DNA from: Flavobacteriaceae bacterium
GTDB taxonomy: Bacteria; Bacteroidota; Bacteroidia; Flavobacteriales_C; GCA-002722245
Length of the DNA stretch: 64,000 nucleotides
NCBI GenBank assembly: GCA_964230605.1
Contig: CAXRIN010000046.1
Coordinates: forward strand, 11,793-75,792
Direction of reading: 5' to 3'
Shown here piece after piece: positions 1 to 64,000 of the stretch. Position 1 is the first letter of the stretch, and each line of letters starts with the position of its first letter. The notes under the pieces are model-generated. The model saw nothing but the letters and a program-made list of their open reading frames with translations. It made no database searches and was not told the DNA's origin. Both the position numbers and the translations under genes were made by a program.

Positions 1-527
1 TCCATCAACTTAAACAGAACGACTTAAATGTAATTGTTTACAATTTTGTCGATACACTTTCCCATGCTAGGACAGATTTTAAAGTAATGAGGGAATTAGC
101 TGAGGATGAAAAAGGATACAGAAGTATTACTAAATCATGGTTTGAGAATTCACCTTTGTTAGAAATGTTAAAGCAATTAAAAGGTTCTGGAGCTAAAGTT
201 ATTTTAACAACAGATCATGGAGCTGTTTTAGTTGATAATCCAAGAAAAGTTGTTGGTGATAAAAACATCAGTTCAAACCTTAGGTATAAAGCTGGTAGAA
301 ATATGCAATATAGTTCAAAGGAGGTTTTTGAGGTTGAAAATCCTGATGATGTATTTCTACCGAAACTGAATATTAGCACTAGGTATATTTTTGCAAAGAA
401 TAATGACTTCTTTGCATATCCAAATAATTACAATCACTATGTAAAACATTATCGAAATACACTTCAACATGGAGGTGTAAGTATGGATGAAATGATAGTG
501 CCTATTGTAACTATGAGAAGTAAATAA
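1..527 (+). CDS. PglZ/alkaline-phosphatase-like domain protein, C-terminal part (PorX-like bifunctional response regulator/PglZ protein?); 5' end truncated by window edge
   Basis: Frame of the 87..527 ORF stays open back to nt 3 with no stop, so the gene starts upstream of the window. The sequence TTDHGAVLV...RYKAGRNMQY resembles the C-terminal region of PglZ-domain proteins. Synteny with tsaE immediately downstream (TAATG overlap) is recurrent in Bacteroidota for PorX-type genes. Confidence 0.45.
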   Translation, partial: HQLKQNDLNVIVYNFVDTLSHARTDFKVMRELAEDEKGYRSITKSWFENSPLLEMLKQLKGSGAKVILTTDHGAVLVDNPRKVVGDKNISSNLRYKAGRNMQYSSKEVFEVENPDDVFLPKLNISTRYIFAKNNDFFAYPNNYNHYVKHYRNTLQHGGVSMDEMIVPIVTMRSK

Positions 528-940
528 TGGAAATTAAGGCAAATATTTTAGAGAAGCTAGAAATGGTTGCAGCTCGAATTATTGAGCAAGCCGGAAAACG
601 AAAGATAATTTTGTTAGAAGGAGAAATGGGAGCAGGTAAAACTACTTTAATTAAAGAAATTTGCTTAAAATTAGGAGTTCAAGATATTGTAAGCAGTCCA
701 ACGTTTGGAATTGTTAATGAATATGTCGGTGCTCAAAGCGTTGTTTACCACTTCGATGCCTACAGATTGGAGGATGAGGATGAGGCTTATGATATAGGTG
801 TTGAGGAATACTTAGATTCTGGTAATTGGTGTTTAATTGAATGGCCAGATAAGATTGCAGGGTTATTGCCTTCTGAAGATGAAATGATGAAGGTTGAAAT
901 AAAAGAAGAACAAGGAGTTAGAACTTATACTTTTAATTAG
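527..940 (+). CDS. tsaE: tRNA threonylcarbamoyladenosine biosynthesis ATPase TsaE (YjeE)
   Basis: 137 aa. P-loop GEMGAGKTTL followed by the conserved SPTF motif, at typical TsaE size. Confidence 0.85.
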   Translation: MEIKANILEKLEMVAARIIEQAGKRKIILLEGEMGAGKTTLIKEICLKLGVQDIVSSPTFGIVNEYVGAQSVVYHFDAYRLEDEDEAYDIGVEEYLDSGNWCLIEWPDKIAGLLPSEDEMMKVEIKEEQGVRTYTFN

Positions 941-943
941 AAT

Positions 944-2164
944 ATGAAATCATCTGATTTAATAAAACATTTGACAGAAAGTGGTTTAATGCCTCAAGAA
1001 GAAATGCTAGAGGTAGCCAGAGGTGAACAAAGTTTATTTATTGGTATACCAAAGGAGACCGCTTTACAGGAAAAAAGGGTAGCCTTAGTTCCTGATAGTG
1101 TTGCTTTGCTTGTAAGTAATGGCCATAGAGTTGTTATTGAAAAAGATGCCGGTGCTGCCGCTAATTTTACTGATAAAGATTTTAGTGAGGCAGGTGCTGA
1201 AATTGTATACGATCAGAAGGATGTTTACAAAGCCAATATTATCATAAAGGTAGCGCCTCCTACTTTAGATGAAATAGAGCTTTTTGACCCAATGCAAAAA
1301 CAAGTGCTTTTTTCTGCTCTTCAAATTACCTCTCAACCTAAGGATTGTATGAAAGAGTTAATGAAAAAAAAGGTAACTGGTATTGCATATGATTTCATAA
1401 AGGATAGAGAAAATGTTTATCCAATTGTAAGGAGTATGAGTGAAATTGCAGGTAATACTTCAATTTTAATAGCTTCAGAATTGTTAAGTAATGCAAATGG
1501 TGGTCATGGGGTTATGATGGGAGGTGTTCCTGGTGTAAAACCAACAGAGGTTGTTATTTTAGGTGCTGGAGGAGTTGGGGAGTTCGCAGCTAGAGGAGCT
1601 CTAGGGCTTGGAGCTAATGTTAAAATATTTGATGACGAGTCACATAAATTAAGAAGGGTTTTGAATAATCTTGGACAGCGAGTTTATACTTCAATTATTC
1701 AACCAAAACTTTTAAAGAAGGCTATCCAAAACGCAGATGTTGTTATTGGTGCTTTGAGGCCTAAAAATGGTAGAACTCCTTGTGTTGTTACAGAAGAAAT
1801 GGTGTCCGATATGAAGTTTGGATCGGTGATCATTGATGTAAGTATTGACACTGGAGGTTGTTTTGAAACTTCAGAAGTTCGATCGCATGAAAACCCAATA
1901 TATAAAAAGTATGGAGTAACTCATTATTGTGTTCCAAATATAGCATCAAGGGTAAGTAGAACAGCTTCTTATGCCTTGAGTAATATTTTCACCCCTTTAT
2001 TACTTGATCTTGGAGCTGGAGGTGGACTTGAAAAGATGATGCATACTCAATACGGAATTAAGCATGGAGTTTATATGTATAAAGGAATCTTAACAAGTAA
2101 AGTTCTTGGTGAGACTTTTGGATTGCCATATAAAGACATCGATTTATTAATGGCGGCAATTTAA
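944..2164 (+). CDS. alanine dehydrogenase / NAD(P) transhydrogenase alpha (AlaDH/PNT) family dehydrogenase
   Basis: 406 aa. N-terminal IGIPKE..EKRVALVP substrate domain and a central Rossmann GAGGVGE..A NAD-binding motif. Fold order matches AlaDH/PNT enzymes. Confidence 0.6.
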   Translation: MKSSDLIKHLTESGLMPQEEMLEVARGEQSLFIGIPKETALQEKRVALVPDSVALLVSNGHRVVIEKDAGAAANFTDKDFSEAGAEIVYDQKDVYKANIIIKVAPPTLDEIELFDPMQKQVLFSALQITSQPKDCMKELMKKKVTGIAYDFIKDRENVYPIVRSMSEIAGNTSILIASELLSNANGGHGVMMGGVPGVKPTEVVILGAGGVGEFAARGALGLGANVKIFDDESHKLRRVLNNLGQRVYTSIIQPKLLKKAIQNADVVIGALRPKNGRTPCVVTEEMVSDMKFGSVIIDVSIDTGGCFETSEVRSHENPIYKKYGVTHYCVPNIASRVSRTASYALSNIFTPLLLDLGAGGGLEKMMHTQYGIKHGVYMYKGILTSKVLGETFGLPYKDIDLLMAAI

Positions 2165-2172
2165 AGTTGAAG

Positions 2173-2190
2173 GGGCGAAGTTTTTCGCCC
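2173..2190. terminator. GC-rich hairpin (GGGCGAA-gttt-TTCGCCC) between convergent genes; candidate bidirectional intrinsic terminator
   Basis: Perfect 7-bp GC-rich stem with a 4-nt loop in the 38-bp gap between the convergent ald-family gene and rluD. Flanked by A/T-rich sequence on both sides. Confidence 0.4.
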
Positions 2191-2202
2191 ATCATTCTGA
2201 AA

Positions 2203-3222
2203 TTATTTTAATTCAATCTTTTCGAATTTTTCGATAATCTTTTTAAACCCTTCAGGCAAATCTACTTCAAAAGACATTGTTTTTTTTGAGCTAGGATGTT
2301 CAAATTTAAGACTTCTAGCATGAAGTGCTTGACCAGGGATTAAGTCAAAACAGTTTTGAATAAAACGACTGTAATTTGCAGTATTTTGACCTTTTAAAAT
2401 CTTCTCTCCACCGTATTCAGGATCATTAAATAATGGATGTCCAATTGATTTCATATGAACTCTAATTTGATGCGTCCTCCCAGTTTCAAGTTTGCATTCT
2501 ACTAGTGTTACGTATCCTAATCTTTTTATGACTTTATAATTAGTGATAGCATGCTTTCCGATTTCACCTTCGTATTCGTAGGTGTCCATTATTTTCCTGT
2601 TCTTCAGACTTCTTGCCAAATTTGTTCTAATTGTACCTTCCTCATCTTTGACATCTCCCCAGACCAAAGCATAATATCTGCGATTTATTGTTCTGTCGAA
2701 AAACTGCTTTGCCAAATTTGTCATAGAGGATTCTGTTTTAGCAATAACAAGTAAACCTGAGGTGTTTTTATCAATTCGATGAACTAATCCGGGTCTGTGA
2801 TTTAATTCTGGTGTAGAAGGTAAATTACCAAAATGATAAATCAGGGCGTTAATTAAAGTGCCTTTGTAGTTCCCGTATCCCGGATGAACAACAAGTCCGG
2901 CTTCTTTATTGATGATAATTAAATCATCATCTTCATATATTACCTCAATTGGAATATCTTGTGGTATTAACTCAAGAACTTTGGGTTCTTCTCTAACAAC
3001 CATTTGAATCACGTCGGATGGTTTAACCTTGTAATTTGACTTTACAGGCTTTTCATTAACTAGGATATTACCTTCCTTCGCCGCTTCTTGAATTTTATTT
3101 CTGGAAGTATTTTCAAGTCTATCCAGTAAGAATTTATCCACTCTTAATGGCTTCTGACCTGGATCTGCAGTTACTTTAAAAACTTCAAATAACTCTTCGT
3201 TTTCTTCTAATTCTTCTTGCAT
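2203..3222 (-). CDS. rluD: RluA/RluD-family 23S rRNA pseudouridine synthase with N-terminal S4 domain
   Basis: 339 aa. S4-like N-terminus (RVDKFL..). Catalytic motif HRIDKNTSGLLVIAK with the conserved Asp. Confidence 0.8.
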   Translation of the reverse strand: MQEELEENEELFEVFKVTADPGQKPLRVDKFLLDRLENTSRNKIQEAAKEGNILVNEKPVKSNYKVKPSDVIQMVVREEPKVLELIPQDIPIEVIYEDDDLIIINKEAGLVVHPGYGNYKGTLINALIYHFGNLPSTPELNHRPGLVHRIDKNTSGLLVIAKTESSMTNLAKQFFDRTINRRYYALVWGDVKDEEGTIRTNLARSLKNRKIMDTYEYEGEIGKHAITNYKVIKRLGYVTLVECKLETGRTHQIRVHMKSIGHPLFNDPEYGGEKILKGQNTANYSRFIQNCFDLIPGQALHARSLKFEHPSSKKTMSFEVDLPEGFKKIIEKFEKIELK

Positions 3223-3226
3223 ATGA

Positions 3227-4036
3227 CTAATTACAACGAGAATTAATTTTTAATGTAGTATCACAAGAATAAAAGATGGATACTTCATTTCCGATTTTTA
3301 TATCGTCACCACAGGCAGGGCGCTGCATGTAAATCCGAGCTAAACTAGAATCAAGTCCGTCAACACAGGCACCGTCGCCCTTTTCCATTACAGAGACATT
3401 TAGTAATTGCTTTTTCAGTATCGATACAGCATCTTTTAATCGTAGACCTAAGACTTTTGGTGTGCGAATTTTTTCTCCTCCGTCATGACCAACTACCAAT
3501 CTAATTTTTGAACCAGCTTTTATTTTGTCACCATCTTTTAAATCTTTACCGTTTACATCTTGAAATCCTAGGACAATATCATTAAAGTCGTGTGGAACTA
3601 GAATTGTTGAGTCATGTTCTATATCAATGCTTGAAATGTATTCGATTGCCTCCCTTGTTGTTGAAGTACCATTTATAATACTTCCAATTGAAAGCTTAAT
3701 CATTTTATCCGAACGCGCATTTATGGTTAGATAAATTTTACGACCTTCCTTAACTGAATCGCCAGGCGTAGGTTTTTGGTCTACGATTATACCCTTGGGT
3801 AACTTTCTTTCCCATACAGAATCCATTATTTCATATCTAAATCCTTTTGAAACTAAAGCGGAGTCTAAATCTTTAATTTCTTTTTTAATAACGTTTGGTA
3901 CGGCAACTTTTTGACCATGTTTGGTTATCCCATCTAGATATGAGTCTAGTATAAACAACCCAATTACTAATAGTACTATCGCGATTAAAAGATTTAAGAA
4001 AAATACTTTGCTAAAAAAGAATTTGAAAAATTTCAT
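3227..4036 (-). CDS. membrane-anchored PASTA-domain protein
   Basis: N-terminal TM helix. Two PASTA-like repeats (VPNVIKKEIKDL.., TPKVLGLRLKDA..). Conserved position upstream of rluD in Bacteroidota. Confidence 0.55.
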   Translation of the reverse strand: MKFFKFFFSKVFFLNLLIAIVLLVIGLFILDSYLDGITKHGQKVAVPNVIKKEIKDLDSALVSKGFRYEIMDSVWERKLPKGIIVDQKPTPGDSVKEGRKIYLTINARSDKMIKLSIGSIINGTSTTREAIEYISSIDIEHDSTILVPHDFNDIVLGFQDVNGKDLKDGDKIKAGSKIRLVVGHDGGEKIRTPKVLGLRLKDAVSILKKQLLNVSVMEKGDGACVDGLDSSLARIYMQRPACGDDIKIGNEVSIFYSCDTTLKINSRCN

Positions 4037-4115
4037 GAAACAAATTTAAAAACTAAAAACAAGGAGTAGAAGCTATTTTATTATTTGTTATGAACTAGAA
4101 TTATTTGCATAAAAA

Positions 4116-4133
4116 AGCCCCAAAAATGGGGCT
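4116..4133 (-). terminator. intrinsic terminator of the OMP gene (hairpin AGCCCC-aaaaat-GGGGCT followed by a T-run on the minus strand)
   Basis: On the minus strand, just 3' of the 4153 stop, the sequence reads cttaaGCCCCatttttGGGGCTTTTTTatg. This is a GC stem plus U-tract. Confidence 0.55.
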
Positions 4134-4152
4134 TAAGATAAATTATGTTTTT

Positions 4153-5511
4153 TTACTGCTCGAAGTAATAGTCTATTAGTTTATGAATGTCTCCTAAGTC
4201 AATATCAACTTTACCGTCGAAGTAGTTATCAATGCTTTCATAAATCTCTTTTGAGCTAACTTTTCCATCGCCATTCAAATCACAAACTTTTTTAATTTCT
4301 TCAATTGGCTTTTTACTTGGTTCAACTTTAGATGAAAGTAATGATTTATCGGCTTTACCTGTGTTTAAAAGTTGGAATTCAATATCTGATTCATCTCCTT
4401 GACACATGCTAGGGTAGAACTGACATAGTTCTTCTCTTAATGTTACAACAGTATCTTGCGCTTCTTGAGCAACTAAACTATCTGCAATTCCAACTCCGTT
4501 TGAATCGACTTTAGCAATCTCTGACTTGGTATCAATTTCTTTATCAAGATGATCTGGAATTCCATCATTATCTTTATCTAATGGACATCCATGTCTATCA
4601 ACTTTAATTCCTTCCTCTGTTTCATTACATCTATCATCGATATCTAATACACCATCTGCATCACTATCGGCTTTAAGTAAAGAAACAAAGTCAATTTCAT
4701 CGTATTCTTTAGACTTTTTGTCTTTAGCTGTTAAACCAGCAGGATTAAATATAAAACTGCATGAAGTGTATCCATAAATGTCATTAGCTTGCCCCGCCAC
4801 ATGTCCGTCAAGGAAGTCAGTATTTGTCAAACATAAAGACTGCTTTAGTTGAGCTTTCAAGTATGGTGTAATATAAAAGTTAAAACCTAAAACAACAGGG
4901 AATGCTAGGGCTGTATTAGATTCTCCATCAACTTTTAAGTCGGTTTCGTAATCGTAATCTCTTGTTAAAACAGTTGAAGTAGAAGGCGAATCTTGATCTA
5001 CATCTCTCACTGAGCCATCCAGCCAGTAGTAATATAAATTTCCGCTAGCGTCGTAAAGATCTGTTTTTGGAGTAAAGTTTATTAAATCAATACCAATTCC
5101 AATGATTGGATCTATTGGATAATCTTCCGCTAAAATAAAACCATTGGCAAAGTGAAAAGTTGCATTTAAACCTCCTGATAGTAATGTTGATTTGAAGTTT
5201 CTATTAGAATTACCGTTTTTTTCATTTTTAACCAATGAACCGAAACCTAAGTTTACCCCAAGACCAAATGAACTGTGAATCTTATATTCTGCTCCGGCGT
5301 TAAAACCAATTTGAAAGTTCTCGGTTGTCCCTAAATCTTTTATGTAGCCAACATCCCCTCTGAAGCTATAAAGTCCCATACCTACGTTATAAGTAAGTGG
5401 AACTTTATTCGAACTTTCCGATGTGTCAGTACTATCTGTATCTTCTTGTGCTTGAATACTTTTAACCCCTAGTAAAGCACATAAAAGAAAAGTTAATTGC
5501 AATAATTTCAT
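4153..5511 (-). CDS. secreted outer-membrane beta-barrel-like protein with thrombospondin type-3 (Ca-binding) repeats and a C-terminal canonical EF-hand
   Basis: Signal peptide MKLLQLTFLLCALLGVKSIQAQ. Aromatic/Gly-rich N-terminal half with alternating pattern, typical of an OM barrel. TSP3-like DxDxDGxxDxxD repeats (DSDADGVLDIDD, DKDNDGIPDHLD). EF-hand loop DLNGDGKVSSKE. No OmpA C-terminal domain. Confidence 0.5.
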   Translation of the reverse strand: MKLLQLTFLLCALLGVKSIQAQEDTDSTDTSESSNKVPLTYNVGMGLYSFRGDVGYIKDLGTTENFQIGFNAGAEYKIHSSFGLGVNLGFGSLVKNEKNGNSNRNFKSTLLSGGLNATFHFANGFILAEDYPIDPIIGIGIDLINFTPKTDLYDASGNLYYYWLDGSVRDVDQDSPSTSTVLTRDYDYETDLKVDGESNTALAFPVVLGFNFYITPYLKAQLKQSLCLTNTDFLDGHVAGQANDIYGYTSCSFIFNPAGLTAKDKKSKEYDEIDFVSLLKADSDADGVLDIDDRCNETEEGIKVDRHGCPLDKDNDGIPDHLDKEIDTKSEIAKVDSNGVGIADSLVAQEAQDTVVTLREELCQFYPSMCQGDESDIEFQLLNTGKADKSLLSSKVEPSKKPIEEIKKVCDLNGDGKVSSKEIYESIDNYFDGKVDIDLGDIHKLIDYYFEQ

Positions 5512-5585
5512 TCCCTATGATTTGAAAGTCACTAATTTATACAAAATTAGTCACATTAATGCATGAAAGAATTAACAAATTATAG

Positions 5586-6293
5586 TTAGAAGTTTGGCTT
5601 TAATGTGTATTTACCATAGAATTCGTCTATAATTTTCACAGCTTCGTCAGATGTATCAACTAAGTGGAATAGATCCATATCTTTTGGTGAGATTTTTCCA
5701 TCTGCTAGCAAAGTGTTTTTTATCCATTCAACCATTCCTCCCCAGAATTCTTTACCTACAAGTACAATAGGGAATTTTCCTATTTTTTTAGTTTGGATTA
5801 AGGTAATAGCTTCAAAAAGTTCATCTAGTGTGCCAAAACCTCCTGGAAGAACAATAAATCCTTGAGCGTATTTGACAAACATTACTTTTCGAACGAAGAA
5901 GTAATCAAAATCAATTTTTTTATCTCTATCGATATAAGGGTTAGCGTATTCTTCAAAAGGTAAAGAAATGTTTAGTCCTACTGATTTGCCACCTCCTCGA
6001 TGAGCCCCTTTGTTTGCCGCTTCCATAATACCAGGTCCGCCTCCTGTAATTACTCCATATCCATGTTGAGTAACTTTGTATGCAATATCTTCAGCTAACT
6101 TAAAATACTTGTCATCTTCTTTGGTTCTAGCAGAACCAAAAATTGAAACGCATGGTCCAATACGTCCCATTTTTTCAAAGGCTTCAACAAACTCAGACAT
6201 AACTTTGAATATTGCCCAAGAGTCATTGCTTTTTATTTCATTCCAATCTCTTTCTGAAAATGCTTCTATTATTTTATCATCATGATCACTCAT
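5586..6293 (-). CDS. LOG-family (TIGR00730) cytokinin riboside 5'-monophosphate phosphoribohydrolase-like protein
   Basis: Motifs GGGPGIMEA and PGGFGTLDELFE diagnostic for LOG/lysine-decarboxylase-like family. 235 aa. Confidence 0.8.
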   Translation of the reverse strand: MSDHDDKIIEAFSERDWNEIKSNDSWAIFKVMSEFVEAFEKMGRIGPCVSIFGSARTKEDDKYFKLAEDIAYKVTQHGYGVITGGGPGIMEAANKGAHRGGGKSVGLNISLPFEEYANPYIDRDKKIDFDYFFVRKVMFVKYAQGFIVLPGGFGTLDELFEAITLIQTKKIGKFPIVLVGKEFWGGMVEWIKNTLLADGKISPKDMDLFHLVDTSDEAVKIIDEFYGKYTLKPNF

Positions 6294-6363
6294 AGTCTTT
6301 AAGTTTAATGTGAAATTTGGAGAGATTCCAAAGTAAATGTTCTACTGTTCTCTTTTTAAAAAG

Positions 6364-9186
6364 TTACTTCAACTCCACTTTCAAAAACTGAGCAGTGACA
6401 CTTTTATTGTTCTTGATTAAATTTTCGGGCGTTCCTTGAGCTACAATTTGTCCTCCATTTTTCCCGCCCTCAGGTCCAAGGTCTATAATATAATCGGAAA
6501 CTTTAAGCACATCTAGATTATGTTCGATAACAACAACAGAATTCCCTAAATCAACAATTTTTTGTAAAACACCTAATAGAATATTAATGTCTTCAAAATG
6601 TAAACCAGTTGTTGGTTCATCTAATATATAAATGGTTTTTCCAGTGGCTTTTTTCGAAAGTTCACTAGCCAACTTTATTCTTTGTGCTTCACCTCCCGAT
6701 AAAGTTGTTGATGCTTGTCCTAGTTGAATATACCCTAATCCAACATTATTTAAAGCCTCTATTTTTCTTTTGATTTTCGGTTGACTTTCAAAAAACTCTA
6801 CAGCTTCATTTATTGGTAAATCAAGAATTTGGTTAATGTTTTTGCCCTTGAATTTTACTTGTAACGTCTCTTTGTTATATCGATTACCATTACATGTTTT
6901 GCATTTTACAAAAACATCAGGAAGAAAATTCATTTCAATAGTTTCAACTCCAGCCCCTTTACATTGTTCACATCTTCCTCCTGCTATGTTAAAAGAGAAA
7001 CGCCCTGCCTTAAAGCCATTGATTTTAGCTTGTGGTAATTGAGCAAATAAATTACGAATATCCGTAAAAACTCCAGTGTAGGTTGCGGGGTTGGATCTTG
7101 GTGTTCGTCCAATTGGCGATTGGTCTATTTCAATTACTTTATCAATTAGATCCAATCCTTTCACGGATTTAAATGGTAGGGGAGCGGATTTACTTTTATA
7201 TACTTGATTGTAAAGTAATGGAACAAGAGTTTCATTTATGAGTGTTGATTTTCCACTTCCTGATATACCTGATATACAAGTAAAATTTCCAATGGGAATT
7301 TTAAAATCTACGTCCTTCAAGTTGTTCCCCGAAGCTCCTTTAATTTCAACGAATTCTTTACTTAGTTTTCTTCTTTTTGGTACTTCAATACTCTTTAATC
7401 CTTTCAGATATTGATATGTGGTACTGTTTTTATTTGAAAGTTGCTTTAGTGTTCCTTGATCAATAATTTCCCCACCGTATTTTCCTGCTTTGGGGCCAAT
7501 GTCAATAATATAATCAGCTTCTTCCATAATCTCTTTGTCGTGCTCTACAACTATTACGGAGTTACCATTATCCCTTAGTTTCTTAAGTGCTTTGATCAAC
7601 CTTTTATTGTCTCTTTGATGTAATCCAATACTTGGTTCGTCTAGAATATATAAAACACCAACTAGTTGAGAGCCTATTTGAGTAGCGAGTCTAATTCTTT
7701 GGCTTTCACCTCCAGAAAGTGTTTTGGCTGTTCTATGAAGATTCAAGTAATCCAAGCCTACATCTAATAAAAACGAAACTTTCTTGTTTGTTTCTTTTAA
7801 TATTTCTTCAGCGATTTTCTTTTTGGATGGTTCAAACGAATCGGAAATTTCACTTAGCCAGATTGATAATTCTGATATATCAAGATTTGAAACTTCAGCA
7901 ATAGATTTACCCGCTATTTTAAAATGATTAGCTTCTTTCTTTAATCTTCCTCCTTTACATTCGGTACATGTTGAACTAGTCATGTAACTCCTTAGCCATC
8001 TATTTTCAGCAGCATTGTTAAATTCATTAAGCTGCTGAAGGTAGTTAATTATCCCCTCGAATTTAATATCAGATTCTGTGATGCTATTTTCATTCCCGAA
8101 CATTAAAATTTTTAGAAAATCATCTGAATGTTCAGTAAATGGTTTATTGATATTTTCGCCCATTGATGCAGCTAACTCATCAATGATGTTAAAAATGTAA
8201 TTTTTTTTCTTTTTTCCAAGTGGGAATATGGCTCCTTTTGCAATTGAAATCTTTTTATTAGGAACCACTTTCTCTTCATCAAAAGAGAAGGTTTCACCTA
8301 GTCCATTACATGAAGGACAAGCTCCATAAGGACTGTTAAATGAAAATAAATTGGGTTCAGGAAGTTTATAGGAGATTCCAGTTGTTGGACAGGTTAAATG
8401 TTGGCTGTAAAATTTTATTTTGCCGCTAGGTTCCCCTAAAATCATAATTGCACCTTCACCAATGTTTAGAGCAGTTGAAAGAGATCTTTTAAATCTAGGG
8501 TCGGATGCAGAATCAGAATTTATTTTTAATCGATCAACTACAACTTCAATATCGTGCGTTTTATATCTATCGGCTTGAAGACCTTTTGTGATATCGATTA
8601 TTTCTCCGTCAATTCGAACTTTTGAATACCCCTGTTTTCCTAGTTTTTCAAATAATTCTCTGTAATGCCCTTTTCTTCCTTTAACTAATGGGGCAAGAAT
8701 GTTTATTCCTTCGTCACTATAATTTTTTACAATTAAGTTGGAGATTTGATCAGTGGTATAACTAACCATTAATTCTCCAGTTTCATAACTGTAAGCATCT
8801 GCTACTCTTGCATAAAGTAGTCGCAGGAAATCATATATTTCTGTGATTGTCCCAACTGTTGATCTAGGACTTCTGGATGTTGTTTTTTGTTCAATTGCAA
8901 TTACAGGACTGAGGCCATCTATTTTTTCTACATCGGGCCTTTTCATGTCTCCCATGAATTGACGAGCGTAGGCCGAAAATGATTCCATGTAACGGCGTTG
9001 CCCTTCGGCATAAATCGTGTCGAATGCTAAACTGGATTTACCACTACCACTTAACCCCGTTATTACAACAAGTTTATGCCTTGGGATTCTAAGCGATATG
9101 TTTTTAAGATTGTGCTCTTTTGCACCTTCAATAACAATGAATTCCGATTCGGAAAATTCATTCCATTTATTTAACGATTGTTTCAA
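6364..9186 (-). CDS. uvrA: excinuclease ABC subunit A
   Basis: 940 aa. Two ABC ATPase modules (GLSGSGKSSL and GISGSGKST Walker A; LSGGE signatures). Zn-finger Cys clusters (CPTTG..C..C, CEQCKGAG). Standard UvrA size. Confidence 0.95.
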   Translation of the reverse strand: MKQSLNKWNEFSESEFIVIEGAKEHNLKNISLRIPRHKLVVITGLSGSGKSSLAFDTIYAEGQRRYMESFSAYARQFMGDMKRPDVEKIDGLSPVIAIEQKTTSRSPRSTVGTITEIYDFLRLLYARVADAYSYETGELMVSYTTDQISNLIVKNYSDEGINILAPLVKGRKGHYRELFEKLGKQGYSKVRIDGEIIDITKGLQADRYKTHDIEVVVDRLKINSDSASDPRFKRSLSTALNIGEGAIMILGEPSGKIKFYSQHLTCPTTGISYKLPEPNLFSFNSPYGACPSCNGLGETFSFDEEKVVPNKKISIAKGAIFPLGKKKKNYIFNIIDELAASMGENINKPFTEHSDDFLKILMFGNENSITESDIKFEGIINYLQQLNEFNNAAENRWLRSYMTSSTCTECKGGRLKKEANHFKIAGKSIAEVSNLDISELSIWLSEISDSFEPSKKKIAEEILKETNKKVSFLLDVGLDYLNLHRTAKTLSGGESQRIRLATQIGSQLVGVLYILDEPSIGLHQRDNKRLIKALKKLRDNGNSVIVVEHDKEIMEEADYIIDIGPKAGKYGGEIIDQGTLKQLSNKNSTTYQYLKGLKSIEVPKRRKLSKEFVEIKGASGNNLKDVDFKIPIGNFTCISGISGSGKSTLINETLVPLLYNQVYKSKSAPLPFKSVKGLDLIDKVIEIDQSPIGRTPRSNPATYTGVFTDIRNLFAQLPQAKINGFKAGRFSFNIAGGRCEQCKGAGVETIEMNFLPDVFVKCKTCNGNRYNKETLQVKFKGKNINQILDLPINEAVEFFESQPKIKRKIEALNNVGLGYIQLGQASTTLSGGEAQRIKLASELSKKATGKTIYILDEPTTGLHFEDINILLGVLQKIVDLGNSVVVIEHNLDVLKVSDYIIDLGPEGGKNGGQIVAQGTPENLIKNNKSVTAQFLKVELK

Positions 9187-10267
9187 TTGGAGACGCTTTT
9201 AGTAGACTATCCGAAATAATAGTTTTTGTCTGACTTACTGAGTCTTCTTTTAATTGATTAGTGTTTGTTGAATCATTACACATTATTTTATTAATAGATA
9301 ATTGAACAGAATCTAAAATAGAATCAGGTTCAGCACATTCATATTCAGTGTAGATAGAAAACCCTTCAGTAGGGATTTTGAAGAAATACTTATTCTTGTT
9401 TGCGTTTTTTAAACTTCTTTCCCTCAACCACGGGTTACAAATTCGAAATATTTTATAATTAATACCTTGTTGTAGTGCAAAGTCCGTGTAATTCGAAATA
9501 GAAGAGTCAACTGATACTGTCTTGTATTTAATAGGTTCGTAACGATCTTTTGCTGATAAGTTAAAACCGTAATTTTTAGGGTTTTCTAGAATTTCCTTGA
9601 AAGCAATTATTCTGAATAAATATCTTGAGGTTTCATTATTTAAAAGAAGATCATAATAACTTTTAGCTTTTTGTCTTTCAAGGTTTTTTTCTAATCCATA
9701 CATTCCCATGTTATAAGAAGCTGCAACGAGCGTCCATGATTGAAATTTTTTGTAGGCGTCATTAAAATAGTCGCAAGCAGCTTGAGTTGATTTTTCAAGA
9801 TGGTATCTTTCATCAACTTCTTTATTAATCTCTAAACCGTATTCTTTTCCAGTTCTTTCCATAAATTGCCAAAATCCTCTAGCTCCAGCAGGAGAAACTA
9901 CATTTTGTAATCCACTTTCCGCAATCGCTAAATATTTAAAATCATCAGGAATGTTATTCTCTCTCAGAATAGGTTCGATAATCGGAAAGTATTTCCCTAT
10001 TTTTTTGTAATAAAGTAAAACTGAAGAATGCCAATAGGCCGTTTTAATGATTTCGTTATCAAATCTTTCCTGGATATCCTTACTGTCTAATGGTACCGCT
10101 TCACCACAGAAATGTATATTCTGTGGTAAGCTATGAGATTTTGCCGCGTAAAAAAAAGAGTTGTCAAAATTCAACTCTGATATTTTTTTTGAAAAGGTAA
10201 ATAATTGGAAACAACCAATTATTGCAAGAAATGAAACTAGTATTTGATAAGCCCTCTTATTGTTCAT
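9167..10267 (-). CDS. lytic transglycosylase (SLT) domain protein, N-terminal signal/TM
   Basis: SLT catalytic region ESGLQNVVSPAGARGFWQFM...YNMG with the conserved Glu-Ser. N-terminal hydrophobic segment. Overlaps uvrA by 20 nt and the WecA-like gene by 11 nt, so probably co-transcribed. Confidence 0.6.
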   Translation of the reverse strand: MNNKRAYQILVSFLAIIGCFQLFTFSKKISELNFDNSFFYAAKSHSLPQNIHFCGEAVPLDSKDIQERFDNEIIKTAYWHSSVLLYYKKIGKYFPIIEPILRENNIPDDFKYLAIAESGLQNVVSPAGARGFWQFMERTGKEYGLEINKEVDERYHLEKSTQAACDYFNDAYKKFQSWTLVAASYNMGMYGLEKNLERQKAKSYYDLLLNNETSRYLFRIIAFKEILENPKNYGFNLSAKDRYEPIKYKTVSVDSSISNYTDFALQQGINYKIFRICNPWLRERSLKNANKNKYFFKIPTEGFSIYTEYECAEPDSILDSVQLSINKIMCNDSTNTNQLKEDSVSQTKTIISDSLLKASPIETIVK

Positions 10268-11306
10268 TTAATTTTTTTCTTTTCGTAATCCCAAAAAGGA
10301 AACCAAAGCTAATTAACATGAACATTAAAATACCAATTATTGTTGTGTTAGACCAAGTTTTTATTTCGTAATTGAAGTACAATCCGATTCCTCCACAAAT
10401 GAAAGTAAGACCCAAAAAGAAAATTGCTATGTGGCGATCTTTTAATCCAAGATATGAAAGGTGGTGAGTGGTATGATCTCGTCCTCCAACAAACGGACTT
10501 TGTCCTCTCGCTATTCTATTAATTGTAACTGTTGTTGTGTCAATTATGGAAGGAAAAAATGCTAAGATAGGAGTGATTGCTTTAGGGAAAAATGAATTGT
10601 CTGAAAACCCATAACCATTCCAAAAAAAGTATATACCAACAGCAGCTAAAAGTGCACCAAGAAACTGACTTCCTGTATCTCCCATGTACATTCTTGAAGG
10701 ATTCCAATTGTAGTACAGAAAACCAAACAATGCAGCCACAGTACCTAGCAAAACCCAAAAATAAAGATGATTCAAGTTGTTAGTTAATACCAAAGAAAAA
10801 AGTACCGTTGAAATAACTCCAATAGAGACAGAAGTGGTAATTCCGTCCATATTGTCTAACATATTGATTGAGTTCATCATTCCTGTTACCCAAACAAAAG
10901 TTAAGATATAATTGATGATGTTGTTTTCAAATAGTTGAATATAGTTGTTCGTAGCAATCAAAACAAAAGCACATGCGAATTGTCCTGCGAATTTTAAAAA
11001 TGGTTTAGTGTTATAAGCATCATCGGCCAAACCAATTAAAAAACCAATTGAGCTTGCAATTAAAACTCCAAAAAATTCAGTTGGAATGTCTTTTGATGCA
11101 AAAACAATCGCATAGACAGCAAATGAAAGTAAAAAGACGATATAAAATGATATCCCTCCAAAAGCTGGTTTTGAAGTACTTCCCCATCTAATTTGAGTTT
11201 CCCCTGAATTATTTTTTGTTCCCATAGTCCTTGAGAACTTTAGGAATAAGCCATTTATTAAAAGTGAAAAAGCTGTAGCAGCAATAAAAAATATTAAAAA
11301 TTGCAT
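10257..11306 (-). CDS. glycosyltransferase family 4 polyprenyl-phosphate HexNAc-1-phosphate transferase (WecA/WbpL/MraY-like), glycan-initiating enzyme
   Basis: 349 aa with ~10 TM segments. MraY/WecA-type motifs: NMLDNMDGI (DxxD-like) and MGDTGSQFLG. Sits beside rfbC/wzc/wza. Confidence 0.75.
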   Translation of the reverse strand: MQFLIFFIAATAFSLLINGLFLKFSRTMGTKNNSGETQIRWGSTSKPAFGGISFYIVFLLSFAVYAIVFASKDIPTEFFGVLIASSIGFLIGLADDAYNTKPFLKFAGQFACAFVLIATNNYIQLFENNIINYILTFVWVTGMMNSINMLDNMDGITTSVSIGVISTVLFSLVLTNNLNHLYFWVLLGTVAALFGFLYYNWNPSRMYMGDTGSQFLGALLAAVGIYFFWNGYGFSDNSFFPKAITPILAFFPSIIDTTTVTINRIARGQSPFVGGRDHTTHHLSYLGLKDRHIAIFFLGLTFICGGIGLYFNYEIKTWSNTTIIGILMFMLISFGFLFGITKRKKLNEQ

Positions 11307-11347
11307 TGTGCTGATTTTATGCGTGCAAAAATAAGTTTTACAAATTC

Positions 11348-11890
11348 TTAAAACAAGGATTTGAAGTTTTCAAATAAATCTCCCTCATTGTCTTTAGCCG
11401 AAGTGTTAGGGTTTTTAGTTTCCCACTCAATGTTTAAAGTCGGATCATTCCAAATAATTGAACCTTCTGAATCTTTGTTATAATAATTGGTTACTTTGTA
11501 GGCAAAAATTGTATCATCTTCTAATGTTTCGAATCCATGAGCAAACCCAGGCGGAACCCAAAGCATTTTAAAATTTTCTTCGGTGAGCTTAATTTTAAAA
11601 CTTTTACCATATGTAGGTGAGTCTTTTCTAATATCAACTATTACATCATTAACAGCTCCCTTGATAACTCGTACTAATTTTCCTTGATCAAATGGTGGAT
11701 TTTGAAAATGTAAACCTCTTAACACTCCTTTAGACGACAATGATTGATTGTCTTGAACAAAATTAAATTCTCCAATATAATTAGCTATTTCTTTTTGATT
11801 AAAAGACTCCATGAAGTAGCCTCTGTGATCCCCAAAAACATTTGGAGTAATCACTAAAGCATCTTTTAAAGGTATTTTCTCAATTTTCAT
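11348..11890 (-). CDS. rfbC: dTDP-4-dehydrorhamnose 3,5-epimerase
   Basis: 180 aa. Cupin fold with HRGYF, RGLHFQ and FAHGF motifs characteristic of RmlC. Confidence 0.85.
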   Translation of the reverse strand: MKIEKIPLKDALVITPNVFGDHRGYFMESFNQKEIANYIGEFNFVQDNQSLSSKGVLRGLHFQNPPFDQGKLVRVIKGAVNDVIVDIRKDSPTYGKSFKIKLTEENFKMLWVPPGFAHGFETLEDDTIFAYKVTNYYNKDSEGSIIWNDPTLNIEWETKNPNTSAKDNEGDLFENFKSLF

Positions 11891-14325
11891 TATTTACTAA
11901 AAAGTTTTTTTAGTCCTTTTTTTTCTTTTTCCGGATTCTCTTCGTAGTATCCATGGTTACCTCCGTATCCATACCCGTAACCATATCCATACCCGTACCC
12001 GTACCCGTACCCGTACCCGTATCCATAACCGTATTTACCGTATCCTCCGTATGTTTTACCTCCACCTGCACCATTCAGGATGACAGAAAGGTTTTTAACG
12101 CCTTTTTTATCTCGTAACATTTGTATGTTTTTCAAGAAAACTTTTTTAGAGAAATGAGCACGAACAATGTAAATAGGGTAGTCAACTTTTGAAATAATAG
12201 GTAGAGCATCTGTTACTATACCTACAGGAGGGGTGTCAATAACAATTACATCATACATCTTTTTCAAATCTTCTACAATGTCAGTCATTTTTTGACTGAT
12301 AATTAGTTCTGAAGGGTTTGGGGGGATTGGCCCAGCAGTGATAAAATGTAAGTTTTCTAGGTTACTTTTTTGAATACATTCGTCTAATGAAGTTTTGCCA
12401 ATAAGCAAAGTACTCATACCGACTGTGTTTTGAACATTGAATCCAATATGAGTTTTGGGCTTTCTCATGTCCAAATCCAGAATGATAACTTTTTTTTCTG
12501 AAAAAGCTATTATTCCTCCAAGGTTGATTGCTACAAAAGTTTTTCCCTCACCTGAGATTGTTGATGTTACAGTCAAAACCTTTGAGCCTTCGTTGTGTGC
12601 AATAAACTGTAAATTGGATCTAATAGATCTAAAAGCCTCAGACATTAATGATTTAGGATTCTTATCGACTATTAATTGAGATACGGGAATGACATCTTTA
12701 TAGGATGGTACCATTCCTAGTATTGGGATATTATTAGTGTGCTTGGCAACATCAGATGTTGAAGAGACTGTATTATGTAGAAGGTATTTTATAACAACAA
12801 TAAAAAGTCCAATTGCTAAACCAATTCCTGTGAATAATATATAATTAGTTCTCTTTTGAGGTGAAATTGGAGTAAGATTTGCTTTTCCAGGTTCTATAAT
12901 TTCATTATCTGATACAAATCCTGCTTTTACCATTTCATATTCAGCTTTCTTCGTGAGGAGTTTAGAATAATATTCACTGTTGATATCGTACATCCTTTTG
13001 AGGTGAAGGTAATCTGTATTGTGATCAAAGTTCAGTTCTTTCGATTTTTTGGCTATTTGATAACTAGATAATCTTTCTTCTATTGTTGCAATTTCCTCTT
13101 GTAAGTCTTGAATTAAGTTCCTTGTTACTTCTTTCAGGTCTTCAATTTCTAATTTTATTTCATAATCTATTTCTTTTACCTCGTATGATTCTTCTGTTAG
13201 GCGAAAGATAAGGGATCTTCTTTTTGAAAGTAAACCTTTCAACTTGTTACCTACTGAAGCTATATATTTGTTGCCTGAGTTAAGTAATAAGACTGAATAT
13301 AATTCATCATATGATCTCTTGTTGTTAATTGAGTTGTAGAATTTATGGAGTTGATCAAGATAGTTTTCTAAATCAGATTTTTCTATTTGATCCTTTGATT
13401 TCAAATCTTTTGTCAGTTTACCGAAGTCAAGACCAATATCTGAATTTTCATCTTCCATCTCTTTATATGGTTTCAAAAGTCTTTGGTAATATTCAAGCTT
13501 TTTATTGACCTTTAAAATTTGGTCGTCTGTGAACTGAATCATTTGATTTGCTGATTCTTTTTTCTTGATCAAATTGGAAACTAAAAAAGTTGAAGCTAAA
13601 CTATTAACTATATCAGCACATTTCTTTGGGTGATTCCCCGTATAGTTAATTTTGATTGTTTTTGCTCCAGAATTCTCAATGGCAACTTGTAGTCCTTCAG
13701 AGTATTTGTTAACCATCTCACTTTCATCAACAATTCTTATTAAAAACTTTGAATCTGATTGGGATAATTTATTGATATCTTGATTACTAATTTTAACTTT
13801 AATTTCAGTGTCTTCAAATGAAACCCATTTGTTTAGTGGAATCAATTTAGATATCTTATTATCATTTCTATCACAAGAAATGACACCTATGCCTTGTGTG
13901 AAATACAACTCATAGTCAGAGTTTAAACTACTTCTATTTTTTATTTGGAATGAGATGTCAAATGGATTAGAATCATAGTTTTCGGTATTTAAAAACTTTC
14001 CTTTTGAAAAATAATCCGTTTGAAGATTTAAACTTGATAGTGCCTCACTCAGCATCTTCTTGGAATTTAATCTTCGTAATTCGCCAATTAAATTAGTTTC
14101 ATAGATGTTTTCGAAATTCATCATTTGGTTAACTTCGTTCTTTTCAGAAATCTTAACAATGGTAGATGAAGAGTATTGGGGAATGGTATATCTATTTACA
14201 AAAAAGGCTATTGCTCCACCTAAGAATACAAGTAGAAAAATAATTGGAAGGTTTCTTCTAATTATTAAGATGGCTAAACCTAAATCAAATTCGTCGTTTA
14301 ATATGGATAGTTTTTCTTTTTCCAT
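11890..14325 (-). CDS. polysaccharide co-polymerase/BY-kinase (Wzc-like tyrosine autokinase) with C-terminal (Gly-Tyr)n tail
   Basis: 811 aa. N-terminal Wzz-like domain with a TM segment and long coiled-coil region. C-terminal P-loop kinase (Walker A SGEGKTFVAINLGG, A' VIILDLD, B VIVIDTPP). Ends in a ~26-residue GYGYGY.. tyrosine cluster. Confidence 0.85.
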   Translation of the reverse strand: MEKEKLSILNDEFDLGLAILIIRRNLPIIFLLVFLGGAIAFFVNRYTIPQYSSSTIVKISEKNEVNQMMNFENIYETNLIGELRRLNSKKMLSEALSSLNLQTDYFSKGKFLNTENYDSNPFDISFQIKNRSSLNSDYELYFTQGIGVISCDRNDNKISKLIPLNKWVSFEDTEIKVKISNQDINKLSQSDSKFLIRIVDESEMVNKYSEGLQVAIENSGAKTIKINYTGNHPKKCADIVNSLASTFLVSNLIKKKESANQMIQFTDDQILKVNKKLEYYQRLLKPYKEMEDENSDIGLDFGKLTKDLKSKDQIEKSDLENYLDQLHKFYNSINNKRSYDELYSVLLLNSGNKYIASVGNKLKGLLSKRRSLIFRLTEESYEVKEIDYEIKLEIEDLKEVTRNLIQDLQEEIATIEERLSSYQIAKKSKELNFDHNTDYLHLKRMYDINSEYYSKLLTKKAEYEMVKAGFVSDNEIIEPGKANLTPISPQKRTNYILFTGIGLAIGLFIVVIKYLLHNTVSSTSDVAKHTNNIPILGMVPSYKDVIPVSQLIVDKNPKSLMSEAFRSIRSNLQFIAHNEGSKVLTVTSTISGEGKTFVAINLGGIIAFSEKKVIILDLDMRKPKTHIGFNVQNTVGMSTLLIGKTSLDECIQKSNLENLHFITAGPIPPNPSELIISQKMTDIVEDLKKMYDVIVIDTPPVGIVTDALPIISKVDYPIYIVRAHFSKKVFLKNIQMLRDKKGVKNLSVILNGAGGGKTYGGYGKYGYGYGYGYGYGYGYGYGYGYGYGGNHGYYEENPEKEKKGLKKLFSK
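11951..12040 (-). repeat. hexanucleotide microsatellite (ACCCGT on plus strand, ACGGGT in coding sense) encoding the Wzc (Gly-Tyr)n tail; 5 perfect units at 11991..12020 within a degenerate ~90-nt array
   Basis: Direct reading: acccgt x5 perfect, flanked by near-copies (atacccgtaacc, atatccat, atccataaccgta). The unit is 6 nt, so copy-number changes are in-frame. Confidence 0.7.
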
Positions 14326-14329
14326 AATA

Positions 14330-15112
14330 TTATTGCTGAGTTATGGTATAAACCAGTAAAATAGAGGTGAAAAATCCTAATATAGAACCTATATCGCTTG
14401 AGATTCTTGCTGGATAATTGATGAAAGGATCAATGTAAATAATGTCCCCAGCTTGCATATTAAGATTAGCGTCTTTCATACCATCAATTGTTGAAAGGTC
14501 AACAAGATAAATATCAGGATTATCTAAGTTTCCTCGTATTATTTTAATTCTACTAGCATTTCCTTCTTGAAAAACACCTCCAACTTGGGCAAGCACTTCA
14601 AACAATGTTGTGTTTTCATTTTGTAATTGGAAGACAGAAGCTTGATATCCACCTTGAAATACATATATTCTGCGATTAAAAATCCTTGCTATAACAAATG
14701 GTGAATTCACTTGGTTTTTTAACAAGTATTCCAGTTTTGATTCAATTTCGTTTAATGTTAAACCAACTACATTTACTCGTCCAATTAAAGGTACTTTGAT
14801 TGTGCTATCTGATCTTGCTTTATATCCAAAGCCACTTCGGTTATTCGCTCCATTAGAATTAGAACTTCCAGCTCCCGAACTACCATTCCTTCCGTTTCCT
14901 CCAATGTTAATTAAATTATATCCGTCGTTAGAGTACATTTGAATTGATATCTCGTCATCAATGGCGATTTTATAATCCTCTTTGTAGTTTACAGAATCTA
15001 CAAATTCTTTGAATTTGTAGTTAGTTGGTGTGCGAAGCATTCTGCTTTTATCTAGTGTTGAACAGCTTGAAAGCAATCCAATAGCGAATATAATTAAGAG
15101 TATACTTCTCAT
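14330..15112 (-). CDS. polysaccharide export outer-membrane lipoprotein (Wza/GumB-like; Poly_export + SLBB)
   Basis: Lipoprotein signal ending LLSSC. Poly_export-like region (YKIAIDDEISIQ) and SLBB-like GDIIYI motif. Immediately upstream of wzc with a 4-nt gap. Confidence 0.7.
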   Translation of the reverse strand: MRSILLIIFAIGLLSSCSTLDKSRMLRTPTNYKFKEFVDSVNYKEDYKIAIDDEISIQMYSNDGYNLINIGGNGRNGSSGAGSSNSNGANNRSGFGYKARSDSTIKVPLIGRVNVVGLTLNEIESKLEYLLKNQVNSPFVIARIFNRRIYVFQGGYQASVFQLQNENTTLFEVLAQVGGVFQEGNASRIKIIRGNLDNPDIYLVDLSTIDGMKDANLNMQAGDIIYIDPFINYPARISSDIGSILGFFTSILLVYTITQQ

Positions 15113-16296
15113 TTATTTAATAGTTTTTTGTACAAAGCATCAACATCATTGACTAGTCTTTTATAACTGAATTGATCTTTTACGTGATTCCAACCTTCTT
15201 TTTGCATAGAAAGTCTTTTTTCATCATTCTCCACAAGCTCTAAGAGGTTTTTTCCGAAATTTTCAACGTCTTCTATTTCGCTTAGTAGTCCTGTTTTGTT
15301 TTGTAGAACAACATTTTCAATTCCTCCTACATTTGTAGATATTATTGGGTTATTCGCAGCCTGAGCTTCGATTAAACTAACAGGAGTTCCTTCATTTAAG
15401 CTTGAAAGTGCAATGATATCCATTCCTGCGTTTACTACATCTATATTTTTAATCCAAGAAGTGAATGTTAATGGAGCTTTTTTGAATTCAATATTACTTT
15501 GCGAGAATTCAATATTTAATTCCTTTGCAAAAGCAAGTATTTCATCTCTTGATTCACCGTCACCAACCACAAAAGCCCTAACTTTTTTATTGGTGTTTTC
15601 AAGAACGTATTTTAAACCTTGAAGAAAAAGGCGATGATTTTTTATTGGTACTAATCTACCTATGATTCCAATCGCAATTTCGTTATCCTCAATTTGGTAT
15701 TCAGTTCTGAAAACAGCTCTTTTTTTATCTAAATCTACTTGGAATCTCTGAAGATCAAATCCAAGAGGAATTACTTCAATTTTATCAAGTGGAGCTATTT
15801 TATGAATTTCACCCAATTCTTGTTTTTGAATGTCGGAGATGGCTACAATAGCAGAACTTTTCTCAGCCAGTTTCTTTTCAATACGTTTAAAAATCGTCGT
15901 TTTTGCTTTACTAAAGTAACTATGGAAAACATGGCCATGAAAGGTGTGCACAACTGCAGGGACATTACATGAAAAAGCAGCCATTCTACCTAATGTCCCT
16001 GCTTTAGAGGCATGTGTGTGTACAATATCAGGTTTAAACTCTTCAATGATTTGTTTGATTTTCTTGTAGGCTGCATAATCGTTTCCGAAACGAATTGCTC
16101 TTCTCATTTCAGGAATAATTACAGGGTCAATTCCTAAATCATCCAAGATATGCTGAGAAGAATCTTCACTTTCTTCTTTGTCACCTCCAATTAATAGAGT
16201 TTCATATTCTTCAGGAAGATATTTCGTTAAATAGGCCGCATTGTACGTCGGACCACCCAAATTAAACCTATTAATTATCCTTAAAACCTTTGGCAT
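15109..16296 (-). CDS. glycosyltransferase family 4 (GT-B fold)
   Basis: Probable start MPKVLRIINRF (internal Met). The tracked ORF start at 16407 would overlap asnB by 38 nt. GT4-type C-terminal E..G..xLEA..xG-P motif (EGTPVSLIEAQAANNPIIS). Confidence 0.7.
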   Translation of the reverse strand: MPKVLRIINRFNLGGPTYNAAYLTKYLPEEYETLLIGGDKEESEDSSQHILDDLGIDPVIIPEMRRAIRFGNDYAAYKKIKQIIEEFKPDIVHTHASKAGTLGRMAAFSCNVPAVVHTFHGHVFHSYFSKAKTTIFKRIEKKLAEKSSAIVAISDIQKQELGEIHKIAPLDKIEVIPLGFDLQRFQVDLDKKRAVFRTEYQIEDNEIAIGIIGRLVPIKNHRLFLQGLKYVLENTNKKVRAFVVGDGESRDEILAFAKELNIEFSQSNIEFKKAPLTFTSWIKNIDVVNAGMDIIALSSLNEGTPVSLIEAQAANNPIISTNVGGIENVVLQNKTGLLSEIEDVENFGKNLLELVENDEKRLSMQKEGWNHVKDQFSYKRLVNDVDALYKKLLNK

Positions 16297-16369
16297 TCTA
16301 GCATCAATCAGGCTCAAAAATAAGTAAAATAATGGAGATAAAGCCTTATATTTATCATACTTTGGTGAA

Positions 16370-18253
16370 CTACATAAGCCATTTTTTCCACCAATGTTGA
16401 AAAACAATCAAAGCCCAAATTGTTGCAGCGGAATCTTCAGGGTTTTTTGAGTTTACTTTTTTGAGGATGGTTTCTATTTCGGTCCATTTAAATATTCCTT
16501 GTTCCTCAATTAAATCTTTATTTAAATAATCGCTTTGAATAGTTGAGTTTAAATCTCCTCGGAACCATTTTAATAGGGGGACTTCAAACCCATGTTTTGG
16601 CCGTTTGAACAATTCTTCTGGTAGATCAGGTTTGAAAGTTTCTTGTAAAATTTTCTTTTTTATGCCTGATTGTATTTTGAATTCAGAAGGGATTTGAAAT
16701 GCAAATTCAACAACGTTATGATCAAGGAAAGGAACTCTTACCTCTAAACTATTGTTCATACTATTTAGGTCTACCTTTGTAAGCATATCTCCAACAAGAA
16801 CCTGATGAACATCTTGGTACAGAACACCATTGAAATCAGATGATTCCAATTCATTCAAGAGAACATGTTGTTTTCTTTCGGAAAAAACTTCTAAATCTGC
16901 CTTTTGCAATAGTTGACTAGCTTGATTGTCTTTTAATATTCCAGCCCAATTCCAGTATCTTTCTTTATTACCTAGCTTAATGCCTTCAGCAAATCTAAGT
17001 AACTGACGATTGAGGTTCCCGAATTTAGAATTTCTAGATTTCGGTAGTGTTTTCCAAATTGGTTCACCAGCAGCAACTAACTTATTTTTTATCCCATTTC
17101 CTCTGGCTGTATATTCAGCCATATGTTTATTGTATCCGCTGAAAATTTCGTCAGCGCCATCACCAGATAATGCTACTGTAGCTTTGTTTTTGGTGTGCAT
17201 ACTAAGGATGTTAACAGCTAATCCTGAGCTGTCAGCGAAGGGCTCATCGGTATAGTCTAAAACTTTTCCTAATTGATCAAAAAGATCGTCATTTGTTAAT
17301 TCAAATACAGTGTGGTTTGTTTTGTATTTATCAGCTAATAGTTTAGCGAAATGAGTCTCATCGAATAAAGGTTCATCTTTGTAACCAATCGAAAATGTAT
17401 TTAAGTTATTGGTGTGTTTTGAAGCCAATGCCACAATGACCGAAGAGTCTATTCCTCCACTTAAAAATGATCCGATCGGAACATCGGCAACCATTCTTTT
17501 ACTTATACTTTCTTCTAATAAATCTCGAAGTTGATTTTGAGCTTTTTTATAGTCGTTGAATTTATATTTATTCGGACTGAAAGGCAAATTATAATACTTT
17601 TTGTAAGTTGCTTTGCCGTTTTTCCAAATTAATAATTCACCCGGTGATAATTTTTTGCAGTTTTTTAAAATTGAATATGGTTGTGGAATGTAATTGAATT
17701 TGAAATAAAGTTGTGTTGATGCTAAATCAATTTCTTTTGTAATTTCAAATGCGAAAATTGATTTCATTTCCGAACCAAAAATTAATTGATGCTGATCCTC
17801 ATAAATATGAAGTGGTTTAATACCAAATCGATCTCTAGCAACTATCACTGATTTTTCGGCTTTATCATAAAATGCAAATCCGAAAAAGCCATTTAATTCA
17901 TTTATTCCTGCTTCTCCAAATTCGATTAATTGATAGAGTAAAACTTCGGTGTCTGAGCTTGTTGAAAATGAATATCCTTTATTTTTAAGCTTATTTCTGA
18001 GTTCCTTGAAGTTATAAATTTCACCGTTGAAAACAAGTGTATAACGACCATCAGCTGAAGTGAATGGTTGTGTGGCTGCTTCACTGGTGTCTATAATACT
18101 TAATCTTGCATGACCTAAGCCAATTGCGTCGTCACTAAATATTCCTTTAGCATCTGGGCCTCTGAAATTAAGTGAATCTACGGCGGAATTTAAATTGGAA
18201 AAATTGGCTTTTCCTGTTTCGTCTTTTGCAAATATTCCTACTATTCCACACAT
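16370..18253 (-). CDS. asparagine synthase (glutamine-hydrolysing)-family amidotransferase, copy 1 (likely glycan uronate amidotransferase, WbpS-like, rather than housekeeping AsnB)
   Basis: N-terminal MCGIVGIF (Ntn Cys2). Synthetase domain SGGIDSS PP-loop. 627 aa. Located in the glycan locus. Confidence 0.8.
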   Translation of the reverse strand: MCGIVGIFAKDETGKANFSNLNSAVDSLNFRGPDAKGIFSDDAIGLGHARLSIIDTSEAATQPFTSADGRYTLVFNGEIYNFKELRNKLKNKGYSFSTSSDTEVLLYQLIEFGEAGINELNGFFGFAFYDKAEKSVIVARDRFGIKPLHIYEDQHQLIFGSEMKSIFAFEITKEIDLASTQLYFKFNYIPQPYSILKNCKKLSPGELLIWKNGKATYKKYYNLPFSPNKYKFNDYKKAQNQLRDLLEESISKRMVADVPIGSFLSGGIDSSVIVALASKHTNNLNTFSIGYKDEPLFDETHFAKLLADKYKTNHTVFELTNDDLFDQLGKVLDYTDEPFADSSGLAVNILSMHTKNKATVALSGDGADEIFSGYNKHMAEYTARGNGIKNKLVAAGEPIWKTLPKSRNSKFGNLNRQLLRFAEGIKLGNKERYWNWAGILKDNQASQLLQKADLEVFSERKQHVLLNELESSDFNGVLYQDVHQVLVGDMLTKVDLNSMNNSLEVRVPFLDHNVVEFAFQIPSEFKIQSGIKKKILQETFKPDLPEELFKRPKHGFEVPLLKWFRGDLNSTIQSDYLNKDLIEEQGIFKWTEIETILKKVNSKNPEDSAATIWALIVFQHWWKKWLM

Positions 18254-18297
18254 ATGTTTTAGCTATAATTGTCAAATATAGCTAAGATGCTAGGAAT

Positions 18298-18717
18298 TTA
18301 ATTCCTGACTAAGGAACTTTCGCATTTTGAGAAGATGCTTTTCTTTTTAATTTCTTTGATTGCGTCAGCTAAGTCTTTTTTAAAATCAATCTTATTTAGA
18401 TTGATGCAAGCAAAAACTCCACTTGCATATAAATTGAAATATTTTGTTGAGTTAAACTGATTGTCACTTACAATTATATGCAACTGGGGATGTTTTTTTA
18501 AAATCTCTTTGATAAAAGCATTCATACTGTATGAATCGTTTTCAAAAAAGTTGAAACGCAAAAGCAAAACATCTAAATTTTCGTTAAGTTTTGTTTGAAG
18601 AGGATCTTCATCTTTACATGTTTCAATTTGAATTTCACCTTCACTCAATTCGTAAAGCACATTCTCTAAATAGAATAAGTCTTTTACGTTCCTATCTGCA
18701 ATAAGTACGTTAATCAT
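18298..18717 (-). CDS. stand-alone degenerate receiver (REC)-like domain protein (phospho-acceptor positions substituted)
   Basis: The pattern MINVLIADRN...DVLLLRF...LHIIVSDNQ...IKEIKKK mimics REC beta-strand/loop spacing. However, the DD pocket reads DR and the phospho-Asp position reads Arg. 139 aa. Confidence 0.3.
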   Translation of the reverse strand: MINVLIADRNVKDLFYLENVLYELSEGEIQIETCKDEDPLQTKLNENLDVLLLRFNFFENDSYSMNAFIKEILKKHPQLHIIVSDNQFNSTKYFNLYASGVFACINLNKIDFKKDLADAIKEIKKKSIFSKCESSLVRN

Positions 18718-18809
18718 TTTAGGGTCAGTTAAGTTAGGGTGTAAATATATGCAATATAAAATACCACAAAAGTTAAGTAGTTGACCTTTTCAGAAATTGT
18801 TAAGAGAAG

Positions 18810-19793
18810 TTACTTAAATGTTAAGTATACAGTATAGTCTACAGGAATACGCTTTGATCCTTTGTTCCATGAAGTAAGATTCATAGTGACATCGGTAATG
18901 ATTTGTTCTAGTTCTGGTGTTGTGATTGATTGAACATTTACTTCTTTTACTTTTCCTTTTGGAGTTACAGTGAATTTGAACACAACAGAAGAGTTTCTTT
19001 GTGGTATGTCAGAGTCTTTTACTTTGTCTTTTAATTTTGAAAATAACTCTTTTTCTAATAACTGGTTTCCTCCATCGTAAGCAACTAAACTAGATAAATC
19101 GTAAGTTTCATTTTTATATTTAGGATCAACTGAGCTAAAAGCTTTAATTGCTCTAACTTTTCGGGACTCTCTAGTAGCTACAAATTCAATTTTTTTAGCT
19201 TCTTTGGTTACTGTTTTTTTATCAGTAGTGATTTTAGTTAATGACTCATCCGGTTCTAATTTCGCCTCTTCAATTTTATCAGATGTAGATGTATCATTTT
19301 CAGATTGGTGAATAATCGTTTTCGAATCAGTTTGTGAACTGGTAATATCGGCAGATTGTTCGTTTTCGATTAATTCAGTTTCATTTTGTTTTTCAATCTT
19401 AAACTTATTGTCTTGTTCAGTAACAGAGTTTGATTTAGTCTCCTGCGTTGGAAGTTTTTGAACTTTAATATTTGGTTCGGAATTGTCCTTGAATAAGAAA
19501 ATAGATCCAATAACAAGAATAACAGAGATTAATCCAATTGAAATGTATTTGTTTAAACTTAGGTTATTAGAAGTTGAATATTTATTAGTAATCTCATTTG
19601 CAATACGAGAAACTGCAGATAAATCATCATTACTGATTAATTCAATTGCAGATTTAGATAAATCACAATTATTTAATTTATCAGCGTATTGCTCAAAGAG
19701 TTCTTGATTATCAGAGTTATTAACTAATAATTCAAGCTCCTCTTTAGATAAGCCAAGATGAATATGTTGATCTTTATTTTTCATTATTGTCAA
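18810..19793 (-). CDS. anti-sigma factor-like single-pass membrane protein with Ser/Thr/Glu-rich linker and C-terminal TonB-C-like domain
   Basis: Start overlaps the ECF sigma gene by 20 nt. Central TM ISIGLISVILVIGSIFLF, then a low-complexity linker. C-terminus (VVFKFTVTPKGKVKEVNV...YTVYLTF) resembles the TonB C-terminal fold. Confidence 0.45.
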   Translation of the reverse strand: MTIMKNKDQHIHLGLSKEELELLVNNSDNQELFEQYADKLNNCDLSKSAIELISNDDLSAVSRIANEITNKYSTSNNLSLNKYISIGLISVILVIGSIFLFKDNSEPNIKVQKLPTQETKSNSVTEQDNKFKIEKQNETELIENEQSADITSSQTDSKTIIHQSENDTSTSDKIEEAKLEPDESLTKITTDKKTVTKEAKKIEFVATRESRKVRAIKAFSSVDPKYKNETYDLSSLVAYDGGNQLLEKELFSKLKDKVKDSDIPQRNSSVVFKFTVTPKGKVKEVNVQSITTPELEQIITDVTMNLTSWNKGSKRIPVDYTVYLTFK

Positions 19794-20337
19794 TCAACAA
19801 TTTTAAGTTTCTTTTACCATTTTGAATATGACTTTTTACTTCATTTAACGAGTAGCCAGTCACATCAGCAACTTCTTTATAACTCTGCCCTTTGAAATAG
19901 AAAAGCTCAACACATTTTTGCTGGTCTGGCTTAATCTTTTCAAGCGACTTTTTTAGAATGTCAATTCTTTTCTGTAGCAATAATTCTTGTTCTAAAACTT
20001 CTTCAAAGTCATCATTTGATTCAATTTCTACTTTATTATCGCCGTAACTAACAACTTTCTTTATTTTAAAACAGTGAAATTTAGTTACACTATAAATCCA
20101 TGCGTTAAAGTTTTTTACATCATGATTTTGTAGATCCTTAACAACAACTTCAAATATTTCCTGAACAGTATCTTTTGCTTTTTGTTCATCTTTCAGAATT
20201 CCAAGAGCAATCGAAGCTACTAAATGAGCATACCTGCTAAATAATTCACCAAGGGCATCCATGTCTTTTTCAGACTTGTAAAAGCCAATCAACTCTCTGT
20301 CCAAGAGTTTATTGTATTTCTTTTTCCTTCCAAACAC
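19774..20337 (-). CDS. ECF-subfamily RNA polymerase sigma-70 factor
   Basis: 187 aa. Region 2 (ELFSRYAHLVASIALGIL..DTVQEIF) and region 4 HTH (SYKEVADVTGYSLNEVKSHIQNGKRNL). Confidence 0.8.
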   Translation of the reverse strand: MFGRKKKYNKLLDRELIGFYKSEKDMDALGELFSRYAHLVASIALGILKDEQKAKDTVQEIFEVVVKDLQNHDVKNFNAWIYSVTKFHCFKIKKVVSYGDNKVEIESNDDFEEVLEQELLLQKRIDILKKSLEKIKPDQQKCVELFYFKGQSYKEVADVTGYSLNEVKSHIQNGKRNLKLLIDNNEK

Positions 20338-20506
20338 TATAGATGACCTATTTATTAAGGGAAGTTAAGTTAATAATTCCATAATGTTTTTGAAATTTTT
20401 TCATCGTTTATCAGATGGTTGTTAGTGGAAATAAAATTTTTTCATTTTTTTTTATGGAAAATGAAATTTTGCCACCCTATTATATGAACTACCTTAAAAT
20501 AAGCAC

Positions 20507-20671
20507 ATGAAAAGAATTGTAACACTAAGCTTCGTACCTGTTGTTTTTTTATTAACTAGTTGTAAAACAGCTGCTCATGTTTGTGATGCTTACACTATGA
20601 AATTAAAAAAAGAGAAAATTGAGCAATTAAGAAATACGGCTTCGCTTAGCATTGAAATTGTACATAACTAA
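20507..20671 (+). CDS. small (54 aa) putative lipoprotein, not in supplied ORF track (below length cutoff)
   Basis: ATG at 20507. Translation MKRIVTLSFVPVVFLLTSCKTAAHVCDAYTMKLKKEKIEQLRNTASLSIEIVHN*. Signal peptide plus lipobox LTSC. Lies in the 367-bp divergent intergenic region. Confidence 0.3.
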   Translation: MKRIVTLSFVPVVFLLTSCKTAAHVCDAYTMKLKKEKIEQLRNTASLSIEIVHN

Positions 20672-20704
20672 ACATCCTTCCTATAGATTGCCCAATGAAA
20701 AGCA

Positions 20705-23182
20705 ATGACTCTCAGTCATTGCTTTTTTGTTTATTTTTGGCAGTCTGTGAGATTAGTACTTTTAATCATATTATTAACCAATACGCTTCTTTCTTACTCC
20801 CAAGAAATTAGAGGGAAAGTTATAGACGCTGATTCTAAAGAGTCTATACCTTTTGCTAATGCTTTTTGGGTTAAAAATCAAGTTGGTGCCATAGCAGATT
20901 TTAATGGCGTTTTTCAAATTGGATTTTACGAAAATGATACGCTTATAATTTCCTCTGTAGGATTGTCTGATTTAAGAGTTCCGAGTAAGGAGGCAAAAAC
21001 AAAAAAGGAATACTATTTATCTGCCTCAGCTCAAGTATTGGCTGATGTTCAAATTAAAGTAAAGCGTCGAAAACGACGAAAAAGAAAAGAAGACCCAGCC
21101 TATCTTTTGCATAAAGCAATTGCAGAAAATCGTGATAGGAATAATTTGAAAGAAAAACCACATTACGAATGTGATATATATAATAAAGTAGAAATTGACT
21201 TAAATAACGTCGATTCGAACACAAAAGATTTATTGCTGTTTAAGCCCATTTCTTTCGTTTTTGATAATCCTGATACCACTGGTTTGAAGAAGCCGTTTGC
21301 ACCAATTTTTTTGAGTGAAGGATTTTCAAATTATTATTTCAAGAACCCGAATAAAGAAAAGGAAGTTATACTCGCGTCCAAAAATGCGGGAATTAGCGTT
21401 CCATCCTTGGCTCAATATACAGGGAATGTTTATACAGATTTTAATATATACGCCAACTATATCAGAATCTTTCAAATGCAATTTATTTCTCCCTTGGCAA
21501 AAACAAGTTGGTTATCATATAAATATTATATCACCGATTCTATTATTAAAGGTGATACTACATTCTATCGTCTAGATTTTAAACCCAGACGAGAACAAGA
21601 CTTGGCTTTTGAAGGCTACTTAATTACAGATAATGTATCCCATGGAGTTAGTTCGATTCAATACAAAATCCCCAAGAGGTGTAATATTAACTATGTTGAA
21701 GAGTTTGTTATCGAACAAAAATATACTTTGCTAGATTCTTCTTGGGTTTTAAGCCATGAGAAGCTAGTGATTGATGTAAACCCGATGAAAAAAGTTTACG
21801 GTTTTTACATCCAGAAGAATACTGATTGGCTGAATTATGAATTTAACAAAGAAAGGGGGGATGATTTTTTCAGCACAGCACAGAAAACATTTGTTACGGA
21901 CTCTGCTTACAAATATGGTGATCAACTGCTTAAAAGGTATCGTCCTGTTGAGCTTGATACTGCCGAAAAGAATACCTACACAAAAGTAGATAGCGCAATG
22001 AATACAAGGTATTTAAAGGTTATTCAAAACCTATCTCAAATGGTTTATACAGGTTATTATCCTTTTAAATACTGGGAATACGGACCATATTACACTACGT
22101 ACAGTTTTAATAGTTTAGAAGGACAGAGGTTGCGATTAGGTTTTCAAACAACTCAATCTTTGTTTGAAAATTGGAGGTTGAGAGGATATGCGGCTCATGG
22201 TTTTGATGATGAAGTAACGAAGTACAGCGGGGTTGTTACCAAGTTTTATGGGTTCAAAAAATGGCGATATTTTGAATTTGAGCATTTGAACGATTACAAA
22301 ATTTTAAGCGCTAGTGATAACGCCTTTCAAGAAGACAATATACTAGCCTCATTAACCAGAAGAGTTGATCCAAAATATACTCATACAATCCGCTCCCGAT
22401 TTACATGGTCGCACGAATGGTATATTGGAATAAATAACTCCTTAGAATTAAAAACAGAAAAGTTAATACCAATAGGCTCCTTAACTTACAAAACACCCCT
22501 TGGAGAAGATGTAAATGAATTAAATGTTCATACAGTTAAAGTTGGAGGTCGGTTTGCATTGAATGAAAAGTTTGTCCGATATGGATTCAGAAGATTAAGT
22601 TTACTAACAACAAAGCCGCGTTTTGATTATGGCTATACTTATGGATTAAAAATCCAAAATGAAGGATTTGAGTTTCATAAACTCGAACTTCAAATGGCAG
22701 ATCGATATTATTTTGGATTCTTTGGATTCCTTGATGTAAGAATGTTTGCTGGTAAAATTTGGGGCGATTTACCATATCCTTTATTATTAAATCACCAAGG
22801 GAATGACTCCTATTATTTTGATAGTGAAGCGTTCAATTTAATGAATCCTTTTGAGTTTGTATCTGATCAGCAAGTAAGCTTAATGGCGAAGTATAATTTC
22901 AATGGATTGTTATTAAATAGAGTCCCGCTTTTAAAAAGAATGCACTTAAGATCATTTGTGTTCGCCAATAGTGTTTACGGAACATTAAACGACGGACATG
23001 AAAATTTAATTGAGCTACCAGAAGGTTTATCGGCTTTAAGTGAACCATACCTTGAAACAGGTTTTGGAATCGAAAATATTTTCAAGTTAATCCGATTAGA
23101 TTTCATTTGGCGATTAACCAATTCATCATCCCCAGAAGTTCAACAATTCGGTATTACGTTCGATATTGTTCCTGCTTTCTAG
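20705..23182 (+). CDS. DUF5686 / carboxypeptidase-regulatory-like (CarbD_reg) domain outer-membrane-associated protein
   Basis: N-terminal signal-like segment. CarbD_reg motif [30 protein letters not shown]. 825 aa with a beta-rich C-terminal body, as in Bacteroidota DUF5686 proteins. Confidence 0.5.
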
Positions 23183-23229
23183 TTTTAATCAAGATTTTAC
23201 ATAGATTTGCACTTAAACTAAAAGTCTTT

Positions 23230-23958
23230 ATGTCTGAAATTAAGGTTCTTTCTATAGTCATACCAGCTTATAATGAAGCGGAAACAATCCATTTAATACT
23301 TGATAAAGTAAAAGATGTTGATTTATTGAATGGTATTGAAAAGGAAATTTTGATAGTAAATGATTGCAGTAAAGATGATACCGAAGGAGCAGTTAATCGT
23401 TATATAGATCTCAATCAAGATTTAAATATTAAGTACTTTATTCAACCTAAAAATATGGGTAAAGGTGCTGCATTGCATCGAGGAATAAAAGAAGCTACAG
23501 GAGATGTTGTATTAATTCAAGATGCAGACTTAGAGTATGATCCACGAGAGTACAATGATTTGCTAAAGCCAATGGTTGAAGGCTTCGCTGATGTGGTTTA
23601 CGGTTCTCGATTTATGGGGTCTAACCCGCATAGGATATTGTTTTTTTGGCATACTTTGGGTAATAAATTTCTAACATTTTTGTCTAACATGTTTACAAAC
23701 TTAAATCTAACAGATATGGAGACGTGTTACAAAATGTTTAAGGCTAAGCATATTAAAAGTTTAGATCTTAAGGAGAACAGATTTGGATTTGAGCCTGAGG
23801 TTACCGCTAAAATTAGTAGAATTCCTAAAATTTCAATTTATGAAGTTGGGATTTCCTATTATGGAAGAACTTACGATGAAGGGAAAAAAATTGGAGCAAA
23901 GGATGGATTTAGAGCAATATACTGTATCCTAAAATATGGTCTTTTCAAGTTGAAATAA
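23230..23958 (+). CDS. glycosyltransferase family 2 (DPM1/polyprenyl-phosphate sugar synthase-like, soluble form)
   Basis: Start at [18 protein letters not shown] (upstream part of the tracked ORF overlaps DUF5686). GT2 motifs [10 protein letters not shown] and QDADLEYDP (DxD). Confidence 0.7.
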
Positions 23959-23961
23959 CGG

Positions 23962-25254
23962 CTAACTTCTCAAACTTCTTAAATCTCCCCCTGAAGGTGT
24001 TTGAAAAACTTTAAGTTCAAATTCTGGCAGTATAGCAATAACATGGTCAAATATGTCTGCTTGAATTGCTTCGTAATAAGCCCATCTTTGTTCAGAACTG
24101 AAAACATAAATTTCGATTGGTATTCCAGTTTCGTTTGGTTCAAGTTGTCTTACCAAAAAAGTCATGTTTTTAGTAATCAATGGGTGGTTTTGCAAATACT
24201 TTTCAAGATAAGCTCTAAAACTTCCAAGGTTTGTTAGTTTTCTGATATTAGCTAGGTGCTTTTGATTTTTTCCAGAATTGAATTTTTCAAGATCAGCTTT
24301 TTTTTTGGCGAAGTAATCTTTTAACAAGTCAATTTCTTCCAATTTAGTCAAAAGTGCTTCATCACAGAATTTTACAGAATTCATGTCTATTTTGATTGCG
24401 CGCTTGATTCTTCTTCCGCCACTTTCTTCCATTCCCCGCCAGTTTTTAAAAGCTTCGGAAACAAAGGAGTAAGTTGGAATTGTGGTAATTGTTTTATCCC
24501 AGTTTTGAATTTTTACCGTTTGAAGTTTAATCTCAATCACATTTCCGTCGGCACCATATTTTGGGAATTCAACCCAATCGCCAATTTTAAGCATGTTATT
24601 AGCCGCAATTTGAATACTTCCTACAAAACCAAGGATGGTGTCTTTAAAGACCAACATCAATATTACCGACATTGCACCCAATGCGGAAAAAATACCCATA
24701 GGGGATTTTTCAACCAGAATAGAGGTGATGTAAATAGAACCAAGTATGTAAACAATTAACCTTATGAGCTGCATATAGCTTTCCAAAGGTTTGTCTTTCA
24801 AGAAAGGTCTGGATTCTAAGTAAAATTGAAATGCTCTAAAAAATGCAACAATAGTGAGCATGAAAGCAAATGTCAAATAAATGTCCGATGCTTTTTCCGC
24901 CGCCATTATCCAGCCAGGATGACCTTTGTAAAAAATAGGTGCTAATACCCCAATTAATACTGCTGGTAATATGTGAGCAACGTGTTTAAAAACCCTTTTT
25001 TCAAGTAATACATCATCCCAAGTGTTTTTTGTTTTTCGGATGATTCTTTCAATAATTACAAGTATTATTTTTCGAGCAATAAAATCGGCTATGATGCTTA
25101 GGGCAATTAAGCTAATTGTGATTATGGTTATTGAAATTAGATGTGAAAATTGACCTGTGATTCCAATGCTTGATAAAAAATTATCAAGTATTTCTGGGAA
25201 TGATTTTCCGAGATTATGAGTTAACTTACTATTATTTACTTGGAGTAATTTCAT
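23962..25254 (-). CDS. mechanosensitive ion channel (MscS) family protein
   Basis: N-terminal TM helices. MscS beta-domain signature ..IGDWVEF...G.VIEI.L..T.I...D...I.IPN-like (IGDWVEFPKYGADGNVIEIKLQTVKIQNWDKTITTIPTYSF). Confidence 0.75.
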   Translation of the reverse strand: MKLLQVNNSKLTHNLGKSFPEILDNFLSSIGITGQFSHLISITIITISLIALSIIADFIARKIILVIIERIIRKTKNTWDDVLLEKRVFKHVAHILPAVLIGVLAPIFYKGHPGWIMAAEKASDIYLTFAFMLTIVAFFRAFQFYLESRPFLKDKPLESYMQLIRLIVYILGSIYITSILVEKSPMGIFSALGAMSVILMLVFKDTILGFVGSIQIAANNMLKIGDWVEFPKYGADGNVIEIKLQTVKIQNWDKTITTIPTYSFVSEAFKNWRGMEESGGRRIKRAIKIDMNSVKFCDEALLTKLEEIDLLKDYFAKKKADLEKFNSGKNQKHLANIRKLTNLGSFRAYLEKYLQNHPLITKNMTFLVRQLEPNETGIPIEIYVFSSEQRWAYYEAIQADIFDHVIAILPEFELKVFQTPSGGDLRSLRS

Positions 25255-25955
25255 TTTTGAAAAACAAACTTGTATCCAATTCCTCTAACAGAATGAAAAT
25301 ATTCTGGAGATTTTGGATCGTGTTCAAAATATTTTCTAAAGTTTAATAAGTAATTATCAATTGTTCTGGTGCTTGGGTAAACGTCAACTCCCCAAATTAA
25401 TTCCAGAATAGTGTCTCGGGAAACCACTTCGTTCTTACGTTCGATTAATAATTTAAGTAACTGAATTTCTCTTGCGGTGAGCTGCCCTTCTTGATTTTTA
25501 ACTCCGATGAATTTATAAGTTGAGAAGTCAATTGTGTTTTCTCCAAATAGAAACTGATTAGAAATTTCGGGTCTTACTTTTTTTAGCTTTTCTCCTTTTT
25601 TAATTAAGATTTGAATCCTCAATAAAAGCTCTTCCAAATTAAAAGGCTTGAGTAAATAATCATCTGCACCAGCTTTTAAACCGTGAATTCGATCGGTACT
25701 GCTGCCTTTGGCAGATAGTATTAAAATAGGGATTTCACTGTCTTTTATTCTAATAGTTTCGCAAACGGTTAAACCATCTACATTTGGGAGCATAACATCG
25801 AGTAAAATCAAATCGAAACGCTGGCTTTCCCACATTTCAATGGCTTTTTTACCGTCATCAGCCACTTTTACAGTGTATCCTTCTAATTCAAGATTTAACT
25901 TGATAGCATCTATAAGATGTTCCTCATCTTCAACTAAAAGGATTCTTTTTTCCAT
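25251..25955 (-). CDS. OmpR/PhoB-family response regulator (REC + winged-helix); no adjacent histidine kinase
   Basis: REC motifs LLVEDEE, DLILLDVMLP, LILSAKG. C-terminal wHTH (TAREIQLLKLL...RGIGYKF). 4-nt overlap with the MscS gene downstream. Confidence 0.85.
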   Translation of the reverse strand: MEKRILLVEDEEHLIDAIKLNLELEGYTVKVADDGKKAIEMWESQRFDLILLDVMLPNVDGLTVCETIRIKDSEIPILILSAKGSSTDRIHGLKAGADDYLLKPFNLEELLLRIQILIKKGEKLKKVRPEISNQFLFGENTIDFSTYKFIGVKNQEGQLTAREIQLLKLLIERKNEVVSRDTILELIWGVDVYPSTRTIDNYLLNFRKYFEHDPKSPEYFHSVRGIGYKFVFQK

Positions 25956-26061
25956 AGCGCAAAGTTACTCAACCTTGTTAAATTATAGAAAAATAAAGCA
26001 GATATGGGTTTATTTGATGTAATTTAAACAACCCAATATCATAAACTTCGTTAGTTAAGTA

Positions 26062-27567
26062 ATGCGAAATTTTATTCTGTCATTATTACTTTTTGTTGCT
26101 TCTGGATTAAAAGCTCAGATTGTTTTGACGGCTCCAAGTCAGGAAGAAATTAATAGCTCAAGTTCAAACACAGCTGCTCTATTAATTGATACCACGATTG
26201 ATGTTTTAAATCAACTTGATAGTCGCGGTCGCCTAATTTTGGAAGTCCCTTCTTCGGAGGCTTTGAATTTATATTTTAGTGATTTCCATTTGTCTAGGGG
26301 CTCAGTTTTGCGCATTCGAAATTCAATTGGGAGAATTATTTATTCTTTCAATTATTCTGATAATCCACATTCTCGCTTTTTTGCAATTCCTCCGGTTGAA
26401 GGTCATCAGATTGAATTAGAGGTAGAAGGGGATGTGAAGGATTCCAAGATGATGATAAGTGAGGTAGGTTATTTTTTTAAATCAGAGGAAGATATAAAAA
26501 CATCCGGCTTTTGTGAAGTTGATGTAAATTGTAGTGAAGGCGATGAATGGCAGGATCAAAAAAAAGGTGTTGTCCGATTGCTATTAAAAACTAATGCTAG
26601 CTCTGTATATTGTTCAGGGACTTTACTGAATAATACGGCTAGAAACTGCAGACCATTTATTTATTCTGCCGATCATTGTTTAGATGGTGTTTCGGCTAAT
26701 AATCTGAATCAATCCTTTGCTTATTTTAATTATGAGAATTCTACATGTGGTTCTGATGATGGTGCCTCATCGGAATTTGTTTTAGGCATGAAATTAAGAG
26801 CTTCACAAACTTTTGATGATGGTGCAGACTTCATATTACTTGAATTAAATAGTGATGTTCCGCTAGAATACAGTCCTTATTTTAATGGTTGGAACCGAAC
26901 AGATGGTAATTTTTCAAACGGCGTTTCTATTCATCATCCAAATGGGGATGTTAAGAAAATCTCTACTTATAATTCATTCCTTTCAACTTCTAATTCAAGT
27001 CAATTAACGACCAATGCTTTTTGGCAAGTGAATTGGGTTGAAACCAATAACGGCCATGGTGTAACTGAAGCAGGTAGTTCAGGATCGCCTCTGTTTAATC
27101 AAGAAAAATTGGTAGTAGGAGCTTTGTCAGTAGGTTCTTCATTTTGTTCAAAGCCTAACGATCCAGATTTTTACGGCAAAGTTCATTACGGTTGGGATCA
27201 GGGAATAGATTCGACTCAACGTTTAGATTATTGGTTAGATCCAATCCAATCAGGAGAAGAAAAAATCCCAGGAAGTTATTTCCCATGTAATGATACAGCA
27301 ATTCAATACCTGCCAATAGATAGTATAGTGATTTTGGGAAATCTTGTTCAAGATGCATTGACTTTATATATTGAGCAAAAAGAGTCAAGTAAAGTTGATA
27401 TCGAAATATATTCAACTAGTGGGCAACTAGTTTTCATAAGAGAGTTTGATGCATCTAATATCATCAATGAAACGATGAATGTTGGCACATTAAGAGATGG
27501 CGCCTATTTCGTGAAGGTTGTTACTGGTGCCGAGACAAAAATTCTTCGATTTATAGTCGTTAATTAA
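26062..27567 (+). CDS. secreted trypsin-fold serine endopeptidase (lysyl/glutamyl-endopeptidase-like) with T9SS C-terminal sorting domain
   Basis: Signal peptide. Catalytic His context SADHC. Ser context GSSGSPLF. C-terminal ~80 aa (LTLYIE..KVDIEIYSTSGQLVF..KILRFIVVN) matches the Por-secretion CTD pattern. Confidence 0.6.
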   Translation: MRNFILSLLLFVASGLKAQIVLTAPSQEEINSSSSNTAALLIDTTIDVLNQLDSRGRLILEVPSSEALNLYFSDFHLSRGSVLRIRNSIGRIIYSFNYSDNPHSRFFAIPPVEGHQIELEVEGDVKDSKMMISEVGYFFKSEEDIKTSGFCEVDVNCSEGDEWQDQKKGVVRLLLKTNASSVYCSGTLLNNTARNCRPFIYSADHCLDGVSANNLNQSFAYFNYENSTCGSDDGASSEFVLGMKLRASQTFDDGADFILLELNSDVPLEYSPYFNGWNRTDGNFSNGVSIHHPNGDVKKISTYNSFLSTSNSSQLTTNAFWQVNWVETNNGHGVTEAGSSGSPLFNQEKLVVGALSVGSSFCSKPNDPDFYGKVHYGWDQGIDSTQRLDYWLDPIQSGEEKIPGSYFPCNDTAIQYLPIDSIVILGNLVQDALTLYIEQKESSKVDIEIYSTSGQLVFIREFDASNIINETMNVGTLRDGAYFVKVVTGAETKILRFIVVN

Positions 27568-27626
27568 CTCCGTTTAACACAGTTTATTCAGTCATTTCGT
27601 TAAGTAAGTAGTATTTTTGTGCTCTC

Positions 27627-28595
27627 ATGGGAAAAAATCTGCGTGCATTATATCGTTTAGCAAATTCATCGGAGATTAATTTTATAGAAGGTTTCGAAGA
27701 AGCAGGGATATCTGAAGGTTTTGTTTTTGCTGATTTTTCAAGAGAAAAGACATTTACGATTAAACCCAATCTTCAAAAAACAATTTCGAGAAATGAAGTT
27801 GCCTTGTTAGATTTTTCTTCCTCTAAAAAAACTGATTGGGAAAGTACACCTAAAGATGATTATGATTTTGGATTTACGATCCTTCAAAACGAAATAGAAC
27901 AGAAGCATATTCACAAAGCAATTTTATCGCGAAAAAAAGTAATCGATAAAAAAGTCAATGCGGTACAAATATTCTTGGATTTAGAAGAGAATTATAAAGA
28001 GTCGCATGTTTTTCTAATTGAGACACCTGACAATGAGTTATGGATTGGCGCCACACCAGAAACATTATTGACAGAATTTAATGGTGATTTTGAAACCATG
28101 TCGCTAGCAGGAACCAAAAAAGATTTGGTTACAGATTGGACATCGAAAGAATATGAAGAGCAAAGAATTGTAACAAATACAATTGTAGGAGAATTGTTTA
28201 AGCTGGGGATCGATCCAGTGATTTCTGATTTAGAAACCGCAAAAGCAGGTATGGTTTATCATTTAAGAAATAAAATAAATTTCAGCAGTAATAAATCTGT
28301 TTTAGAGATAGCAGAAGCTCTGCATCCAACTCCTGCAATATCTGGAAGTCCAAAAATACAAGCAGTTTCAACCATAAAAATTGCCGAAAATCATAGTCGT
28401 GAGTTCTATTGCGGAATAGGAGGCCCTTATAGCGTAGGAGGTAAAACTCATTTGTTTGTAAATCTGCGTTGCGCATCGATTTCTGAAAATCAAATATGTT
28501 TATTTGTAGGTGGAGGTATTACAAAAGACTCAGTTTTAGATAAAGAATGGGAAGAATGCGAACGTAAAGCGCTTTCCTTATTAAGTTATTTGTGA
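27627..28595 (+). CDS. menF: isochorismate synthase (menaquinone-specific, MenF-like chorismate-binding enzyme)
   Basis: Chorismate-binding motifs (ATPETLL, PTPAISGSPK, GGPYSV..., RCASI). Directly followed by menD and menA. Confidence 0.65.
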   Translation: MGKNLRALYRLANSSEINFIEGFEEAGISEGFVFADFSREKTFTIKPNLQKTISRNEVALLDFSSSKKTDWESTPKDDYDFGFTILQNEIEQKHIHKAILSRKKVIDKKVNAVQIFLDLEENYKESHVFLIETPDNELWIGATPETLLTEFNGDFETMSLAGTKKDLVTDWTSKEYEEQRIVTNTIVGELFKLGIDPVISDLETAKAGMVYHLRNKINFSSNKSVLEIAEALHPTPAISGSPKIQAVSTIKIAENHSREFYCGIGGPYSVGGKTHLFVNLRCASISENQICLFVGGGITKDSVLDKEWEECERKALSLLSYL

Positions 28596-28599
28596 TTTT

Positions 28600-30321
28600 T
28601 TGCGCAACTTTATATCATTAGAATTTGCAGTGGAGTTATCAAGTAAAGTAGCGGTAAGAGATTTAGTAGAGATTTGTGCTCAAAAAGGCATTAGGCATGT
28701 TGTGATTTCTCCAGGTTCCCGAAATGCTCCATTAACAATATCCTTTAACAGACATCCGAATTTCGAATGTCACACAGTTATAGATGAGCGCTGCGCCGCT
28801 TTTTTTGCAATGGGAATGGCTCAGCAACTTAAAGAACCTGTTGCAATTTGTTGTACATCAGGATCAGCGGCATTGAACTATGCACCAGCTATTGTTGAAG
28901 CATATTATCAAAAAATACCGCTTTTAGTTTTAACCGCCGACCGTCCGAAAGAATGGGTGGATCAAATGGATGGACAAACAATTCGTCAGTCTAATATTTA
29001 CGCTAATTATATAAAAGGTTCTTTCGATTTTCCAGTTGAAGTGGAAAGTGATTCAGATCGATGGTATGCGCAAAGAATAGCCAATGAGGCAATTGAATTA
29101 ACTCAATTTCCCGAAGCAGGCCCAGTTCATATCAATCTTCCTTTCAGTGAGCCATTGTATGAGGTTAAAGATTATTCTGGAGAAGAAGCTCCAAAAATTT
29201 TCTCAACAACAAAAACCAAGTTGGAGTTACCTGAGGTTGAAATTGAACAACTTCAAAAAGATTGGTCTTCTTTTGATAAAATATTAGTTATAACAGGATT
29301 GCTTCATCCGAATGAAGAATTAAATGTAGCCCTGAATCAATTATCAAATCAGGAAAATGTTGCCCTCCTTACCGAAACTACATCGAATGTGTTTGGTGAG
29401 AAATTTAACAGAAGTATTGATCGTTTGATTGTTGGAATAGAAGGAGAGGAAGAAAAATATAAACCAGATTTATTAGTTACTCTAGGAGGTCCTGTGGTTA
29501 GTAAAAAAGTGAAGAGTTTTTTAAGAGAGCATAAGCCTCTGGAGCATTGGCATATTAATGCTTCAAACGATTCAGTTGATACATATCAGGCTCTAACAAA
29601 AATTATCCCTTTATCACCAGAGAAAATTCTACCTTTTTTAAAAGGAAGTAAGCATTCAAACTACAGAGATAATTGGCTTGAAAAAGATGCTGTTTTGCAA
29701 AAAGTTTATAATGACTTCTTAGTTGATATTGAGTTTTGTGATTTAAAGGCTTTTGAAATTATTTTCAATGCAATACCGGAAAAAAGTCAAGTTCAGTTAG
29801 CCAACTCAACTGTTGTTCGATACAGTAATCTTTTTGATCAACCATCGTTAAAGCGACTCAAGTGTTTTAGCAATCGAGGAACAAGTGGAATTGATGGTAC
29901 AATAAGCACAGCCGTTGGAGCCGCAAAAGCAAATCCTAATGAAATAGTTACCGTAATCACAGGTGATTTATCCTTTTTCTATGATTCAAATTCTTTATGG
30001 ATTTCTCCGTTCCCGAACAATTTGAAAATTATTCTAATCAACAATAAAGGAGGGAGCATATTCAGAATTATTGATGGCCCCTCTAAAATCAATGAATTAG
30101 AAAAATTCTTTGAGGTACAACACAATCTAAATGCGGAATTTATAGCTAAAACTTTTAGTTTAGAATATCTATCAGTTAACTCAGGTTCGGCCTTATTAAA
30201 ATGTCTGGATGATGATTTTGTATTCTCTAAAAAGAGTTCTGTTTTAATAGAGGTTTTTACAGACAATGAATTAAATCCTGAGGTGTTGAAAAGCTATTTC
30301 AAAAAGCTAAGGTTAATTTAA
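28600..30321 (+). CDS. menD: 2-succinyl-5-enolpyruvyl-6-hydroxy-3-cyclohexene-1-carboxylate synthase (ThDP enzyme)
   Basis: 573 aa. MenD signature ISPGSRNAPLT and ThDP-binding GDLSFFYDSN. Sits between menF and menA. Confidence 0.85.
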   Translation: MRNFISLEFAVELSSKVAVRDLVEICAQKGIRHVVISPGSRNAPLTISFNRHPNFECHTVIDERCAAFFAMGMAQQLKEPVAICCTSGSAALNYAPAIVEAYYQKIPLLVLTADRPKEWVDQMDGQTIRQSNIYANYIKGSFDFPVEVESDSDRWYAQRIANEAIELTQFPEAGPVHINLPFSEPLYEVKDYSGEEAPKIFSTTKTKLELPEVEIEQLQKDWSSFDKILVITGLLHPNEELNVALNQLSNQENVALLTETTSNVFGEKFNRSIDRLIVGIEGEEEKYKPDLLVTLGGPVVSKKVKSFLREHKPLEHWHINASNDSVDTYQALTKIIPLSPEKILPFLKGSKHSNYRDNWLEKDAVLQKVYNDFLVDIEFCDLKAFEIIFNAIPEKSQVQLANSTVVRYSNLFDQPSLKRLKCFSNRGTSGIDGTISTAVGAAKANPNEIVTVITGDLSFFYDSNSLWISPFPNNLKIILINNKGGSIFRIIDGPSKINELEKFFEVQHNLNAEFIAKTFSLEYLSVNSGSALLKCLDDDFVFSKKSSVLIEVFTDNELNPEVLKSYFKKLRLI

Positions 30322-30336
30322 TGAGATCAAAAAAGT

Positions 30337-31230
30337 ATGATTAAAAAATGGTTGTCGGCTTTCAGGTTAAGAACACTTCCTCTTGCTTTTTCATGTATTA
30401 TAACCGGTAGTGCATTGGCAGATAAAAGAGGTGCTTTCGATTTACAGATTTTTATTTTAGCGATCATCACAACATTGTTTTTACAAATCCTGTCTAATTT
30501 GGCTAATGATTACGGAGATGCGCAAAAGGGGACTGATAATGAAAATAGAGTAGGCCCTACTAGAGCAATTCAATCAGGAGCAATTACAAAAAATCAAATG
30601 AAAAAGGCAATAGTTTTTTTTGTTATTTTGAGTCTAATAAGCGGTCTTTTCTTGGTTTTTTCTGCTTTTGACACAAGTTCATTACCGCAAGTTTTTTTAT
30701 TCATAGGTTTAGGGATTTTGTCAATTTTTGCTGCAATTAAATATACAGCAGGAAAGGGAGCTTATGGTTATAAAGGATTAGGTGATTTGTTTGTGTTTGT
30801 GTTTTTTGGAATAGTAGGAGTGGTAGGTACTTATTTGTTGTATGCACACCAATTAAGATTAAATGTATTCTTGCCAGCAATAACTGTAGGATTATTTTCC
30901 AGTGCTGTTTTGAATTTGAATAACATGCGTGATTGGGAGAATGATTCGGCTTCAGGTAAAAATACCGTAGTGGTGAAAATTGGACTTATAAAAGCTAAGT
31001 TGTACCATCAAATTATTATATGGATAGGAATGCTAAGTTCAGTGTCGTATGTTGTTCAAAGTCCATTTAAAATTATAAACTTAACTTTTGTAATAGCATT
31101 TATTCCTCTTGTAATGCATTTATTCAGAGTGAAAAAAATAGAGCATCCTAAAGATTTTGATCCAGAACTCAAAAAAGTAGCTCTTAGCACATTCCTGTTC
31201 TCTTTGTTATTTTGGGCTTCCAATTTATGA
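30337..31230 (+). CDS. menA: 1,4-dihydroxy-2-naphthoate polyprenyltransferase (UbiA family)
   Basis: UbiA-type motif NLANDYGDAQKGTD and a second Asp-rich region (NNMRDWENDSASGK). 297 aa with ~8 TM segments. Confidence 0.8.
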   Translation: MIKKWLSAFRLRTLPLAFSCIITGSALADKRGAFDLQIFILAIITTLFLQILSNLANDYGDAQKGTDNENRVGPTRAIQSGAITKNQMKKAIVFFVILSLISGLFLVFSAFDTSSLPQVFLFIGLGILSIFAAIKYTAGKGAYGYKGLGDLFVFVFFGIVGVVGTYLLYAHQLRLNVFLPAITVGLFSSAVLNLNNMRDWENDSASGKNTVVVKIGLIKAKLYHQIIIWIGMLSSVSYVVQSPFKIINLTFVIAFIPLVMHLFRVKKIEHPKDFDPELKKVALSTFLFSLLFWASNL

Positions 31231-31378
31231 TAACATCTATTAGTATGATACTTAAAACAAAGAATAAAAACTTTTAGAATCTACAATTAAGTTTTTTTTA
31301 AAAAAAACTATATTTACACTCTTCGAGTTAAACTTATTTAGTGCCTATTTAGCGGGGGCTGAATTCTTACAATCGAGC

Positions 31379-32326
31379 ATGAAAGAGCAAGAAATTCAAG
31401 AGGAGGTAGAATATTCTATTATAAGTCCAGTGTACGGCGCTGAAAAAATAGTTGGTGAGCTTGTTACACAGATTGAAAAATATATATCGCGTATTTCTGA
31501 TAGTTATGAAATCATTTTAGTGGAAGATAACTCTCCCGATGATTCTTGGAAAGAAATACAAAAGGTATGTCAAGAAAACACAAGAGTAAGAGGTGTTCGC
31601 TTGAGTAAAAATTTTGGACAGCATAAAGCTATATCTTGCGGTTTAGATTTATCTAAAGGGAAATATGTTTTTGTAATGGATTGTGATCTTCAGCATCACC
31701 CTAAGGATTTCAAACTTTTTGTTGATGCAATGAAGAGTAATGATATTGTTTATGGAATCCATTCAAAAAGGAAGCATTCATTTTTGAAAAATCTAACAGC
31801 TGGTATTTTTTATTATTTCTATAATCTGTTGTCAGATGTTAAACACGATTCTTTTGGCGGAGAGTTAAGCAATTTTGTGTTAATGAAGCGGAAGGTTGTA
31901 AATTCTCTTTGTCAAATAAGAGAAGAGAATTCCCATTTTTTATTGAATCTAAGATTAATAGGTTTTAATTATTCTATAGTAGAAATAGAGCATTTAGTGC
32001 GGTACGAAGGGAAAAGTTCCTACAAGTTAAAAAAGTTAATTACGCATGCGGTTGATGGGTTGACGGCTCACTCAGCAAAGATTTTATACCAATCCATATA
32101 TCTGGGATTAATATTGTTTTTAATAAGTATAATTTTCGGATCATATGTTTTGTTAAAGTTTTTTATAAATGGGTCTATACCAGGATATACTTCAATCATT
32201 TCGATTATGATATTTCTTGCAGGTATAATTTTATTTATGCTTGGAATAACAGGTTTGTATATTGGTAAAATTTTCACTCAAGTAAAAAACAGACCTCTTT
32301 ATCATATTAATGAAATTTTAAATTAA
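31379..32326 (+). CDS. GT2 polyprenyl-phosphate glycosyltransferase (GtrB/ArnC/DPM1-like, catalytic domain + two C-terminal TM helices)
   Basis: GT2 motifs (SIISPVYG, VEDNSPDDS, VMDCDLQH DxD-like). Two C-terminal TM helices, as in GtrB/ArnC enzymes that make Und-P-sugars. First gene of the long plus-strand operon. Confidence 0.65.
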   Translation: MKEQEIQEEVEYSIISPVYGAEKIVGELVTQIEKYISRISDSYEIILVEDNSPDDSWKEIQKVCQENTRVRGVRLSKNFGQHKAISCGLDLSKGKYVFVMDCDLQHHPKDFKLFVDAMKSNDIVYGIHSKRKHSFLKNLTAGIFYYFYNLLSDVKHDSFGGELSNFVLMKRKVVNSLCQIREENSHFLLNLRLIGFNYSIVEIEHLVRYEGKSSYKLKKLITHAVDGLTAHSAKILYQSIYLGLILFLISIIFGSYVLLKFFINGSIPGYTSIISIMIFLAGIILFMLGITGLYIGKIFTQVKNRPLYHINEILN

Positions 32327-32332
32327 AAGATT

Positions 32333-33139
32333 ATGGCTTCGTACGGATTTGATAAACAAAACTCTGACTCTGATATTATTAAGGAAAGTCTTAAGTTAAA
32401 TGGTTTTTACCTTTTAAAGGGGGTTTTAAATGATCAAGAGATTAAAACTATACGTGAAAAATTAGATTATTATTTAACAGTACAGGAATCAGAGTTTAGT
32501 CAGGATGAATTAAAGTCGATTAAAGAAGGAAATCAGTTGAGAGCTCCTTTACAATATGACGAAGTATTTCTGGATATGATTATGAAGCCTCAAATAGTTG
32601 ACTATGTTAAAAGTCAACTAGGAGATTATTACATACTTCATCAACAAAACTCAATTATTAATAAGCCTTCAACTGAGCATCATCAATCTGCATGGCATAG
32701 AGATTTACCGTATCAGAATTTAGTGATTTCCAGGCCTTTAGCTGTTAATGCTTATTATTGTATTGATGATTTTACACCAGAAACAGGCTCTACAATTTTT
32801 GTTCCACATACGCATAATGTTGAGTTTTACCCAAGTGAGGAATATCTTAAAGAAAACTCGGCTCAGTTAACTGCTGCTCCTGGAGATGTGATATTATTTG
32901 ATACTATGATTATTCATAAGGCCGGTTATAATAGTTCTAATCAAATAAGGAGAGGTATTAACAATATTTTCGCCAGACCAATTTTAAGACAACAATTGGA
33001 TTACAATGTGTTGTTAAAAGAAAAATATGCTAATCATTCTCCTGAGATAAAAAGAATGTTAGGTTTTGATTGTTCTGCTCCTTATTCGGTAAAAGAGTTT
33101 AGAGACAGACAGTTAGATAGACAAAAAAATAAAAAATGA
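32333..33139 (+). CDS. phytanoyl-CoA dioxygenase (PhyH)-family Fe(II)/2-oxoglutarate oxygenase
   Basis: AWHRDLPY (HxD), distal His in IIHKAG, and Arg near the C-terminus (IRRG). 268 aa. Confidence 0.65.
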   Translation: MASYGFDKQNSDSDIIKESLKLNGFYLLKGVLNDQEIKTIREKLDYYLTVQESEFSQDELKSIKEGNQLRAPLQYDEVFLDMIMKPQIVDYVKSQLGDYYILHQQNSIINKPSTEHHQSAWHRDLPYQNLVISRPLAVNAYYCIDDFTPETGSTIFVPHTHNVEFYPSEEYLKENSAQLTAAPGDVILFDTMIIHKAGYNSSNQIRRGINNIFARPILRQQLDYNVLLKEKYANHSPEIKRMLGFDCSAPYSVKEFRDRQLDRQKNKK

Positions 33140-33909
33140 AGGAGATACATATTGTTAAGGATATTGATGAACTTTTGAATGATTCGGCAAAGCTAGAGTC
33201 GTTAAAAGAGAAAATAGTTGATGACGATTTAGTAGTAATAAAAAACGTGATTGATAAAAGTTTAATTGCTGAACTAAAGAGTTATTTAGTGAATGTTGGA
33301 AGATCTTCTTTTCCTAATTATGAAAAAATAGAATTAGGAGCAAAAGATTTTCATAGGATTAATAATAATGATCCAAGAGCATATGTTAAAGGAACTTTTC
33401 ATCAGTTTGTGTTTTATCCTTGGAATCAGAATTATTTTAACCTTTTTGATCAATTTAAGAAAGCATACAGGGTGAAAAATTTATTAAGTAACATTGGTGA
33501 AGAGGAATTTCTTGATCCAAAGGAAGGTGATGATTTTACTGCAAGAATTGCTTTTCAGTTTTATCCTAAAGGAAATGGATTTTTAAATGAACACAGAGAT
33601 CCAGTAGATAGACACCAAATAGTTGTGCCAATATTAATCATGTCTGAAAAAGGAGATGAGTTTAATGAAGGTGGAGTGTATTTCAGATATGAAGATGACG
33701 AAAAAGTTTATGTAGAAGATTATACTCAAATTGGTGATGTAGCTTTCTTTAAAGCTTCTTTAAGACATGGAGTTGAGGATATTGATCCGGGAACTGATTC
33801 TAATTGGTTAGACTTTAAGGGTAGATGGATGGGCTTACTCGCTGTGAATAAATTTTTCAATGTAACATCTGTAGCTAATGCTGTTGATTTGAATTCCGAA
33901 AAAAAATGA
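33136..33909 (+). CDS. hypothetical protein, possible second Fe(II)/2OG-oxygenase (cupin) family member
   Basis: NEHRDPVD (HxD-like) and ...LRHGVEDI distal His with a spacing reminiscent of 2OG oxygenases. No other recognisable motif. 4-nt overlap with neighbours. Confidence 0.3.
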   Translation: MKEIHIVKDIDELLNDSAKLESLKEKIVDDDLVVIKNVIDKSLIAELKSYLVNVGRSSFPNYEKIELGAKDFHRINNNDPRAYVKGTFHQFVFYPWNQNYFNLFDQFKKAYRVKNLLSNIGEEEFLDPKEGDDFTARIAFQFYPKGNGFLNEHRDPVDRHQIVVPILIMSEKGDEFNEGGVYFRYEDDEKVYVEDYTQIGDVAFFKASLRHGVEDIDPGTDSNWLDFKGRWMGLLAVNKFFNVTSVANAVDLNSEKK

Positions 33910-34826
33910 GTGTTCTTTCGTGGGAAAAATTAGGGTTGGTTTTAGCTCCTTCTCAGGAAGTTAAATGGATGACAACATTTGCTAGTAGTACAGCTGTAAA
34001 AGTAGTGGATGAAAAGGAAGGACTTATTGATATTTTTGTTACTGGAAGGGATGATATGAATCGGAGTCTTATTGGCTGTGTGAAGTTTAATGTTTTTAAG
34101 CATGAGGTTATCGAAATCTCTAAGGAAGAGGTCCTTAATTTAGGTCCATTAGGAACTTTTGATGAAAACGGACAATCTTACCCTTCGTATTTATTTGATG
34201 GGGATAAAGAGTGTTTGTACTACACAGGTTGGTCTCCAAGTGTACTTACTCCTTTTCAGAATTTTGTAGGTTTAGGAGTAAGAAAAAAAGGAGAGGAAAA
34301 GTTTTGCAGATATTCAAACGCTCCTGTTTTAGATAGAAATAATGAAGATTATTCATCTATTGGTTCCTGTTATGTTTTAAAAAGTCAGGATCATTTTAAG
34401 ATGTGGTATACTGCATTTAGAAATTGGGAAAAAACAGAAAATGGTACAAGGCACTATTATCGAATAAAATATGCTCATTCAAAGGATGGCGTGAATTGGG
34501 AAAGAGATAATGCTGTATGTATTGATTTTGAAAGTGAAAATGAGTACGCAATAGCCAGACCAACTGTTTTTGAGTTGAATGGAGAATATAATATGATGTA
34601 TTGTTACCGTGGTGATAAATACAGATTAGGTTATGCTACTTCAAAGGATGGTATTAACTGGACAAGGAGGGATAATGATCTTATGTTTGTAGGGGATGAT
34701 TTAGAATTTGATTCATATGAAAGGAATTATCCAACTGTGTTTAGCTTAAACGGAGATCATTATTTACTTTATTCCGGAAATAATTATGGCGAAGCTGGCT
34801 TTGGAATAGCAAAACTTATAAAATGA
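33906..34826 (+). CDS. five-bladed beta-propeller protein of the GH43/GH32/GH130 superfamily (glycosidase/phosphorylase-like)
   Basis: Repeated blade motifs SKDGVNWER, SKDGINWTR and W-Y-T... patterns typical of this propeller clan. 306 aa, no signal peptide. Confidence 0.35.
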   Translation: MSVLSWEKLGLVLAPSQEVKWMTTFASSTAVKVVDEKEGLIDIFVTGRDDMNRSLIGCVKFNVFKHEVIEISKEEVLNLGPLGTFDENGQSYPSYLFDGDKECLYYTGWSPSVLTPFQNFVGLGVRKKGEEKFCRYSNAPVLDRNNEDYSSIGSCYVLKSQDHFKMWYTAFRNWEKTENGTRHYYRIKYAHSKDGVNWERDNAVCIDFESENEYAIARPTVFELNGEYNMMYCYRGDKYRLGYATSKDGINWTRRDNDLMFVGDDLEFDSYERNYPTVFSLNGDHYLLYSGNNYGEAGFGIAKLIK

Positions 34827-35602
34827 TACCATTATTTGACAGTCTTACACATCCTACTTTACAAGGAAATTGGCTTGATAGAGATACCGTAGCTACTTTT
34901 GAAGATTTGAAAAATCAAATGGATAAGAGTAATGTTTCTTTTGCTATAGCATGTGGCATAAATGGAAATGCTTACTCTCATGAAAGGTATTATTTAGAAT
35001 CAACTAAAATTAAGGGGCTCGTTCCAATTGCAAGATTAGATATGTCTGTTAAAGACATTGAGAAAGAAATTGAACGAATTTCCGAAATAGGTTTTAAAGG
35101 AATAAAAATTCATCCTAGGTTTGAAAATTTTGATTATTCAGAAGATATATTAGCAAGAGTCTTTATAAAATGTCAGGATTTAGGGATTGTTGTTCATTGG
35201 TGTTCTTTCTATTATTCTAAAATAGAGAATTACCCAAGTTTTGATCCTTATTTTTCTATAATAAGAACATTGAAAAAAGCTCCAAAAACTACATTAGTAA
35301 TTGTACACGGTGGGGTTCATGATATTATGAAATATGCTGAATTAGCAAGGTTTAATGATAATATTTTAATTGATTTATCTCTTACGCTTTTTCAGTATCG
35401 AAATACAACTCATTACCAAAATATTATCTTTCTTCTATCTAAAATTGACCGGAGACTTTGTCTGGGGTCAGATCATCCAGAAGTAAGTTTAATGCAATTA
35501 AGAGAGCAGTTTGATGAGTTTTGTGCTATGGATATACCAGTAGAAAAACTTTGGAACATTGGTATTCGAAATATTTCCAAAAAATATAATATTGAAATAT
35601 GA
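34823..35602 (+). CDS. amidohydrolase-2 (TIM-barrel metal-dependent hydrolase) family protein
   Basis: N-terminal FDSLTHPT (FDxHxH-like, degenerate) and C-terminal GSDHP motif typical of the Amidohydro_2 family. 259 aa. Confidence 0.45.
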   Translation: MIPLFDSLTHPTLQGNWLDRDTVATFEDLKNQMDKSNVSFAIACGINGNAYSHERYYLESTKIKGLVPIARLDMSVKDIEKEIERISEIGFKGIKIHPRFENFDYSEDILARVFIKCQDLGIVVHWCSFYYSKIENYPSFDPYFSIIRTLKKAPKTTLVIVHGGVHDIMKYAELARFNDNILIDLSLTLFQYRNTTHYQNIIFLLSKIDRRLCLGSDHPEVSLMQLREQFDEFCAMDIPVEKLWNIGIRNISKKYNIEI

Positions 35603-36801
35603 AAATTGCATTTTTAGGTGCTTCGGGAACTCAGTTATCGCCAATACAATATGCAGTTAGTAAAGGGTATGAAACAATAACTATTGATAATATTCCTTCT
35701 AATCCAGGACATCAACTTTCGGATAAGTATTTTAATGTTAGCATTACAGATAAGGAGAAGGTTTTAGAGATTTGCAGAACTGAAAATATTGATGGTGTTG
35801 TAGGATATGCTTCTGATTTAGCAAGTATAACCCAGGCATTTATAGCTAAAAAATTATTTTTAGTTGGTTCGGGAATTGAAACAAATTCAATTTTAGTAAA
35901 TAAAGATAAGTTTAGAGAATACTTAAAACAAGAAGAGCTTCAGGATATCTTTTTTCAAAAGATACATTTAAATGAGTTTGATAATTTGTTTGATATTGTA
36001 AAGTCGTTTCCAGAATCACATAAATTAATTATTAAGCCAACAGATTCGGCAGGGTCAAAAGGTGTTTATATTTTTAATGCTGGTGATTTTGATCAGGCTA
36101 TAGCAAAGGAAGCGTTTAACTTTTCAATATCGAAAACAATTATTATCGAAAGCTTTTTGGAAAAGCTTAAACCTCAGGTTTGTGGAGATGGATTTATGTA
36201 TGATAATAAATTGGCTTTTATAGATTATGGAGATGGTTATTTTCATGATTTTGAAAAATCTCCTGTTCCCTATGGAGAAACTTTTCCAGGGACACACTCA
36301 CCAGTGATTTATCAAAAAATAGGAGAAAAACTGGAAGAGATATTATGCAAATTGAATTATCAGGGACCGTTTAATTTTGATGTTTTTGTTTTAGCAAACG
36401 GAGAGATTTTTATTAATGAAATAGGACCAAGAAGCGGAGGGAATTTTATACCTGATATAATTGGATTGAAAAATGGATTTGACTTTGTAGGAGAAGTAGT
36501 TGAGTTCTTTTTGGGTAGGAAACCTAGCTTTCCTGAAGTTAATAACACTAGAGGTGTAGGCTCTTATATGATTCATAGTCATAATGAAGGTATTTATAAA
36601 GGAGTAATCCTACCGGACTCTTTAATGGTAAATGTGGTGAAAAAAAGGTTATTTATTAATCCTAATGATAAGGTTACTATGTTTCATTCGGGAAATCATT
36701 CTATAGGTAATTTAATATTGGAATTTACTTCTGTTAAGGACTTACCAGAGGTATTTAAAAATTTTTATGAAAGGATAGAAGTTCAGCTGTTAGATATTTA
36801 A
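35599..36801 (+). CDS. ATP-grasp domain ligase (carboxylate–amine ligase-like)
   Basis: 400 aa. Pre-ATP-grasp Rossmann-like N-terminus (KIAFLGASG). Central ATP-grasp features (IIKPTDSAGSKGV, E..I..EIGPRSGG). Confidence 0.5.
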   Translation: MKIAFLGASGTQLSPIQYAVSKGYETITIDNIPSNPGHQLSDKYFNVSITDKEKVLEICRTENIDGVVGYASDLASITQAFIAKKLFLVGSGIETNSILVNKDKFREYLKQEELQDIFFQKIHLNEFDNLFDIVKSFPESHKLIIKPTDSAGSKGVYIFNAGDFDQAIAKEAFNFSISKTIIIESFLEKLKPQVCGDGFMYDNKLAFIDYGDGYFHDFEKSPVPYGETFPGTHSPVIYQKIGEKLEEILCKLNYQGPFNFDVFVLANGEIFINEIGPRSGGNFIPDIIGLKNGFDFVGEVVEFFLGRKPSFPEVNNTRGVGSYMIHSHNEGIYKGVILPDSLMVNVVKKRLFINPNDKVTMFHSGNHSIGNLILEFTSVKDLPEVFKNFYERIEVQLLDI

Positions 36802-36825
36802 AACAGATTTGATTTGAACTAATAT

Positions 36826-36833
36826 TACTTTTG
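36826..36833 (+). promoter_or_regulatory. candidate Bacteroidota sigma-A -7 box (TACTTTTG = TAnnTTTG) ~93 nt upstream of wzm
   Basis: Exact match to the TAnnTTTG consensus in the 124-bp gap upstream of wzm. A TTTG is present ~12-17 nt upstream. Position-only evidence. Confidence 0.2.
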
Positions 36834-36925
36834 GGTTGAAAATTACCCTCAAAACCTCCTGTTATTAAAAAATATAAGGTAGTTTCCTTATTTCTTTTTA
36901 GTTTAGTCGAGCTAAAAGTTCTAAT

Positions 36926-37789
36926 ATGTCGGAATCCAAGTGGACTGAAATTATTTTCCCAAAGAGGTCTTTAGGAGCACTAAATTTAAAAGAGTTATTT
37001 AAGTATAAGGATCTTATTTTACTTTTTGTAAAGAGGGATTTTGTAGCTTATTATAAACAAACAATTTTAGGTCCATTTTGGTATTTACTTCAACCAATAA
37101 TTCAAACAGTTATATATGCTTTAACTTTTGGAGCTGTATTTAATGTTAAAGAAGGTACGAGTATACCTTCGTTTTTATTTTTCTTGTCGGGAAATGTTAT
37201 GTGGTGGTATTTTGCTCAAAGTTTAGTGAAAACATCGAATACTTTTACTGAAAATGCTCATATATTCGGTAAGGTTTATTTTCCTAGGTTAACAGTTCCT
37301 GTGTCTGTTTTGATATCTAATATGATAGGGTTTGGAATCCAGTTTTCATTATTTATTGTAGCGTATCTGTTCTTTATTTTTGGAAAAGGAATGGATTTTT
37401 ATCCAAGTATTAAAGGGTTGTTATTTTTTCCCATAATTATTCTTAATATGGCAATATTAGGACTTGGATTAGGTTTGATAATATCTTCGTTAACAACAAA
37501 GTATAAGGATTTTAAACATTTTGTAGGATTTGGAGTACAGTTATTGATGTTTGCGTCTCCTGTAATATTTCCTTTACAAGTAGCTGAAAGTAAGTTTGGA
37601 GCGTTTGCTAAATTGATCCAATATAATCCGATGACACCAATTATTAGAAGTTTCAGAGCTTCGTTTTTTCCTGATTTTGTATTTAATTACGAGGATTTAC
37701 TGTACAGTGGAATATGTGCGGTAGTATTTTTCTTATTTGGCGCCTTTTTGTTCAATAAGACGGAGCAAAACTTTATGGATACGGTATAA
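36926..37789 (+). CDS. ABC-2 type polysaccharide export permease (Wzm/KpsM/NodJ-like)
   Basis: 287 aa. 6 TM segments with the ABC-2 arrangement. Immediately followed by the Wzt ATPase. Confidence 0.8.
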   Translation: MSESKWTEIIFPKRSLGALNLKELFKYKDLILLFVKRDFVAYYKQTILGPFWYLLQPIIQTVIYALTFGAVFNVKEGTSIPSFLFFLSGNVMWWYFAQSLVKTSNTFTENAHIFGKVYFPRLTVPVSVLISNMIGFGIQFSLFIVAYLFFIFGKGMDFYPSIKGLLFFPIIILNMAILGLGLGLIISSLTTKYKDFKHFVGFGVQLLMFASPVIFPLQVAESKFGAFAKLIQYNPMTPIIRSFRASFFPDFVFNYEDLLYSGICAVVFFLFGAFLFNKTEQNFMDTV

Positions 37790-37790
37790 T

Positions 37791-39083
37791 ATGAGTAATG
37801 ATATAGCAATAAAAGTAGAAGGATTATACAAACAATACCGTCTTGGAGTTATTGGAGCGGATACTCTAAAAGATGATTTAAAACTTTTATGGGGAAAAAT
37901 TCGAGGAAAGTCAATATCTGATTTGTATAATATTGATTCCAACGATAGAATGGTTGGTAATTCCGAATATGTATGGGCTCTTCAGGATATAAATTTTGAA
38001 GTAAAAAAAGGAGAGATTTTAGGGATTATAGGGAAGAATGGAGCCGGGAAATCAACACTGTTAAAGGTTTTGTCAAAAGTTACTGGTCCAACTAAAGGAT
38101 CAATCAAGGTAAATGGAAGGATAGCATCATTATTAGAAGTCGGTACCGGATTTCATCCAGAATTAACGGGGCGTGAAAATATTTTTCTTAATGGCGCCAT
38201 TTTGGGAATGAAAAGAGCTGAAATCAAATTGAAATTGGATGAAATTGTTGATTTCAGTGGAATAGGAAAATATTTAGATACACCAGTAAAAAGATACTCC
38301 TCTGGTATGAAGGTGAGATTAGGGTTTGCTGTTGCAGCGCATCTTGAACCTGAGATTTTAATTGTTGATGAGGTACTTGCTGTTGGTGATGCTGAATTTC
38401 AGAAGCGTTGTATCGGTAAAATGAATGACGTTTCAAAAAATCAGGGGAGAACCGTATTGTTTGTCAGTCATAATATGAGTTCTGTTATGGAACTATGTGA
38501 TAGAGGTTTGTTGATGAAGAACGGAACAGTAGCTCAAACAGGAGCCATTTCTGATATAATTCCAGCGTATTTGAATTCTTTTAAAAGTGAATTTAAAACG
38601 AAAGATTTATATCAGGTTCAAACTCGAACAGGAAATGGGAATATTGTGTTTTATCAATATGATTTATTGGATATTGATGGGAACTCAATTGATTTTGCTC
38701 TTAGTGGACAAAAATTAAGGTTTCATTTACGGCTGAAGGTTAATAAACAGGAAGATTATAAAAGGATTCATTTATCAATGAAATTTGTTGATGAAAATGA
38801 TGTGTCTCTTTTCCATGTATCAAATTCTGTTTCAAATGGTAAAGAATTTGAAGTAGTTCAAGGGAAGGAATTTCTAGATGTATTTTGTGAAATTGAAAAA
38901 CTACCGCTTCAGCCAGGAATTTATAGTTTTCATTTATTTTGTAGTGATTTGCAGAAGGTCTTTGACGAAATCAATTTTGCAGGTGAATTGAAAGTTGAGG
39001 GGGGGAATTTCTTTTCAAGCGGGAAACTTCCTGCTAAGGATTTAGGAACCTTTTTAGTTGAAAATAATTGGATAATTAAATGA
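37791..39083 (+). CDS. ABC transporter ATP-binding protein (Wzt/KpsT/NodI-like) with C-terminal carbohydrate-binding (Wzt-C-like) beta-sandwich extension
   Basis: Start MSNDIAIKVEGLY (internal Met of the tracked ORF; 1 nt after the wzm stop). Walker A GKNGAGKST, signature YSSGMKVRL, Walker B ILIVDE. ~190 aa beyond the NBD, as in Wzt proteins that recognise a terminal glycan modification. Confidence 0.85.
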   Translation: MSNDIAIKVEGLYKQYRLGVIGADTLKDDLKLLWGKIRGKSISDLYNIDSNDRMVGNSEYVWALQDINFEVKKGEILGIIGKNGAGKSTLLKVLSKVTGPTKGSIKVNGRIASLLEVGTGFHPELTGRENIFLNGAILGMKRAEIKLKLDEIVDFSGIGKYLDTPVKRYSSGMKVRLGFAVAAHLEPEILIVDEVLAVGDAEFQKRCIGKMNDVSKNQGRTVLFVSHNMSSVMELCDRGLLMKNGTVAQTGAISDIIPAYLNSFKSEFKTKDLYQVQTRTGNGNIVFYQYDLLDIDGNSIDFALSGQKLRFHLRLKVNKQEDYKRIHLSMKFVDENDVSLFHVSNSVSNGKEFEVVQGKEFLDVFCEIEKLPLQPGIYSFHLFCSDLQKVFDEINFAGELKVEGGNFFSSGKLPAKDLGTFLVENNWIIK

Positions 39084-40213
39084 TTATGAAAGGAAAAAAT
39101 GTTATTATTTTAACAACCTCTTTCACACATGGTGGCGCCGAAAAACATGGGCTATTATTAGCCGATTATTTTAAAAATTCTCTTAATCTTAATGTAGAGT
39201 TTTGGGCCTTTAGGGCCGGAACTAAGGTTTTGAGTGATCAAGCTGAAGGTTTAGGTATTCCAACAAAAGTTATTGGTGCCCCGCCAAGAGTTGGGAGATA
39301 CTTGGGAAAAATTCATAAAGCAAAAGCGGTTAAGGTATTTAAGGATTTTAATCCTGACGTAATTATCGCTTTAAACAGAGAGGCGAATTTATATATAGCA
39401 AATATTGGAAAGCTTACAGGAGCTAAAAGTTTAGTTTGGTCAATTCAAACAGCGTTTGATTGTGAGGACCTTAATGAATCTGAAATTAGATCATTAAATA
39501 ATATTGATCTATTCTTATCAAACTCACAACATGGAATTAAATACATGAGAGATAAGTTCGCTTTGCCCTCTGATAAATTTCATTTTATTAAAAATGGATT
39601 TAGCATGGAAATAATTGAGAATAGTAAGGTTGATTACAGGGCTTTAGTAGGAGCGAATGAAAATGATTTTCTTATCACCATGGTAGGCCATATAGAGGAT
39701 AGAAAAGACCATCTTTCACTTATAAGATCTATTAAACCTTTGAAATCTAAACTATCTTCAAAAGGAATAAATCCTGTTCTTATTTTAGCTGGTAAGTTAG
39801 GAACAGATATTGAAAAGTTAATTGCAGAGACTATAGAATTAGGAGTTTATAGAAATGTTAAGTTTTTGGGGCCCATCAAGAATGTGCCTGATCTGTTGAG
39901 AAATGTTGATTTATACGTTATGTCATCAGTTGTTGAGGGTATGCCAAATGCTGTGATAGAAGCAATGCATTATGGATTACCTATTGTTGCGAATGACGAG
40001 GCAGGTAATATGGAGGCGTTAGATTATAATAACAGAGATTTTATAGCTGAAAGTAATAATCCTGAAAGCTTAGCCGAAAAAATGTCATTTTTAATTTTAA
40101 ATAGAGATAAAGCAATAGAACTAGGGAAAAGGAATGAAGAATATGCCCGAAAGAATTATACGAGTGATAAACTAGGTTCTGATACTTGGAAGGTAATTTC
40201 AAAAAGTATATAA
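39080..40213 (+). CDS. glycosyltransferase family 4 (GT-B)
   Basis: 377 aa. C-terminal GT4 motif EGMPNAVIEAMHYGLPIVAND. Confidence 0.7.
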   Translation: MIMKGKNVIILTTSFTHGGAEKHGLLLADYFKNSLNLNVEFWAFRAGTKVLSDQAEGLGIPTKVIGAPPRVGRYLGKIHKAKAVKVFKDFNPDVIIALNREANLYIANIGKLTGAKSLVWSIQTAFDCEDLNESEIRSLNNIDLFLSNSQHGIKYMRDKFALPSDKFHFIKNGFSMEIIENSKVDYRALVGANENDFLITMVGHIEDRKDHLSLIRSIKPLKSKLSSKGINPVLILAGKLGTDIEKLIAETIELGVYRNVKFLGPIKNVPDLLRNVDLYVMSSVVEGMPNAVIEAMHYGLPIVANDEAGNMEALDYNNRDFIAESNNPESLAEKMSFLILNRDKAIELGKRNEEYARKNYTSDKLGSDTWKVISKSI

Positions 40214-40219
40214 TTTGAT

Positions 40220-42091
40220 ATGTGCGGAATTGCAGGGGTAATTGCTGGTGATGGAGAGAAAGTTTCAAGAGACTTTTTAACCGAATTGGCGAAAACATTA
40301 AATCATAGAGGTCCGGATTCTTTTGGAATTGTAAATAAAGAAAATGTAGGTTTAGTTCATACGAGGCTTGCAATAATTGATTTACATAATGGTCAACAAC
40401 CAATATTCGACGAGTCAGGGAGATACGGTTTGGTTTATAATGGGGAGCTCTATAATTACAAAATCCTTAGAAAGGAATTAATTGGTAAAGGTTATAAGTT
40501 CGACACTAACTCGGATTCTGAGGTTATTTTAATATCATTTATTCATTGGGGGAAAAAATGTGTTGAAAGATTCCGCGGTATGTTTGCTTTTGCTGTGTTT
40601 GATTTTGGAAAAAAGAGTGTTTTTCTTTCAAGGGATCATATAGGAATTAAACCTCTTTGCTATTATAATAAAGATGGTAAGTTTGTTTTTAGTTCAGAAT
40701 TACAAACATTCAATAAGCTATCTTCAATAAAAAAGTCGCTAAATTTAGGTGCATTAGATAATTACCTATGGTTATCTTATATTCCAGCTCCTAAATCTAT
40801 TTATAATGAGGTTCAAAAGTTACCTCCAGCCCATAGAATGGAAGTTTCTTTTGAGGGAGAGATTAAATACGTAGAGCGATATTGGGACGTGAAATATGAA
40901 CCTGATAATTCTCTTACTTTTAATGATTGGATAGATTTTACGCATGAGAAAATAACTGAAAGTATTAAGATGCATCTCGTCTCAGATGTTGGGTTTGGAG
41001 CCTTTCTTTCTGGAGGTATTGATTCGACACTTGTTGCATCGTATATGTCCGAATTGGCTTCAGAACAGGTTAAAACTTTTTCAATTGCGTTTGATGAGGC
41101 AGCTTTTAATGAAATTGATTACGCAAAAGAAGCGAGTGAAGTTTTAGGGTTGGATCATACTTTTAAAATAGTAAAGGCGGATGTTATTGAAATGCTACCG
41201 AAAATAGTTGAATTATATGGAGAACCATATGGGGATAGTTCTGCTATGCCAACATTTTATGTTTCGGAATTGGCTAGAAAAGATGTTAAAATGGTGCTCT
41301 CTGGAGATGGTGGAGATGAGGCTTTTTTGGGCTATAATAGATATAAAGTTTGGGATAAGAAACTAAGGACTAGATTAGGTGTGTCCAAACTTAAGGGTAT
41401 GTTTTTACCTATTGCACACAAATTAAACCCTGATAGATATAGTTCTTTATACCCTAAGGCAACTGCAAAGTCATTTCTCTCAACAATTGACTACATTGCT
41501 GAGGATAGAAGATATTTACTTTGGAAAGACGATTATCATGAATATATTTCCAATCATTGGAAAGATATCGAAGAAAAAATAAAGGTTAAAAAGAGATTAA
41601 ATAATTATAATAAAGGACAATATATAGATTTGCACAGCTATTTACCTTATGACATTTTAAATAAGGTTGATATTGCTAGTATGGCAAATAGTTTGGAAGT
41701 AAGAACTCCACTGGTAGACAAAGATATTTTTGAATTTGCAGGAAAAATACCTCCTAATTTTAATTTACAGAAAAAAAATGGAGTTTTAGAACCTAAGTTT
41801 CTGTTAAAGAAACTACTTGAGAAAAAATTTAGCGATAAGTTTATTTATCGACCGAAATCTGGTTTTAGTTTACCCTTCGATATTTGGTTTAATCCAAATA
41901 ACGGAAAGCTATCTAGCTATATTAGAGAGAGGTTGCTAGATCCTAATGCGAAAATAAATTTGTTTTTTAATTCAAAAGCAATTACTAATATGGTTAATTC
42001 TACTTCAAATAGTGGAGGTACTTCATATAGTGGATCTATTTGGTTACTTTTATTTTTGGAAGAGTGGTTGGAACAAAATAGGATTGATTAA
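40220..42091 (+). CDS. asparagine synthase (glutamine-hydrolysing)-family amidotransferase, copy 2
   Basis: MCGIAGVIAG N-terminus. SGGIDST PP-loop. 623 aa. Divergent paralogue of 16370..18253. Confidence 0.8.
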   Translation: MCGIAGVIAGDGEKVSRDFLTELAKTLNHRGPDSFGIVNKENVGLVHTRLAIIDLHNGQQPIFDESGRYGLVYNGELYNYKILRKELIGKGYKFDTNSDSEVILISFIHWGKKCVERFRGMFAFAVFDFGKKSVFLSRDHIGIKPLCYYNKDGKFVFSSELQTFNKLSSIKKSLNLGALDNYLWLSYIPAPKSIYNEVQKLPPAHRMEVSFEGEIKYVERYWDVKYEPDNSLTFNDWIDFTHEKITESIKMHLVSDVGFGAFLSGGIDSTLVASYMSELASEQVKTFSIAFDEAAFNEIDYAKEASEVLGLDHTFKIVKADVIEMLPKIVELYGEPYGDSSAMPTFYVSELARKDVKMVLSGDGGDEAFLGYNRYKVWDKKLRTRLGVSKLKGMFLPIAHKLNPDRYSSLYPKATAKSFLSTIDYIAEDRRYLLWKDDYHEYISNHWKDIEEKIKVKKRLNNYNKGQYIDLHSYLPYDILNKVDIASMANSLEVRTPLVDKDIFEFAGKIPPNFNLQKKNGVLEPKFLLKKLLEKKFSDKFIYRPKSGFSLPFDIWFNPNNGKLSSYIRERLLDPNAKINLFFNSKAITNMVNSTSNSGGTSYSGSIWLLLFLEEWLEQNRID

Positions 42092-42140
42092 TTTTAAATT
42101 CACTAAACATTCTCTTTGAGGAAGCATAAAAGATAAAAAT

Positions 42141-43052
42141 ATGAAGTCATTATTTATTATAGGATGCCCGAGGAGTGGAACAACATACCTTTTAAGGTTG
42201 TTGGCTTCAAATCAAGAGTTTGCCTGGATAACAAATGAATTAAATAACAATCCTAAAGAATACAATCTATCTAGTCGATTAAATAAATATTCGGGGTCTT
42301 TTTGGAGAAAAAAGCGCTATTTAAACCATGGACAAGGCTCTGGAAAATATCCTTTTTCAGTTGAGCCATGGAAATTTTGGAATACTCATTTTGAGTATTT
42401 TCAATGGAATAAAGGTTTTTCTGATGTACCTGTAAATGCTTTGCCAGAGCATAATTCCCCGAAAGTTATACAAGATGTTCGTAACGGTGTTGAAGAGATA
42501 TTAAAGCACTCAGGAAGACATGCCTTTCTAAGTAAATATACTGATTTCCCAAGGGTTAAATTACTTTTGGAAGCCTTTCCAGAAGCAAAGTTTATCCATC
42601 TGGTAAGAGACGGTAGAGCTGTAGCGAATTCATATTATAAAAAAATTAAATCAGGTGAATTTAATACTTCAAAAGAAGAGTCTAATTGGGTTTCTGCTTG
42701 GCCGAAAGATTGGCAAGAAGAGTATCAAAGCATTGATAATAAGCTTTTAGCTTTTACTTTATATCAATGGAAGTTTTTTGTGGATCAGATTATAGAGGAG
42801 TTAAAAGAAGTAGAGCAGGAAAGAGTATTAGAAGTAAGATATTCAGATTTAGTAAGTGGTACGAGAAAAACTGTGGAGAGGATCATGGACTTCATAGATT
42901 TACCAATTGATAAGTCGATGGATTTCTTTATAGATCATCTTCCTGGGCATGATATGAATTATAAATGGAAAGAGAAATTGTCTGAGGATGAAAAATCTCT
43001 TTATAACTTTATACTTAGAGAAGAAAGATTTATACAATTTTTGGACAATTAA
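42141..43052 (+). CDS. sulfotransferase-family protein (PAPS-dependent, P-loop 5'-PSB + 3'-PB motifs)
   Basis: 5'-PSB-like GCPRSGTTYL. 3'-PB-like HLVRDGRAVANS. 303 aa, cytoplasmic. Confidence 0.6.
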   Translation: MKSLFIIGCPRSGTTYLLRLLASNQEFAWITNELNNNPKEYNLSSRLNKYSGSFWRKKRYLNHGQGSGKYPFSVEPWKFWNTHFEYFQWNKGFSDVPVNALPEHNSPKVIQDVRNGVEEILKHSGRHAFLSKYTDFPRVKLLLEAFPEAKFIHLVRDGRAVANSYYKKIKSGEFNTSKEESNWVSAWPKDWQEEYQSIDNKLLAFTLYQWKFFVDQIIEELKEVEQERVLEVRYSDLVSGTRKTVERIMDFIDLPIDKSMDFFIDHLPGHDMNYKWKEKLSEDEKSLYNFILREERFIQFLDN

Positions 43053-43056
43053 GCTA

Positions 43057-44178
43057 ATGTCTGTTTCCGATAAACATATTGTATTAGTAGTTCCATTTTT
43101 TTCTTTAGGAGGTGCAGAAACTCAAGCTTTCTATATTACTAAAGGCTTTATTGATAAAGGCTTTAAGGTTACCGTATTAGCATTTTCGGAAAAAAGTGGA
43201 TTGCTTAGAGAAAAGCTTTGTAGTGTAGGTGCAAATTGTGATTTGATTCCATTTGATTTAAATTGGATACATATGGGGGGTGTTAAGAAATTTATTGCTT
43301 TATTTAAGTTGATTTTTTTCTTTAGGCGGCTTAAACCTGATTATTTTTTTCCATTTACTTATTATCCTAATATTGTATGTGGTTCAGTTTGGAGATTTAC
43401 ACAAGCAAAAAAATGTTTTTGGAATCAAAGAGGGATAGAGATGAATGAATTTAATTTTATTGAGAAGATAGCTAAGTTTATGAAGCCTAGGTATTTGTCA
43501 AACTCTTATGTGTGTTCTGATTATATTTCACAACGTCATGGTTTAAATGAAAATCCTATGGTAATTAATAATGGAGTAATTGCTAATCCCGTGAAAAACA
43601 ATGCATTAGTTTGGAATCAAAGAATTGGAAAGAAACCAAATGAGATTGTCTTTTCAATGATTGCTAATTTTTACCCAGAAAAAAACCATGAGTATTTAAT
43701 TTCAAACTGGTCTAAGTTTTGTCAAAGAAATGAAGCGGAGAGTTATAAACTAGTTCTTGCGGGATATTCTCCACAAGCTAAACTTTTATGGTTCATAAAA
43801 AGTTTGGTTTACGATGCCAAGCTAAATAATGTTGTTTTTTTGGATAGTACCAATGATGTTTCTGGGTTACTGGCTGTAACTGATTATGCTATTTTAACCT
43901 CTAAGAGTGAGGGGTGTTCCAATTTTGTTTTAGAATCAATGCTTAATAAAGTACCAATTATTGTTTCCAATATTCCTGCAAATAGAGAAATATTTGACGA
44001 AACTTATCCCTATATTTTTTCAATTGAAAAAGGTTTTGAATTAGCTGATCAAATGGAAGCGATTTTAGTTGATGTTAAAAAGGAAGAGTTGGCTGAAAAT
44101 AATTTAAATTTAATTAAGTCTAAATACTCAATTTCAGTTTTACAGAAAAACTATTTTAATATTATTGTTAATGCCTAG
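43057..44178 (+). CDS. glycosyltransferase family 4 (GT-B)
   Basis: Start MSVSDKHIVLVVPF (ATG 43057). GT-B N-terminal pattern. C-terminal E(x7)E-like SEGCSNFVLESMLNKVPI. Confidence 0.6.
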   Translation: MSVSDKHIVLVVPFFSLGGAETQAFYITKGFIDKGFKVTVLAFSEKSGLLREKLCSVGANCDLIPFDLNWIHMGGVKKFIALFKLIFFFRRLKPDYFFPFTYYPNIVCGSVWRFTQAKKCFWNQRGIEMNEFNFIEKIAKFMKPRYLSNSYVCSDYISQRHGLNENPMVINNGVIANPVKNNALVWNQRIGKKPNEIVFSMIANFYPEKNHEYLISNWSKFCQRNEAESYKLVLAGYSPQAKLLWFIKSLVYDAKLNNVVFLDSTNDVSGLLAVTDYAILTSKSEGCSNFVLESMLNKVPIIVSNIPANREIFDETYPYIFSIEKGFELADQMEAILVDVKKEELAENNLNLIKSKYSISVLQKNYFNIIVNA

Positions 44179-45019
44179 CTTAGTGTCCATTGTCATACCG
44201 TTTTTTAATCATGGCCGGTATATTCAAAATAGTATTGAATCAGCCCTTAATCAAACATATAATAATATTGAAGTTATTGTTGTTAATGATGGCTCAAACG
44301 AGGAGCATTCTAGTGTTCTGAAAAAAATAGTGACTAAGTACGATAATGTAAGAATTGTTTTTCAAGAAAATCAAGGGCCTTGTTCAGCAAAAAACAATGG
44401 TGTGGGGGAGGCAAATGGTGACTATATACTTTTCCTGGATTCTGATAATGAGTTATTACCACATTATGTTAAAAGTGGTATGGAATTGTTGTTGTCAAAC
44501 GAAAATGCAAAATGGGCCTTTGGAGATTTTGAATTTTTTGGAGATAAAATGGGGGTGAAAAATCAAGGGTTTGATGATAAAAGAAAAATTATTTTCTCTA
44601 GTCAAATTGACAACTGCATTTTAATTGAAAAGGAAACATTCTATAGCATAGGAAAATTTGATACTCATTTAAATAGGCTTGGGTTAGAGGATTGGGATAT
44701 GATAATCTCTCTTTGCTCGAAAGGTGTACCGTTTGTGAAAATTAACAGTGTAACATTTAAGTATAGAGTAGTTGATGATTCAAGAACAAATATAGAAGCA
44801 AATAAAAATTTAGTAGAAATAAAAGCCTATTTAGCTAAAAAACACTGTAATTTCATTTTGAATAATTATGAGGATTTATTTTATGAAAAAAATAGATTGA
44901 TATCTTCCGTAGATAAAAAAATAGGAAGCTTAATTTTAGCACCGTACCGATTAATCAAGAAGCTTTTTGGAGTCAGTAAGGAAGCGCTGAGAAAAATTGA
45001 TGAGTTAAATAAAGGTTAA
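44165..45019 (+). CDS. glycosyltransferase family 2
   Basis: VSIVIPFFNHGRYIQNSIESALNQTY, VVNDGS and FLDSDN (DxD) motifs. Confidence 0.75.
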   Translation: MLMPSLVSIVIPFFNHGRYIQNSIESALNQTYNNIEVIVVNDGSNEEHSSVLKKIVTKYDNVRIVFQENQGPCSAKNNGVGEANGDYILFLDSDNELLPHYVKSGMELLLSNENAKWAFGDFEFFGDKMGVKNQGFDDKRKIIFSSQIDNCILIEKETFYSIGKFDTHLNRLGLEDWDMIISLCSKGVPFVKINSVTFKYRVVDDSRTNIEANKNLVEIKAYLAKKHCNFILNNYEDLFYEKNRLISSVDKKIGSLILAPYRLIKKLFGVSKEALRKIDELNKG

Positions 45020-45070
45020 CCACTCTTCTTGATGTGAAATCGTTTGAGCTATTAATTTTTTCAATGTACA

Positions 45071-46105
45071 TCAAATAAACAAAAAATCAGCGACTTGATT
45101 GTTGTTCAATTTATGAGGAATATTAGTGCCGGACAACAACTGGTCTTTGTTTTTTAGGGTTTGTTTGATTTTTTGGCAGATTTCAAAAGGGTTATCATAT
45201 GCAGAAACCATGAACTCGCTACTGATAAATTCACTTAATCCAGAGTTATTAGAGTAAAGACAGGGCACTCCAAGGCTTAAGCTTTCCAATACAACCTGTC
45301 CCCAACTTTCAGAATAAGAGCAATACAGGTTGATGTCCATACTACCCAGTAAGGCTAAAAACGCGTTTCTACTCAAACTCTCGTGTACCACAATGCTTTC
45401 ATTTGGTAAAGCGTACTCAAATTCATTTGGTGCTAAAACGTGTACTATACTATTTTCAACCATAGAAGCGGCAACTACTTGAGTATGTCTGTTCTTATTG
45501 TAGGAGGAGTTTCCAAAAACGCCAATATGAATTTTCCCGTCGTTTCGTTTTTGAATTTTTAAATCCTTTGGTAAGGAGAGTTGAGGCAAAACCCTAAAAA
45601 TCTTAGTCTTTGTTTGTTGTTTAAACCAATGATCCAACCCGTCCTTTACAACACCTATTTTCGATATTATACCTGAATTTGCCAATACAATTATGTTTTT
45701 CATTTGTAATTGTCTGTTTATATTTCCTGTCAACTCTGCTAAACCTCCATGGTAGATGACCCCAATTTTGATGTTGTAGTAAACCTTTAATCGGTTGATC
45801 CAGTTGAGACTGTATTGGGGTAAACCAGAAAAAATAATTGATTGGACCTGATTTTTTTTAATTGTATCGAAAAATAAATGAACTTGGTTTTCATCAAGTA
45901 AAGTTCTACTGAATTCCTGAGGCAGTATTACGGATTGTTGTGGAAACATTCCTAATGTGGCGTTTTTAATGCCCAACCAATTTTCTCCAGTGTTCTGTGG
46001 CACGAAAACTAGGGTTGGATACTTTTTCGATAGTGCTCTAACGTTATCCAAAAATTGATCAAACTCAACTTTTGAGAATGTTGATTTTCGCCATCTTTTT
46101 AACAT
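45071..46105 (-). CDS. glycosyltransferase family 1/4-like (GT-B), only minus-strand gene inside the plus-strand locus
   Basis: C-terminal ESWGQVVLESLSLGVPCLYSN motif (E..G..xLE...G.P). 344 aa. Confidence 0.55.
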   Translation of the reverse strand: MLKRWRKSTFSKVEFDQFLDNVRALSKKYPTLVFVPQNTGENWLGIKNATLGMFPQQSVILPQEFSRTLLDENQVHLFFDTIKKNQVQSIIFSGLPQYSLNWINRLKVYYNIKIGVIYHGGLAELTGNINRQLQMKNIIVLANSGIISKIGVVKDGLDHWFKQQTKTKIFRVLPQLSLPKDLKIQKRNDGKIHIGVFGNSSYNKNRHTQVVAASMVENSIVHVLAPNEFEYALPNESIVVHESLSRNAFLALLGSMDINLYCSYSESWGQVVLESLSLGVPCLYSNNSGLSEFISSEFMVSAYDNPFEICQKIKQTLKNKDQLLSGTNIPHKLNNNQVADFLFI

Positions 46106-46147
46106 AGTTCGTCTTTAAGTTTTAAATTTACAACAAATTGTAAACAA

Positions 46148-47095
46148 ATGGAGGTATATGTTGAATTCCCGGAAACTACATTAACCAATGCTATTTTGGA
46201 AGAATGCTACGCTGAAATAGATTTCAAAAGAATAGAAAAAAAATTGGGAATTATTTCAAGAAGAGTAGTGAAGGATGAAACGGCCCTAGATTTAGCTTTG
46301 GAAGCTTGTAGGGAGATAGATAGAGCCGATCTTGGTGAAATAGATTTTGTAATTTATTGTACTCAGTCGCCAGAATACTTTTTGCCATCAACGGCTTGTA
46401 TAATACAAACAAAATTAGGTTTGAAGGATAGTTGTGGTGCTTTCGATTATAATTTAGGATGTTCAGGTTATATATATGGTTTAGCGATGGCTAAGTCGTT
46501 TATTATAAGCGGAGTTGCTTCTAAGGTACTTTTGGTTACTGCAGAGACATATACTAAATATATTCATCCTTCAGATTGGTCAAATCGAGCTATTTTTGGA
46601 GATGCTGCAACTGCATCTGTAATAGGGAAAGATGATATTGATAAAATAGGGGAATTTGATTTAGGAACAGATGGAAAAGGTGCAGAGAACCTAATTATTA
46701 AAGGGGGAGCAGGAAAAGCCAATTTTCATCAGAATTTTGAAAGAGAAAATTGCTTTTATATGAATGGTTCTGAAGTATTTAAATTTACTTTGGAGAATGT
46801 ACCTATAACAGTGAATGAATGTTTAAAGAAAAATAACAAATCAATAGATGATATTGATTTTGTGATTTTTCATCAGGCAAATGCTTACATGCTGAAGAAT
46901 TTAAGAAAGAAAATAAGTGTCCCAGAGGACAAATTTTATGTAAATGTTGAAACAGTAGGAAATACTGTATCTAACACCATTCCTGTAGCTTTGAAGGATT
47001 CACAGGATAGAGGTTTGATAAAGTCTGGCGATTGTGTACTTTTGTGTGGATTTGGAGTAGGTTACTCTTGGGGGACAACAATAATTACAATATAA
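46148..47095 (+). CDS. 3-oxoacyl-ACP synthase III (FabH-like KAS III), dedicated copy
   Basis: Active-site Cys in YNLGCSGYIYGL, His in VIFHQAN, Asn in VGNTVSNT. 315 aa. Confidence 0.8.
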   Translation: MEVYVEFPETTLTNAILEECYAEIDFKRIEKKLGIISRRVVKDETALDLALEACREIDRADLGEIDFVIYCTQSPEYFLPSTACIIQTKLGLKDSCGAFDYNLGCSGYIYGLAMAKSFIISGVASKVLLVTAETYTKYIHPSDWSNRAIFGDAATASVIGKDDIDKIGEFDLGTDGKGAENLIIKGGAGKANFHQNFERENCFYMNGSEVFKFTLENVPITVNECLKKNNKSIDDIDFVIFHQANAYMLKNLRKKISVPEDKFYVNVETVGNTVSNTIPVALKDSQDRGLIKSGDCVLLCGFGVGYSWGTTIITI

Positions 47096-47098
47096 CAC

Positions 47099-47335
47099 AT
47101 GAATAAAGAATCATTTTTCAAGGAGATAGAAGAACTATTAGAGTTAGAAGGTGAATTAGAAACAAACGCTGATACTAGTATTGAAGATATACTAGAAATT
47201 GATTCTTTAGCACATATTACACTTATTTCCTTTGTTAAGGATGAAATAGGAGTGGAGCTAAAAGCTGAAGACTTTTCTGAATTTGAAACTCTTGCTGATT
47301 TGGTAAGCAAAATAGGTGAGGATAAATTCAATTAA
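47099..47335 (+). CDS. acyl carrier protein
   Basis: 78 aa, acidic. Phosphopantetheine-attachment motif EIDSLAHI. Confidence 0.8.
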   Translation: MNKESFFKEIEELLELEGELETNADTSIEDILEIDSLAHITLISFVKDEIGVELKAEDFSEFETLADLVSKIGEDKFN

Positions 47336-48090
47336 TGCTCAGTTTTACAAATCATAAAATTTTAATAACCGGAGCTTCATCGGGCTTAGGTAAAGCTGTG
47401 GCTGAATTATTAAATTCTTTAGGTGTTTATACCGTTTTATGCGGTAGAAATGAGGAGAAATTAAATAATATAAAAAACTTACTAAGTGCCCCTGAAAAAG
47501 CTAATGTTTTAGTGGTTGATTTTAATGATAACGTTTCGATTAAATCATTCTTAAAAGTTAGTGTTGAAAATTCTGGTAAGTTCACAGGGTTTGTTCATTG
47601 TGCTGGAGTTGATATTACTAAGCCATATAAATTACTTAAGGAGACCGATTTTAACTTATTATATAAATTAAATATTACAACCCCGTTTCAGTTATCTAAA
47701 GAGTTAGTGAATAAATCTTTTTTTAGTGAAAATGGAGGGAGCTTAATTTGGATGAGTTCGGTGATGGGGACTTTGGGACAGAAAGGGAAAATAGCATACA
47801 CAACAAATAAAGCAGCAGTTGAAGGATTAATTAAATCTTATGCTTTAGAGTTAGCTCCCAGAAAAATAAGAGTTAATAGTGTTGCTCCTGGAATTGTAGA
47901 AACACCATTAACAAAAGATTTATTTTCTAAGTTATCTCTTGAGAGAGTTCAGGAAATTAAAAATATGCACCCTTTAGGGTTTGGAGCACCAGGTGATGTA
48001 GCGAATTTAGTTGCTTTTCTTTTAAGTGATCAATCCAAATGGATCACAGGAACTACTCATTTTATCGATGGAGGATATCATATTCAATAA
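47335..48090 (+). CDS. SDR-family oxidoreductase (FabG-like 3-oxoacyl-ACP reductase)
   Basis: TGASSGLGKAVA cofactor motif. Catalytic YTTNK (YxxxK). TAATG overlaps with both neighbours. Confidence 0.8.
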   Translation: MLSFTNHKILITGASSGLGKAVAELLNSLGVYTVLCGRNEEKLNNIKNLLSAPEKANVLVVDFNDNVSIKSFLKVSVENSGKFTGFVHCAGVDITKPYKLLKETDFNLLYKLNITTPFQLSKELVNKSFFSENGGSLIWMSSVMGTLGQKGKIAYTTNKAAVEGLIKSYALELAPRKIRVNSVAPGIVETPLTKDLFSKLSLERVQEIKNMHPLGFGAPGDVANLVAFLLSDQSKWITGTTHFIDGGYHIQ

Positions 48091-49034
48091 TGGAGGGGTT
48101 TGATATTGTAAAACTTTCGGATGAACATTTTAAGTTGCTATTGCCTCTTTACAGCAAAGCGTTTGGTCAATCTATGGATGAACATGAACTGAGAACGAAG
48201 TTTGATACCTTAAAGATTTGTGGAGAAAAAAATGTAGGTTTTATAGCACTGAATGAAAAAGGTGAAGCTGCAGCTTTTTATGGTGTATTTCCTTGTTACG
48301 CTATTAAAGGTGATAATCAGGTTTTAATAGCACAGTCTGGTGATACTATGGTTGACGCAAAATACAGACGAAAGAAATTGTTTGTAAAGTTGGCGGAAAC
48401 AACTTTTGAGTATTGTAGAGCTAAAAATATTAAGGCTGTTTTCGGATTTCCGAATATATATTCATTTCCAAGTTTTGTTAAAAAGTTAAAGTGGACTCAT
48501 ATTCATAACATTGTTAGTTATCAGTTAAGAGTTAAGTGTTTACCTTTTATTCGTATTAGAAAACTTTTTAAGTTGAAAGAAGACTTTTTTCTTAACTATC
48601 AATTAAGGTATTTAAGGAGGCAGAGTAAAAAGGTTAAAGAATACCATTCCATAAATCAAAATATTTCGAATTATACTATTAATAAAAACAAACAATTTAT
48701 TGAGTATAAGGCCTACTTTGAGAAATACTTTCTGAATCTTTCCGGTGTAAATGTTTGGGTAAAACCTAATGCTATGTTTTTGCTGGTTGGGGATGTTGAA
48801 GATTGTGACGAAGTTACTTTTGTTGGCGTACTTGATGAGTTAAAAAAGATAGCTTTCAGATTAGGAATTCCGCATATTAGGATCCAAATGTCACCTGAGA
48901 CAAAGTTGGAGACTATGGCTAAGAAGTATTTATATAAAATGGATAATGAATACCCTGCAGGTGGAATCTCCTTTGATAGTAACTTTAATATTCATGATTT
49001 ACGTTTTGTTTTAGCTGATTACGATACTTTCTAA
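48090..49034 (+). CDS. hypothetical protein, possibly GNAT/FemAB-like acyltransferase
   Basis: Start MEGFDIVKL (TAATG-coupled to the SDR stop). ~315 aa, consistent in size with Acetyltransf_6/FemAB-like folds. No unambiguous motif seen by eye. Assignment rests on context (ACP module upstream, NodB-type deacetylase downstream). Confidence 0.25.
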   Translation: MEGFDIVKLSDEHFKLLLPLYSKAFGQSMDEHELRTKFDTLKICGEKNVGFIALNEKGEAAAFYGVFPCYAIKGDNQVLIAQSGDTMVDAKYRRKKLFVKLAETTFEYCRAKNIKAVFGFPNIYSFPSFVKKLKWTHIHNIVSYQLRVKCLPFIRIRKLFKLKEDFFLNYQLRYLRRQSKKVKEYHSINQNISNYTINKNKQFIEYKAYFEKYFLNLSGVNVWVKPNAMFLLVGDVEDCDEVTFVGVLDELKKIAFRLGIPHIRIQMSPETKLETMAKKYLYKMDNEYPAGGISFDSNFNIHDLRFVLADYDTF

Positions 49035-50053
49035 TGTTACATAAAATCTTAATATCCCTTTTTTATCGTTTCCCTTTTCTAACTAAAAAAATTTTAAGAG
49101 GGAAAGGTTTTGTGTTTATGTTGCACCGAGTGCTACCTGCTGAAGAAAGGGGTTACGAATGGAATAAAAGTTTGGCGATTTCACCTGAAGCTTTAGAAAA
49201 ATGGGTGAGCTTTTTCAAACAAAAAGGGTTTGATGTTGTCTCTATGGATGAAGTTTACAGGCGAGTGAGGAGTAAGAAATCCAAGCCTTTTGTGGCATTT
49301 ACAATGGATGATGGGTACAAGGATAATTTGACTTATGGTTTGCCAATCCTTGAGAAGTTGAATATTCCTTGCACGATTTATGTTGCCAATTGCTTTCCCA
49401 ATAATCAAGCGATTTATTGGTGGTATTTTTTAGAAGAGTACATCAATGAGAATTCTAAAATAGACTTGACCCCACTTGGGATTAGTTATTCTTCCCACAT
49501 TAGTGATGAGAACAAAAAAAGCGTTTACGATGAGGTGAGAGAGTTATTGAGAAAGTCCACCTACGCGGTACATAAAAAATTTGCCCTTGAAATTTGTGGT
49601 ATCCAAGACCTCAATGCTTTGAACAATCGATTCAATTTGACTTGGGAGGAAGTACAGCAACTTTCGGAACACTCATTGATTACCATTGGTGGACATACTA
49701 AAAGTCATGTTAGTTTGGCAAATCAAACCAAAGAAAGCGCTAATACCGAAATCCAATTGGGAACAGAAGAATTGGAAAAAAAACTCAGTCAATCTATTCG
49801 CCACTTTGCTTATCCTTATGGTTCTTTAGATGATGTTAGTAATTCACTTTTCGACCCATTGGCGCAATCAGGCTACCAAACAGCTGTTTTAAACCATCCT
49901 GGAAGTATATTTTATGATGGCTCAAATCATCTTTTTCAAATTCCAAGAATGGGTTTATCGGATGAAACCTCTAGGGAAAGATTGAGTGAATTGATGGAAG
50001 GAAAACTTCATCTTAATTTCAATGGGGTTAAGAAGAGAATTATAAGTGGTTAA
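49034..50053 (+). CDS. polysaccharide deacetylase (NodB-homology, CE4) family protein
   Basis: Motif 1 FTMDDGYKDN (TFDDG-like), His motif GGHTKSH and further CE4-like spacing. 339 aa. Confidence 0.75.
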   Translation: MLHKILISLFYRFPFLTKKILRGKGFVFMLHRVLPAEERGYEWNKSLAISPEALEKWVSFFKQKGFDVVSMDEVYRRVRSKKSKPFVAFTMDDGYKDNLTYGLPILEKLNIPCTIYVANCFPNNQAIYWWYFLEEYINENSKIDLTPLGISYSSHISDENKKSVYDEVRELLRKSTYAVHKKFALEICGIQDLNALNNRFNLTWEEVQQLSEHSLITIGGHTKSHVSLANQTKESANTEIQLGTEELEKKLSQSIRHFAYPYGSLDDVSNSLFDPLAQSGYQTAVLNHPGSIFYDGSNHLFQIPRMGLSDETSRERLSELMEGKLHLNFNGVKKRIISG

Positions 50054-50110
50054 ATGCAACATTTTATTAATAAGCATATTTGATATAACTTCGCAGTCAA
50101 TTTCACAAAC

Positions 50111-51070
50111 ATGGCGGAAATAGAATTATCTATTATAATAGTAAATTATAAAACACCAGAGTTAACCTCAAAATGCATTCAATCCATTTTTGAAAATACT
50201 AGAGATCTAACTTTTGAAATTATTCTAGTAGATAACAATTCACAGGATGGGTCAAAAGATTTCATTCTCAGTGATTGTCCCAATATCTCATGGGTTCAAA
50301 TGGATGATAATGCGGGGACTTCAAGAGGTTACAATGCAGGCGTTAAAAGTGCTAAAGGGAAGTATGTTTTAATTCTTAATTCCGATACAGAATTAAGGGA
50401 TAATGCCATAAAGAATTCATTGGATTTTCATAAAAAGAAAGAGTCTGAATGTAAAGTAGGTTTAACCAGTTGTCAAATAAAAGGTTTTGATGGGGTCATT
50501 CAATATAATTCTAATCCTAACTTCCCTTCTGTTAAAAAATATCTAGCTAAGCATCCAGTATTGTATAAGTTTGGTGCAAGGGCGCCAAAGAATTTATCAA
50601 ATGAAGAGAAATTAACCTTGCACAAATCCAATCATGAGACATCTTGGATTGGTATTGCTTTTGGTATTATAAATAAGGAAATATTTGATAAAGAGGGATT
50701 GTATTTTGATGAAGATATTTTTATGTACTCTGATGAAGTGGAGTGGTGCTACCGTTTAAAGCAATTAGGGTATAGACATTTCTTTACAGCTGATTACACA
50801 ATTTACCATGTTAACTCTGGAAGTTCTGTAACCAATGAGTGGAGGTATGGTCAAATATTCCTCTCTGAATTAATTTACTTCTATAAAGTTAAAGGTAAGT
50901 TTTACTATAACCTGATTCTTCGGTCATTGAAATATTTTTTTAAGAAGGACAAAACAACAGCTAATCAAATCGAAATAGATGTTGTAAAACGTTATGGGAA
51001 CAGAATTAAAGAAGAATATCAACCAAAAGTGAGTTCAGGTAAGACATACTTAAAATATGAGCTAAAATGA
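50111..51070 (+). CDS. glycosyltransferase family 2
   Basis: LSIIIVNYKTPELTSKCIQSI, LVDNNSQDGS and NSDTE (DxD-like) motifs. Confidence 0.75.
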   Translation: MAEIELSIIIVNYKTPELTSKCIQSIFENTRDLTFEIILVDNNSQDGSKDFILSDCPNISWVQMDDNAGTSRGYNAGVKSAKGKYVLILNSDTELRDNAIKNSLDFHKKKESECKVGLTSCQIKGFDGVIQYNSNPNFPSVKKYLAKHPVLYKFGARAPKNLSNEEKLTLHKSNHETSWIGIAFGIINKEIFDKEGLYFDEDIFMYSDEVEWCYRLKQLGYRHFFTADYTIYHVNSGSSVTNEWRYGQIFLSELIYFYKVKGKFYYNLILRSLKYFFKKDKTTANQIEIDVVKRYGNRIKEEYQPKVSSGKTYLKYELK

Positions 51071-52197
51071 AAAAAGTTTTAATTACAGGAGGTGCAGGGT
51101 TTATTGGGTCACATTTGGTGAACAAGATTCATAATGATTATGATATAGTTGTTTTGGATAATTTAAATCCGCAAATTCATGGAAAGGATAAAGATTCATA
51201 TACCTACAATTCAATAAAAGGCAAATGCGAGTTTTTTGAAGGTGATGTAAGGGATGAGTCTACCTTAAAAAGCCTCTTGAAGAACACTGATGTTTTGATT
51301 CATTTAGCTGCAGAAACAGGTACTGGTCAATCAATGTATGAGAATGCAAGATATGTTGAAGCAAATTGCTTAAGTACTTCCTATATTGCAGATTTTTTAG
51401 GGTCAAAAGAAAGCAAAATAAAGAAGGTAATTGTAGCTTCTTCGAGATCAATTTATGGCGAGGGAAAGTACAGGAGCAAAGAATTAGGAATAGTGTATCC
51501 AGACTCTCGTGAGGAAAAAGATATGGCTAATGGGGTGTTCGACTGTTTATGTCCGGTAAGCAGGGAGCCATTAGAGGTTTTGCCAACATCCGAGGACTCA
51601 AGAATTCACCCTATTTCAACCTATGGACTAACCAAGTTTTTTCAAGAGAATATTTTAGAGTCTACTTGTAACGCTTTGGGTGTAGATTTTGTAGGTTTAA
51701 GATTTCAAAATGTTTATGGTGTAGGTCAGTCTTTATCGAATCCTTATACTGGAATAATCTCAATTTTCTCAACAAGATTCAGAAAAGGGAAAGGAGTAAA
51801 TATTTTTGAAGATGGAAAAGAATCACGTGATTTTGTTTACATTGATGATGTAATTTCTTCTCTTGTAAGTTCAATAGAATATAAAGGAAAAAGTAGTCTT
51901 ATTTTAAATGTAGGAAGTGGTGAAATGACTACTGTCCTTCAGATTGCAGAAATATTAAAAGATAATATAAATCCTAACGTTTCTATTGAAATATCCGGAG
52001 CTTTTAGAAAAGGGGATATTCGTCATAACTATGCAGACCTTACTTTAATTAAGAAGGAATTTGGTTTTAAACCAACAGTTTCGATTAAAGATGGGCTTCG
52101 TAGGTTCTGTGATTGGATGTTGAATGAAGAGGAAGGAGAGGACAAATACGAAAAATCATTAAAAGAGTTAAAAGAAAAGAACTTGTTAAGTAAATAG
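51067..52197 (+). CDS. NAD-dependent sugar-nucleotide epimerase/dehydratase (extended SDR)
   Basis: VLITGGAGFIGSHL Rossmann motif. Catalytic YGLTK (YxxxK). 376 aa with insertions. Confidence 0.8.
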   Translation: MKKVLITGGAGFIGSHLVNKIHNDYDIVVLDNLNPQIHGKDKDSYTYNSIKGKCEFFEGDVRDESTLKSLLKNTDVLIHLAAETGTGQSMYENARYVEANCLSTSYIADFLGSKESKIKKVIVASSRSIYGEGKYRSKELGIVYPDSREEKDMANGVFDCLCPVSREPLEVLPTSEDSRIHPISTYGLTKFFQENILESTCNALGVDFVGLRFQNVYGVGQSLSNPYTGIISIFSTRFRKGKGVNIFEDGKESRDFVYIDDVISSLVSSIEYKGKSSLILNVGSGEMTTVLQIAEILKDNINPNVSIEISGAFRKGDIRHNYADLTLIKKEFGFKPTVSIKDGLRRFCDWMLNEEEGEDKYEKSLKELKEKNLLSK

Positions 52198-52203
52198 TGC
52201 TTT

Positions 52204-53724
52204 ATGCTATTTAACTCTTTAAATTTTCTTGTGTTTTTCCCGGTGGTATTTTTGTTATACTGCTTGGTGAAACAAAAATATCGTTCGATTTTACTACTTA
52301 TCGCGAGTTATGGTTTTTACATGGCTTGGAATCCTGTTTTTATCTTTTTAATAGTATTCTCTACAATTGTTGATTATTTCACAGGAATTAAAATTTCAAG
52401 AGCTGAGACTAACAATAAAAAGAGAGTTTTTTTGGCGGTCAGTTTGATCTCTAATTTAGGTTTATTATTCTATTTTAAGTATTGGAATTTCTTTTTAGAT
52501 AATGTATACGAAATTTTAAATTTTTTTGAGATTTCCCACACAAAAGATCATTGGGAAATTATGCTTCCAGTTGGAATTTCATTTTATACGTTTCAGACCC
52601 TATCATATACAATTGATATTTACAAGGGGAATCTTAATCCTCAAAAACACTTTGGGAAATTTGCTTTATTTGTTTCCTTTTTTCCACAATTGGTGGCTGG
52701 TCCTATTGAGAGGGCAACAAACTTAATTCCTCAACTAGAAAAGCTAACAATCATAAAAAAGGCTGATGTTGAGTTAGCAGTTTTCCAAATTGTATGGGGA
52801 TTCTTTTTAAAAATAGTTGTGGCTGATAACATAGGTATGTATGTTGATATTGCTTATGATAATTATGAGCATCTGTTTGGAGTGAAAATGTTATTACCTG
52901 TAATTCTATTTTCTTTTCAGATTTTCGCGGATTTTGCAGGTTATTCTTGTATCGCAATTGGAATTGCAATGTTTTTTGGGGTGAGATTAATGGATAATTT
53001 TAAATCTCCATATTTTTCCCGTTCAATTTCTGAGTTTTGGTCCAGGTGGCATATATCTTTAAGTACTTGGTTTAAAGATTACTTATATATTCCATTGGGA
53101 GGGAATAAAAGAGGTTCTTATCGTACTTTGCTAAATCTATTTGTTGTATTTATTGTTAGTGGAGTATGGCACGGGAGCAATTGGACTTTTGTAATATGGG
53201 GAGCAATTCATGGTGTTGTAATATGTCTCGAAAGGGTTTTGCCATTGAAAATAGATCCAAAAATTGATATTTTTCATAAGTTTTATAAATCTATTAAGAC
53301 CATTTGGGTATTTGCTCTCGTAACCCTTTCATGGTTATTTTTTAGGGCTGACTCTGTCGAACAAGCTTTAGCAATATTCATTAGTATTAAGAAAAATTTT
53401 GTTTTGACAATAAAGGACTTCGCCTGGATTGTTAAATCTAGTTTTACAACTGAAGATTATAGGGTTTTAAGTGTTTTCGAATGGCTGGTTAAAGATTTTG
53501 AAAAAGGTGAAATAACCAATTCTAATTTTGTCTTATTCAGTATTACAATTGGCGTTTTTTTAACTAACATTATGGAATTTATTAATAGAAACAAAGGGGC
53601 CGTTTATTTTGTAGAGAAAGTGGGGCGAATTAAAAAGGTTGCTTGGGTTTCTGTATTGATAATGGCTATTTTTTATTTAGGTCAGTATTCAGGGAATGAT
53701 CAATTTATTTATTTTCAATTCTGA
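52204..53724 (+). CDS. MBOAT-family membrane-bound O-acyltransferase (AlgI/DltB/PatA-like)
   Basis: 506 aa polytopic. Conserved MBOAT region FWSRWHISLSTWFKDYLYIPLGGNKRG with the catalytic His. Confidence 0.85.
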   Translation: MLFNSLNFLVFFPVVFLLYCLVKQKYRSILLLIASYGFYMAWNPVFIFLIVFSTIVDYFTGIKISRAETNNKKRVFLAVSLISNLGLLFYFKYWNFFLDNVYEILNFFEISHTKDHWEIMLPVGISFYTFQTLSYTIDIYKGNLNPQKHFGKFALFVSFFPQLVAGPIERATNLIPQLEKLTIIKKADVELAVFQIVWGFFLKIVVADNIGMYVDIAYDNYEHLFGVKMLLPVILFSFQIFADFAGYSCIAIGIAMFFGVRLMDNFKSPYFSRSISEFWSRWHISLSTWFKDYLYIPLGGNKRGSYRTLLNLFVVFIVSGVWHGSNWTFVIWGAIHGVVICLERVLPLKIDPKIDIFHKFYKSIKTIWVFALVTLSWLFFRADSVEQALAIFISIKKNFVLTIKDFAWIVKSSFTTEDYRVLSVFEWLVKDFEKGEITNSNFVLFSITIGVFLTNIMEFINRNKGAVYFVEKVGRIKKVAWVSVLIMAIFYLGQYSGNDQFIYFQF

Positions 53725-54662
53725 TGAAAAAGATAATTGTCACATACCTCATACTTCCAATTGTTTCTCTATTGATTTTCTCTTTGGTGCTCACCAGGTT
53801 TGATTCTCCTTCTAATGACTTTCTAAAAGGGATTGAGTTAAAGGAGAAAATTGCAGAAAAAGCTATTGGGCCTAAGATTATTTTAGCGGGTGGGTCCAAC
53901 TTAGCTTTTGGAATTAAATCATCAATAATTAAAGAAACTACTAATAAAGAGGTTGTAAATCTTGGAATAATGGCTGGATTGGGGGTTTCTTTTATGTCCA
54001 ATCAATTTATGGAATATGTTTCCCCAGGAGATTTAGTTGTTTTTGTCCCTGAATACACATTGTACTTTGCACCAAAGATTGAAGGTTTAAATCCTGTTAT
54101 TTTAAGTGCGGTTTATTCCTACCCTCCATCTGCCAGACATGTTGATGATTTGAATTTCATTAAACATGAACACTTTAAATTCCAATCTAGGTTTCAAAGA
54201 TTGATACAGAGTTTTTCAACTGTTCCATCTAGTAAAATTTATAGATATGAGTCCTTCGATGAAAACGGGGAAGTTAAAATAAATCATAAATCAAAAGTTT
54301 CTTTAGAGGATTTTAAAAATTATAATTTCCCAATTGATTCAAATAAAATTAATAATGAAAATTTTGAAGACTTTATTAATTACATGAAAAAGGTTAAGTC
54401 TAGGGTTGAAAATAAGGGGGCATCTTTAGTACTTAGTTATCCTCCAGGAAAAAAGGATTTTAATTTTCAAAAATCTGTTTTATTACTTAAGGAAGTTTTA
54501 AACAATAATGGATTTGAGTATTTAGGTAAACCAAGTGAGTTTGCCTTTGGTCATGACATGTTTTTTGATGATATTCCCCATTTAACTCAAAAGGGTGCAG
54601 AATTGAGAACTATAAAACTAGCCAATATTTTAAAAAAATATTTCAATGGAAAAGTTGATTAG
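53724..54662 (+). CDS. membrane-anchored extracytoplasmic partner of the MBOAT enzyme (AlgJ/DltD/PatB-like, SGNH-type?)
   Basis: Start overlaps the MBOAT stop by 1 nt. Single N-terminal TM. LAGGSNLAFG resembles an SGNH block-I region. Inference mainly from the conserved MBOAT+partner gene pairing. Confidence 0.35.
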   Translation: MKKIIVTYLILPIVSLLIFSLVLTRFDSPSNDFLKGIELKEKIAEKAIGPKIILAGGSNLAFGIKSSIIKETTNKEVVNLGIMAGLGVSFMSNQFMEYVSPGDLVVFVPEYTLYFAPKIEGLNPVILSAVYSYPPSARHVDDLNFIKHEHFKFQSRFQRLIQSFSTVPSSKIYRYESFDENGEVKINHKSKVSLEDFKNYNFPIDSNKINNENFEDFINYMKKVKSRVENKGASLVLSYPPGKKDFNFQKSVLLLKEVLNNNGFEYLGKPSEFAFGHDMFFDDIPHLTQKGAELRTIKLANILKKYFNGKVD

Positions 54663-55689
54663 TCTAAATAGACATCAGAATAATTTTGATCTGATTCGTT
54701 TTATCGCGGCAACCTTTGTCATTTTTAAGCATTCTAATGCAATTTTAGGAGTTGATGAGTATTGGTTTTTAGATTATAATTTGCCGTTTTTAGGAGTTCC
54801 TATTTTTTTTACGATTAGTGGTTACTTAATATTAACTAGTGCTATTTATTCCAAGTCATCAATAAATTACTTTTGGAAGAGATCGTTACGGATTTTTCCA
54901 GGATTAATAATCGCTTTAATATTCACTGTATTAGTAATAGGCTTGTTAGATACAAAGTTAAATTGGTTAGATTACCTTGCTAATCCACAATCTTGGAAAC
55001 ATCTAATATCAGCATCATTATATAAACTAGAATTGAATTTACCTGGTGTTTTTGTAGATAATAAAGTAACAGAAGTAAATGGATCCTTATGGACGTTAAA
55101 GTATGAATTTAGCTGCTATGTTATAATTTTTTTATTGTTTAAGGTTTTAAATAAAAAACTGTTAAAATATGGCGTTTTATTTGTTTGGATAGCCTTATTA
55201 GGAGTTAGGTTTTATTTGGGAGATAAGATAAATTATTATAACTATTCATTTCCTTTATTGCTTAATCATAATTTCAAATTTGTTATTGAATGGGGAATTT
55301 ACTTTTTCTCAGGAGGAGTGTTTTTTTATTTAAAAGATTTTTTAAACTTAAACTTTAAGTTGTTTGCATTAGCAACAATTATATATCTCATTTTATATGT
55401 ATTTCTTTTAGATTACGTTAAATATTACCAGTATTTCTATATTCCTTTAATGGTTTTTTATTTGGGGCTTTTAAAAGGAAAAACGAACTCTTTCGGGAAA
55501 TATGGAGATTTCTCATATGGACTTTATATTTATGCTTTTCCAGTACAGCAGCTTTTATGTTCATTTTTTGACTCAAAAATGGAAGGGGCAATTCTTAGTT
55601 TATTAACGCTGTTAATTGTTTTGCCTTTATCTTTTTTATCATGGAGGTTAATTGAAAAACCTGCTTTAGCTTTTAAAAATAAACTATAA
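54646..55689 (+). CDS. acyltransferase family 3 (OafA/NolL-like integral membrane O-acyltransferase)
   Basis: N-terminal NFDLIRFIAATFVIFKHS motif (conserved His). ~10 TM segments. 347 aa. Confidence 0.8.
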   Translation: MEKLISLNRHQNNFDLIRFIAATFVIFKHSNAILGVDEYWFLDYNLPFLGVPIFFTISGYLILTSAIYSKSSINYFWKRSLRIFPGLIIALIFTVLVIGLLDTKLNWLDYLANPQSWKHLISASLYKLELNLPGVFVDNKVTEVNGSLWTLKYEFSCYVIIFLLFKVLNKKLLKYGVLFVWIALLGVRFYLGDKINYYNYSFPLLLNHNFKFVIEWGIYFFSGGVFFYLKDFLNLNFKLFALATIIYLILYVFLLDYVKYYQYFYIPLMVFYLGLLKGKTNSFGKYGDFSYGLYIYAFPVQQLLCSFFDSKMEGAILSLLTLLIVLPLSFLSWRLIEKPALAFKNKL

Positions 55690-55764
55690 GCTTTTTGTTA
55701 TAAAAAGTGTAAGTCTTCAAACAAATTTGAACTTTTAGGTTAAAAAAATAAGATAGACTTTGTT

Positions 55765-56769
55765 CTAATTTAAAGCTAATTTTCGATTCATTTTTCTCCT
55801 TGCTTCCAAGGTTTTGTATTTAGCTGATTTTCTTTTGTTTAAAATCTTCTTGTCGTTTCCATAAAAAACATCTGCTGGTGTTAAATTTCTAATGGATTCG
55901 TGGTATCGTTCATTGTTGTAATAATTCACAAACTCTTCCATTTTGGCTTCTAACTGACCGGGAGAAAAGTAATTATCGAGCTTTACTACATTTTTCATCG
56001 ACCTGTGATAACGTTCTATTTTACCCTGTGTTTGCGGATGTAATGGTCGACCTCTAACATGTTTTATTTCCATTTCGGATAAATACTTTTCAAGGTCTTT
56101 AGAGATGTAACAAGAACCGTTATCTGACAGTAATTTTGGACGATTTTCAGTAAGTCCAGTTTTAGCTAAAGCTTCATCGATTGTGTCCTGAACATCGCCA
56201 GCCTTCATAGTTGAGCATAACTTCCAGTTCACGATATACCTGCTGTAATCATCTAAAATAGTTGACAAGTAATACCAGCCCCAACCAAAGATTTTGAAGT
56301 AGGTAAAATCGGTTTGCCACATTTGGTTTGGACCTGAAGTTTTATCATAAAACTGATCCGAAGCACTCATCACCATAAAGAAAGGTGTTGTGATTAAACC
56401 ATTCTCTTTCAGGATTCTGTAAACGCTTGATTCACTGATGTAATAATTATACTTATCAGTAATATTCTAAGCCAGTTCCCGAGGAGATAACTCAGGGTTT
56501 TCTAGTGATATTTCAACTACTTTATCTCGATCAGCTTGAGCTATTTTATTCCAAGCTGGTTTCTTGTTGGATTTCTTTCGAGCAAGCCCTTCATAACCAT
56601 TTTCGGAGTATGCTTTGTACCAGTTGTAGAACGTGGTTTTATTTACCTTCAGCTGCTTTAAAGTTCTGCTTACTCCTAAGTCTGAACCCTCTACCAATCG
56701 AATGATTTCCATTTTTTGTGATTGAGAATAATGCATATACTTCTTTCTTTTTAAGCATCCCCATTCCAC
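55765..56769 (-). pseudogene. IS3-family transposase OrfB (DDE integrase core) interrupted by an in-frame TAG at 56467..56469
   Basis: The ORFs 56467..56769 and 55765..56376 are in the same frame. Translation reads ...PELSPRELA-[TAG]-NITDKYNYYISESSVYRILKENGLITTPFFMVMSASDQ... DDE residues are present downstream (WQTDFTY, LSDNGSCY, NERYHESI). Confidence 0.7.
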
Positions 56770-57098
56770 TTTTTTTTAAGTTGCCTTACTTCTAGAAACA
56801 ACTCAGCTACCGTGGATTTTAAATCGTGATTCTCGTTCTTTAAGTCCTGAACTTCTGATGTGTTAGCCTCCCGAAGCGTATCGCCCTTTAATCGAGCTTT
56901 ACCTGCTTCCATAAAGTCTTTGGTCCACTTGTAGTAATTAGCCTGAGAGATGCCTTCTCTTCGGCATAGTTCGGCTACAGTTGTTTCTCCACGCATACCT
57001 TCAATGATGATGCGGATCTTTTCTTCTGAAGAATACGTTTTTCTTGTTTTTCGCTTCAACTCACTGATCAGTGAGTTTGTACTTTGTTTTTTACTCAT
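56751..57098 (-). CDS. IS3-family transposase OrfA (HTH)
   Basis: 115 aa. HTH region LCRREGISQANYYKWTKDF. Leucine-zipper-like C-terminus. Ends 3' of the A-AAA-AAG slippery site. Confidence 0.8.
   Translation of the reverse strand: MSKKQSTNSLISELKRKTRKTYSSEEKIRIIIEGMRGETTVAELCRREGISQANYYKWTKDFMEAGKARLKGDTLREANTSEVQDLKNENHDLKSTVAELFLEVRQLKKKWNGDA
56769..56777 (-). other. programmed -1 ribosomal frameshift site (A AAA AAG heptamer within an A8G run) joining orfA to orfB
   Basis: Minus-strand sequence CTT AAA AAA AAG TGG in the orfA frame. The orfB frame is -1 relative to orfA and open from this run. Canonical IS3-family motif. Confidence 0.6.
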
Positions 57099-57269
57099 AA
57101 TAGAGATATTTAAGTGTTAAAATAATTAATAATCTCTATCTTAATTTCCTAAGTAAAAAAGTTCACTTTATGCTGACGGTTTACAATAAAAAGCAAGATT
57201 ACTTGATTCAAAGAAGTTAGAGAGATACTAATAATAATTAGTTCCTTCCTTACGGAGAATGTGAAATTA

Positions 57270-58880
57270 TCACAGTTTATTAGTAGTTTTTTGTTTCGAT
57301 AATAAGAAGCCTAATTTAAAGGGAATCCTTTTTATTACTAGACTTAATAATAATGTACTTATAAAAAAGAAACTATAATATACAGATAGGTTGTATCTGT
57401 ATTCTGCTGTTCTAAGAATAATAATATATAATCCAATGTGGTATAAAGTAGAGATAGTGAGGAAAAAGAACACCGAATTTTTCTTTTTAAATAAACTTCT
57501 AATGAGCTCAAAAAGGTAATAAACCGAACCTAATAATCCCAATATGATAATTATTTGATAAGTAAGAAAAGATATAATTTTAATACCAATTTGTGGTAAT
57601 GTTGCATTCTCTAAAGAGAATGGAAGCTGGTAGGTTCCACTGTTAAATAGCCAAGCTTTAAAAGTTTTAATTCTACCGATAATTTGATAATAAAACCAGT
57701 GATGTTGAGTTAAGTTTTTATAAAACTTATCAGTTATTTTTAAGGCTACTTCTAAGCTTTTTTTTCTTTCGGATAAATCAATGTTTTTATTCCTTGCTAT
57801 CTTAGAATTTCTTTGACATTCAACAAGTAATTCTGGCGTTAACCCTTTTTCATTGTCGTAAATTATTTCAGGAAATAAAGATGATTGATTTTGTGGCTTA
57901 AAGCCTAATTCATGTTGGTAATCATCATCCATAAACCAATACATTTGCCCTTCTGGGTCCCACTTGTTTGATCTTCCTCCAAATCCTTTAATGAGTTTTT
58001 TTTGTTTTTCGAAAAGGGGAACAGTTGTAAAATTTGCTTCATGAATTACTCCAACTTTACCTGTTTTATGCTCACTGGAACCTATTTGTTGAATTAAAAT
58101 TATTTTGCCATCTGATGCAAAGTAATTTCTAGTAACCCATATGCTTTCAAAAACTGCACTGGTAAGTAAAAAAAATAAAAGCGCTTTAATCGCTGTTTTT
58201 CTTTCTTTGATAAATATCCATCCTGCAAAAAGAAATAGCAGAGGTAAAAAAACTATTCGGGCAAAAATGGCAAGAGCAAGAAATAGTCCTCCGAAAAAGA
58301 TACTCTTAATATGTTTGTGTTCTATATATTCATAAATGTGAACTAATGTTAGAGAGAAAAATGAGAAAGAAAGGCTTTCTGCGAGTTCAGGATGATTATT
58401 CCATATCGAGATATAGTTATCTGCTAAAAAGAGTAGTATTCCTATATAAAAAAAGCTAGGTCCAAATTTTTTGCTGAGGGTTTTCAATAATTTAAAAATG
58501 GAATAAGACATAAAAATGGATAATCCAATCATGTAAAAATTTAGCGCCCATTGATAGCTAAAAAACAGTCTGAAAAATAAATATCCAATTCCAACAATAG
58601 GAACTCTTGGGGCAACCATTTTTCCTTTAGCAAAGTACCAATCTCCGTTAGTATAAAAATTTTCAGCACATGTAATATAGCCTTCATCTCCCCATCCCTC
58701 TGATGGTAATTCAAAGAGTATTCCTTCTGAGAATTTTTCCGGGTTGTGAGAATAAGAAAAATATAAAAGTAATGAGACTTTTATTATAATAACTAGTGGA
58801 AGAATCCACCATTGTATTTTTAGATTTTTAAACATTTTTTGTACGGTTTCGCTGGAGGAAATACTTTTCGACTGTTTCAA
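57270..58880 (-). CDS. large polytopic membrane protein, possible GT-C-type (ArnT/PMT-like) glycosyltransferase
   Basis: 536 aa. N-terminal TM followed by a loop containing EGWGDEGY (a DE-type motif occupies the equivalent first loop in GT-C enzymes). ~9 TM helices, a ~250-aa hydrophilic domain, and 3 C-terminal TM helices. An alternative start at MFKNLKIQ (58835) would reduce the overlap with the upstream AT3 gene. Confidence 0.25.
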   Translation of the reverse strand: MKQSKSISSSETVQKMFKNLKIQWWILPLVIIIKVSLLLYFSYSHNPEKFSEGILFELPSEGWGDEGYITCAENFYTNGDWYFAKGKMVAPRVPIVGIGYLFFRLFFSYQWALNFYMIGLSIFMSYSIFKLLKTLSKKFGPSFFYIGILLFLADNYISIWNNHPELAESLSFSFFSLTLVHIYEYIEHKHIKSIFFGGLFLALAIFARIVFLPLLFLFAGWIFIKERKTAIKALLFFLLTSAVFESIWVTRNYFASDGKIILIQQIGSSEHKTGKVGVIHEANFTTVPLFEKQKKLIKGFGGRSNKWDPEGQMYWFMDDDYQHELGFKPQNQSSLFPEIIYDNEKGLTPELLVECQRNSKIARNKNIDLSERKKSLEVALKITDKFYKNLTQHHWFYYQIIGRIKTFKAWLFNSGTYQLPFSLENATLPQIGIKIISFLTYQIIIILGLLGSVYYLFELIRSLFKKKNSVFFFLTISTLYHIGLYIIILRTAEYRYNLSVYYSFFFISTLLLSLVIKRIPFKLGFLLSKQKTTNKL

Positions 58881-59910
58881 ATGAAATAGATGATAATATT
58901 AAAGTTCCTGCTAATATTAAAAAGTACTGTAGTGGGATATTTTTAATGTTTAATCCATGAATAACTAAAACAATAATTATAGAATGGTACATATACAAAC
59001 CATATGATATTTTCCCTAAATATTTAAGCCATTGGAACTCTAGTTTGATAATATTGTTAGAGTTAAAAGCTAAGTTGAAAATTAAGGGTCCTGTAAGTAA
59101 TGCATAAATTTCATTGTTAACGAATGGAATTTCAATTCCAAAAGCAATTAACAGAAAAAGAGTTGTAAAAGTAGTTAATTCAATTATAGGGTGAATTAAT
59201 TTTTTACCTAAGGAGTGATCCGTGAATTTTAGCCATGCAAATATTCCACCTATAGCAAAGCAATCCATATTAAGACCTGATATAAAGCTGTAAAGGATAT
59301 CAGATTTTAAAAATCCCATTTTCATAATTATATAAATCCCATATTTTACTCCAAAAAATATAATAGCTGCTAAAATTATATTCCTACTGGTATTCTTTAT
59401 TTTTTTAAAAATAAAGGGCCAAATAAGGTAAAATTGAGTTTCAACACCAATAGACCATAATTTTGAGGCATAAGGAAGTCCGTAATATAAAATGAGTGAA
59501 AGGTTAGGAAGAAAAAAAGTGAATAAACTAAGCTGTTTACCATATTCGTTAATTTGGTAATTGTTATAGTTAAAAATACTTAGGTATGGAAGTACAAAAA
59601 AGGAAAGGGTAATAATAATAAAATATAGAGGCCAAATTCGATTTATTCTTTTTTGAAAGAAACGCTTTAAGTTTATTCTTTCTTGTTTTTGTAGTTCAGC
59701 TAAGAGTAAGTAACTAATTAAAAAGCCACTTAAAACAAAAAAGATAACAACACCTGTTTTTCCACATCTTTTAAAAAATCCTAAATCATAGAAGTTATCA
59801 ATCCCCATATTGTATTTAATGTTTTCTGTATGGTGGACTATAACTAGATATGCTGCAATAAACCTTAAGCCATCAAGATTAGGGAAGTGTAATTTTTGTT
59901 TCTGAGGCAT
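58828..59910 (-). CDS. acyltransferase family 3 (integral membrane O-acyltransferase), second copy
   Basis: N-terminal FPNLDGLRFIAAYLVIVHHT motif. 360 aa polytopic. Confidence 0.75.
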   Translation of the reverse strand: MPQKQKLHFPNLDGLRFIAAYLVIVHHTENIKYNMGIDNFYDLGFFKRCGKTGVVIFFVLSGFLISYLLLAELQKQERINLKRFFQKRINRIWPLYFIIITLSFFVLPYLSIFNYNNYQINEYGKQLSLFTFFLPNLSLILYYGLPYASKLWSIGVETQFYLIWPFIFKKIKNTSRNIILAAIIFFGVKYGIYIIMKMGFLKSDILYSFISGLNMDCFAIGGIFAWLKFTDHSLGKKLIHPIIELTTFTTLFLLIAFGIEIPFVNNEIYALLTGPLIFNLAFNSNNIIKLEFQWLKYLGKISYGLYMYHSIIIVLVIHGLNIKNIPLQYFLILAGTLILSSISFETVEKYFLQRNRTKNV

Positions 59911-61062
59911 TTATTTCTGTTCCGCTTTGTTGTTAAAGAAGTAGTTAACATTTGTTACAACATATTCTATTTCTTCCTGCGTCATAGATGGAAATAGTGG
60001 TAGTCTTACTAAACAATCAGAAAATTCATCTGCTATTTTTAATTCTTCTACTTCATTATTCATGGAAAAGAACTCGCTTTTATGTAAGGATAAATAGTGG
60101 AATACAGCTATAATAGATTTTTCTTTTAAAAATTGTAGTAATATGTCTCTTTGATGTATATCCTTACAACAAAAATAGAAAATATGGTAATTATTAGTAG
60201 AGTGTTCAGGGATTTCCATGAAATTCACTCCGGCCTTTTGCATTGCCTTTTTGTCAATGTTTTGGTCATAATATTCCCATATATTTTTTCTTTTTCCTAG
60301 AATGTCTTCAATATGGCGTAATTGTGCGTATAAAAATGCTGATGTTAATTCAGAAGGTAAAAAAGAACTTCCTATATCTACCCATCCATATTTATTTACT
60401 TCTCCTCTGTAAAAAGCCGCTCTATTTGTCCCTTTTTCCCAAATAATTTCAGCTCTTTTCATCATTTCTTTATTATTAATAACTAGTAGTCCTCCTTCTC
60501 CTGAGATGATGTTTTTCGTTTCGTGAAAGGAAAAAGTAGATAAGTCGCCAAAAGATCCAAGAGGTTTGTCTTTAAAATAAGTATTAATGGATTGAGCTGC
60601 GTCTTCAACCAAGTATATATTATTCTCTTTACAATAATCCGCTATTTTATCAATTTCATATCCTAGCCCGGCATAATGAACGACAACAATAACTTTTGTT
60701 TTAGATGTTTTTAATCTTTTTATTTCTTTCAGTGAAATATTAGGGAATTGTTTGTCAGAGTCTGCAAAAACAATTTTTGCTCCTCTTAAAACAAAAGGAT
60801 TAGCAGAACTAACAAATGTGAAAGATGGTATAATGATTTCATCGCCTGGACCAACATTAGTAAGGATACTAGCCATTTCCAGAGCATCGGTACAACTTGA
60901 TGTTAAAAGACAATGTTTAAACCCGTACTTTGTTTTTAAAAAATTATGACATTCTTTGGTGAAAAAACCATTCCCTGAAAGCTGTTTTTTTACATTAACA
61001 GCTTCTTCTATAAATTTTGTTTCTTCTCCAGTTAAATAAGGTCTGTTAAATGCGACATGCAT
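59911..61062 (-). CDS. DegT/DnrJ/EryC1/StrS-family PLP-dependent sugar aminotransferase (WecE/ArnB-like)
   Basis: N-terminal FNRPYLTGEE. 383 aa. Family-typical Lys region (..SFHETKNII..). Confidence 0.85.
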   Translation of the reverse strand: MHVAFNRPYLTGEETKFIEEAVNVKKQLSGNGFFTKECHNFLKTKYGFKHCLLTSSCTDALEMASILTNVGPGDEIIIPSFTFVSSANPFVLRGAKIVFADSDKQFPNISLKEIKRLKTSKTKVIVVVHYAGLGYEIDKIADYCKENNIYLVEDAAQSINTYFKDKPLGSFGDLSTFSFHETKNIISGEGGLLVINNKEMMKRAEIIWEKGTNRAAFYRGEVNKYGWVDIGSSFLPSELTSAFLYAQLRHIEDILGKRKNIWEYYDQNIDKKAMQKAGVNFMEIPEHSTNNYHIFYFCCKDIHQRDILLQFLKEKSIIAVFHYLSLHKSEFFSMNNEVEELKIADEFSDCLVRLPLFPSMTQEEIEYVVTNVNYFFNNKAEQK

Positions 61063-61197
61063 ATTGAATGATATTAATGGCGAGTGAATTTAATTCCTTC
61101 AAGTTCAACACTAAATTAAAAACTAAAGTAAGGTTAATTTTTTACTATACATTACTAGTTTTAGATTATTTAGTGAAGTTTTTAGGCGTGAATTTAA

Positions 61198-61539
61198 CTA
61201 TAAAGTCATTGTTATAATTCCAAGTATTATTAAAGTAAGCCCTATGAGTTGCTTCTTATTTAATTTCTCTTTCAAAAAGAAATAACTTCCTATAACTACA
61301 AAAAGATTACTAAGAGAGTTAAAAGAGAATGCTATTCCTAACGGTAGTTGAGTAAGAGCATATGTATATAGTAATATACCTATGATTGTTACTGTGATTA
61401 CAAGTATAAAAGAAGGTTTTTTTAAGGTGTTAAATATTGCTTTTATTGAAGAGAAATCTAATTCTTGAGAAATACTCTTAAGTAAAATTTGACCAAAGGA
61501 AACTAATACAGACATTAATATAAGTGATATATATGCCAT
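61198..61539 (-). CDS. small 4-TM DMT/SMR-like protein (ArnE-like undecaprenyl-phosphate-aminosugar flippase subunit?)
   Basis: 113 aa with four hydrophobic helices. 1-nt overlap with the upstream paralogue. Pairing and size match ArnE/ArnF. Confidence 0.5.
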   Translation of the reverse strand: MAYISLILMSVLVSFGQILLKSISQELDFSSIKAIFNTLKKPSFILVITVTIIGILLYTYALTQLPLGIAFSFNSLSNLFVVIGSYFFLKEKLNKKQLIGLTLIILGIITMTL

Positions 61540-61865
61540 TATTTTTTTGCTAAAAATAAAACTCCAATACCTATAAGTAAACCTCCTGTAACTTTAGTGA
61601 AAGTTAAGGTTTCATCAAAAAGTATACTGGACAATATAAGAATTAAAACAAAATTTAAACTCAGAAAAGGGTATGCAATTGAAAGGGATACTTTTTTTAA
61701 TACGTTTGCCCATATTAAAGTCCTTATACCAAAAAGGCCAATAGCGGATATTGTGAATATATTAAAAAGGTTTCCTTCTTTTACTTCAAATGAGCCAAAT
61801 TTAGATATTACTTGAGTTAAGGCCATTAAGCCAATGGTGAAAAGTAATAATTTAAACCCTTTCAT
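61539..61865 (-). CDS. small 4-TM DMT/SMR-like protein (ArnF-like partner subunit?)
   Basis: 108 aa with four hydrophobic helices. Tandem with 61198..61539. Confidence 0.5.
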   Translation of the reverse strand: MKGFKLLLFTIGLMALTQVISKFGSFEVKEGNLFNIFTISAIGLFGIRTLIWANVLKKVSLSIAYPFLSLNFVLILILSSILFDETLTFTKVTGGLLIGIGVLFLAKK

Positions 61866-62739
61866 TTTCTTTTTTACTAGGATTTAGAATCGTTGAAGAA
61901 TTTTTGAAAAGGTTGTTAATGTAATTATAGTCTCTTTGGTAATAACTCTTAATTTCATCAAATTCATTTACTTTATGAGAGACAGGTTCATTGTTTTTTA
62001 TGTTTTTAGCTGATAAATAATCAAACTTTTTTCTTGCCCAAACTACAAAATTACGAGGAAGTAATTGGAGTAGTTTTATTAACCACATTTGCCTTAATAT
62101 CCTGTTTAAGAAGTTGTTTTTCTTTCTTAAACTTGAATTTATCTTTGATTTAATAATGTTTTCTTCATTAAAATAAATAGGGACTTCCAAAAAACGTTCA
62201 ATTTCATTTAAACTATGAAGGATGTTATGATGAAAGTCTTCGTACTTCATAAGTAGAAGATTGTATCCGAAAAGGTCTATTATTTCCTGAATTCTTTTTT
62301 CAAAGTCACCAGGTTGAAAATGAAAGCTTACTTCCACAGAATCTTCTATAAATGTATAACCGTTTTTATAATAACTATTTAATGTAGGCATTGCAATATC
62401 GTAACCAGACAATTGTTTATAAAGGGAAATTGTCCAATCTGCTGGTTCCCTGATGACTAGGATTATTTTTTGTCCGGCATAATTACTTTTGAAAGCTTCA
62501 AAAGATTCATCATCAACAAAAGAAATTGTATCGGTGTCAACGCAAACTTGTTCATCAGTAGCATTGTTAAAATGATCGAGAAACCATTGATCTCCTTTTG
62601 ATAAGTGCGCTTTAAAATAATTGGTTTTTCTTCTGAATGGTACAAAGATATTCGGATGTTTATCAAAGGAATGATACAAATAGGTCGTTGCTGCTCTTGG
62701 CATACCGAGCAAAAAATGAATTTCTGACTTTGTTTTCAT
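61852..62739 (-). CDS. sulfotransferase-like protein (second copy in window)
   Basis: 5'-PSB-like LGMPRAATTYLY and 3'-PB-like VIREPADW motifs. 295 aa. Confidence 0.4.
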   Translation of the reverse strand: MKTKSEIHFLLGMPRAATTYLYHSFDKHPNIFVPFRRKTNYFKAHLSKGDQWFLDHFNNATDEQVCVDTDTISFVDDESFEAFKSNYAGQKIILVIREPADWTISLYKQLSGYDIAMPTLNSYYKNGYTFIEDSVEVSFHFQPGDFEKRIQEIIDLFGYNLLLMKYEDFHHNILHSLNEIERFLEVPIYFNEENIIKSKINSSLRKKNNFLNRILRQMWLIKLLQLLPRNFVVWARKKFDYLSAKNIKNNEPVSHKVNEFDEIKSYYQRDYNYINNLFKNSSTILNPSKKENERV

Positions 62740-62787
62740 AAGATAAATCGAAGGGGCAAATATCGGATTTATATATTAAGGACAAAA

Positions 62788-64000
62788 TTAGGAGTCAGGA
62801 TTTTTTTTAAATGTTAGAGATAATAATAGGAAAGTGAAAAATGGCAGATAAGGAATTTTGTACCTAACAAGAGCTCCGAAATTGGAAGTGCTTAACCCAA
62901 CTCCAAATCCGAGAATAATAGTAAATAGGAAACAAAAAATAAAGAAAGGATCTTGCCTTATGGATTTTATAAGGCTTAGAGATTTTGATAAGATAACCCA
63001 TATTGCAATAAGAAGAAGAAGTAGATTTTCAATACCCGAAACCCACATTGTTGGTGAGCCAGACTCCCAAACATATGGCCTGAAAAGAGCAGCGTTAACT
63101 GCTGGGAAAAATTTTGATAAAGCTCCTTGCATCGTAGGTTCAAAAGCTCCAATGTCAAATGAATTGGATCCGTAAACATCTCTTTTTAAATCGGCATTTT
63201 GAACAGCTGCTTCTTCAAATAGGTTATCTGCTGAATATTTTCCAAAAATCTCATCAAAGTCAAAAAATAAGGTGTTTCCTATGAAAAAAATCACGAAGGT
63301 CGATATAGGTAAAATAGTGATTCTAACAATGGTGGATTTAATTTTCTTTAATCGTTCGAAGTTCGCAAATATTAATAGCCCGGGAAGTAGGGCAAACATG
63401 ATATAAGCTTTAATTGTTATAATTAAGTAAAAAGCAAAAGTTAGTTGTAATGTTGTTTTTAATATTCTTTTCCGATCAATAAAGAATTGATGTAAACCAT
63501 AAACAGCATAGCAGGTTGCCCCAAAAGCAAAGGTATCTTTCATAATTCCACTTCCCCAAAATATTGTAGACGGCAGGTATAGTATGGCTATATTAATGGC
63601 TTTTTCTAAGTCTGGATAACGCTCTATTAGAAAGGAGTATAATTTCCATACCCAGCTGTATATAAAGGTTGTAAGTAAAATAGTAGTTGATAAGAAACCT
63701 CCAAGTGCAGGTAATGCAAAAACAGAACTAATTTTAATTACGGTATAGGTTCGTTCATCTCTTAGCATGTAGTTTGGAGGAGAGTTTCCTACATTGTAAT
63801 AAGCAGCTCTTGTAACTGTATCATTATCGTGAAATAAGAGTTCAAAATACTTAAAAGGGTTGTCTTTAAATACATCCATCATAGCATCAACCCCCCGATA
63901 ATAATTAACGGTATCTCCTCCTCCGTAATAAAGTGCGTAAATCAAACAAAAAATAACTCCTCCAAATATTTTGATTATAAGTCCTTTTCCAAAGTTTTTG
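62788..64000 (-). CDS. polytopic membrane protein, possible glycan polymerase (Wzy/EpsG-like); N-terminus beyond window edge
   Basis: The tracked ORF begins at a TTG. The frame remains open with no stop to nt 63999 (..KNFGKGLIIKIFGGVIFCL-IYALYY..), so the gene continues past the window. ~10 TM helices with a large loop. Confidence 0.3.
   Translation of the reverse strand, partial: KNFGKGLIIKIFGGVIFCLIYALYYGGGDTVNYYRGVDAMMDVFKDNPFKYFELLFHDNDTVTRAAYYNVGNSPPNYMLRDERTYTVIKISSVFALPALGGFLSTTILLTTFIYSWVWKLYSFLIERYPDLEKAINIAILYLPSTIFWGSGIMKDTFAFGATCYAVYGLHQFFIDRKRILKTTLQLTFAFYLIITIKAYIMFALLPGLLIFANFERLKKIKSTIVRITILPISTFVIFFIGNTLFFDFDEIFGKYSADNLFEEAAVQNADLKRDVYGSNSFDIGAFEPTMQGALSKFFPAVNAALFRPYVWESGSPTMWVSGIENLLLLLIAIWVILSKSLSLIKSIRQDPFFIFCFLFTIILGFGVGLSTSNFGALVRYKIPYLPFFTFLLLSLTFKKNPDS

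What the first reader, a model, noticed from the sequence alone, without database searches (positions are those of the whole stretch)
46148..50053. Dedicated KAS III – ACP – ketoreductase – acyltransferase-like – NodB-deacetylase cassette embedded in an ABC-exported glycan locus (Nod-factor-like lipidation logic)
Five genes are translationally coupled: TAATG overlaps occur at 47335, 48090 and 49034, with a 3-nt gap at 47096-47098. They encode a private fatty-acyl synthesis system (FabH-type condensing enzyme with an intact Cys-His-Asn triad, an ACP with the DSL motif, a FabG-type SDR), followed by an unassigned ~315-aa protein and a CE4 polysaccharide deacetylase. The enzyme logic matches rhizobial Nod-factor assembly: N-deacetylate an amino sugar (NodB), then N-acylate it from a dedicated acyl-ACP (NodA with NodF/NodE). 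The same locus also holds a sulfotransferase (NodH analogue) and an ABC-2 exporter (NodI/NodJ analogues). This predicts an N-acylated (lipo-)glycan or glycolipid with a custom acyl chain. To my knowledge that has not been described for Bacteroidota surface polysaccharides.
Basis: partly seen in the sequence, partly recalled or inferred. Interest (0 to 1): 0.78.

Follow-up and report, generated by a model that had tools for sequence, protein, structure and literature searches.

The report
Sugar N-acyl editing cassette with private ACP
Five coupled genes in a Bacteroidota surface-polysaccharide locus most likely strip the acetyl group from an amino sugar and replace it with a short custom 3-hydroxyacyl group built on a private carrier protein; this chemistry is already known, but here it is done by an enzyme pair not described before.

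The parts
46148..47095 (+). KAS III (FabH-like) condensing enzyme, 315 aa, with Cys105/His242/Asn272
   Evidence: Pfam ACP_syn_III and ACP_syn_III_C. NF006829 scores 263 bits against a cut-off of 249. The best PDB match is 3gwa at 273 bits, with the triad aligned; residue positions are. It is 54-56% identical to the KAS III of four other glycan N-acyl cassettes.
47099..47335 (+). Dedicated acyl carrier protein, 78 aa, DSL motif with Ser36 (codon 47204-47206), pI 4.05
   Evidence: PP-binding scores 30.1 bits against 20.8. It is far below the housekeeping ACP equivalog cut-offs, for example 28 bits against 65. Motif and pI are. tblastn identity to the ACPs of L001, L002 and L022 is 72-77%.
47335..48090 (+). 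SDR ketoreductase (FabG-like, not the FabG equivalog), 251 aa
   Evidence: adh_short_C2 scores 167.9 bits. TIGR01830 (FabG) scores 160.7 bits against a cut-off of 297.75. TGASSGLG at residue 12, SSV at 141 and YTTNK at 155.
48090..49034 (+). Tandem-GNAT N-acyltransferase, 314 aa, pI 9.24. The donor-binding loop at residues 92-98 reads YRRKKLF (nt 48363-48383), where the family consensus is HxGKGLF. The C-terminus is an invariant D-T-F-COOH.
49034..50053 (+). Cytoplasmic CE4 de-N-acetylase, 339 aa, with invariant H31, D92, D93, H221, H225, Y260-P261 and R305
50111..51070 (+). GT2 glycosyltransferase, the conserved third member of the GNAT-CE4-GT2 triad and the probable installer of the HexNAc that gets edited (inferred)
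   Evidence: Glycos_transf_2 scores 68 bits. A homologue follows the CE4 in every locus of the trio clade and lies within 3.5 kb of the GNAT in 28 of 80 loci.
45071..46105 (-). GT4 glycosyltransferase, divergent from the cassette with a 42-bp intergenic gap; a conserved neighbour
   Evidence: Glycos_transf_1. The same divergent GT4 lies directly upstream of KAS III in L001, L083, L084 and L086.
36926..39083 (+). Wzm (ABC-2 permease) and Wzt (ATPase with a Wzt_C carbohydrate-binding domain): the exporter that makes this an ABC transporter-dependent, cytoplasmically completed glycan
   Evidence: ABC2_membrane, ABC_tran and Wzt_C. Wzm/Wzt homologues lie near the GNAT-CE4 pair in many related loci.
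52204..54662 (+). MBOAT plus a TM-anchored 312-aa partner: context, and the candidate alternative user of the ACP (rival B)
   Evidence: MBOAT scores 91 bits. The partner's N-terminal segment scores KD19 2.72. The pair lies near the cassette in only 3 of 10 trio loci.

Best explanation
The cassette is an 'N-acyl editing' module for one amino-sugar residue of an ABC transporter-exported, O-antigen-like polysaccharide. All steps are proposed to occur in the cytoplasm.

1. The dedicated ACP is loaded with malonate by the housekeeping FabD.
2. KAS III condenses a short acyl-CoA primer, most simply acetyl-CoA, with malonyl-ACP. The SDR reduces the 3-oxo group. With no dehydratase, enoyl reductase or elongating KAS, synthesis stops at a 3-hydroxyacyl-ACP of primer + 2 carbons, most likely 3-hydroxybutanoyl-ACP.
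3. The CE4 enzyme removes the N-acetyl group from a HexNAc, probably GlcNAc, on the growing lipid-linked glycan. That residue is probably installed by the adjacent GT2.
4. The tandem-GNAT enzyme transfers the acyl group from the ACP to the freed amine.
5. The finished polymer is exported by Wzm/Wzt.

Shown here: the gene identities, the folds, the catalytic residues, the conserved linkage of the genes, and the loss of the CoA-type loop in the GNAT. Inferred: the donor, the acceptor, the order of steps and the chain length.
For: Gene identity and coupling.

Folds:
- The GNAT is a high-confidence tandem-GNAT N-acyltransferase.
- The CE4 has invariant metal and catalytic residues, and its nearest structures are GlcNAc de-N-acetylases: PplD, IcaB and PgaB.
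- All five proteins are soluble, with no signal peptide. This matches cytoplasmic assembly in a Wzm/Wzt pathway.

Linkage:
- A CE4 gene lies within 1.5 kb of the GNAT in 63 of 80 loci, and in 46 of 55 loci with full flanks.
- KAS III-ACP-KR sits beside GNAT and CE4 in the window, L001, L002, L022, L082, L083, L084, L086 and the deeply diverged L087. These loci show three arrangements: collinear, divergent and reordered.

Donor switch:
- All nine trio-linked GNATs lack both glycines of the Q/RxxGxG pyrophosphate loop. The second Gly is kept in 138 of 144 wider family representatives.
- Trio-linked GNATs carry a mean net charge of +12.4 against +6.4 for the others (p = 1e-4, not corrected for phylogeny). 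The ACP has pI 4.05.
- Acyl-ACP-dependent N-acyltransferases related to GNATs are established: OlsB, N-acyl amino acid synthases and AHL synthases (PMC11631085).

Module function:
- The same KAS III subfamily (54-56% identity) sits with an ACP next to PglD-like or hexapeptide N-acyltransferases and DegT aminotransferases in other glycan loci.
- One of those loci also has a FabD-like malonyl transferase, which supports real condensation chemistry.

Chain length:
- In F. psychrophilum, two KAS + ACP + KR correspond to a chemically proven N-3,5-dihydroxyhexanoyl group (C6).
- By the same count, one KAS + KR gives a 3-hydroxy C4 chain.

Acceptor:
- No sugar aminotransferase is encoded in the + strand locus 31379-55689. 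Deacetylation is therefore the only locus-encoded source of a free amine.
Against: - There is no biochemical or glycan-structure evidence for this organism or for any member of the GNAT family.
- About 90% of GNAT-CE4 pairs work without the KAS III-ACP-KR module, so the GNAT does not intrinsically need a private ACP.
- Two GNATs nested in the trio clade (L081, L085) have a Gly-less loop but no trio within 7-10 kb.
- The loop/trio association amounts to only one or two evolutionary events (tree), and the charge test is not corrected for phylogeny.
- The nearest structural relatives of the CE4 are all extracytoplasmic enzymes.
- The KAS III primer, and therefore the chain length, cannot be read from the sequence.
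- An MBOAT system downstream could also use an acyl-ACP.
Confidence: 0.6

Rival explanations
1. Rival A: Nod-factor-like or lipid-A-like lipidation. KAS III starts from a long or unusual acyl-CoA, or housekeeping FAS enzymes elongate on the private ACP. A long 3-hydroxy fatty acyl chain is then N-linked to a glucosamine, giving a lipoglycan or glycolipid anchor.
Against: The cassette has no KAS I/II, dehydratase or enoyl reductase, in this locus or in any of the related ones. The homologous module in F. psychrophilum yields a C6 decoration, not a lipid. The locus has Wzm/Wzt with a Wzt_C domain and many glycosyltransferases, typical of an undecaprenyl-linked polymer that needs no extra lipid. 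There is no NodA or NodB sequence membership.
Confidence: 0.15
2. Rival B: the ACP module feeds a different transferase. The 3-hydroxyacyl-ACP would be handed to the downstream MBOAT and its membrane-anchored partner (as in DltB/DltC/DltD), or to the Acyl_transf_3 protein, for O-acylation outside the cytoplasm. The GNAT would then simply use an acyl-CoA, as the rest of its family presumably does.
For: An MBOAT, a TM-anchored partner and an AT3 protein lie 2-5 kb downstream. MBOAT pairs also lie near the cassette in L082 and L083. Most GNAT family members have no private ACP.
Against: MBOAT is absent near the trio in 7 of 10 trio loci, and it is present in trio-less loci L003 and L033. The trio is always directly adjacent to the GNAT and/or CE4. 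The GNAT loop and charge change together with trio presence.
Confidence: 0.12
3. Rival C: the CE4 and GNAT act on different groups. The GNAT N-acylates an amine that does not come from the CE4, for example an amino sugar made elsewhere or an amino-acid substituent added by the AsnB-like or ATP-grasp enzymes, in the manner of mycothiol MshB/MshC/MshD. The CE4 independently creates a free GlcN or removes an O-acetyl group.
Against: GNAT and CE4 are immediate, often overlapping neighbours across a family that diverges to about 29% identity. The DegT gene lies beyond an IS fragment, on the other strand. AsnB is neither adjacent to the pair nor universal.
Confidence: 0.1
4. Rival D: a housekeeping fab paralogue set with no role in glycan structure.
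For: The family names alone (FabH, ACP, FabG) point this way.
Against: The KR and ACP score far below the FabG and AcpP equivalog cut-offs. No fabD, fabF or fabZ accompanies them. The module is found only inside glycan loci, next to N-acyltransferases.
Confidence: 0.02

Closest known systems
Flavobacterium psychrophilum O-polysaccharide wfpC-wfpG module (PMC6519341)
   Same: It is a dedicated KAS III-type synthase, ACP and ketoreductase inside a Bacteroidota O-antigen locus, proposed to build a short hydroxyacyl group that is amide-linked to an amino sugar. A locus with the same architecture (L090) carries a KAS III 54% identical to the window's.
   Different: That module has two KAS genes (C6 3,5-dihydroxyhexanoyl), a PglD-like left-handed beta-helix acyltransferase, and an acceptor amine made on a nucleotide sugar by an aminotransferase. 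It sits in a Wzx/Wzy-type locus. The window has one KAS, a tandem-GNAT transferase, a CE4 deacetylase as the amine source, and a Wzm/Wzt exporter.
Rhizobial Nod-factor core: NodA/NodB/NodC with NodF/NodE (own knowledge)
   Same: The logic is the same: a GT2 makes a GlcNAc glycan, a CE4 removes one N-acetyl group, and an acyltransferase adds an acyl chain from a dedicated ACP that is fed by a dedicated KAS. The gene order (acyltransferase, deacetylase, GT2) also matches.
   Different: There is no sequence membership. No NodA Pfam hit appears even at E<=10, and no NodB equivalog hit. NodE is a KAS I/II-type enzyme making long polyunsaturated chains, whereas here a KAS III plus KR predicts a short 3-hydroxyacyl chain. 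The Nod product is a secreted lipo-oligosaccharide signal, not a polymer.
Lipid A LpxC/LpxD steps (own knowledge)
   Same: GlcNAc is N-deacetylated and then N-acylated with an (R)-3-hydroxyacyl-ACP, in the cytoplasm.
   Different: LpxC is not a CE4 enzyme, and LpxD is a left-handed beta-helix enzyme that uses housekeeping long-chain acyl-ACP. The window's enzymes are unrelated in fold and use a private ACP.
Eis-like, MAB_4324 and N-myristoyltransferase tandem GNATs (PDB 2hv2, 7q3a, 3sxn, 8fbt)
   Different: Sequence identity is 7-13%, and the family profile finds no PDB sequence at E<=1. The protein is 314 aa against about 400 for Eis, so it has no room for Eis's third domain. The Q/RxxGxG loop has lost its glycines in the window's clade.
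PplD / IcaB / PgaB GlcNAc de-N-acetylases (PDB 6dq3, 4wcj, 3vus)
   Different: Those enzymes act outside the cytoplasm. The window's CE4 has no signal peptide or TM segment and carries an insertion of about 95 residues (roughly residues 120-215) between motifs 1 and 2.
FdhC-type sugar N-acyltransferases using 3-hydroxybutanoyl-CoA (own knowledge, not checked here)
   Same: A GNAT-superfamily enzyme that installs a 3-hydroxybutanoyl amide on an O-antigen amino sugar.
   Different: It is a single-domain GNAT acting on a dTDP-sugar with a CoA donor from general metabolism. No private ACP and no deacetylase are involved.

Membership tests
KAS III (FabH) family | Thiolase-fold ACP_syn_III domains and a score above the curated subfamily cut-off | tested here: met
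   PF08545 and PF08541. NF006829 scores 263 bits against 249. It scores below the TIGR00747 fabH cut-off (237 against 292), so it is a paralogue subfamily rather than the housekeeping FabH.
KAS III (FabH) family | Cys-His-Asn catalytic triad | tested here: met
   C105, H242 and N272 align with 3gwa and other FabH structures.
KAS III (FabH) family | Decarboxylative condensation of an acyl-CoA with malonyl-ACP | not testable with these tools
   This needs an enzyme assay. A FabD-like gene beside a homologous KAS III-ACP pair in L089 is indirect support.
Acyl carrier protein | PP-binding domain with the DSL serine | tested here: met
   PF00550 scores 30.1 bits against 20.8. DSL lies at residues 35-37.
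Housekeeping AcpP / FabG equivalogs | Score above the NCBIfam equivalog cut-off | tested here: not met
   The best ACP model scores 28 bits against a cut-off of 65. TIGR01830 (FabG) scores 160.7 bits against 297.75.
GNAT superfamily (tandem-GNAT architecture) | GNAT fold, here duplicated | tested here: met
GNAT superfamily (tandem-GNAT architecture) | Q/R-x-x-G-x-G/A pyrophosphate-binding loop between beta4 and alpha3 | tested here: not met
   The window reads Y-R-R-K-K-L-F where the family has H-x-G-K-G-L-F. Both glycines are replaced in all trio-linked members. The fold is kept, but the CoA-type loop is not.
NodA (PF02474) | Sequence match to the NodA family | tested here: not met
   Only PF13527 and PF00583 are reported at E<=10. 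HMMER's filters may hide very weak hits.
NodA (PF02474) | Transfer of an acyl group from acyl-ACP to a de-N-acetylated GlcN terminus | not testable with these tools
   This is inferred only from gene linkage and the loop and charge changes.
CE4 polysaccharide deacetylase (NodB homology domain) | Polysacc_deac_1 domain, Asp-His-His metal triad and catalytic Asp | tested here: met
NodB equivalog | Match to a NodB-specific model | tested here: not met
   No NodB model is among the NCBIfam hits at E<=0.01. The best hits are partial matches to PgaB, HfsH and IcaB.
F. psychrophilum wfp-type N-acyl module | Dedicated KAS + ACP + KR inside an O-polysaccharide locus | tested here: met
F. psychrophilum wfp-type N-acyl module | PglD-like (hexapeptide) acyltransferase and an aminotransferase-generated acceptor | tested here: not met
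   The transferase is a GNAT, and there is no DegT or hexapeptide gene in 31379-55689.
ABC transporter-dependent (Wzm/Wzt) glycan pathway | ABC-2 permease plus an ATPase, optionally with a Wzt_C domain | tested here: met
   PF01061, PF00005 and PF14524.

The most novel reading that the evidence does not exclude
An uncharacterised, widespread tandem-GNAT/CE4 pair (660 clusters at 50% identity) is a general 'N-acyl editing' device for Bacteroidota surface glycans: remove the acetyl group, install another acyl group. In one clade it recruited a portable KAS III-ACP-KR supply unit and rebuilt the GNAT's CoA-pyrophosphate loop (GKG to R-K-K) into an ACP-docking surface. That would be a natural, traceable switch of a GNAT from an acyl-CoA donor to an acyl-ACP donor.
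Probability: 0.4. Interest if true: 0.62.

Novelty: new variant of a known kind. Interest (0 to 1): 0.5.

Why it matters
N-acyl substituents on amino sugars are dominant epitopes of O-antigens and capsules, yet the genes that install non-acetyl groups are often unassigned. This work assigns a probable function to a large unnamed tandem-GNAT family and its CE4 partner. It shows that a KAS III-ACP unit is a portable acyl-supply module shared between at least three transferase types. It also offers a sequence signature, loss of the GxG loop together with gain of positive charge, that could flag acyl-ACP-dependent GNATs in genome annotation. It does not reveal a new kind of chemistry.

Tried and rejected
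- **Source organism not recovered.** The exact protein is in the collection on a 110,672-bp NCBI contig, but neither the contig look-up nor the cluster look-up returned a record. The best genome match is a Flavobacteriales MAG at 54% identity.
- **No PDB sequence relative.** A profile search of the GNAT family against PDB sequences found nothing at E<=1. Only fold comparison worked.
- **Promoter and terminator scan uninformative.** It gave 39 promoter-like sites against 48.5 expected, and 7 terminator-like sites against 5.5 expected. The sigma-70 consensus does not suit Bacteroidota anyway.
- **Literature searches.** Searches for a KAS/ACP plus deacetylase glycan module found only the F. psychrophilum paper. 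The Tenacibaculum O-antigen paper mentions none of these genes.
- **L088's 334-aa protein.** It showed no detectable relationship to the GNAT family (hhalign probability 0.2%). A weak Acetyltransf_1 hit (E 0.027) and an RSKGTG motif suggest a different GNAT.
- **Loop as a predictor of the trio.** I considered treating the Gly-less loop as a perfect predictor. I rejected this because L081 and L085 have the altered loop without the trio, and because the tree shows only one or two independent events.
- **Apparent N-terminal truncation of the KAS III.** It aligns from residue 7 to residue 12 of E. coli FabH, which is 317 aa long. It is therefore full-length.

Full report
**1.

The window (about 32% G+C) carries five co-directional ORFs at 46148-47095, 47099-47335, 47335-48090, 48090-49034 and 49034-50053.

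Profile searches give the following assignments.

| ORF | Assignment | Key evidence |
|---|---|---|
| 46148-47095 | KAS III | NF006829, 263 bits against a cut-off of 249 |
| 47099-47335 | ACP | PP-binding domain with a DSL motif |
| 47335-48090 | Classical SDR | Resembles FabG |
| 48090-49034 | N-terminal GNAT domain | Acetyltransf_9, 38.9 bits against 25 |
| 49034-50053 | CE4 deacetylase | Polysacc_deac_1, 62 bits against 23.1 |

Catalytic residues are in place:
- KAS III: C105, H242, N272.
- ACP: S36.
- SDR: S141/142 and Y155-x3-K159.
- CE4: D92, D93, H221 and H225, plus invariant H31 and R305.

The SDR and ACP score far below the cut-offs for the housekeeping FabG and AcpP equivalogs. This is therefore a specialised paralogue set.

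**2. Context in the window**

The + strand from 31379 to 55689 is a glycan locus. It is bounded upstream by menF/menD/menA and downstream by an IS fragment. Its genes, in order, are:
- a GT2;
- an unusual tailoring block (PhyH dioxygenase, a weak 2OG-oxygenase-like ORF, a GH130-like protein, an amidohydrolase and an ATP-grasp protein);
- Wzm, and Wzt with a Wzt_C domain;
- GT4, an AsnB-like amidotransferase, a sulfotransferase, GT4 and GT2;
- a divergent GT4;
- the cassette;
- GT2, an epimerase, an MBOAT with a membrane-anchored partner, and an Acyl_transf_3 protein.

This is an ABC transporter-dependent pathway, in which the polymer is completed in the cytoplasm. All five cassette proteins are predicted to be soluble, with no signal peptide, which is consistent with that pathway. 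The locus encodes no sugar aminotransferase.

**3. The fourth protein is a tandem-GNAT acyltransferase from a large unnamed family**

- A homologue search found about 100 clusters, all 305-320 aa long and almost all unnamed.
- A full profile search of 1.84 billion representatives found 660 clusters at E<=1e-30 and 2,379 at E<=1e-10.
- An AlphaFold model built on 51 sequences is confident (pLDDT 94.4, pTM 0.90).
- The family profile matches no PDB sequence at E<=1.
- Nearly all members end in D-[T/I/V]-[F/Y/W]-COOH. This recalls the catalytic C-terminal carboxylate of NMT and Eis, which I know from memory and did not test.

**4. What travels with what**

I fetched 80 of the 256 loci in species-representative genomes that encode a relative of the GNAT. 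They are nearly all Bacteroidota, with a few Ignavibacteria and one Acidobacteria MAG. I then mapped the window's locus proteins onto them.
- A CE4 gene lies within 1.5 kb of the GNAT in 63 of 80 loci, and in 46 of the 55 loci with full flanks.
- In the nearer half of the family the order is GNAT-CE4-GT2-GT4, often followed by an AsnB-like gene and usually near Wzm/Wzt.
- KAS III-ACP-KR appears in only three of the 80 loci (L001, L002, L022).

The private fatty-acyl unit is therefore an accessory. The conserved core is the GNAT-CE4 pair.

**5. A sequence signature that tracks the accessory unit**

GNATs bind the pyrophosphate of CoA with a Q/R-x-x-G-x-G/A loop between strand 4 and helix 3. In this family that loop reads H-x-G-K-G-L-F. 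In the window it reads Y-R-R-K-K-L-F (residues 92-98), between the predicted strand 76-88 and helix 97-111.

I predicted that metagenomic homologues with a Gly-less loop would sit beside a KAS III-ACP-KR unit, and tested six of them.

| Homologue | Loop | KAS III-ACP-KR nearby? |
|---|---|---|
| P0047 | Gly-less | yes |
| P0014 | Gly-less | yes |
| P0009 | Gly-less | yes |
| P0015 | Gly-less | yes |
| P0021 | HQRKNLF | no, within 7-10 kb |
| P0030 | HQRKNLF | no, within 7-10 kb |

None of the roughly 75 loci with at least the second Gly intact has the unit. In the wider family the second Gly is kept in 138 of 144 representatives. Trio-linked GNATs also carry about twice the net positive charge (+12.4 against +6.4), the two trio-less nested members are the least basic (+3 and +5), and the ACP has pI 4.05.

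There is an important caveat. A neighbour-joining tree puts all these members in one clade, plus one distant lineage. The association therefore rests on one or two evolutionary events and is suggestive rather than statistically strong.

**6. Approaching from the KAS III side**

The KAS III belongs to a very large subfamily. Four sister loci at 54-56% identity show what the unit is used for.

| Locus | Arrangement |
|---|---|
| L087 | KAS III-ACP-KR-CE4, then a 307-aa protein with no Pfam annotation in the pre-computed gene listing. It is a full-length distant member of the same tandem-GNAT family (hhalign probability 99.95%, E 1.4e-37) and also lacks the GKG loop. |
| L088 | KAS III-ACP-KR, a different GNAT-like protein, then a CE4 |
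| L089 | FdtA, a FabD-like transacylase, KAS III, ACP, a hexapeptide acyltransferase and a DegT aminotransferase |
| L090 | A PglD-like acyltransferase, KAS III, ACP, a second KAS, KR and DegT |

The L090 arrangement is the architecture that Cisar et al. proposed for the N-3,5-dihydroxyhexanoyl group of the F. psychrophilum O-antigen, whose structure is chemically established (PMC6519341).

The KAS III-ACP unit is thus a portable acyl-supply module for N-acylating glycan amino sugars. It is combined either with a beta-helix transferase and an aminotransferase, or with a GNAT-type transferase and a CE4 deacetylase.

**7. The deacetylase**

**8. Most likely mechanism**

1. KAS III and the KR build a short 3-hydroxyacyl chain on the private ACP.
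2. The CE4 exposes the amine of a HexNAc on the cytoplasmic lipid-linked glycan. The conserved adjacent GT2 is the likely installer of that residue.
3. The tandem GNAT moves the acyl group from the ACP to that amine.
4. Wzm/Wzt exports the finished polymer.

Chain length is inferred by counting enzymes. One KAS and one KR, with no dehydratase, enoyl reductase or elongating KAS, give primer + 2 carbons. In the F. psychrophilum system two KAS give C6. 3-Hydroxybutanoyl is therefore the parsimonious guess.

GNAT-related N-acyltransferases that use (3-hydroxy)acyl-ACP are well established: OlsB, N-acyl amino acid synthases and AHL synthases (PMC11631085).

Gene identity, fold, catalytic residues and linkage are shown here. 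The donor, acceptor, order of steps and chain length are inferred.

**9. Rival explanations**

Not excluded, but the enzyme inventory and the homologous C6 system argue against it.
- **The ACP feeding the downstream MBOAT.** Unlikely, because the MBOAT accompanies the unit in only 3 of 10 loci and also occurs in loci without the unit.
- **CE4 and GNAT acting on unrelated groups.** Possible, but hard to reconcile with their near-universal adjacency.
- **A housekeeping role.** Effectively excluded.

**10. Comparison with known systems, and novelty**

The module works like NodB/NodA with NodF/NodE, and like LpxC/LpxD, but it belongs to none of those families. There is no NodA or NodB hit, and the folds differ from LpxC and LpxD.

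It shares the acyl-supply unit with the F. psychrophilum wfp-type module but differs in three ways: the transferase is a tandem GNAT rather than PglD-like, the amine source is a deacetylase rather than an aminotransferase, and the export route is Wzm/Wzt.

Within the searchable literature I found no description of the GNAT-CE4 route or of this GNAT family. I rate it a new variant of a known kind. The expected product, an N-hydroxyacyl amino sugar in an O-antigen, is ordinary chemistry that is already documented in Flavobacteria. The enzymology, and the apparent switch from a CoA donor to an ACP donor in a GNAT, are the interesting part.

Interest: 0.5.

Noticed in passing
window 37737-39083 and 42141-43052; L083 3089-4021: Wzt carries a Wzt_C carbohydrate-binding domain, which in other systems recognises a capped chain end. 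A sulfotransferase lies in the same locus, and another lies next to the cassette in L083. Sulfation could therefore be the chain-terminating cap.
   Followed up: no
window 32333-36801: An unusual tailoring block sits directly upstream of wzm: a PhyH-type dioxygenase, a weak 2OG-Fe(II) oxygenase-like ORF (33136-33909), a GH130-like protein, an amidohydrolase_2 and an ATP-grasp enzyme. Its function in the glycan is unknown.
   Followed up: partly
window 52204-54662; also L003, L033, L082, L083: An MBOAT is paired with a 312-aa protein that has an N-terminal membrane anchor and no Pfam family. This looks like an AlgI/AlgJ- or DltB/DltD-type O-acylation system, and it recurs near GNAT-CE4 pairs both with and without the ACP unit.
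   Followed up: partly
window 55765-56376 (-); L084 2539-2772: A truncated rve-family transposase ends the + strand locus. Another rve fragment sits inside the related L084 locus, which hints that these loci are shuffled by IS elements.
   Followed up: no
window 10257-18253 (-) and 58828-62739 (-): The window holds two further glycan gene sets. The first has a WecA-like initiating transferase, RmlC, a Wzc-like kinase, Wza, a GT4 and a second AsnB paralogue. The second, beyond the IS fragment, has an Acyl_transf_3 protein, a DegT aminotransferase and a second sulfotransferase.
   Followed up: partly
L081 7001-7942 and L085 10001-10942: Two GNATs nested inside the trio-linked clade have a Gly-less loop (HQRKNLF) but no KAS III-ACP-KR within 7-10 kb. 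They also have the lowest net charge (+3 and +5). This may be secondary loss of the unit, and their acyl donor is unknown.
   Followed up: partly
L003-L080 (for example L004 8878-13052): About 90% of tandem-GNAT/CE4 pairs have no private ACP unit and keep at least part of the CoA-type loop. A deacetylase beside an apparent acyl-CoA transferase implies that some non-acetyl CoA donor is used, or that the two enzymes act at different sites. In L004 the pair is interleaved with two Acyl_transf_3 genes.
   Followed up: partly
window 49034-50053, residues about 120-215: The CE4 has an insertion of about 95 residues, mostly helical, between catalytic motifs 1 and 2. W129 within it is invariant. The insertion is modelled with high confidence, is absent from PplD, IcaB and PgaB, and may be a substrate-selecting lid.
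   Followed up: no
window 48039-48090: The longest possible ORF for the GNAT starts at 48039 and would overlap the KR gene by 52 nt. All homologues start at the Met at 48090, so automatic callers may mis-annotate this start.
   Followed up: yes

Follow-up and report, generated by a model that had tools for sequence, protein, structure and literature searches.

The genes on the minus strand at the end of the analysed window (the whole stretch of 64,000 nucleotides) combine a DegT-family aminotransferase, two small membrane proteins and a large polytopic protein, and raise the question of what they build: an Arn-type pathway for lipid A modification, as put forward in the initial annotation, a three-component system (polyprenyl-phosphate sugar synthase, small flippase and GT-C glycosyltransferase) for the decoration of an exported glycan, or a set of genes that do not act together.

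Gene content of the minus-strand arm and the surrounding polysaccharide locus

The open reading frames listed in the initial annotation were all recovered on the minus strand with identical coordinates (Table 1), and the domain E-values place their predicted assignments far above chance level. The seven ORFs are intact, run in the same direction and are joined by short or overlapping junctions: the AT3 gene begins immediately after the DegT stop codon and is closely packed with the DegT and p536 genes in the same orientation, the sulfotransferase gene overlaps the start of the s108 gene by 14 nt, and the s113/s108 junction reads TAATG, i.e. a 1-nt overlap. By virtue of the latter two overlaps the s113/s108 pair is regarded as translationally coupled to the glycan genes.

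Table 1. Coordinates (window positions) of the features of the locus and the evidence for their assignment.
Feature	Position	Strand	Evidence or remark
ArnC/GtrB/PgfS-type GT2 (GT2_31379)	31379..32326	+	NCBIfam PgfS/ArnC models, C-terminal TM helices
Wzm/Wzt ABC exporter, Wzt with C-terminal carbohydrate-binding domain	36926..39083	+	ABC2_membrane, ABC_tran, Wzt_C
IS3-family insertion sequence	55733..57159	-	rve + HTH_Tnp_1
p536, GT-C-fold polytopic glycosyltransferase (predicted)	57270..58880	-	536 aa with TTG start
AT3-family integral-membrane acyltransferase	58828..59910	-	PF01757, E 1.1e-32
WecE-type sugar aminotransferase (DegT)	59911..61062	-	PF01041, E 3e-78
s113, EamA-family half-size protein, 113 aa	61198..61539	-	EamA 47.2 bits
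s108, EamA-family half-size protein, 108 aa	61539..61865	-	EamA 33.5 bits
Soluble sulfotransferase	61852..62739	-	PF00685 E 1.7e-8, PF13469 E 2e-7
C-terminal 385 residues of polytopic P0002 (442 aa)	62788..64000	-	homologue search

The DegT protein passed the WecE-type model NF008687 (498.6 bits versus a cut-off of 375) and failed the ArnB model (188 bits versus 631); judged by these scores it is a WecE-type (dTDP-4-amino-4,6-dideoxyhexose) aminotransferase and not ArnB. The AT3 acyltransferase probably serves the O-acetylation of the glycan. For the sulfotransferase (PF00685, 34.6 bits versus a cut-off of 22) no TM helix was predicted, and the protein is therefore considered cytoplasmic. Its presence had been called unexpected, a view that we do not share: such an enzyme is in keeping with a sulfated glycan, the window encodes a second sulfotransferase at 42141, and one more was found in a related locus. 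The outermost ORF (62788-63945, 385 aa), previously described as a polymerase-like protein, does exist but comprises only the C-terminal part of P0002, whose start lies past the window end. P0002 is a member of a large, so far uncharacterised family (2326 homologues) in which Flavobacteriales are strongly represented and DUF2142 was weakly matched by 9 of 41 members; its AF2 model (pLDDT 87) gave no significant fold match in the PDB, and by hhalign it is unrelated to p536.

The main glycan follows the pathway set by the Wzm/Wzt exporter, and the same locus also encodes GT4s, AsnB, acyltransferases and the second sulfotransferase; the product appears to be a heavily decorated glycan (sulfated, O-acylated, amidated and with N-acylated amino sugars). 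With moderate confidence, the minus-strand genes are regarded as the distal arm of this large surface-polysaccharide locus of a Bacteroidota bacterium, which probably belongs to the Flavobacteriales and lives in the sea. The two convergent arms are separated by an IS3 element with 32-nt imperfect inverted repeats, which abuts the minus-strand arm and, with its orfB interrupted by an in-frame stop, represents a remnant.

The small membrane protein pair and the candidate polyprenyl-phosphate GT2

Both small proteins exceeded the Pfam EamA gathering score of 28.2 bits (Table 1). Four TM helices are present in s108; s113 showed three hydrophobic peaks in the scan, yet it aligned over its full length to the 4-TM ArnE. 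The best NCBIfam model was ArnE for s113 (E 6e-8) and ArnF, followed by ArnE, for s108 (E 1e-10 and 2e-9, respectively), all of them under the cut-off (33 to 42 bits compared with equivalog cut-offs of 92 to 99). The initial description of an ArnE/ArnF-like pair overlapping by 1 nt is in agreement with this ranking, as is the outcome of the suggested comparison with the EamA and ArnE/ArnF models; the distance of the scores to the equivalog cut-offs counts against a three-component reading. In BLAST searches against ArnE and ArnF the pair gave E values of 1e-7 to 2e-5 overall (E. coli ArnE: 4e-6 for s113, 1.6e-7 for s108). The TM3 block of ArnE is shared by the pair ("IAYPxLSLNFV" in s108), and TM1 of both s113 and s108 carries a Gln as in ArnE and ArnF and no acidic residue.

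Proton coupling in SMR transporters requires an acidic residue in TM1, the membrane-embedded Glu that corresponds to E14 in EmrE. The NCBIfam models of SMR drug pumps ranked under ArnE/ArnF for both small proteins and stayed far under their own cut-offs, and s113 marginally passed the Pfam SMR model (24.3 versus 23.7 bits). A role of s113/s108 as SMR drug/proton antiporters (EmrE/Qac) is not supported, since the TM1 Glu is missing in both and the ArnE/ArnF models outrank those of SMR. The two proteins are instead candidates for partnered, ArnE/ArnF-like flippase subunits. The closest s108 relative, P0123, is encoded directly downstream of a polyprenyl-P GT2, between the latter and polytopic proteins of which one is an MptA/B-family GT-C (two non-self contigs examined, near-identical to each other).

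The GT2 at 31379, initially annotated as a GtrB/ArnC-like polyprenyl-P glycosyltransferase, proved to be ArnC/PgfS-like over its full length: the NCBIfam models PgfS (E 1.7e-51) and ArnC (E 1.2e-31) were matched under their equivalog cut-offs (ArnC: 110 bits versus 529, with PgfS scoring higher), and 23% identity to E. coli ArnC was found over 317 aa (E 1e-30). Two C-terminal TM helices (approximately residues 240-258 and 273-291) are present, whereas the other two GT2s of the window are without such helices. The protein is a candidate polyprenyl-phosphate sugar synthase. Its gene is located 26 kb from those of p536 and the EamA pair, on the opposite strand and in the other arm of the locus with the IS3 remnant in between; distance, strand and intervening element likewise count against a three-component reading.

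Fold, conservation and genomic contexts of the p536 family

Both the annotation in the public record and the alignment with homologues favour the ATG at 58835 as the probable true start of p536, which results in a protein of 521 aa. The proposed profile search against GT-C families gave matches only at the level of the family: p536 itself matched neither Pfam nor NCBIfam models, and among 56 sampled members of its family (244 representatives in an exhaustive HMMER scan) PMT_2 was matched by 26 (best E 2.6e-7) and Glyco_transf_22 by 8 (best E 8.7e-9). The family profile found ALG9 as the best PDB entry at an E value of only 0.02, through a C-terminal E-x-R-Y/F block. An AlphaFold (AF2) model of p536 (pLDDT 87.4, pTM 0.89) was compared with the PDB by Foldseek; the best 15 matches were all GT-C enzymes (probability 0.96 to 1.0), with ArnT in first position followed by STT3, PglB and AglB, each at a probability of 1.0. 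The likeness to ArnT is restricted to the fold: there was no BLAST match between p536 and E. coli ArnT, and the hhalign probability of the family was not significant (0.3). The missing Pfam GT-C match of p536 and the non-significant hhalign result are further points that count against a three-component reading.

The model contains 10 TM helices, of which TM7 and TM8 are separated by an all-helical insert of some 170 aa that would be positioned in the periplasm. The loop after TM1 (residues 46-108) carries short helices at 68-78 and 95-104. As initially noted, it also contains a DE pair, D65-E66, of which only the first residue holds as a family feature: the Asp occurs in 51 of the 56 sampled members (a further one has Glu instead) and is displaced by one position in the clade of p536 itself, whereas the Glu is found in just 13 of 56. 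R92, P94 and W248 are invariant among the 56 sampled proteins and R251, N252, E493 and R495 are further conserved; every conserved polar residue lies on the inferred periplasmic face of the model. An acidic motif in the first loop and short loop helices are common to p536 and PMT_2/GT-C(A) enzymes such as ArnT and bacterial PMT-like mannosyltransferases, and the D-E…Y…G-D-W stretch of p536 aligns with E. coli ArnT in the non-significant hhalign comparison; p536 remains under PMT_2 detection, though family members match this model. In eukaryotic PMTs, too, TM7 and TM8 flank a soluble domain; in contrast to the p536 insert, it is a MIR beta-trefoil. The earlier designation as GT-C-like is borne out by the family matches, the Foldseek ranking and the conserved loop Asp: sequence and model support p536 as a GT-C-fold enzyme of an unclassified family that is predicted to use a polyprenyl-phosphate-sugar donor.

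The gene content around p536 relatives is widely variable. In L006, L007/L008 and L009, a full-length ArnC/PgfS-like GT2 is encoded in the vicinity of the p536 relative, which makes three of three further informative contexts, the other contigs being too short to judge. L006 also contained, close to the p536 relative, a DegT orthologue of 62% identity, and in L007/L008/L011 the genes of an ArnC-like GT2, an SDR, a DegT, a DAO and the p536 relative form a compact run with an Arn-like logic. Relatives of p536 are likewise found in polysaccharide loci. The EamA pair was absent beside the other p536 relatives in all contexts seen, and housekeeping genes are located upstream of a distant family member (L014); both observations count against a three-component reading. 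Very few close relatives exist of p536 and of the small pair.

Comparison with known systems and alternative readings

In Citrobacter youngae O1/O2, the decoration of Wzm/Wzt O-antigens involves a lipid-sugar synthase, a GT-C enzyme and a flippase that has 4 TM helices and is ArnE/EmrE-like (PMC11127046, where a three-component galactose-addition system of Klebsiella is also cited). Unlike in C. youngae, the three genes are not contiguous in the present locus, two genes encode the candidate flippase as a pair of heterodimer type, the synthase is an ArnC/GtrB-type GT2 and not a phosphoribosyltransferase, and the GT-C enzyme appears to belong to another, unclassified family. The present locus has in common with C. 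youngae and with the Klebsiella system, gmlABC, that the glycan is exported by Wzm/Wzt and that three types of protein are encoded: a synthase of polyprenyl-phosphate sugars, a candidate flippase of small size with four TM helices and ArnE/EmrE-like character, and a GT-C for decoration of the glycan in the periplasm, a role that is predicted for p536. The succession of a GT2 forming the polyprenyl-P-sugar, a small flippase and transfer by a GT-C is also known from GtrABC (Shigella/Salmonella phages) and the Gram-positive CsbB/GtcA/YfhO (PMC11127046, PMC8035078). The three-step logic proposed here is the same, whereas the flippase candidate is EamA/ArnE-like, no GtrA family member (PF04138) was found in a Pfam search of the window, and Pfam indicates no relationship of p536 with GtrC or YfhO. 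The locus probably belongs to an already known type of system, with p536 as the representative of an unclassified GT-C family.

The types of all three components are encoded in one glycan locus, the GT2 at 26 kb from the other two, and we consider a periplasmic glycan-decoration system of the Gtr/Gml/C. youngae type, with an unclassified GT-C, to be the somewhat more probable interpretation. GT2_31379 would attach a monosaccharide to polyprenyl phosphate on the cytoplasmic side, the coupled ArnE/ArnF-like EamA half-transporters would flip the lipid-linked sugar, and p536 would transfer it to the exported glycan at the periplasmic face; lipid A-core or a protein are less likely acceptors. Family and fold assignments, the location of conserved residues in line with the topology, and the repeated presence of the GT2 close to p536 relatives are observations, whereas the use of a lipid-linked donor, the flipping, the joint action of the three parts and the nature of the sugar and its acceptor are inferred. 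The WecE-type aminotransferase, the AT3 protein and the sulfotransferase would more simply be general enzymes of glycan building and decoration than an Arn-like amino-sugar branch.

An independent function of p536, as a PMT-like protein O-glycosyltransferase or another kind of GT-C with a different acceptor, next to an unrelated DMT/SMR-type exporter pair that happens to share the operon, is favoured by the lack of the EamA pair in every other p536 context, by the PMT_2 matches within the family, by the layout of p536, which resembles that of PMTs in having a soluble domain placed between TM7 and TM8, and by the marginal SMR pass of s113. This possibility appears unlikely: neither small protein has an acidic residue in TM1, both rank higher with ArnE/ArnF than with SMR models, the pair is coupled to the glycan genes by the 14-nt and 1-nt overlaps, the closest s108 relative resides within a cluster of GT2 and GT-C genes, and ArnC-type GT2s recur with p536 relatives.

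Considerably less probable is the Arn-like reading, i.e. the loading of a DegT-made amino sugar onto undecaprenyl phosphate, its flipping by the ArnE/F-like pair and its GT-C-catalyzed transfer to lipid A, which if true would imply a lower surface charge and resistance to cationic peptides. Indeed, the enterobacterial Arn pathway (ArnBCADTEF) has an ArnC-like GT2, a DegT-family aminotransferase, an ArnT-fold GT-C and paired ArnE/F-like genes in common with the present locus, including the 1-nt overlap of E. coli arnE/arnF; ArnT was the best structural match of p536 and ArnE/ArnF were the best family matches of the small pair, the DegT, AT3 and p536 genes are tightly packed in one direction, and the compact run of L007/L008/L011 resembles such an arrangement. 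However, the aminotransferase is of the WecE type, acts on dTDP-hexose and fails the ArnB model, each component scores under the Arn equivalog cut-offs, and p536 is without significant sequence similarity to ArnT. When all cluster proteins were searched by BLAST and phmmer with the ArnA and ArnD sequences of E. coli, neither a formyltransferase nor an ArnD match emerged, and the one weak match (E 1e-7) concerned the SDR domain and the epimerase at 51067; an ArnA formyltransferase/decarboxylase and an ArnD homologue are thus missing. Moreover, Arn is a lipid A modification operon, whereas the present module lies inside a Wzm/Wzt polysaccharide locus that also encodes sulfotransferases and acyltransferases, and p536 relatives occur in polysaccharide loci, too. 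In consequence, the lipid A/polymyxin-resistance logic of the initial annotation is not upheld, and a link of these genes to that pathway is not supported.

Equally improbable is a mosaic of unrelated, partly perhaps inactive glycan genes assembled by recombination or IS activity, as might be suggested by the abutting IS3 remnant, the variable surroundings of p536 relatives and the scarcity of close relatives of p536 and the small pair: the arm consists of seven intact ORFs of the same direction with short or overlapping junctions, and p536 aligns with its homologues over the full length and retains all conserved residues.

The glycan locus and its minus-strand arm

The minus-strand genes at the end of the window, in which the initial annotation had seen an Arn/Gtr-like module for the transfer of an amino sugar to lipid A, LPS or a polysaccharide, a logic linked to polymyxin resistance in Enterobacteria and Francisella, are convergent with a large plus-strand polysaccharide locus, and an IS3-family element sits between the two arms (see table). 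By this layout, the module around p536, a 536-aa polytopic protein, belongs to a glycan locus of the ABC-transporter-dependent type, of which it is the distal arm, and is not a stand-alone Arn-like operon. The gene set observed earlier is confirmed: the seven minus-strand ORFs between 57270 and 64000, all reading in the same direction, were found at the positions assigned to them, as was the glycosyltransferase GT2_31379 as described. Among them, the 385-aa "polymerase-like" ORF exists, but covers just the C-terminal portion of a polytopic protein of 442 aa (P0002). For p536, alignments with homologues and the public annotation both agree with an ATG at 58835 (521 aa). Scans for sigma-70 promoters, terminators and the Bacteroidota -7 motif remained at chance level and were uninformative on transcription units. 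The window has a G+C content of approximately 32%, and one of its proteins carries a type IX secretion sorting domain; the relatives of P0002 originate from Flavobacteriales and Bacteroidetes assemblies. These features place the host in the Bacteroidota, probably among marine Flavobacteriales. Given the in-frame stop in its orfB, the IS3 transposase is probably inactive, unless the stop is a sequencing error.

Features of the polysaccharide locus and its surroundings in the window
Feature	Position	Strand	Remarks
menF, menD, menA	27627-31230	+	adjoin the polysaccharide locus
Polysaccharide locus, whole	31379 to 55689	+
Locus start	31379-36801	+	GT2_31379 (ArnC/PgfS-like GT2), PhyH dioxygenase, protein without assignment, GH130-like, amidohydrolase, ATP-grasp; all upstream of wzm
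Locus middle		+	Wzm, Wzt, GT4s, AsnB, first sulfotransferase, GT2s
Wzt	37737-39083	+	C-terminal carbohydrate-binding domain (Wzt_C)
First sulfotransferase	42141-43052	+
Locus later part	46148-50053	+	FabH, 78-aa ACP, SDR, GNAT, polysaccharide deacetylase
Locus last genes		+	epimerase, MBOAT with 312-aa partner, AT3
MBOAT and partner	52204-54662	+	partner with N-terminal hydrophobic segment, no Pfam match
IS3-family element	55733-57159		imperfect 32-nt inverted repeats; orfB with in-frame stop
p536	57270-58880	-	536 aa from TTG start; polytopic
AT3 acyltransferase	58828-59910	-	PF01757, E 1e-32
DegT aminotransferase	59911-61062	-	E 3e-78
s113 and s108		-	small EamA proteins of 113 and 108 aa; genes share one base at TAATG
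Second sulfotransferase	61852-62739	-	14-nt overlap with start of s108 gene
385-aa ORF	62788-64000	-	C-terminal piece of 442-aa P0002, start outside the window

Family and fold of p536

No Pfam, NCBIfam or PDB sequence match was obtained for p536 itself, and a word-indexed homology search returned p536 alone; an exhaustive HMMER scan revealed a family of 244 cluster representatives at 50% identity, mostly of 480-520 aa and aligning end to end, the best of them 34% identical to p536. PMT_2 and Glyco_transf_22, both GT-C families, were matched individually by 26 and 8 of the 56 aligned members, respectively. The best PDB match of the family profile was ALG9, weakly hit (E 0.02) via a C-terminal E-x-R-Y/F block. 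When the AlphaFold2 model calculated on the family alignment (pLDDT 87.4, pTM 0.89) was compared with the PDB by Foldseek, ArnT was ranked first, followed by STT3, PglB, AglB, PIG-U, DPY19, ALG9 and Pmt4; all of the best 15 matches were GT-C proteins (probability 0.96 to 1.0), at modest E-values (from 2e-3) and TM-scores (0.31 to 0.46). We conclude that p536 is very probably a glycosyltransferase with the GT-C fold and that its family is an unclassified one; an orthologue of ArnT (GT83) it is not.

The consensus following TM1 reads G-D-x-x-x-Y-x-x-P-x-E-N-L…R-M-P-G-Y. Regarding the "DE" motif pointed out earlier in the first loop, the Asp is kept in the family (51 of 56 members, plus one Glu in its place; shifted by one position in the four-member clade of p536, GWGDEGY), but the Glu is present in 13 of 56 only. 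No variation was seen at R92, P94, W248 and G301, and hardly any at E168, R251, N252, E493 and R495; with the N-terminus taken as inside, the helices of the model place all conserved polar residues on the periplasmic face. According to the same model, a helical insert of approximately 170 aa would lie between TM7 and TM8, on what the inferred topology makes the periplasmic face. Similarity of p536 to E. coli ArnT in sequence was not significant, also when the family was compared with ArnT by hhalign; the hhalign path aligns D-E…Y…G-D-W with the first loop of ArnT.

By hhalign, the families of P0002 and p536 were unrelated. That of P0002 is very large (2326 matches), strongly conserved and rich in Flavobacteriales, with 43 invariant columns among 41 aligned members, including a G-G-D-T-x-N-Y block; apart from weak DUF2142 matches in 9 of the 41, no Pfam model was hit. 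The AF2 model was confident; neither Foldseek with this model nor the family profile against PDB sequences gave a significant match. A 73%-identical relative in another genome is located among GT4s, AsnB and a FabH/GNAT/deacetylase block, with the EamA pair and DegT absent around it. P0002 could be polymerase-like or another GT-C-like enzyme.

The small EamA pair, GT2_31379 and related neighbourhoods

Both small proteins, s113 and s108, exceeded the Pfam EamA threshold, and their best NCBIfam models were ArnE and ArnF (E 1e-10 to 6e-8), ranked above the SMR drug pumps, with scores far under the ArnE/ArnF equivalog cut-offs. With E. coli ArnE and ArnF as BLAST targets, E-values were 1.6e-7 to 2e-5, and in the joint alignment a G-Q motif in TM1 and a block in TM3 (IAYPFLSLNFV in s108 versus IAYPMLSLNFV in ArnE) are common to both pairs. 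Neither s113 nor s108 has an acidic residue in TM1 in this alignment, and this speaks against drug export of the proton-coupled SMR kind. With 26% identity, s113 and s108 are distant paralogues of each other. A word-indexed search with s108 found one non-self relative, encoded directly 3' of a polyprenyl-phosphate hexose/HexNAc-type GT2 and followed by a 485-aa polytopic protein and an MptA/B-family GT-C; this neighbourhood points the same way as the flippase reading, as guilt by association in a single case. The 485-aa protein had no detectable relation to p536.

GT2_31379 matched the PgfS and ArnC models over its full length (23% identity to E. coli ArnC across 317 residues) and is the only one of the window's three GT2s with two C-terminal TM helices, the architecture of polyprenyl-phosphate glycosyltransferases. 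Full-length ArnC/PgfS-like GT2s were found at most 10 kb from p536 relatives on three further independent contigs (L006, L007/L008 and L009). In L007/L008 (L007 5723-11542) they form a compact co-directional run of GT2, SDR, DegT, DAO and, last, the p536 relative, and the shorter contig L011 carries the same run from the SDR onward. These are marine metagenome contigs, with a PseC/ArnB-like DegT and an L-2-hydroxyglutarate-oxidase-like flavoprotein as DAO; the run is more Arn-like than the arrangement of the window and contains no small flippase gene. In L006, a GH130-like gene (32% identical to that of the window) directly adjoins the ArnC-like GT2 (19094-20955).

Proposed decoration of the exported glycan and competing readings

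In the best-supported reading, to which we attach moderate probability, a periplasmic glycosylation system of three components serves the Wzm/Wzt glycan: GT2_31379 would make a polyprenyl-P-sugar, the ArnE/F-like pair would flip it, and p536 would transfer the sugar to the exported polymer. The three parts are not contiguous, and the link to the flippase is not conserved. The same three-step logic is found in Gtr, Klebsiella gml and C. youngae O1/O2; in the latter, the O-antigen is of the Wzm/Wzt type, and a four-TM protein resembling ArnE/EmrE has been proposed as its flippase (PMC11127046).

That the GT-C enzyme acts without the EamA pair, possibly on proteins, is rather unlikely but draws support from the neighbourhoods of its relatives, as the pair occurs in none of L006, L007/L008, L009 and L011. 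For the lipid A reading, which we consider improbable, the aminotransferase was informative: DegT passes the model of the dTDP-4-amino-4,6-dideoxygalactose transaminase (498.6 bits versus a cut-off of 375) and fails that of ArnB (188 versus 631), and neither ArnA formyltransferase nor ArnD was detectable among the cluster proteins. Together with the glycan-locus context, these results speak against an Arn function, and nothing supports a link of the module to lipid A. Equally improbable is a functionally unconnected gene mosaic. The interpretation given in the initial annotation is thus partly supported, its GT-C, ArnE/F-like and ArnC-like components holding at the family or fold level.

The sulfotransferase of the minus-strand arm, formerly regarded as unexpected, has no TM helix and fits a sulfated glycan: counterparts are encoded at 42141 and in L006 (which also contains a 62% identical DegT orthologue), so that sulfation appears to be a general feature of this glycan. 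As a bolder extension, unlikely as it stands, the p536 family could be a previously unclassified GT-C family, which has neither a Pfam nor an NCBIfam model and carries a helical TM7-TM8 insert, inferred to be periplasmic. With a heterodimeric ArnE/F-type flippase, it might deliver an unusual pre-modified sugar from polyprenyl-phosphate to an ABC-exported sulfated polysaccharide in marine Flavobacteriales. Candidates are 4-amino-4,6-dideoxyhexoses with a sulfate or N-acyl group, for whose synthesis the WecE-type aminotransferase would act together with the sulfotransferase of the translationally coupled gene. If true, sulfation of a sugar on its lipid carrier, ahead of flipping, would be seen here for the first time.

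For Enterobacteria, mycobacteria and Firmicutes, three-component periplasmic glycan decoration is a well-established mechanism. If the favored three-component model is right, this mechanism would reach marine Bacteroidota as well, with two additions: a GT-C family so far unclassified, and a flippase pair of the ArnE/F type that works outside the Arn pathway. No new resistance mechanism and no new kind of system are indicated; the relevance lies mainly in the annotation of polysaccharide loci in marine Flavobacteriales, a group with poorly understood sulfated surface glycans, and in the GT-C coverage of CAZy and Pfam.

Further modifications are suggested by the plus-strand arm. Its FabH, GNAT and deacetylase are 34-60% identical to those of a Flavobacteriales polysaccharide locus (L001), where a 75-aa ACP adjoins; the block, including ACP and SDR, suggests N-acylation of a main-chain amino sugar. 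In L009 (2057-4396) and L010, an MBOAT (39% identical) and an approximately 308-aa protein without Pfam match lie directly downstream of the p536 relative; this protein and the MBOAT partner of the window showed no BLAST similarity at E 1e-5. The MBOAT and its approximately 310-aa neighbor may work together in periplasmic O-acylation, in the manner of AlgI/AlgJ or PatA/PatB. The menaquinone genes next to the locus have parallels in L006 (8291-12634), where a p536 relative lies between menD and menF, in a men site of L012 (9649-12001), and in the E. coli arn operon, which adjoins menE, menC and menB; this adjacency is probably coincidence or a shared variable hotspot in Flavobacteriales. A C-terminal carbohydrate-binding domain as in Wzt accompanies chain-terminating modification in studied systems (PMC11127046). 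No WbdD-like terminator was identified in the window locus, and the first sulfotransferase is a candidate maker of a terminal sulfate cap.
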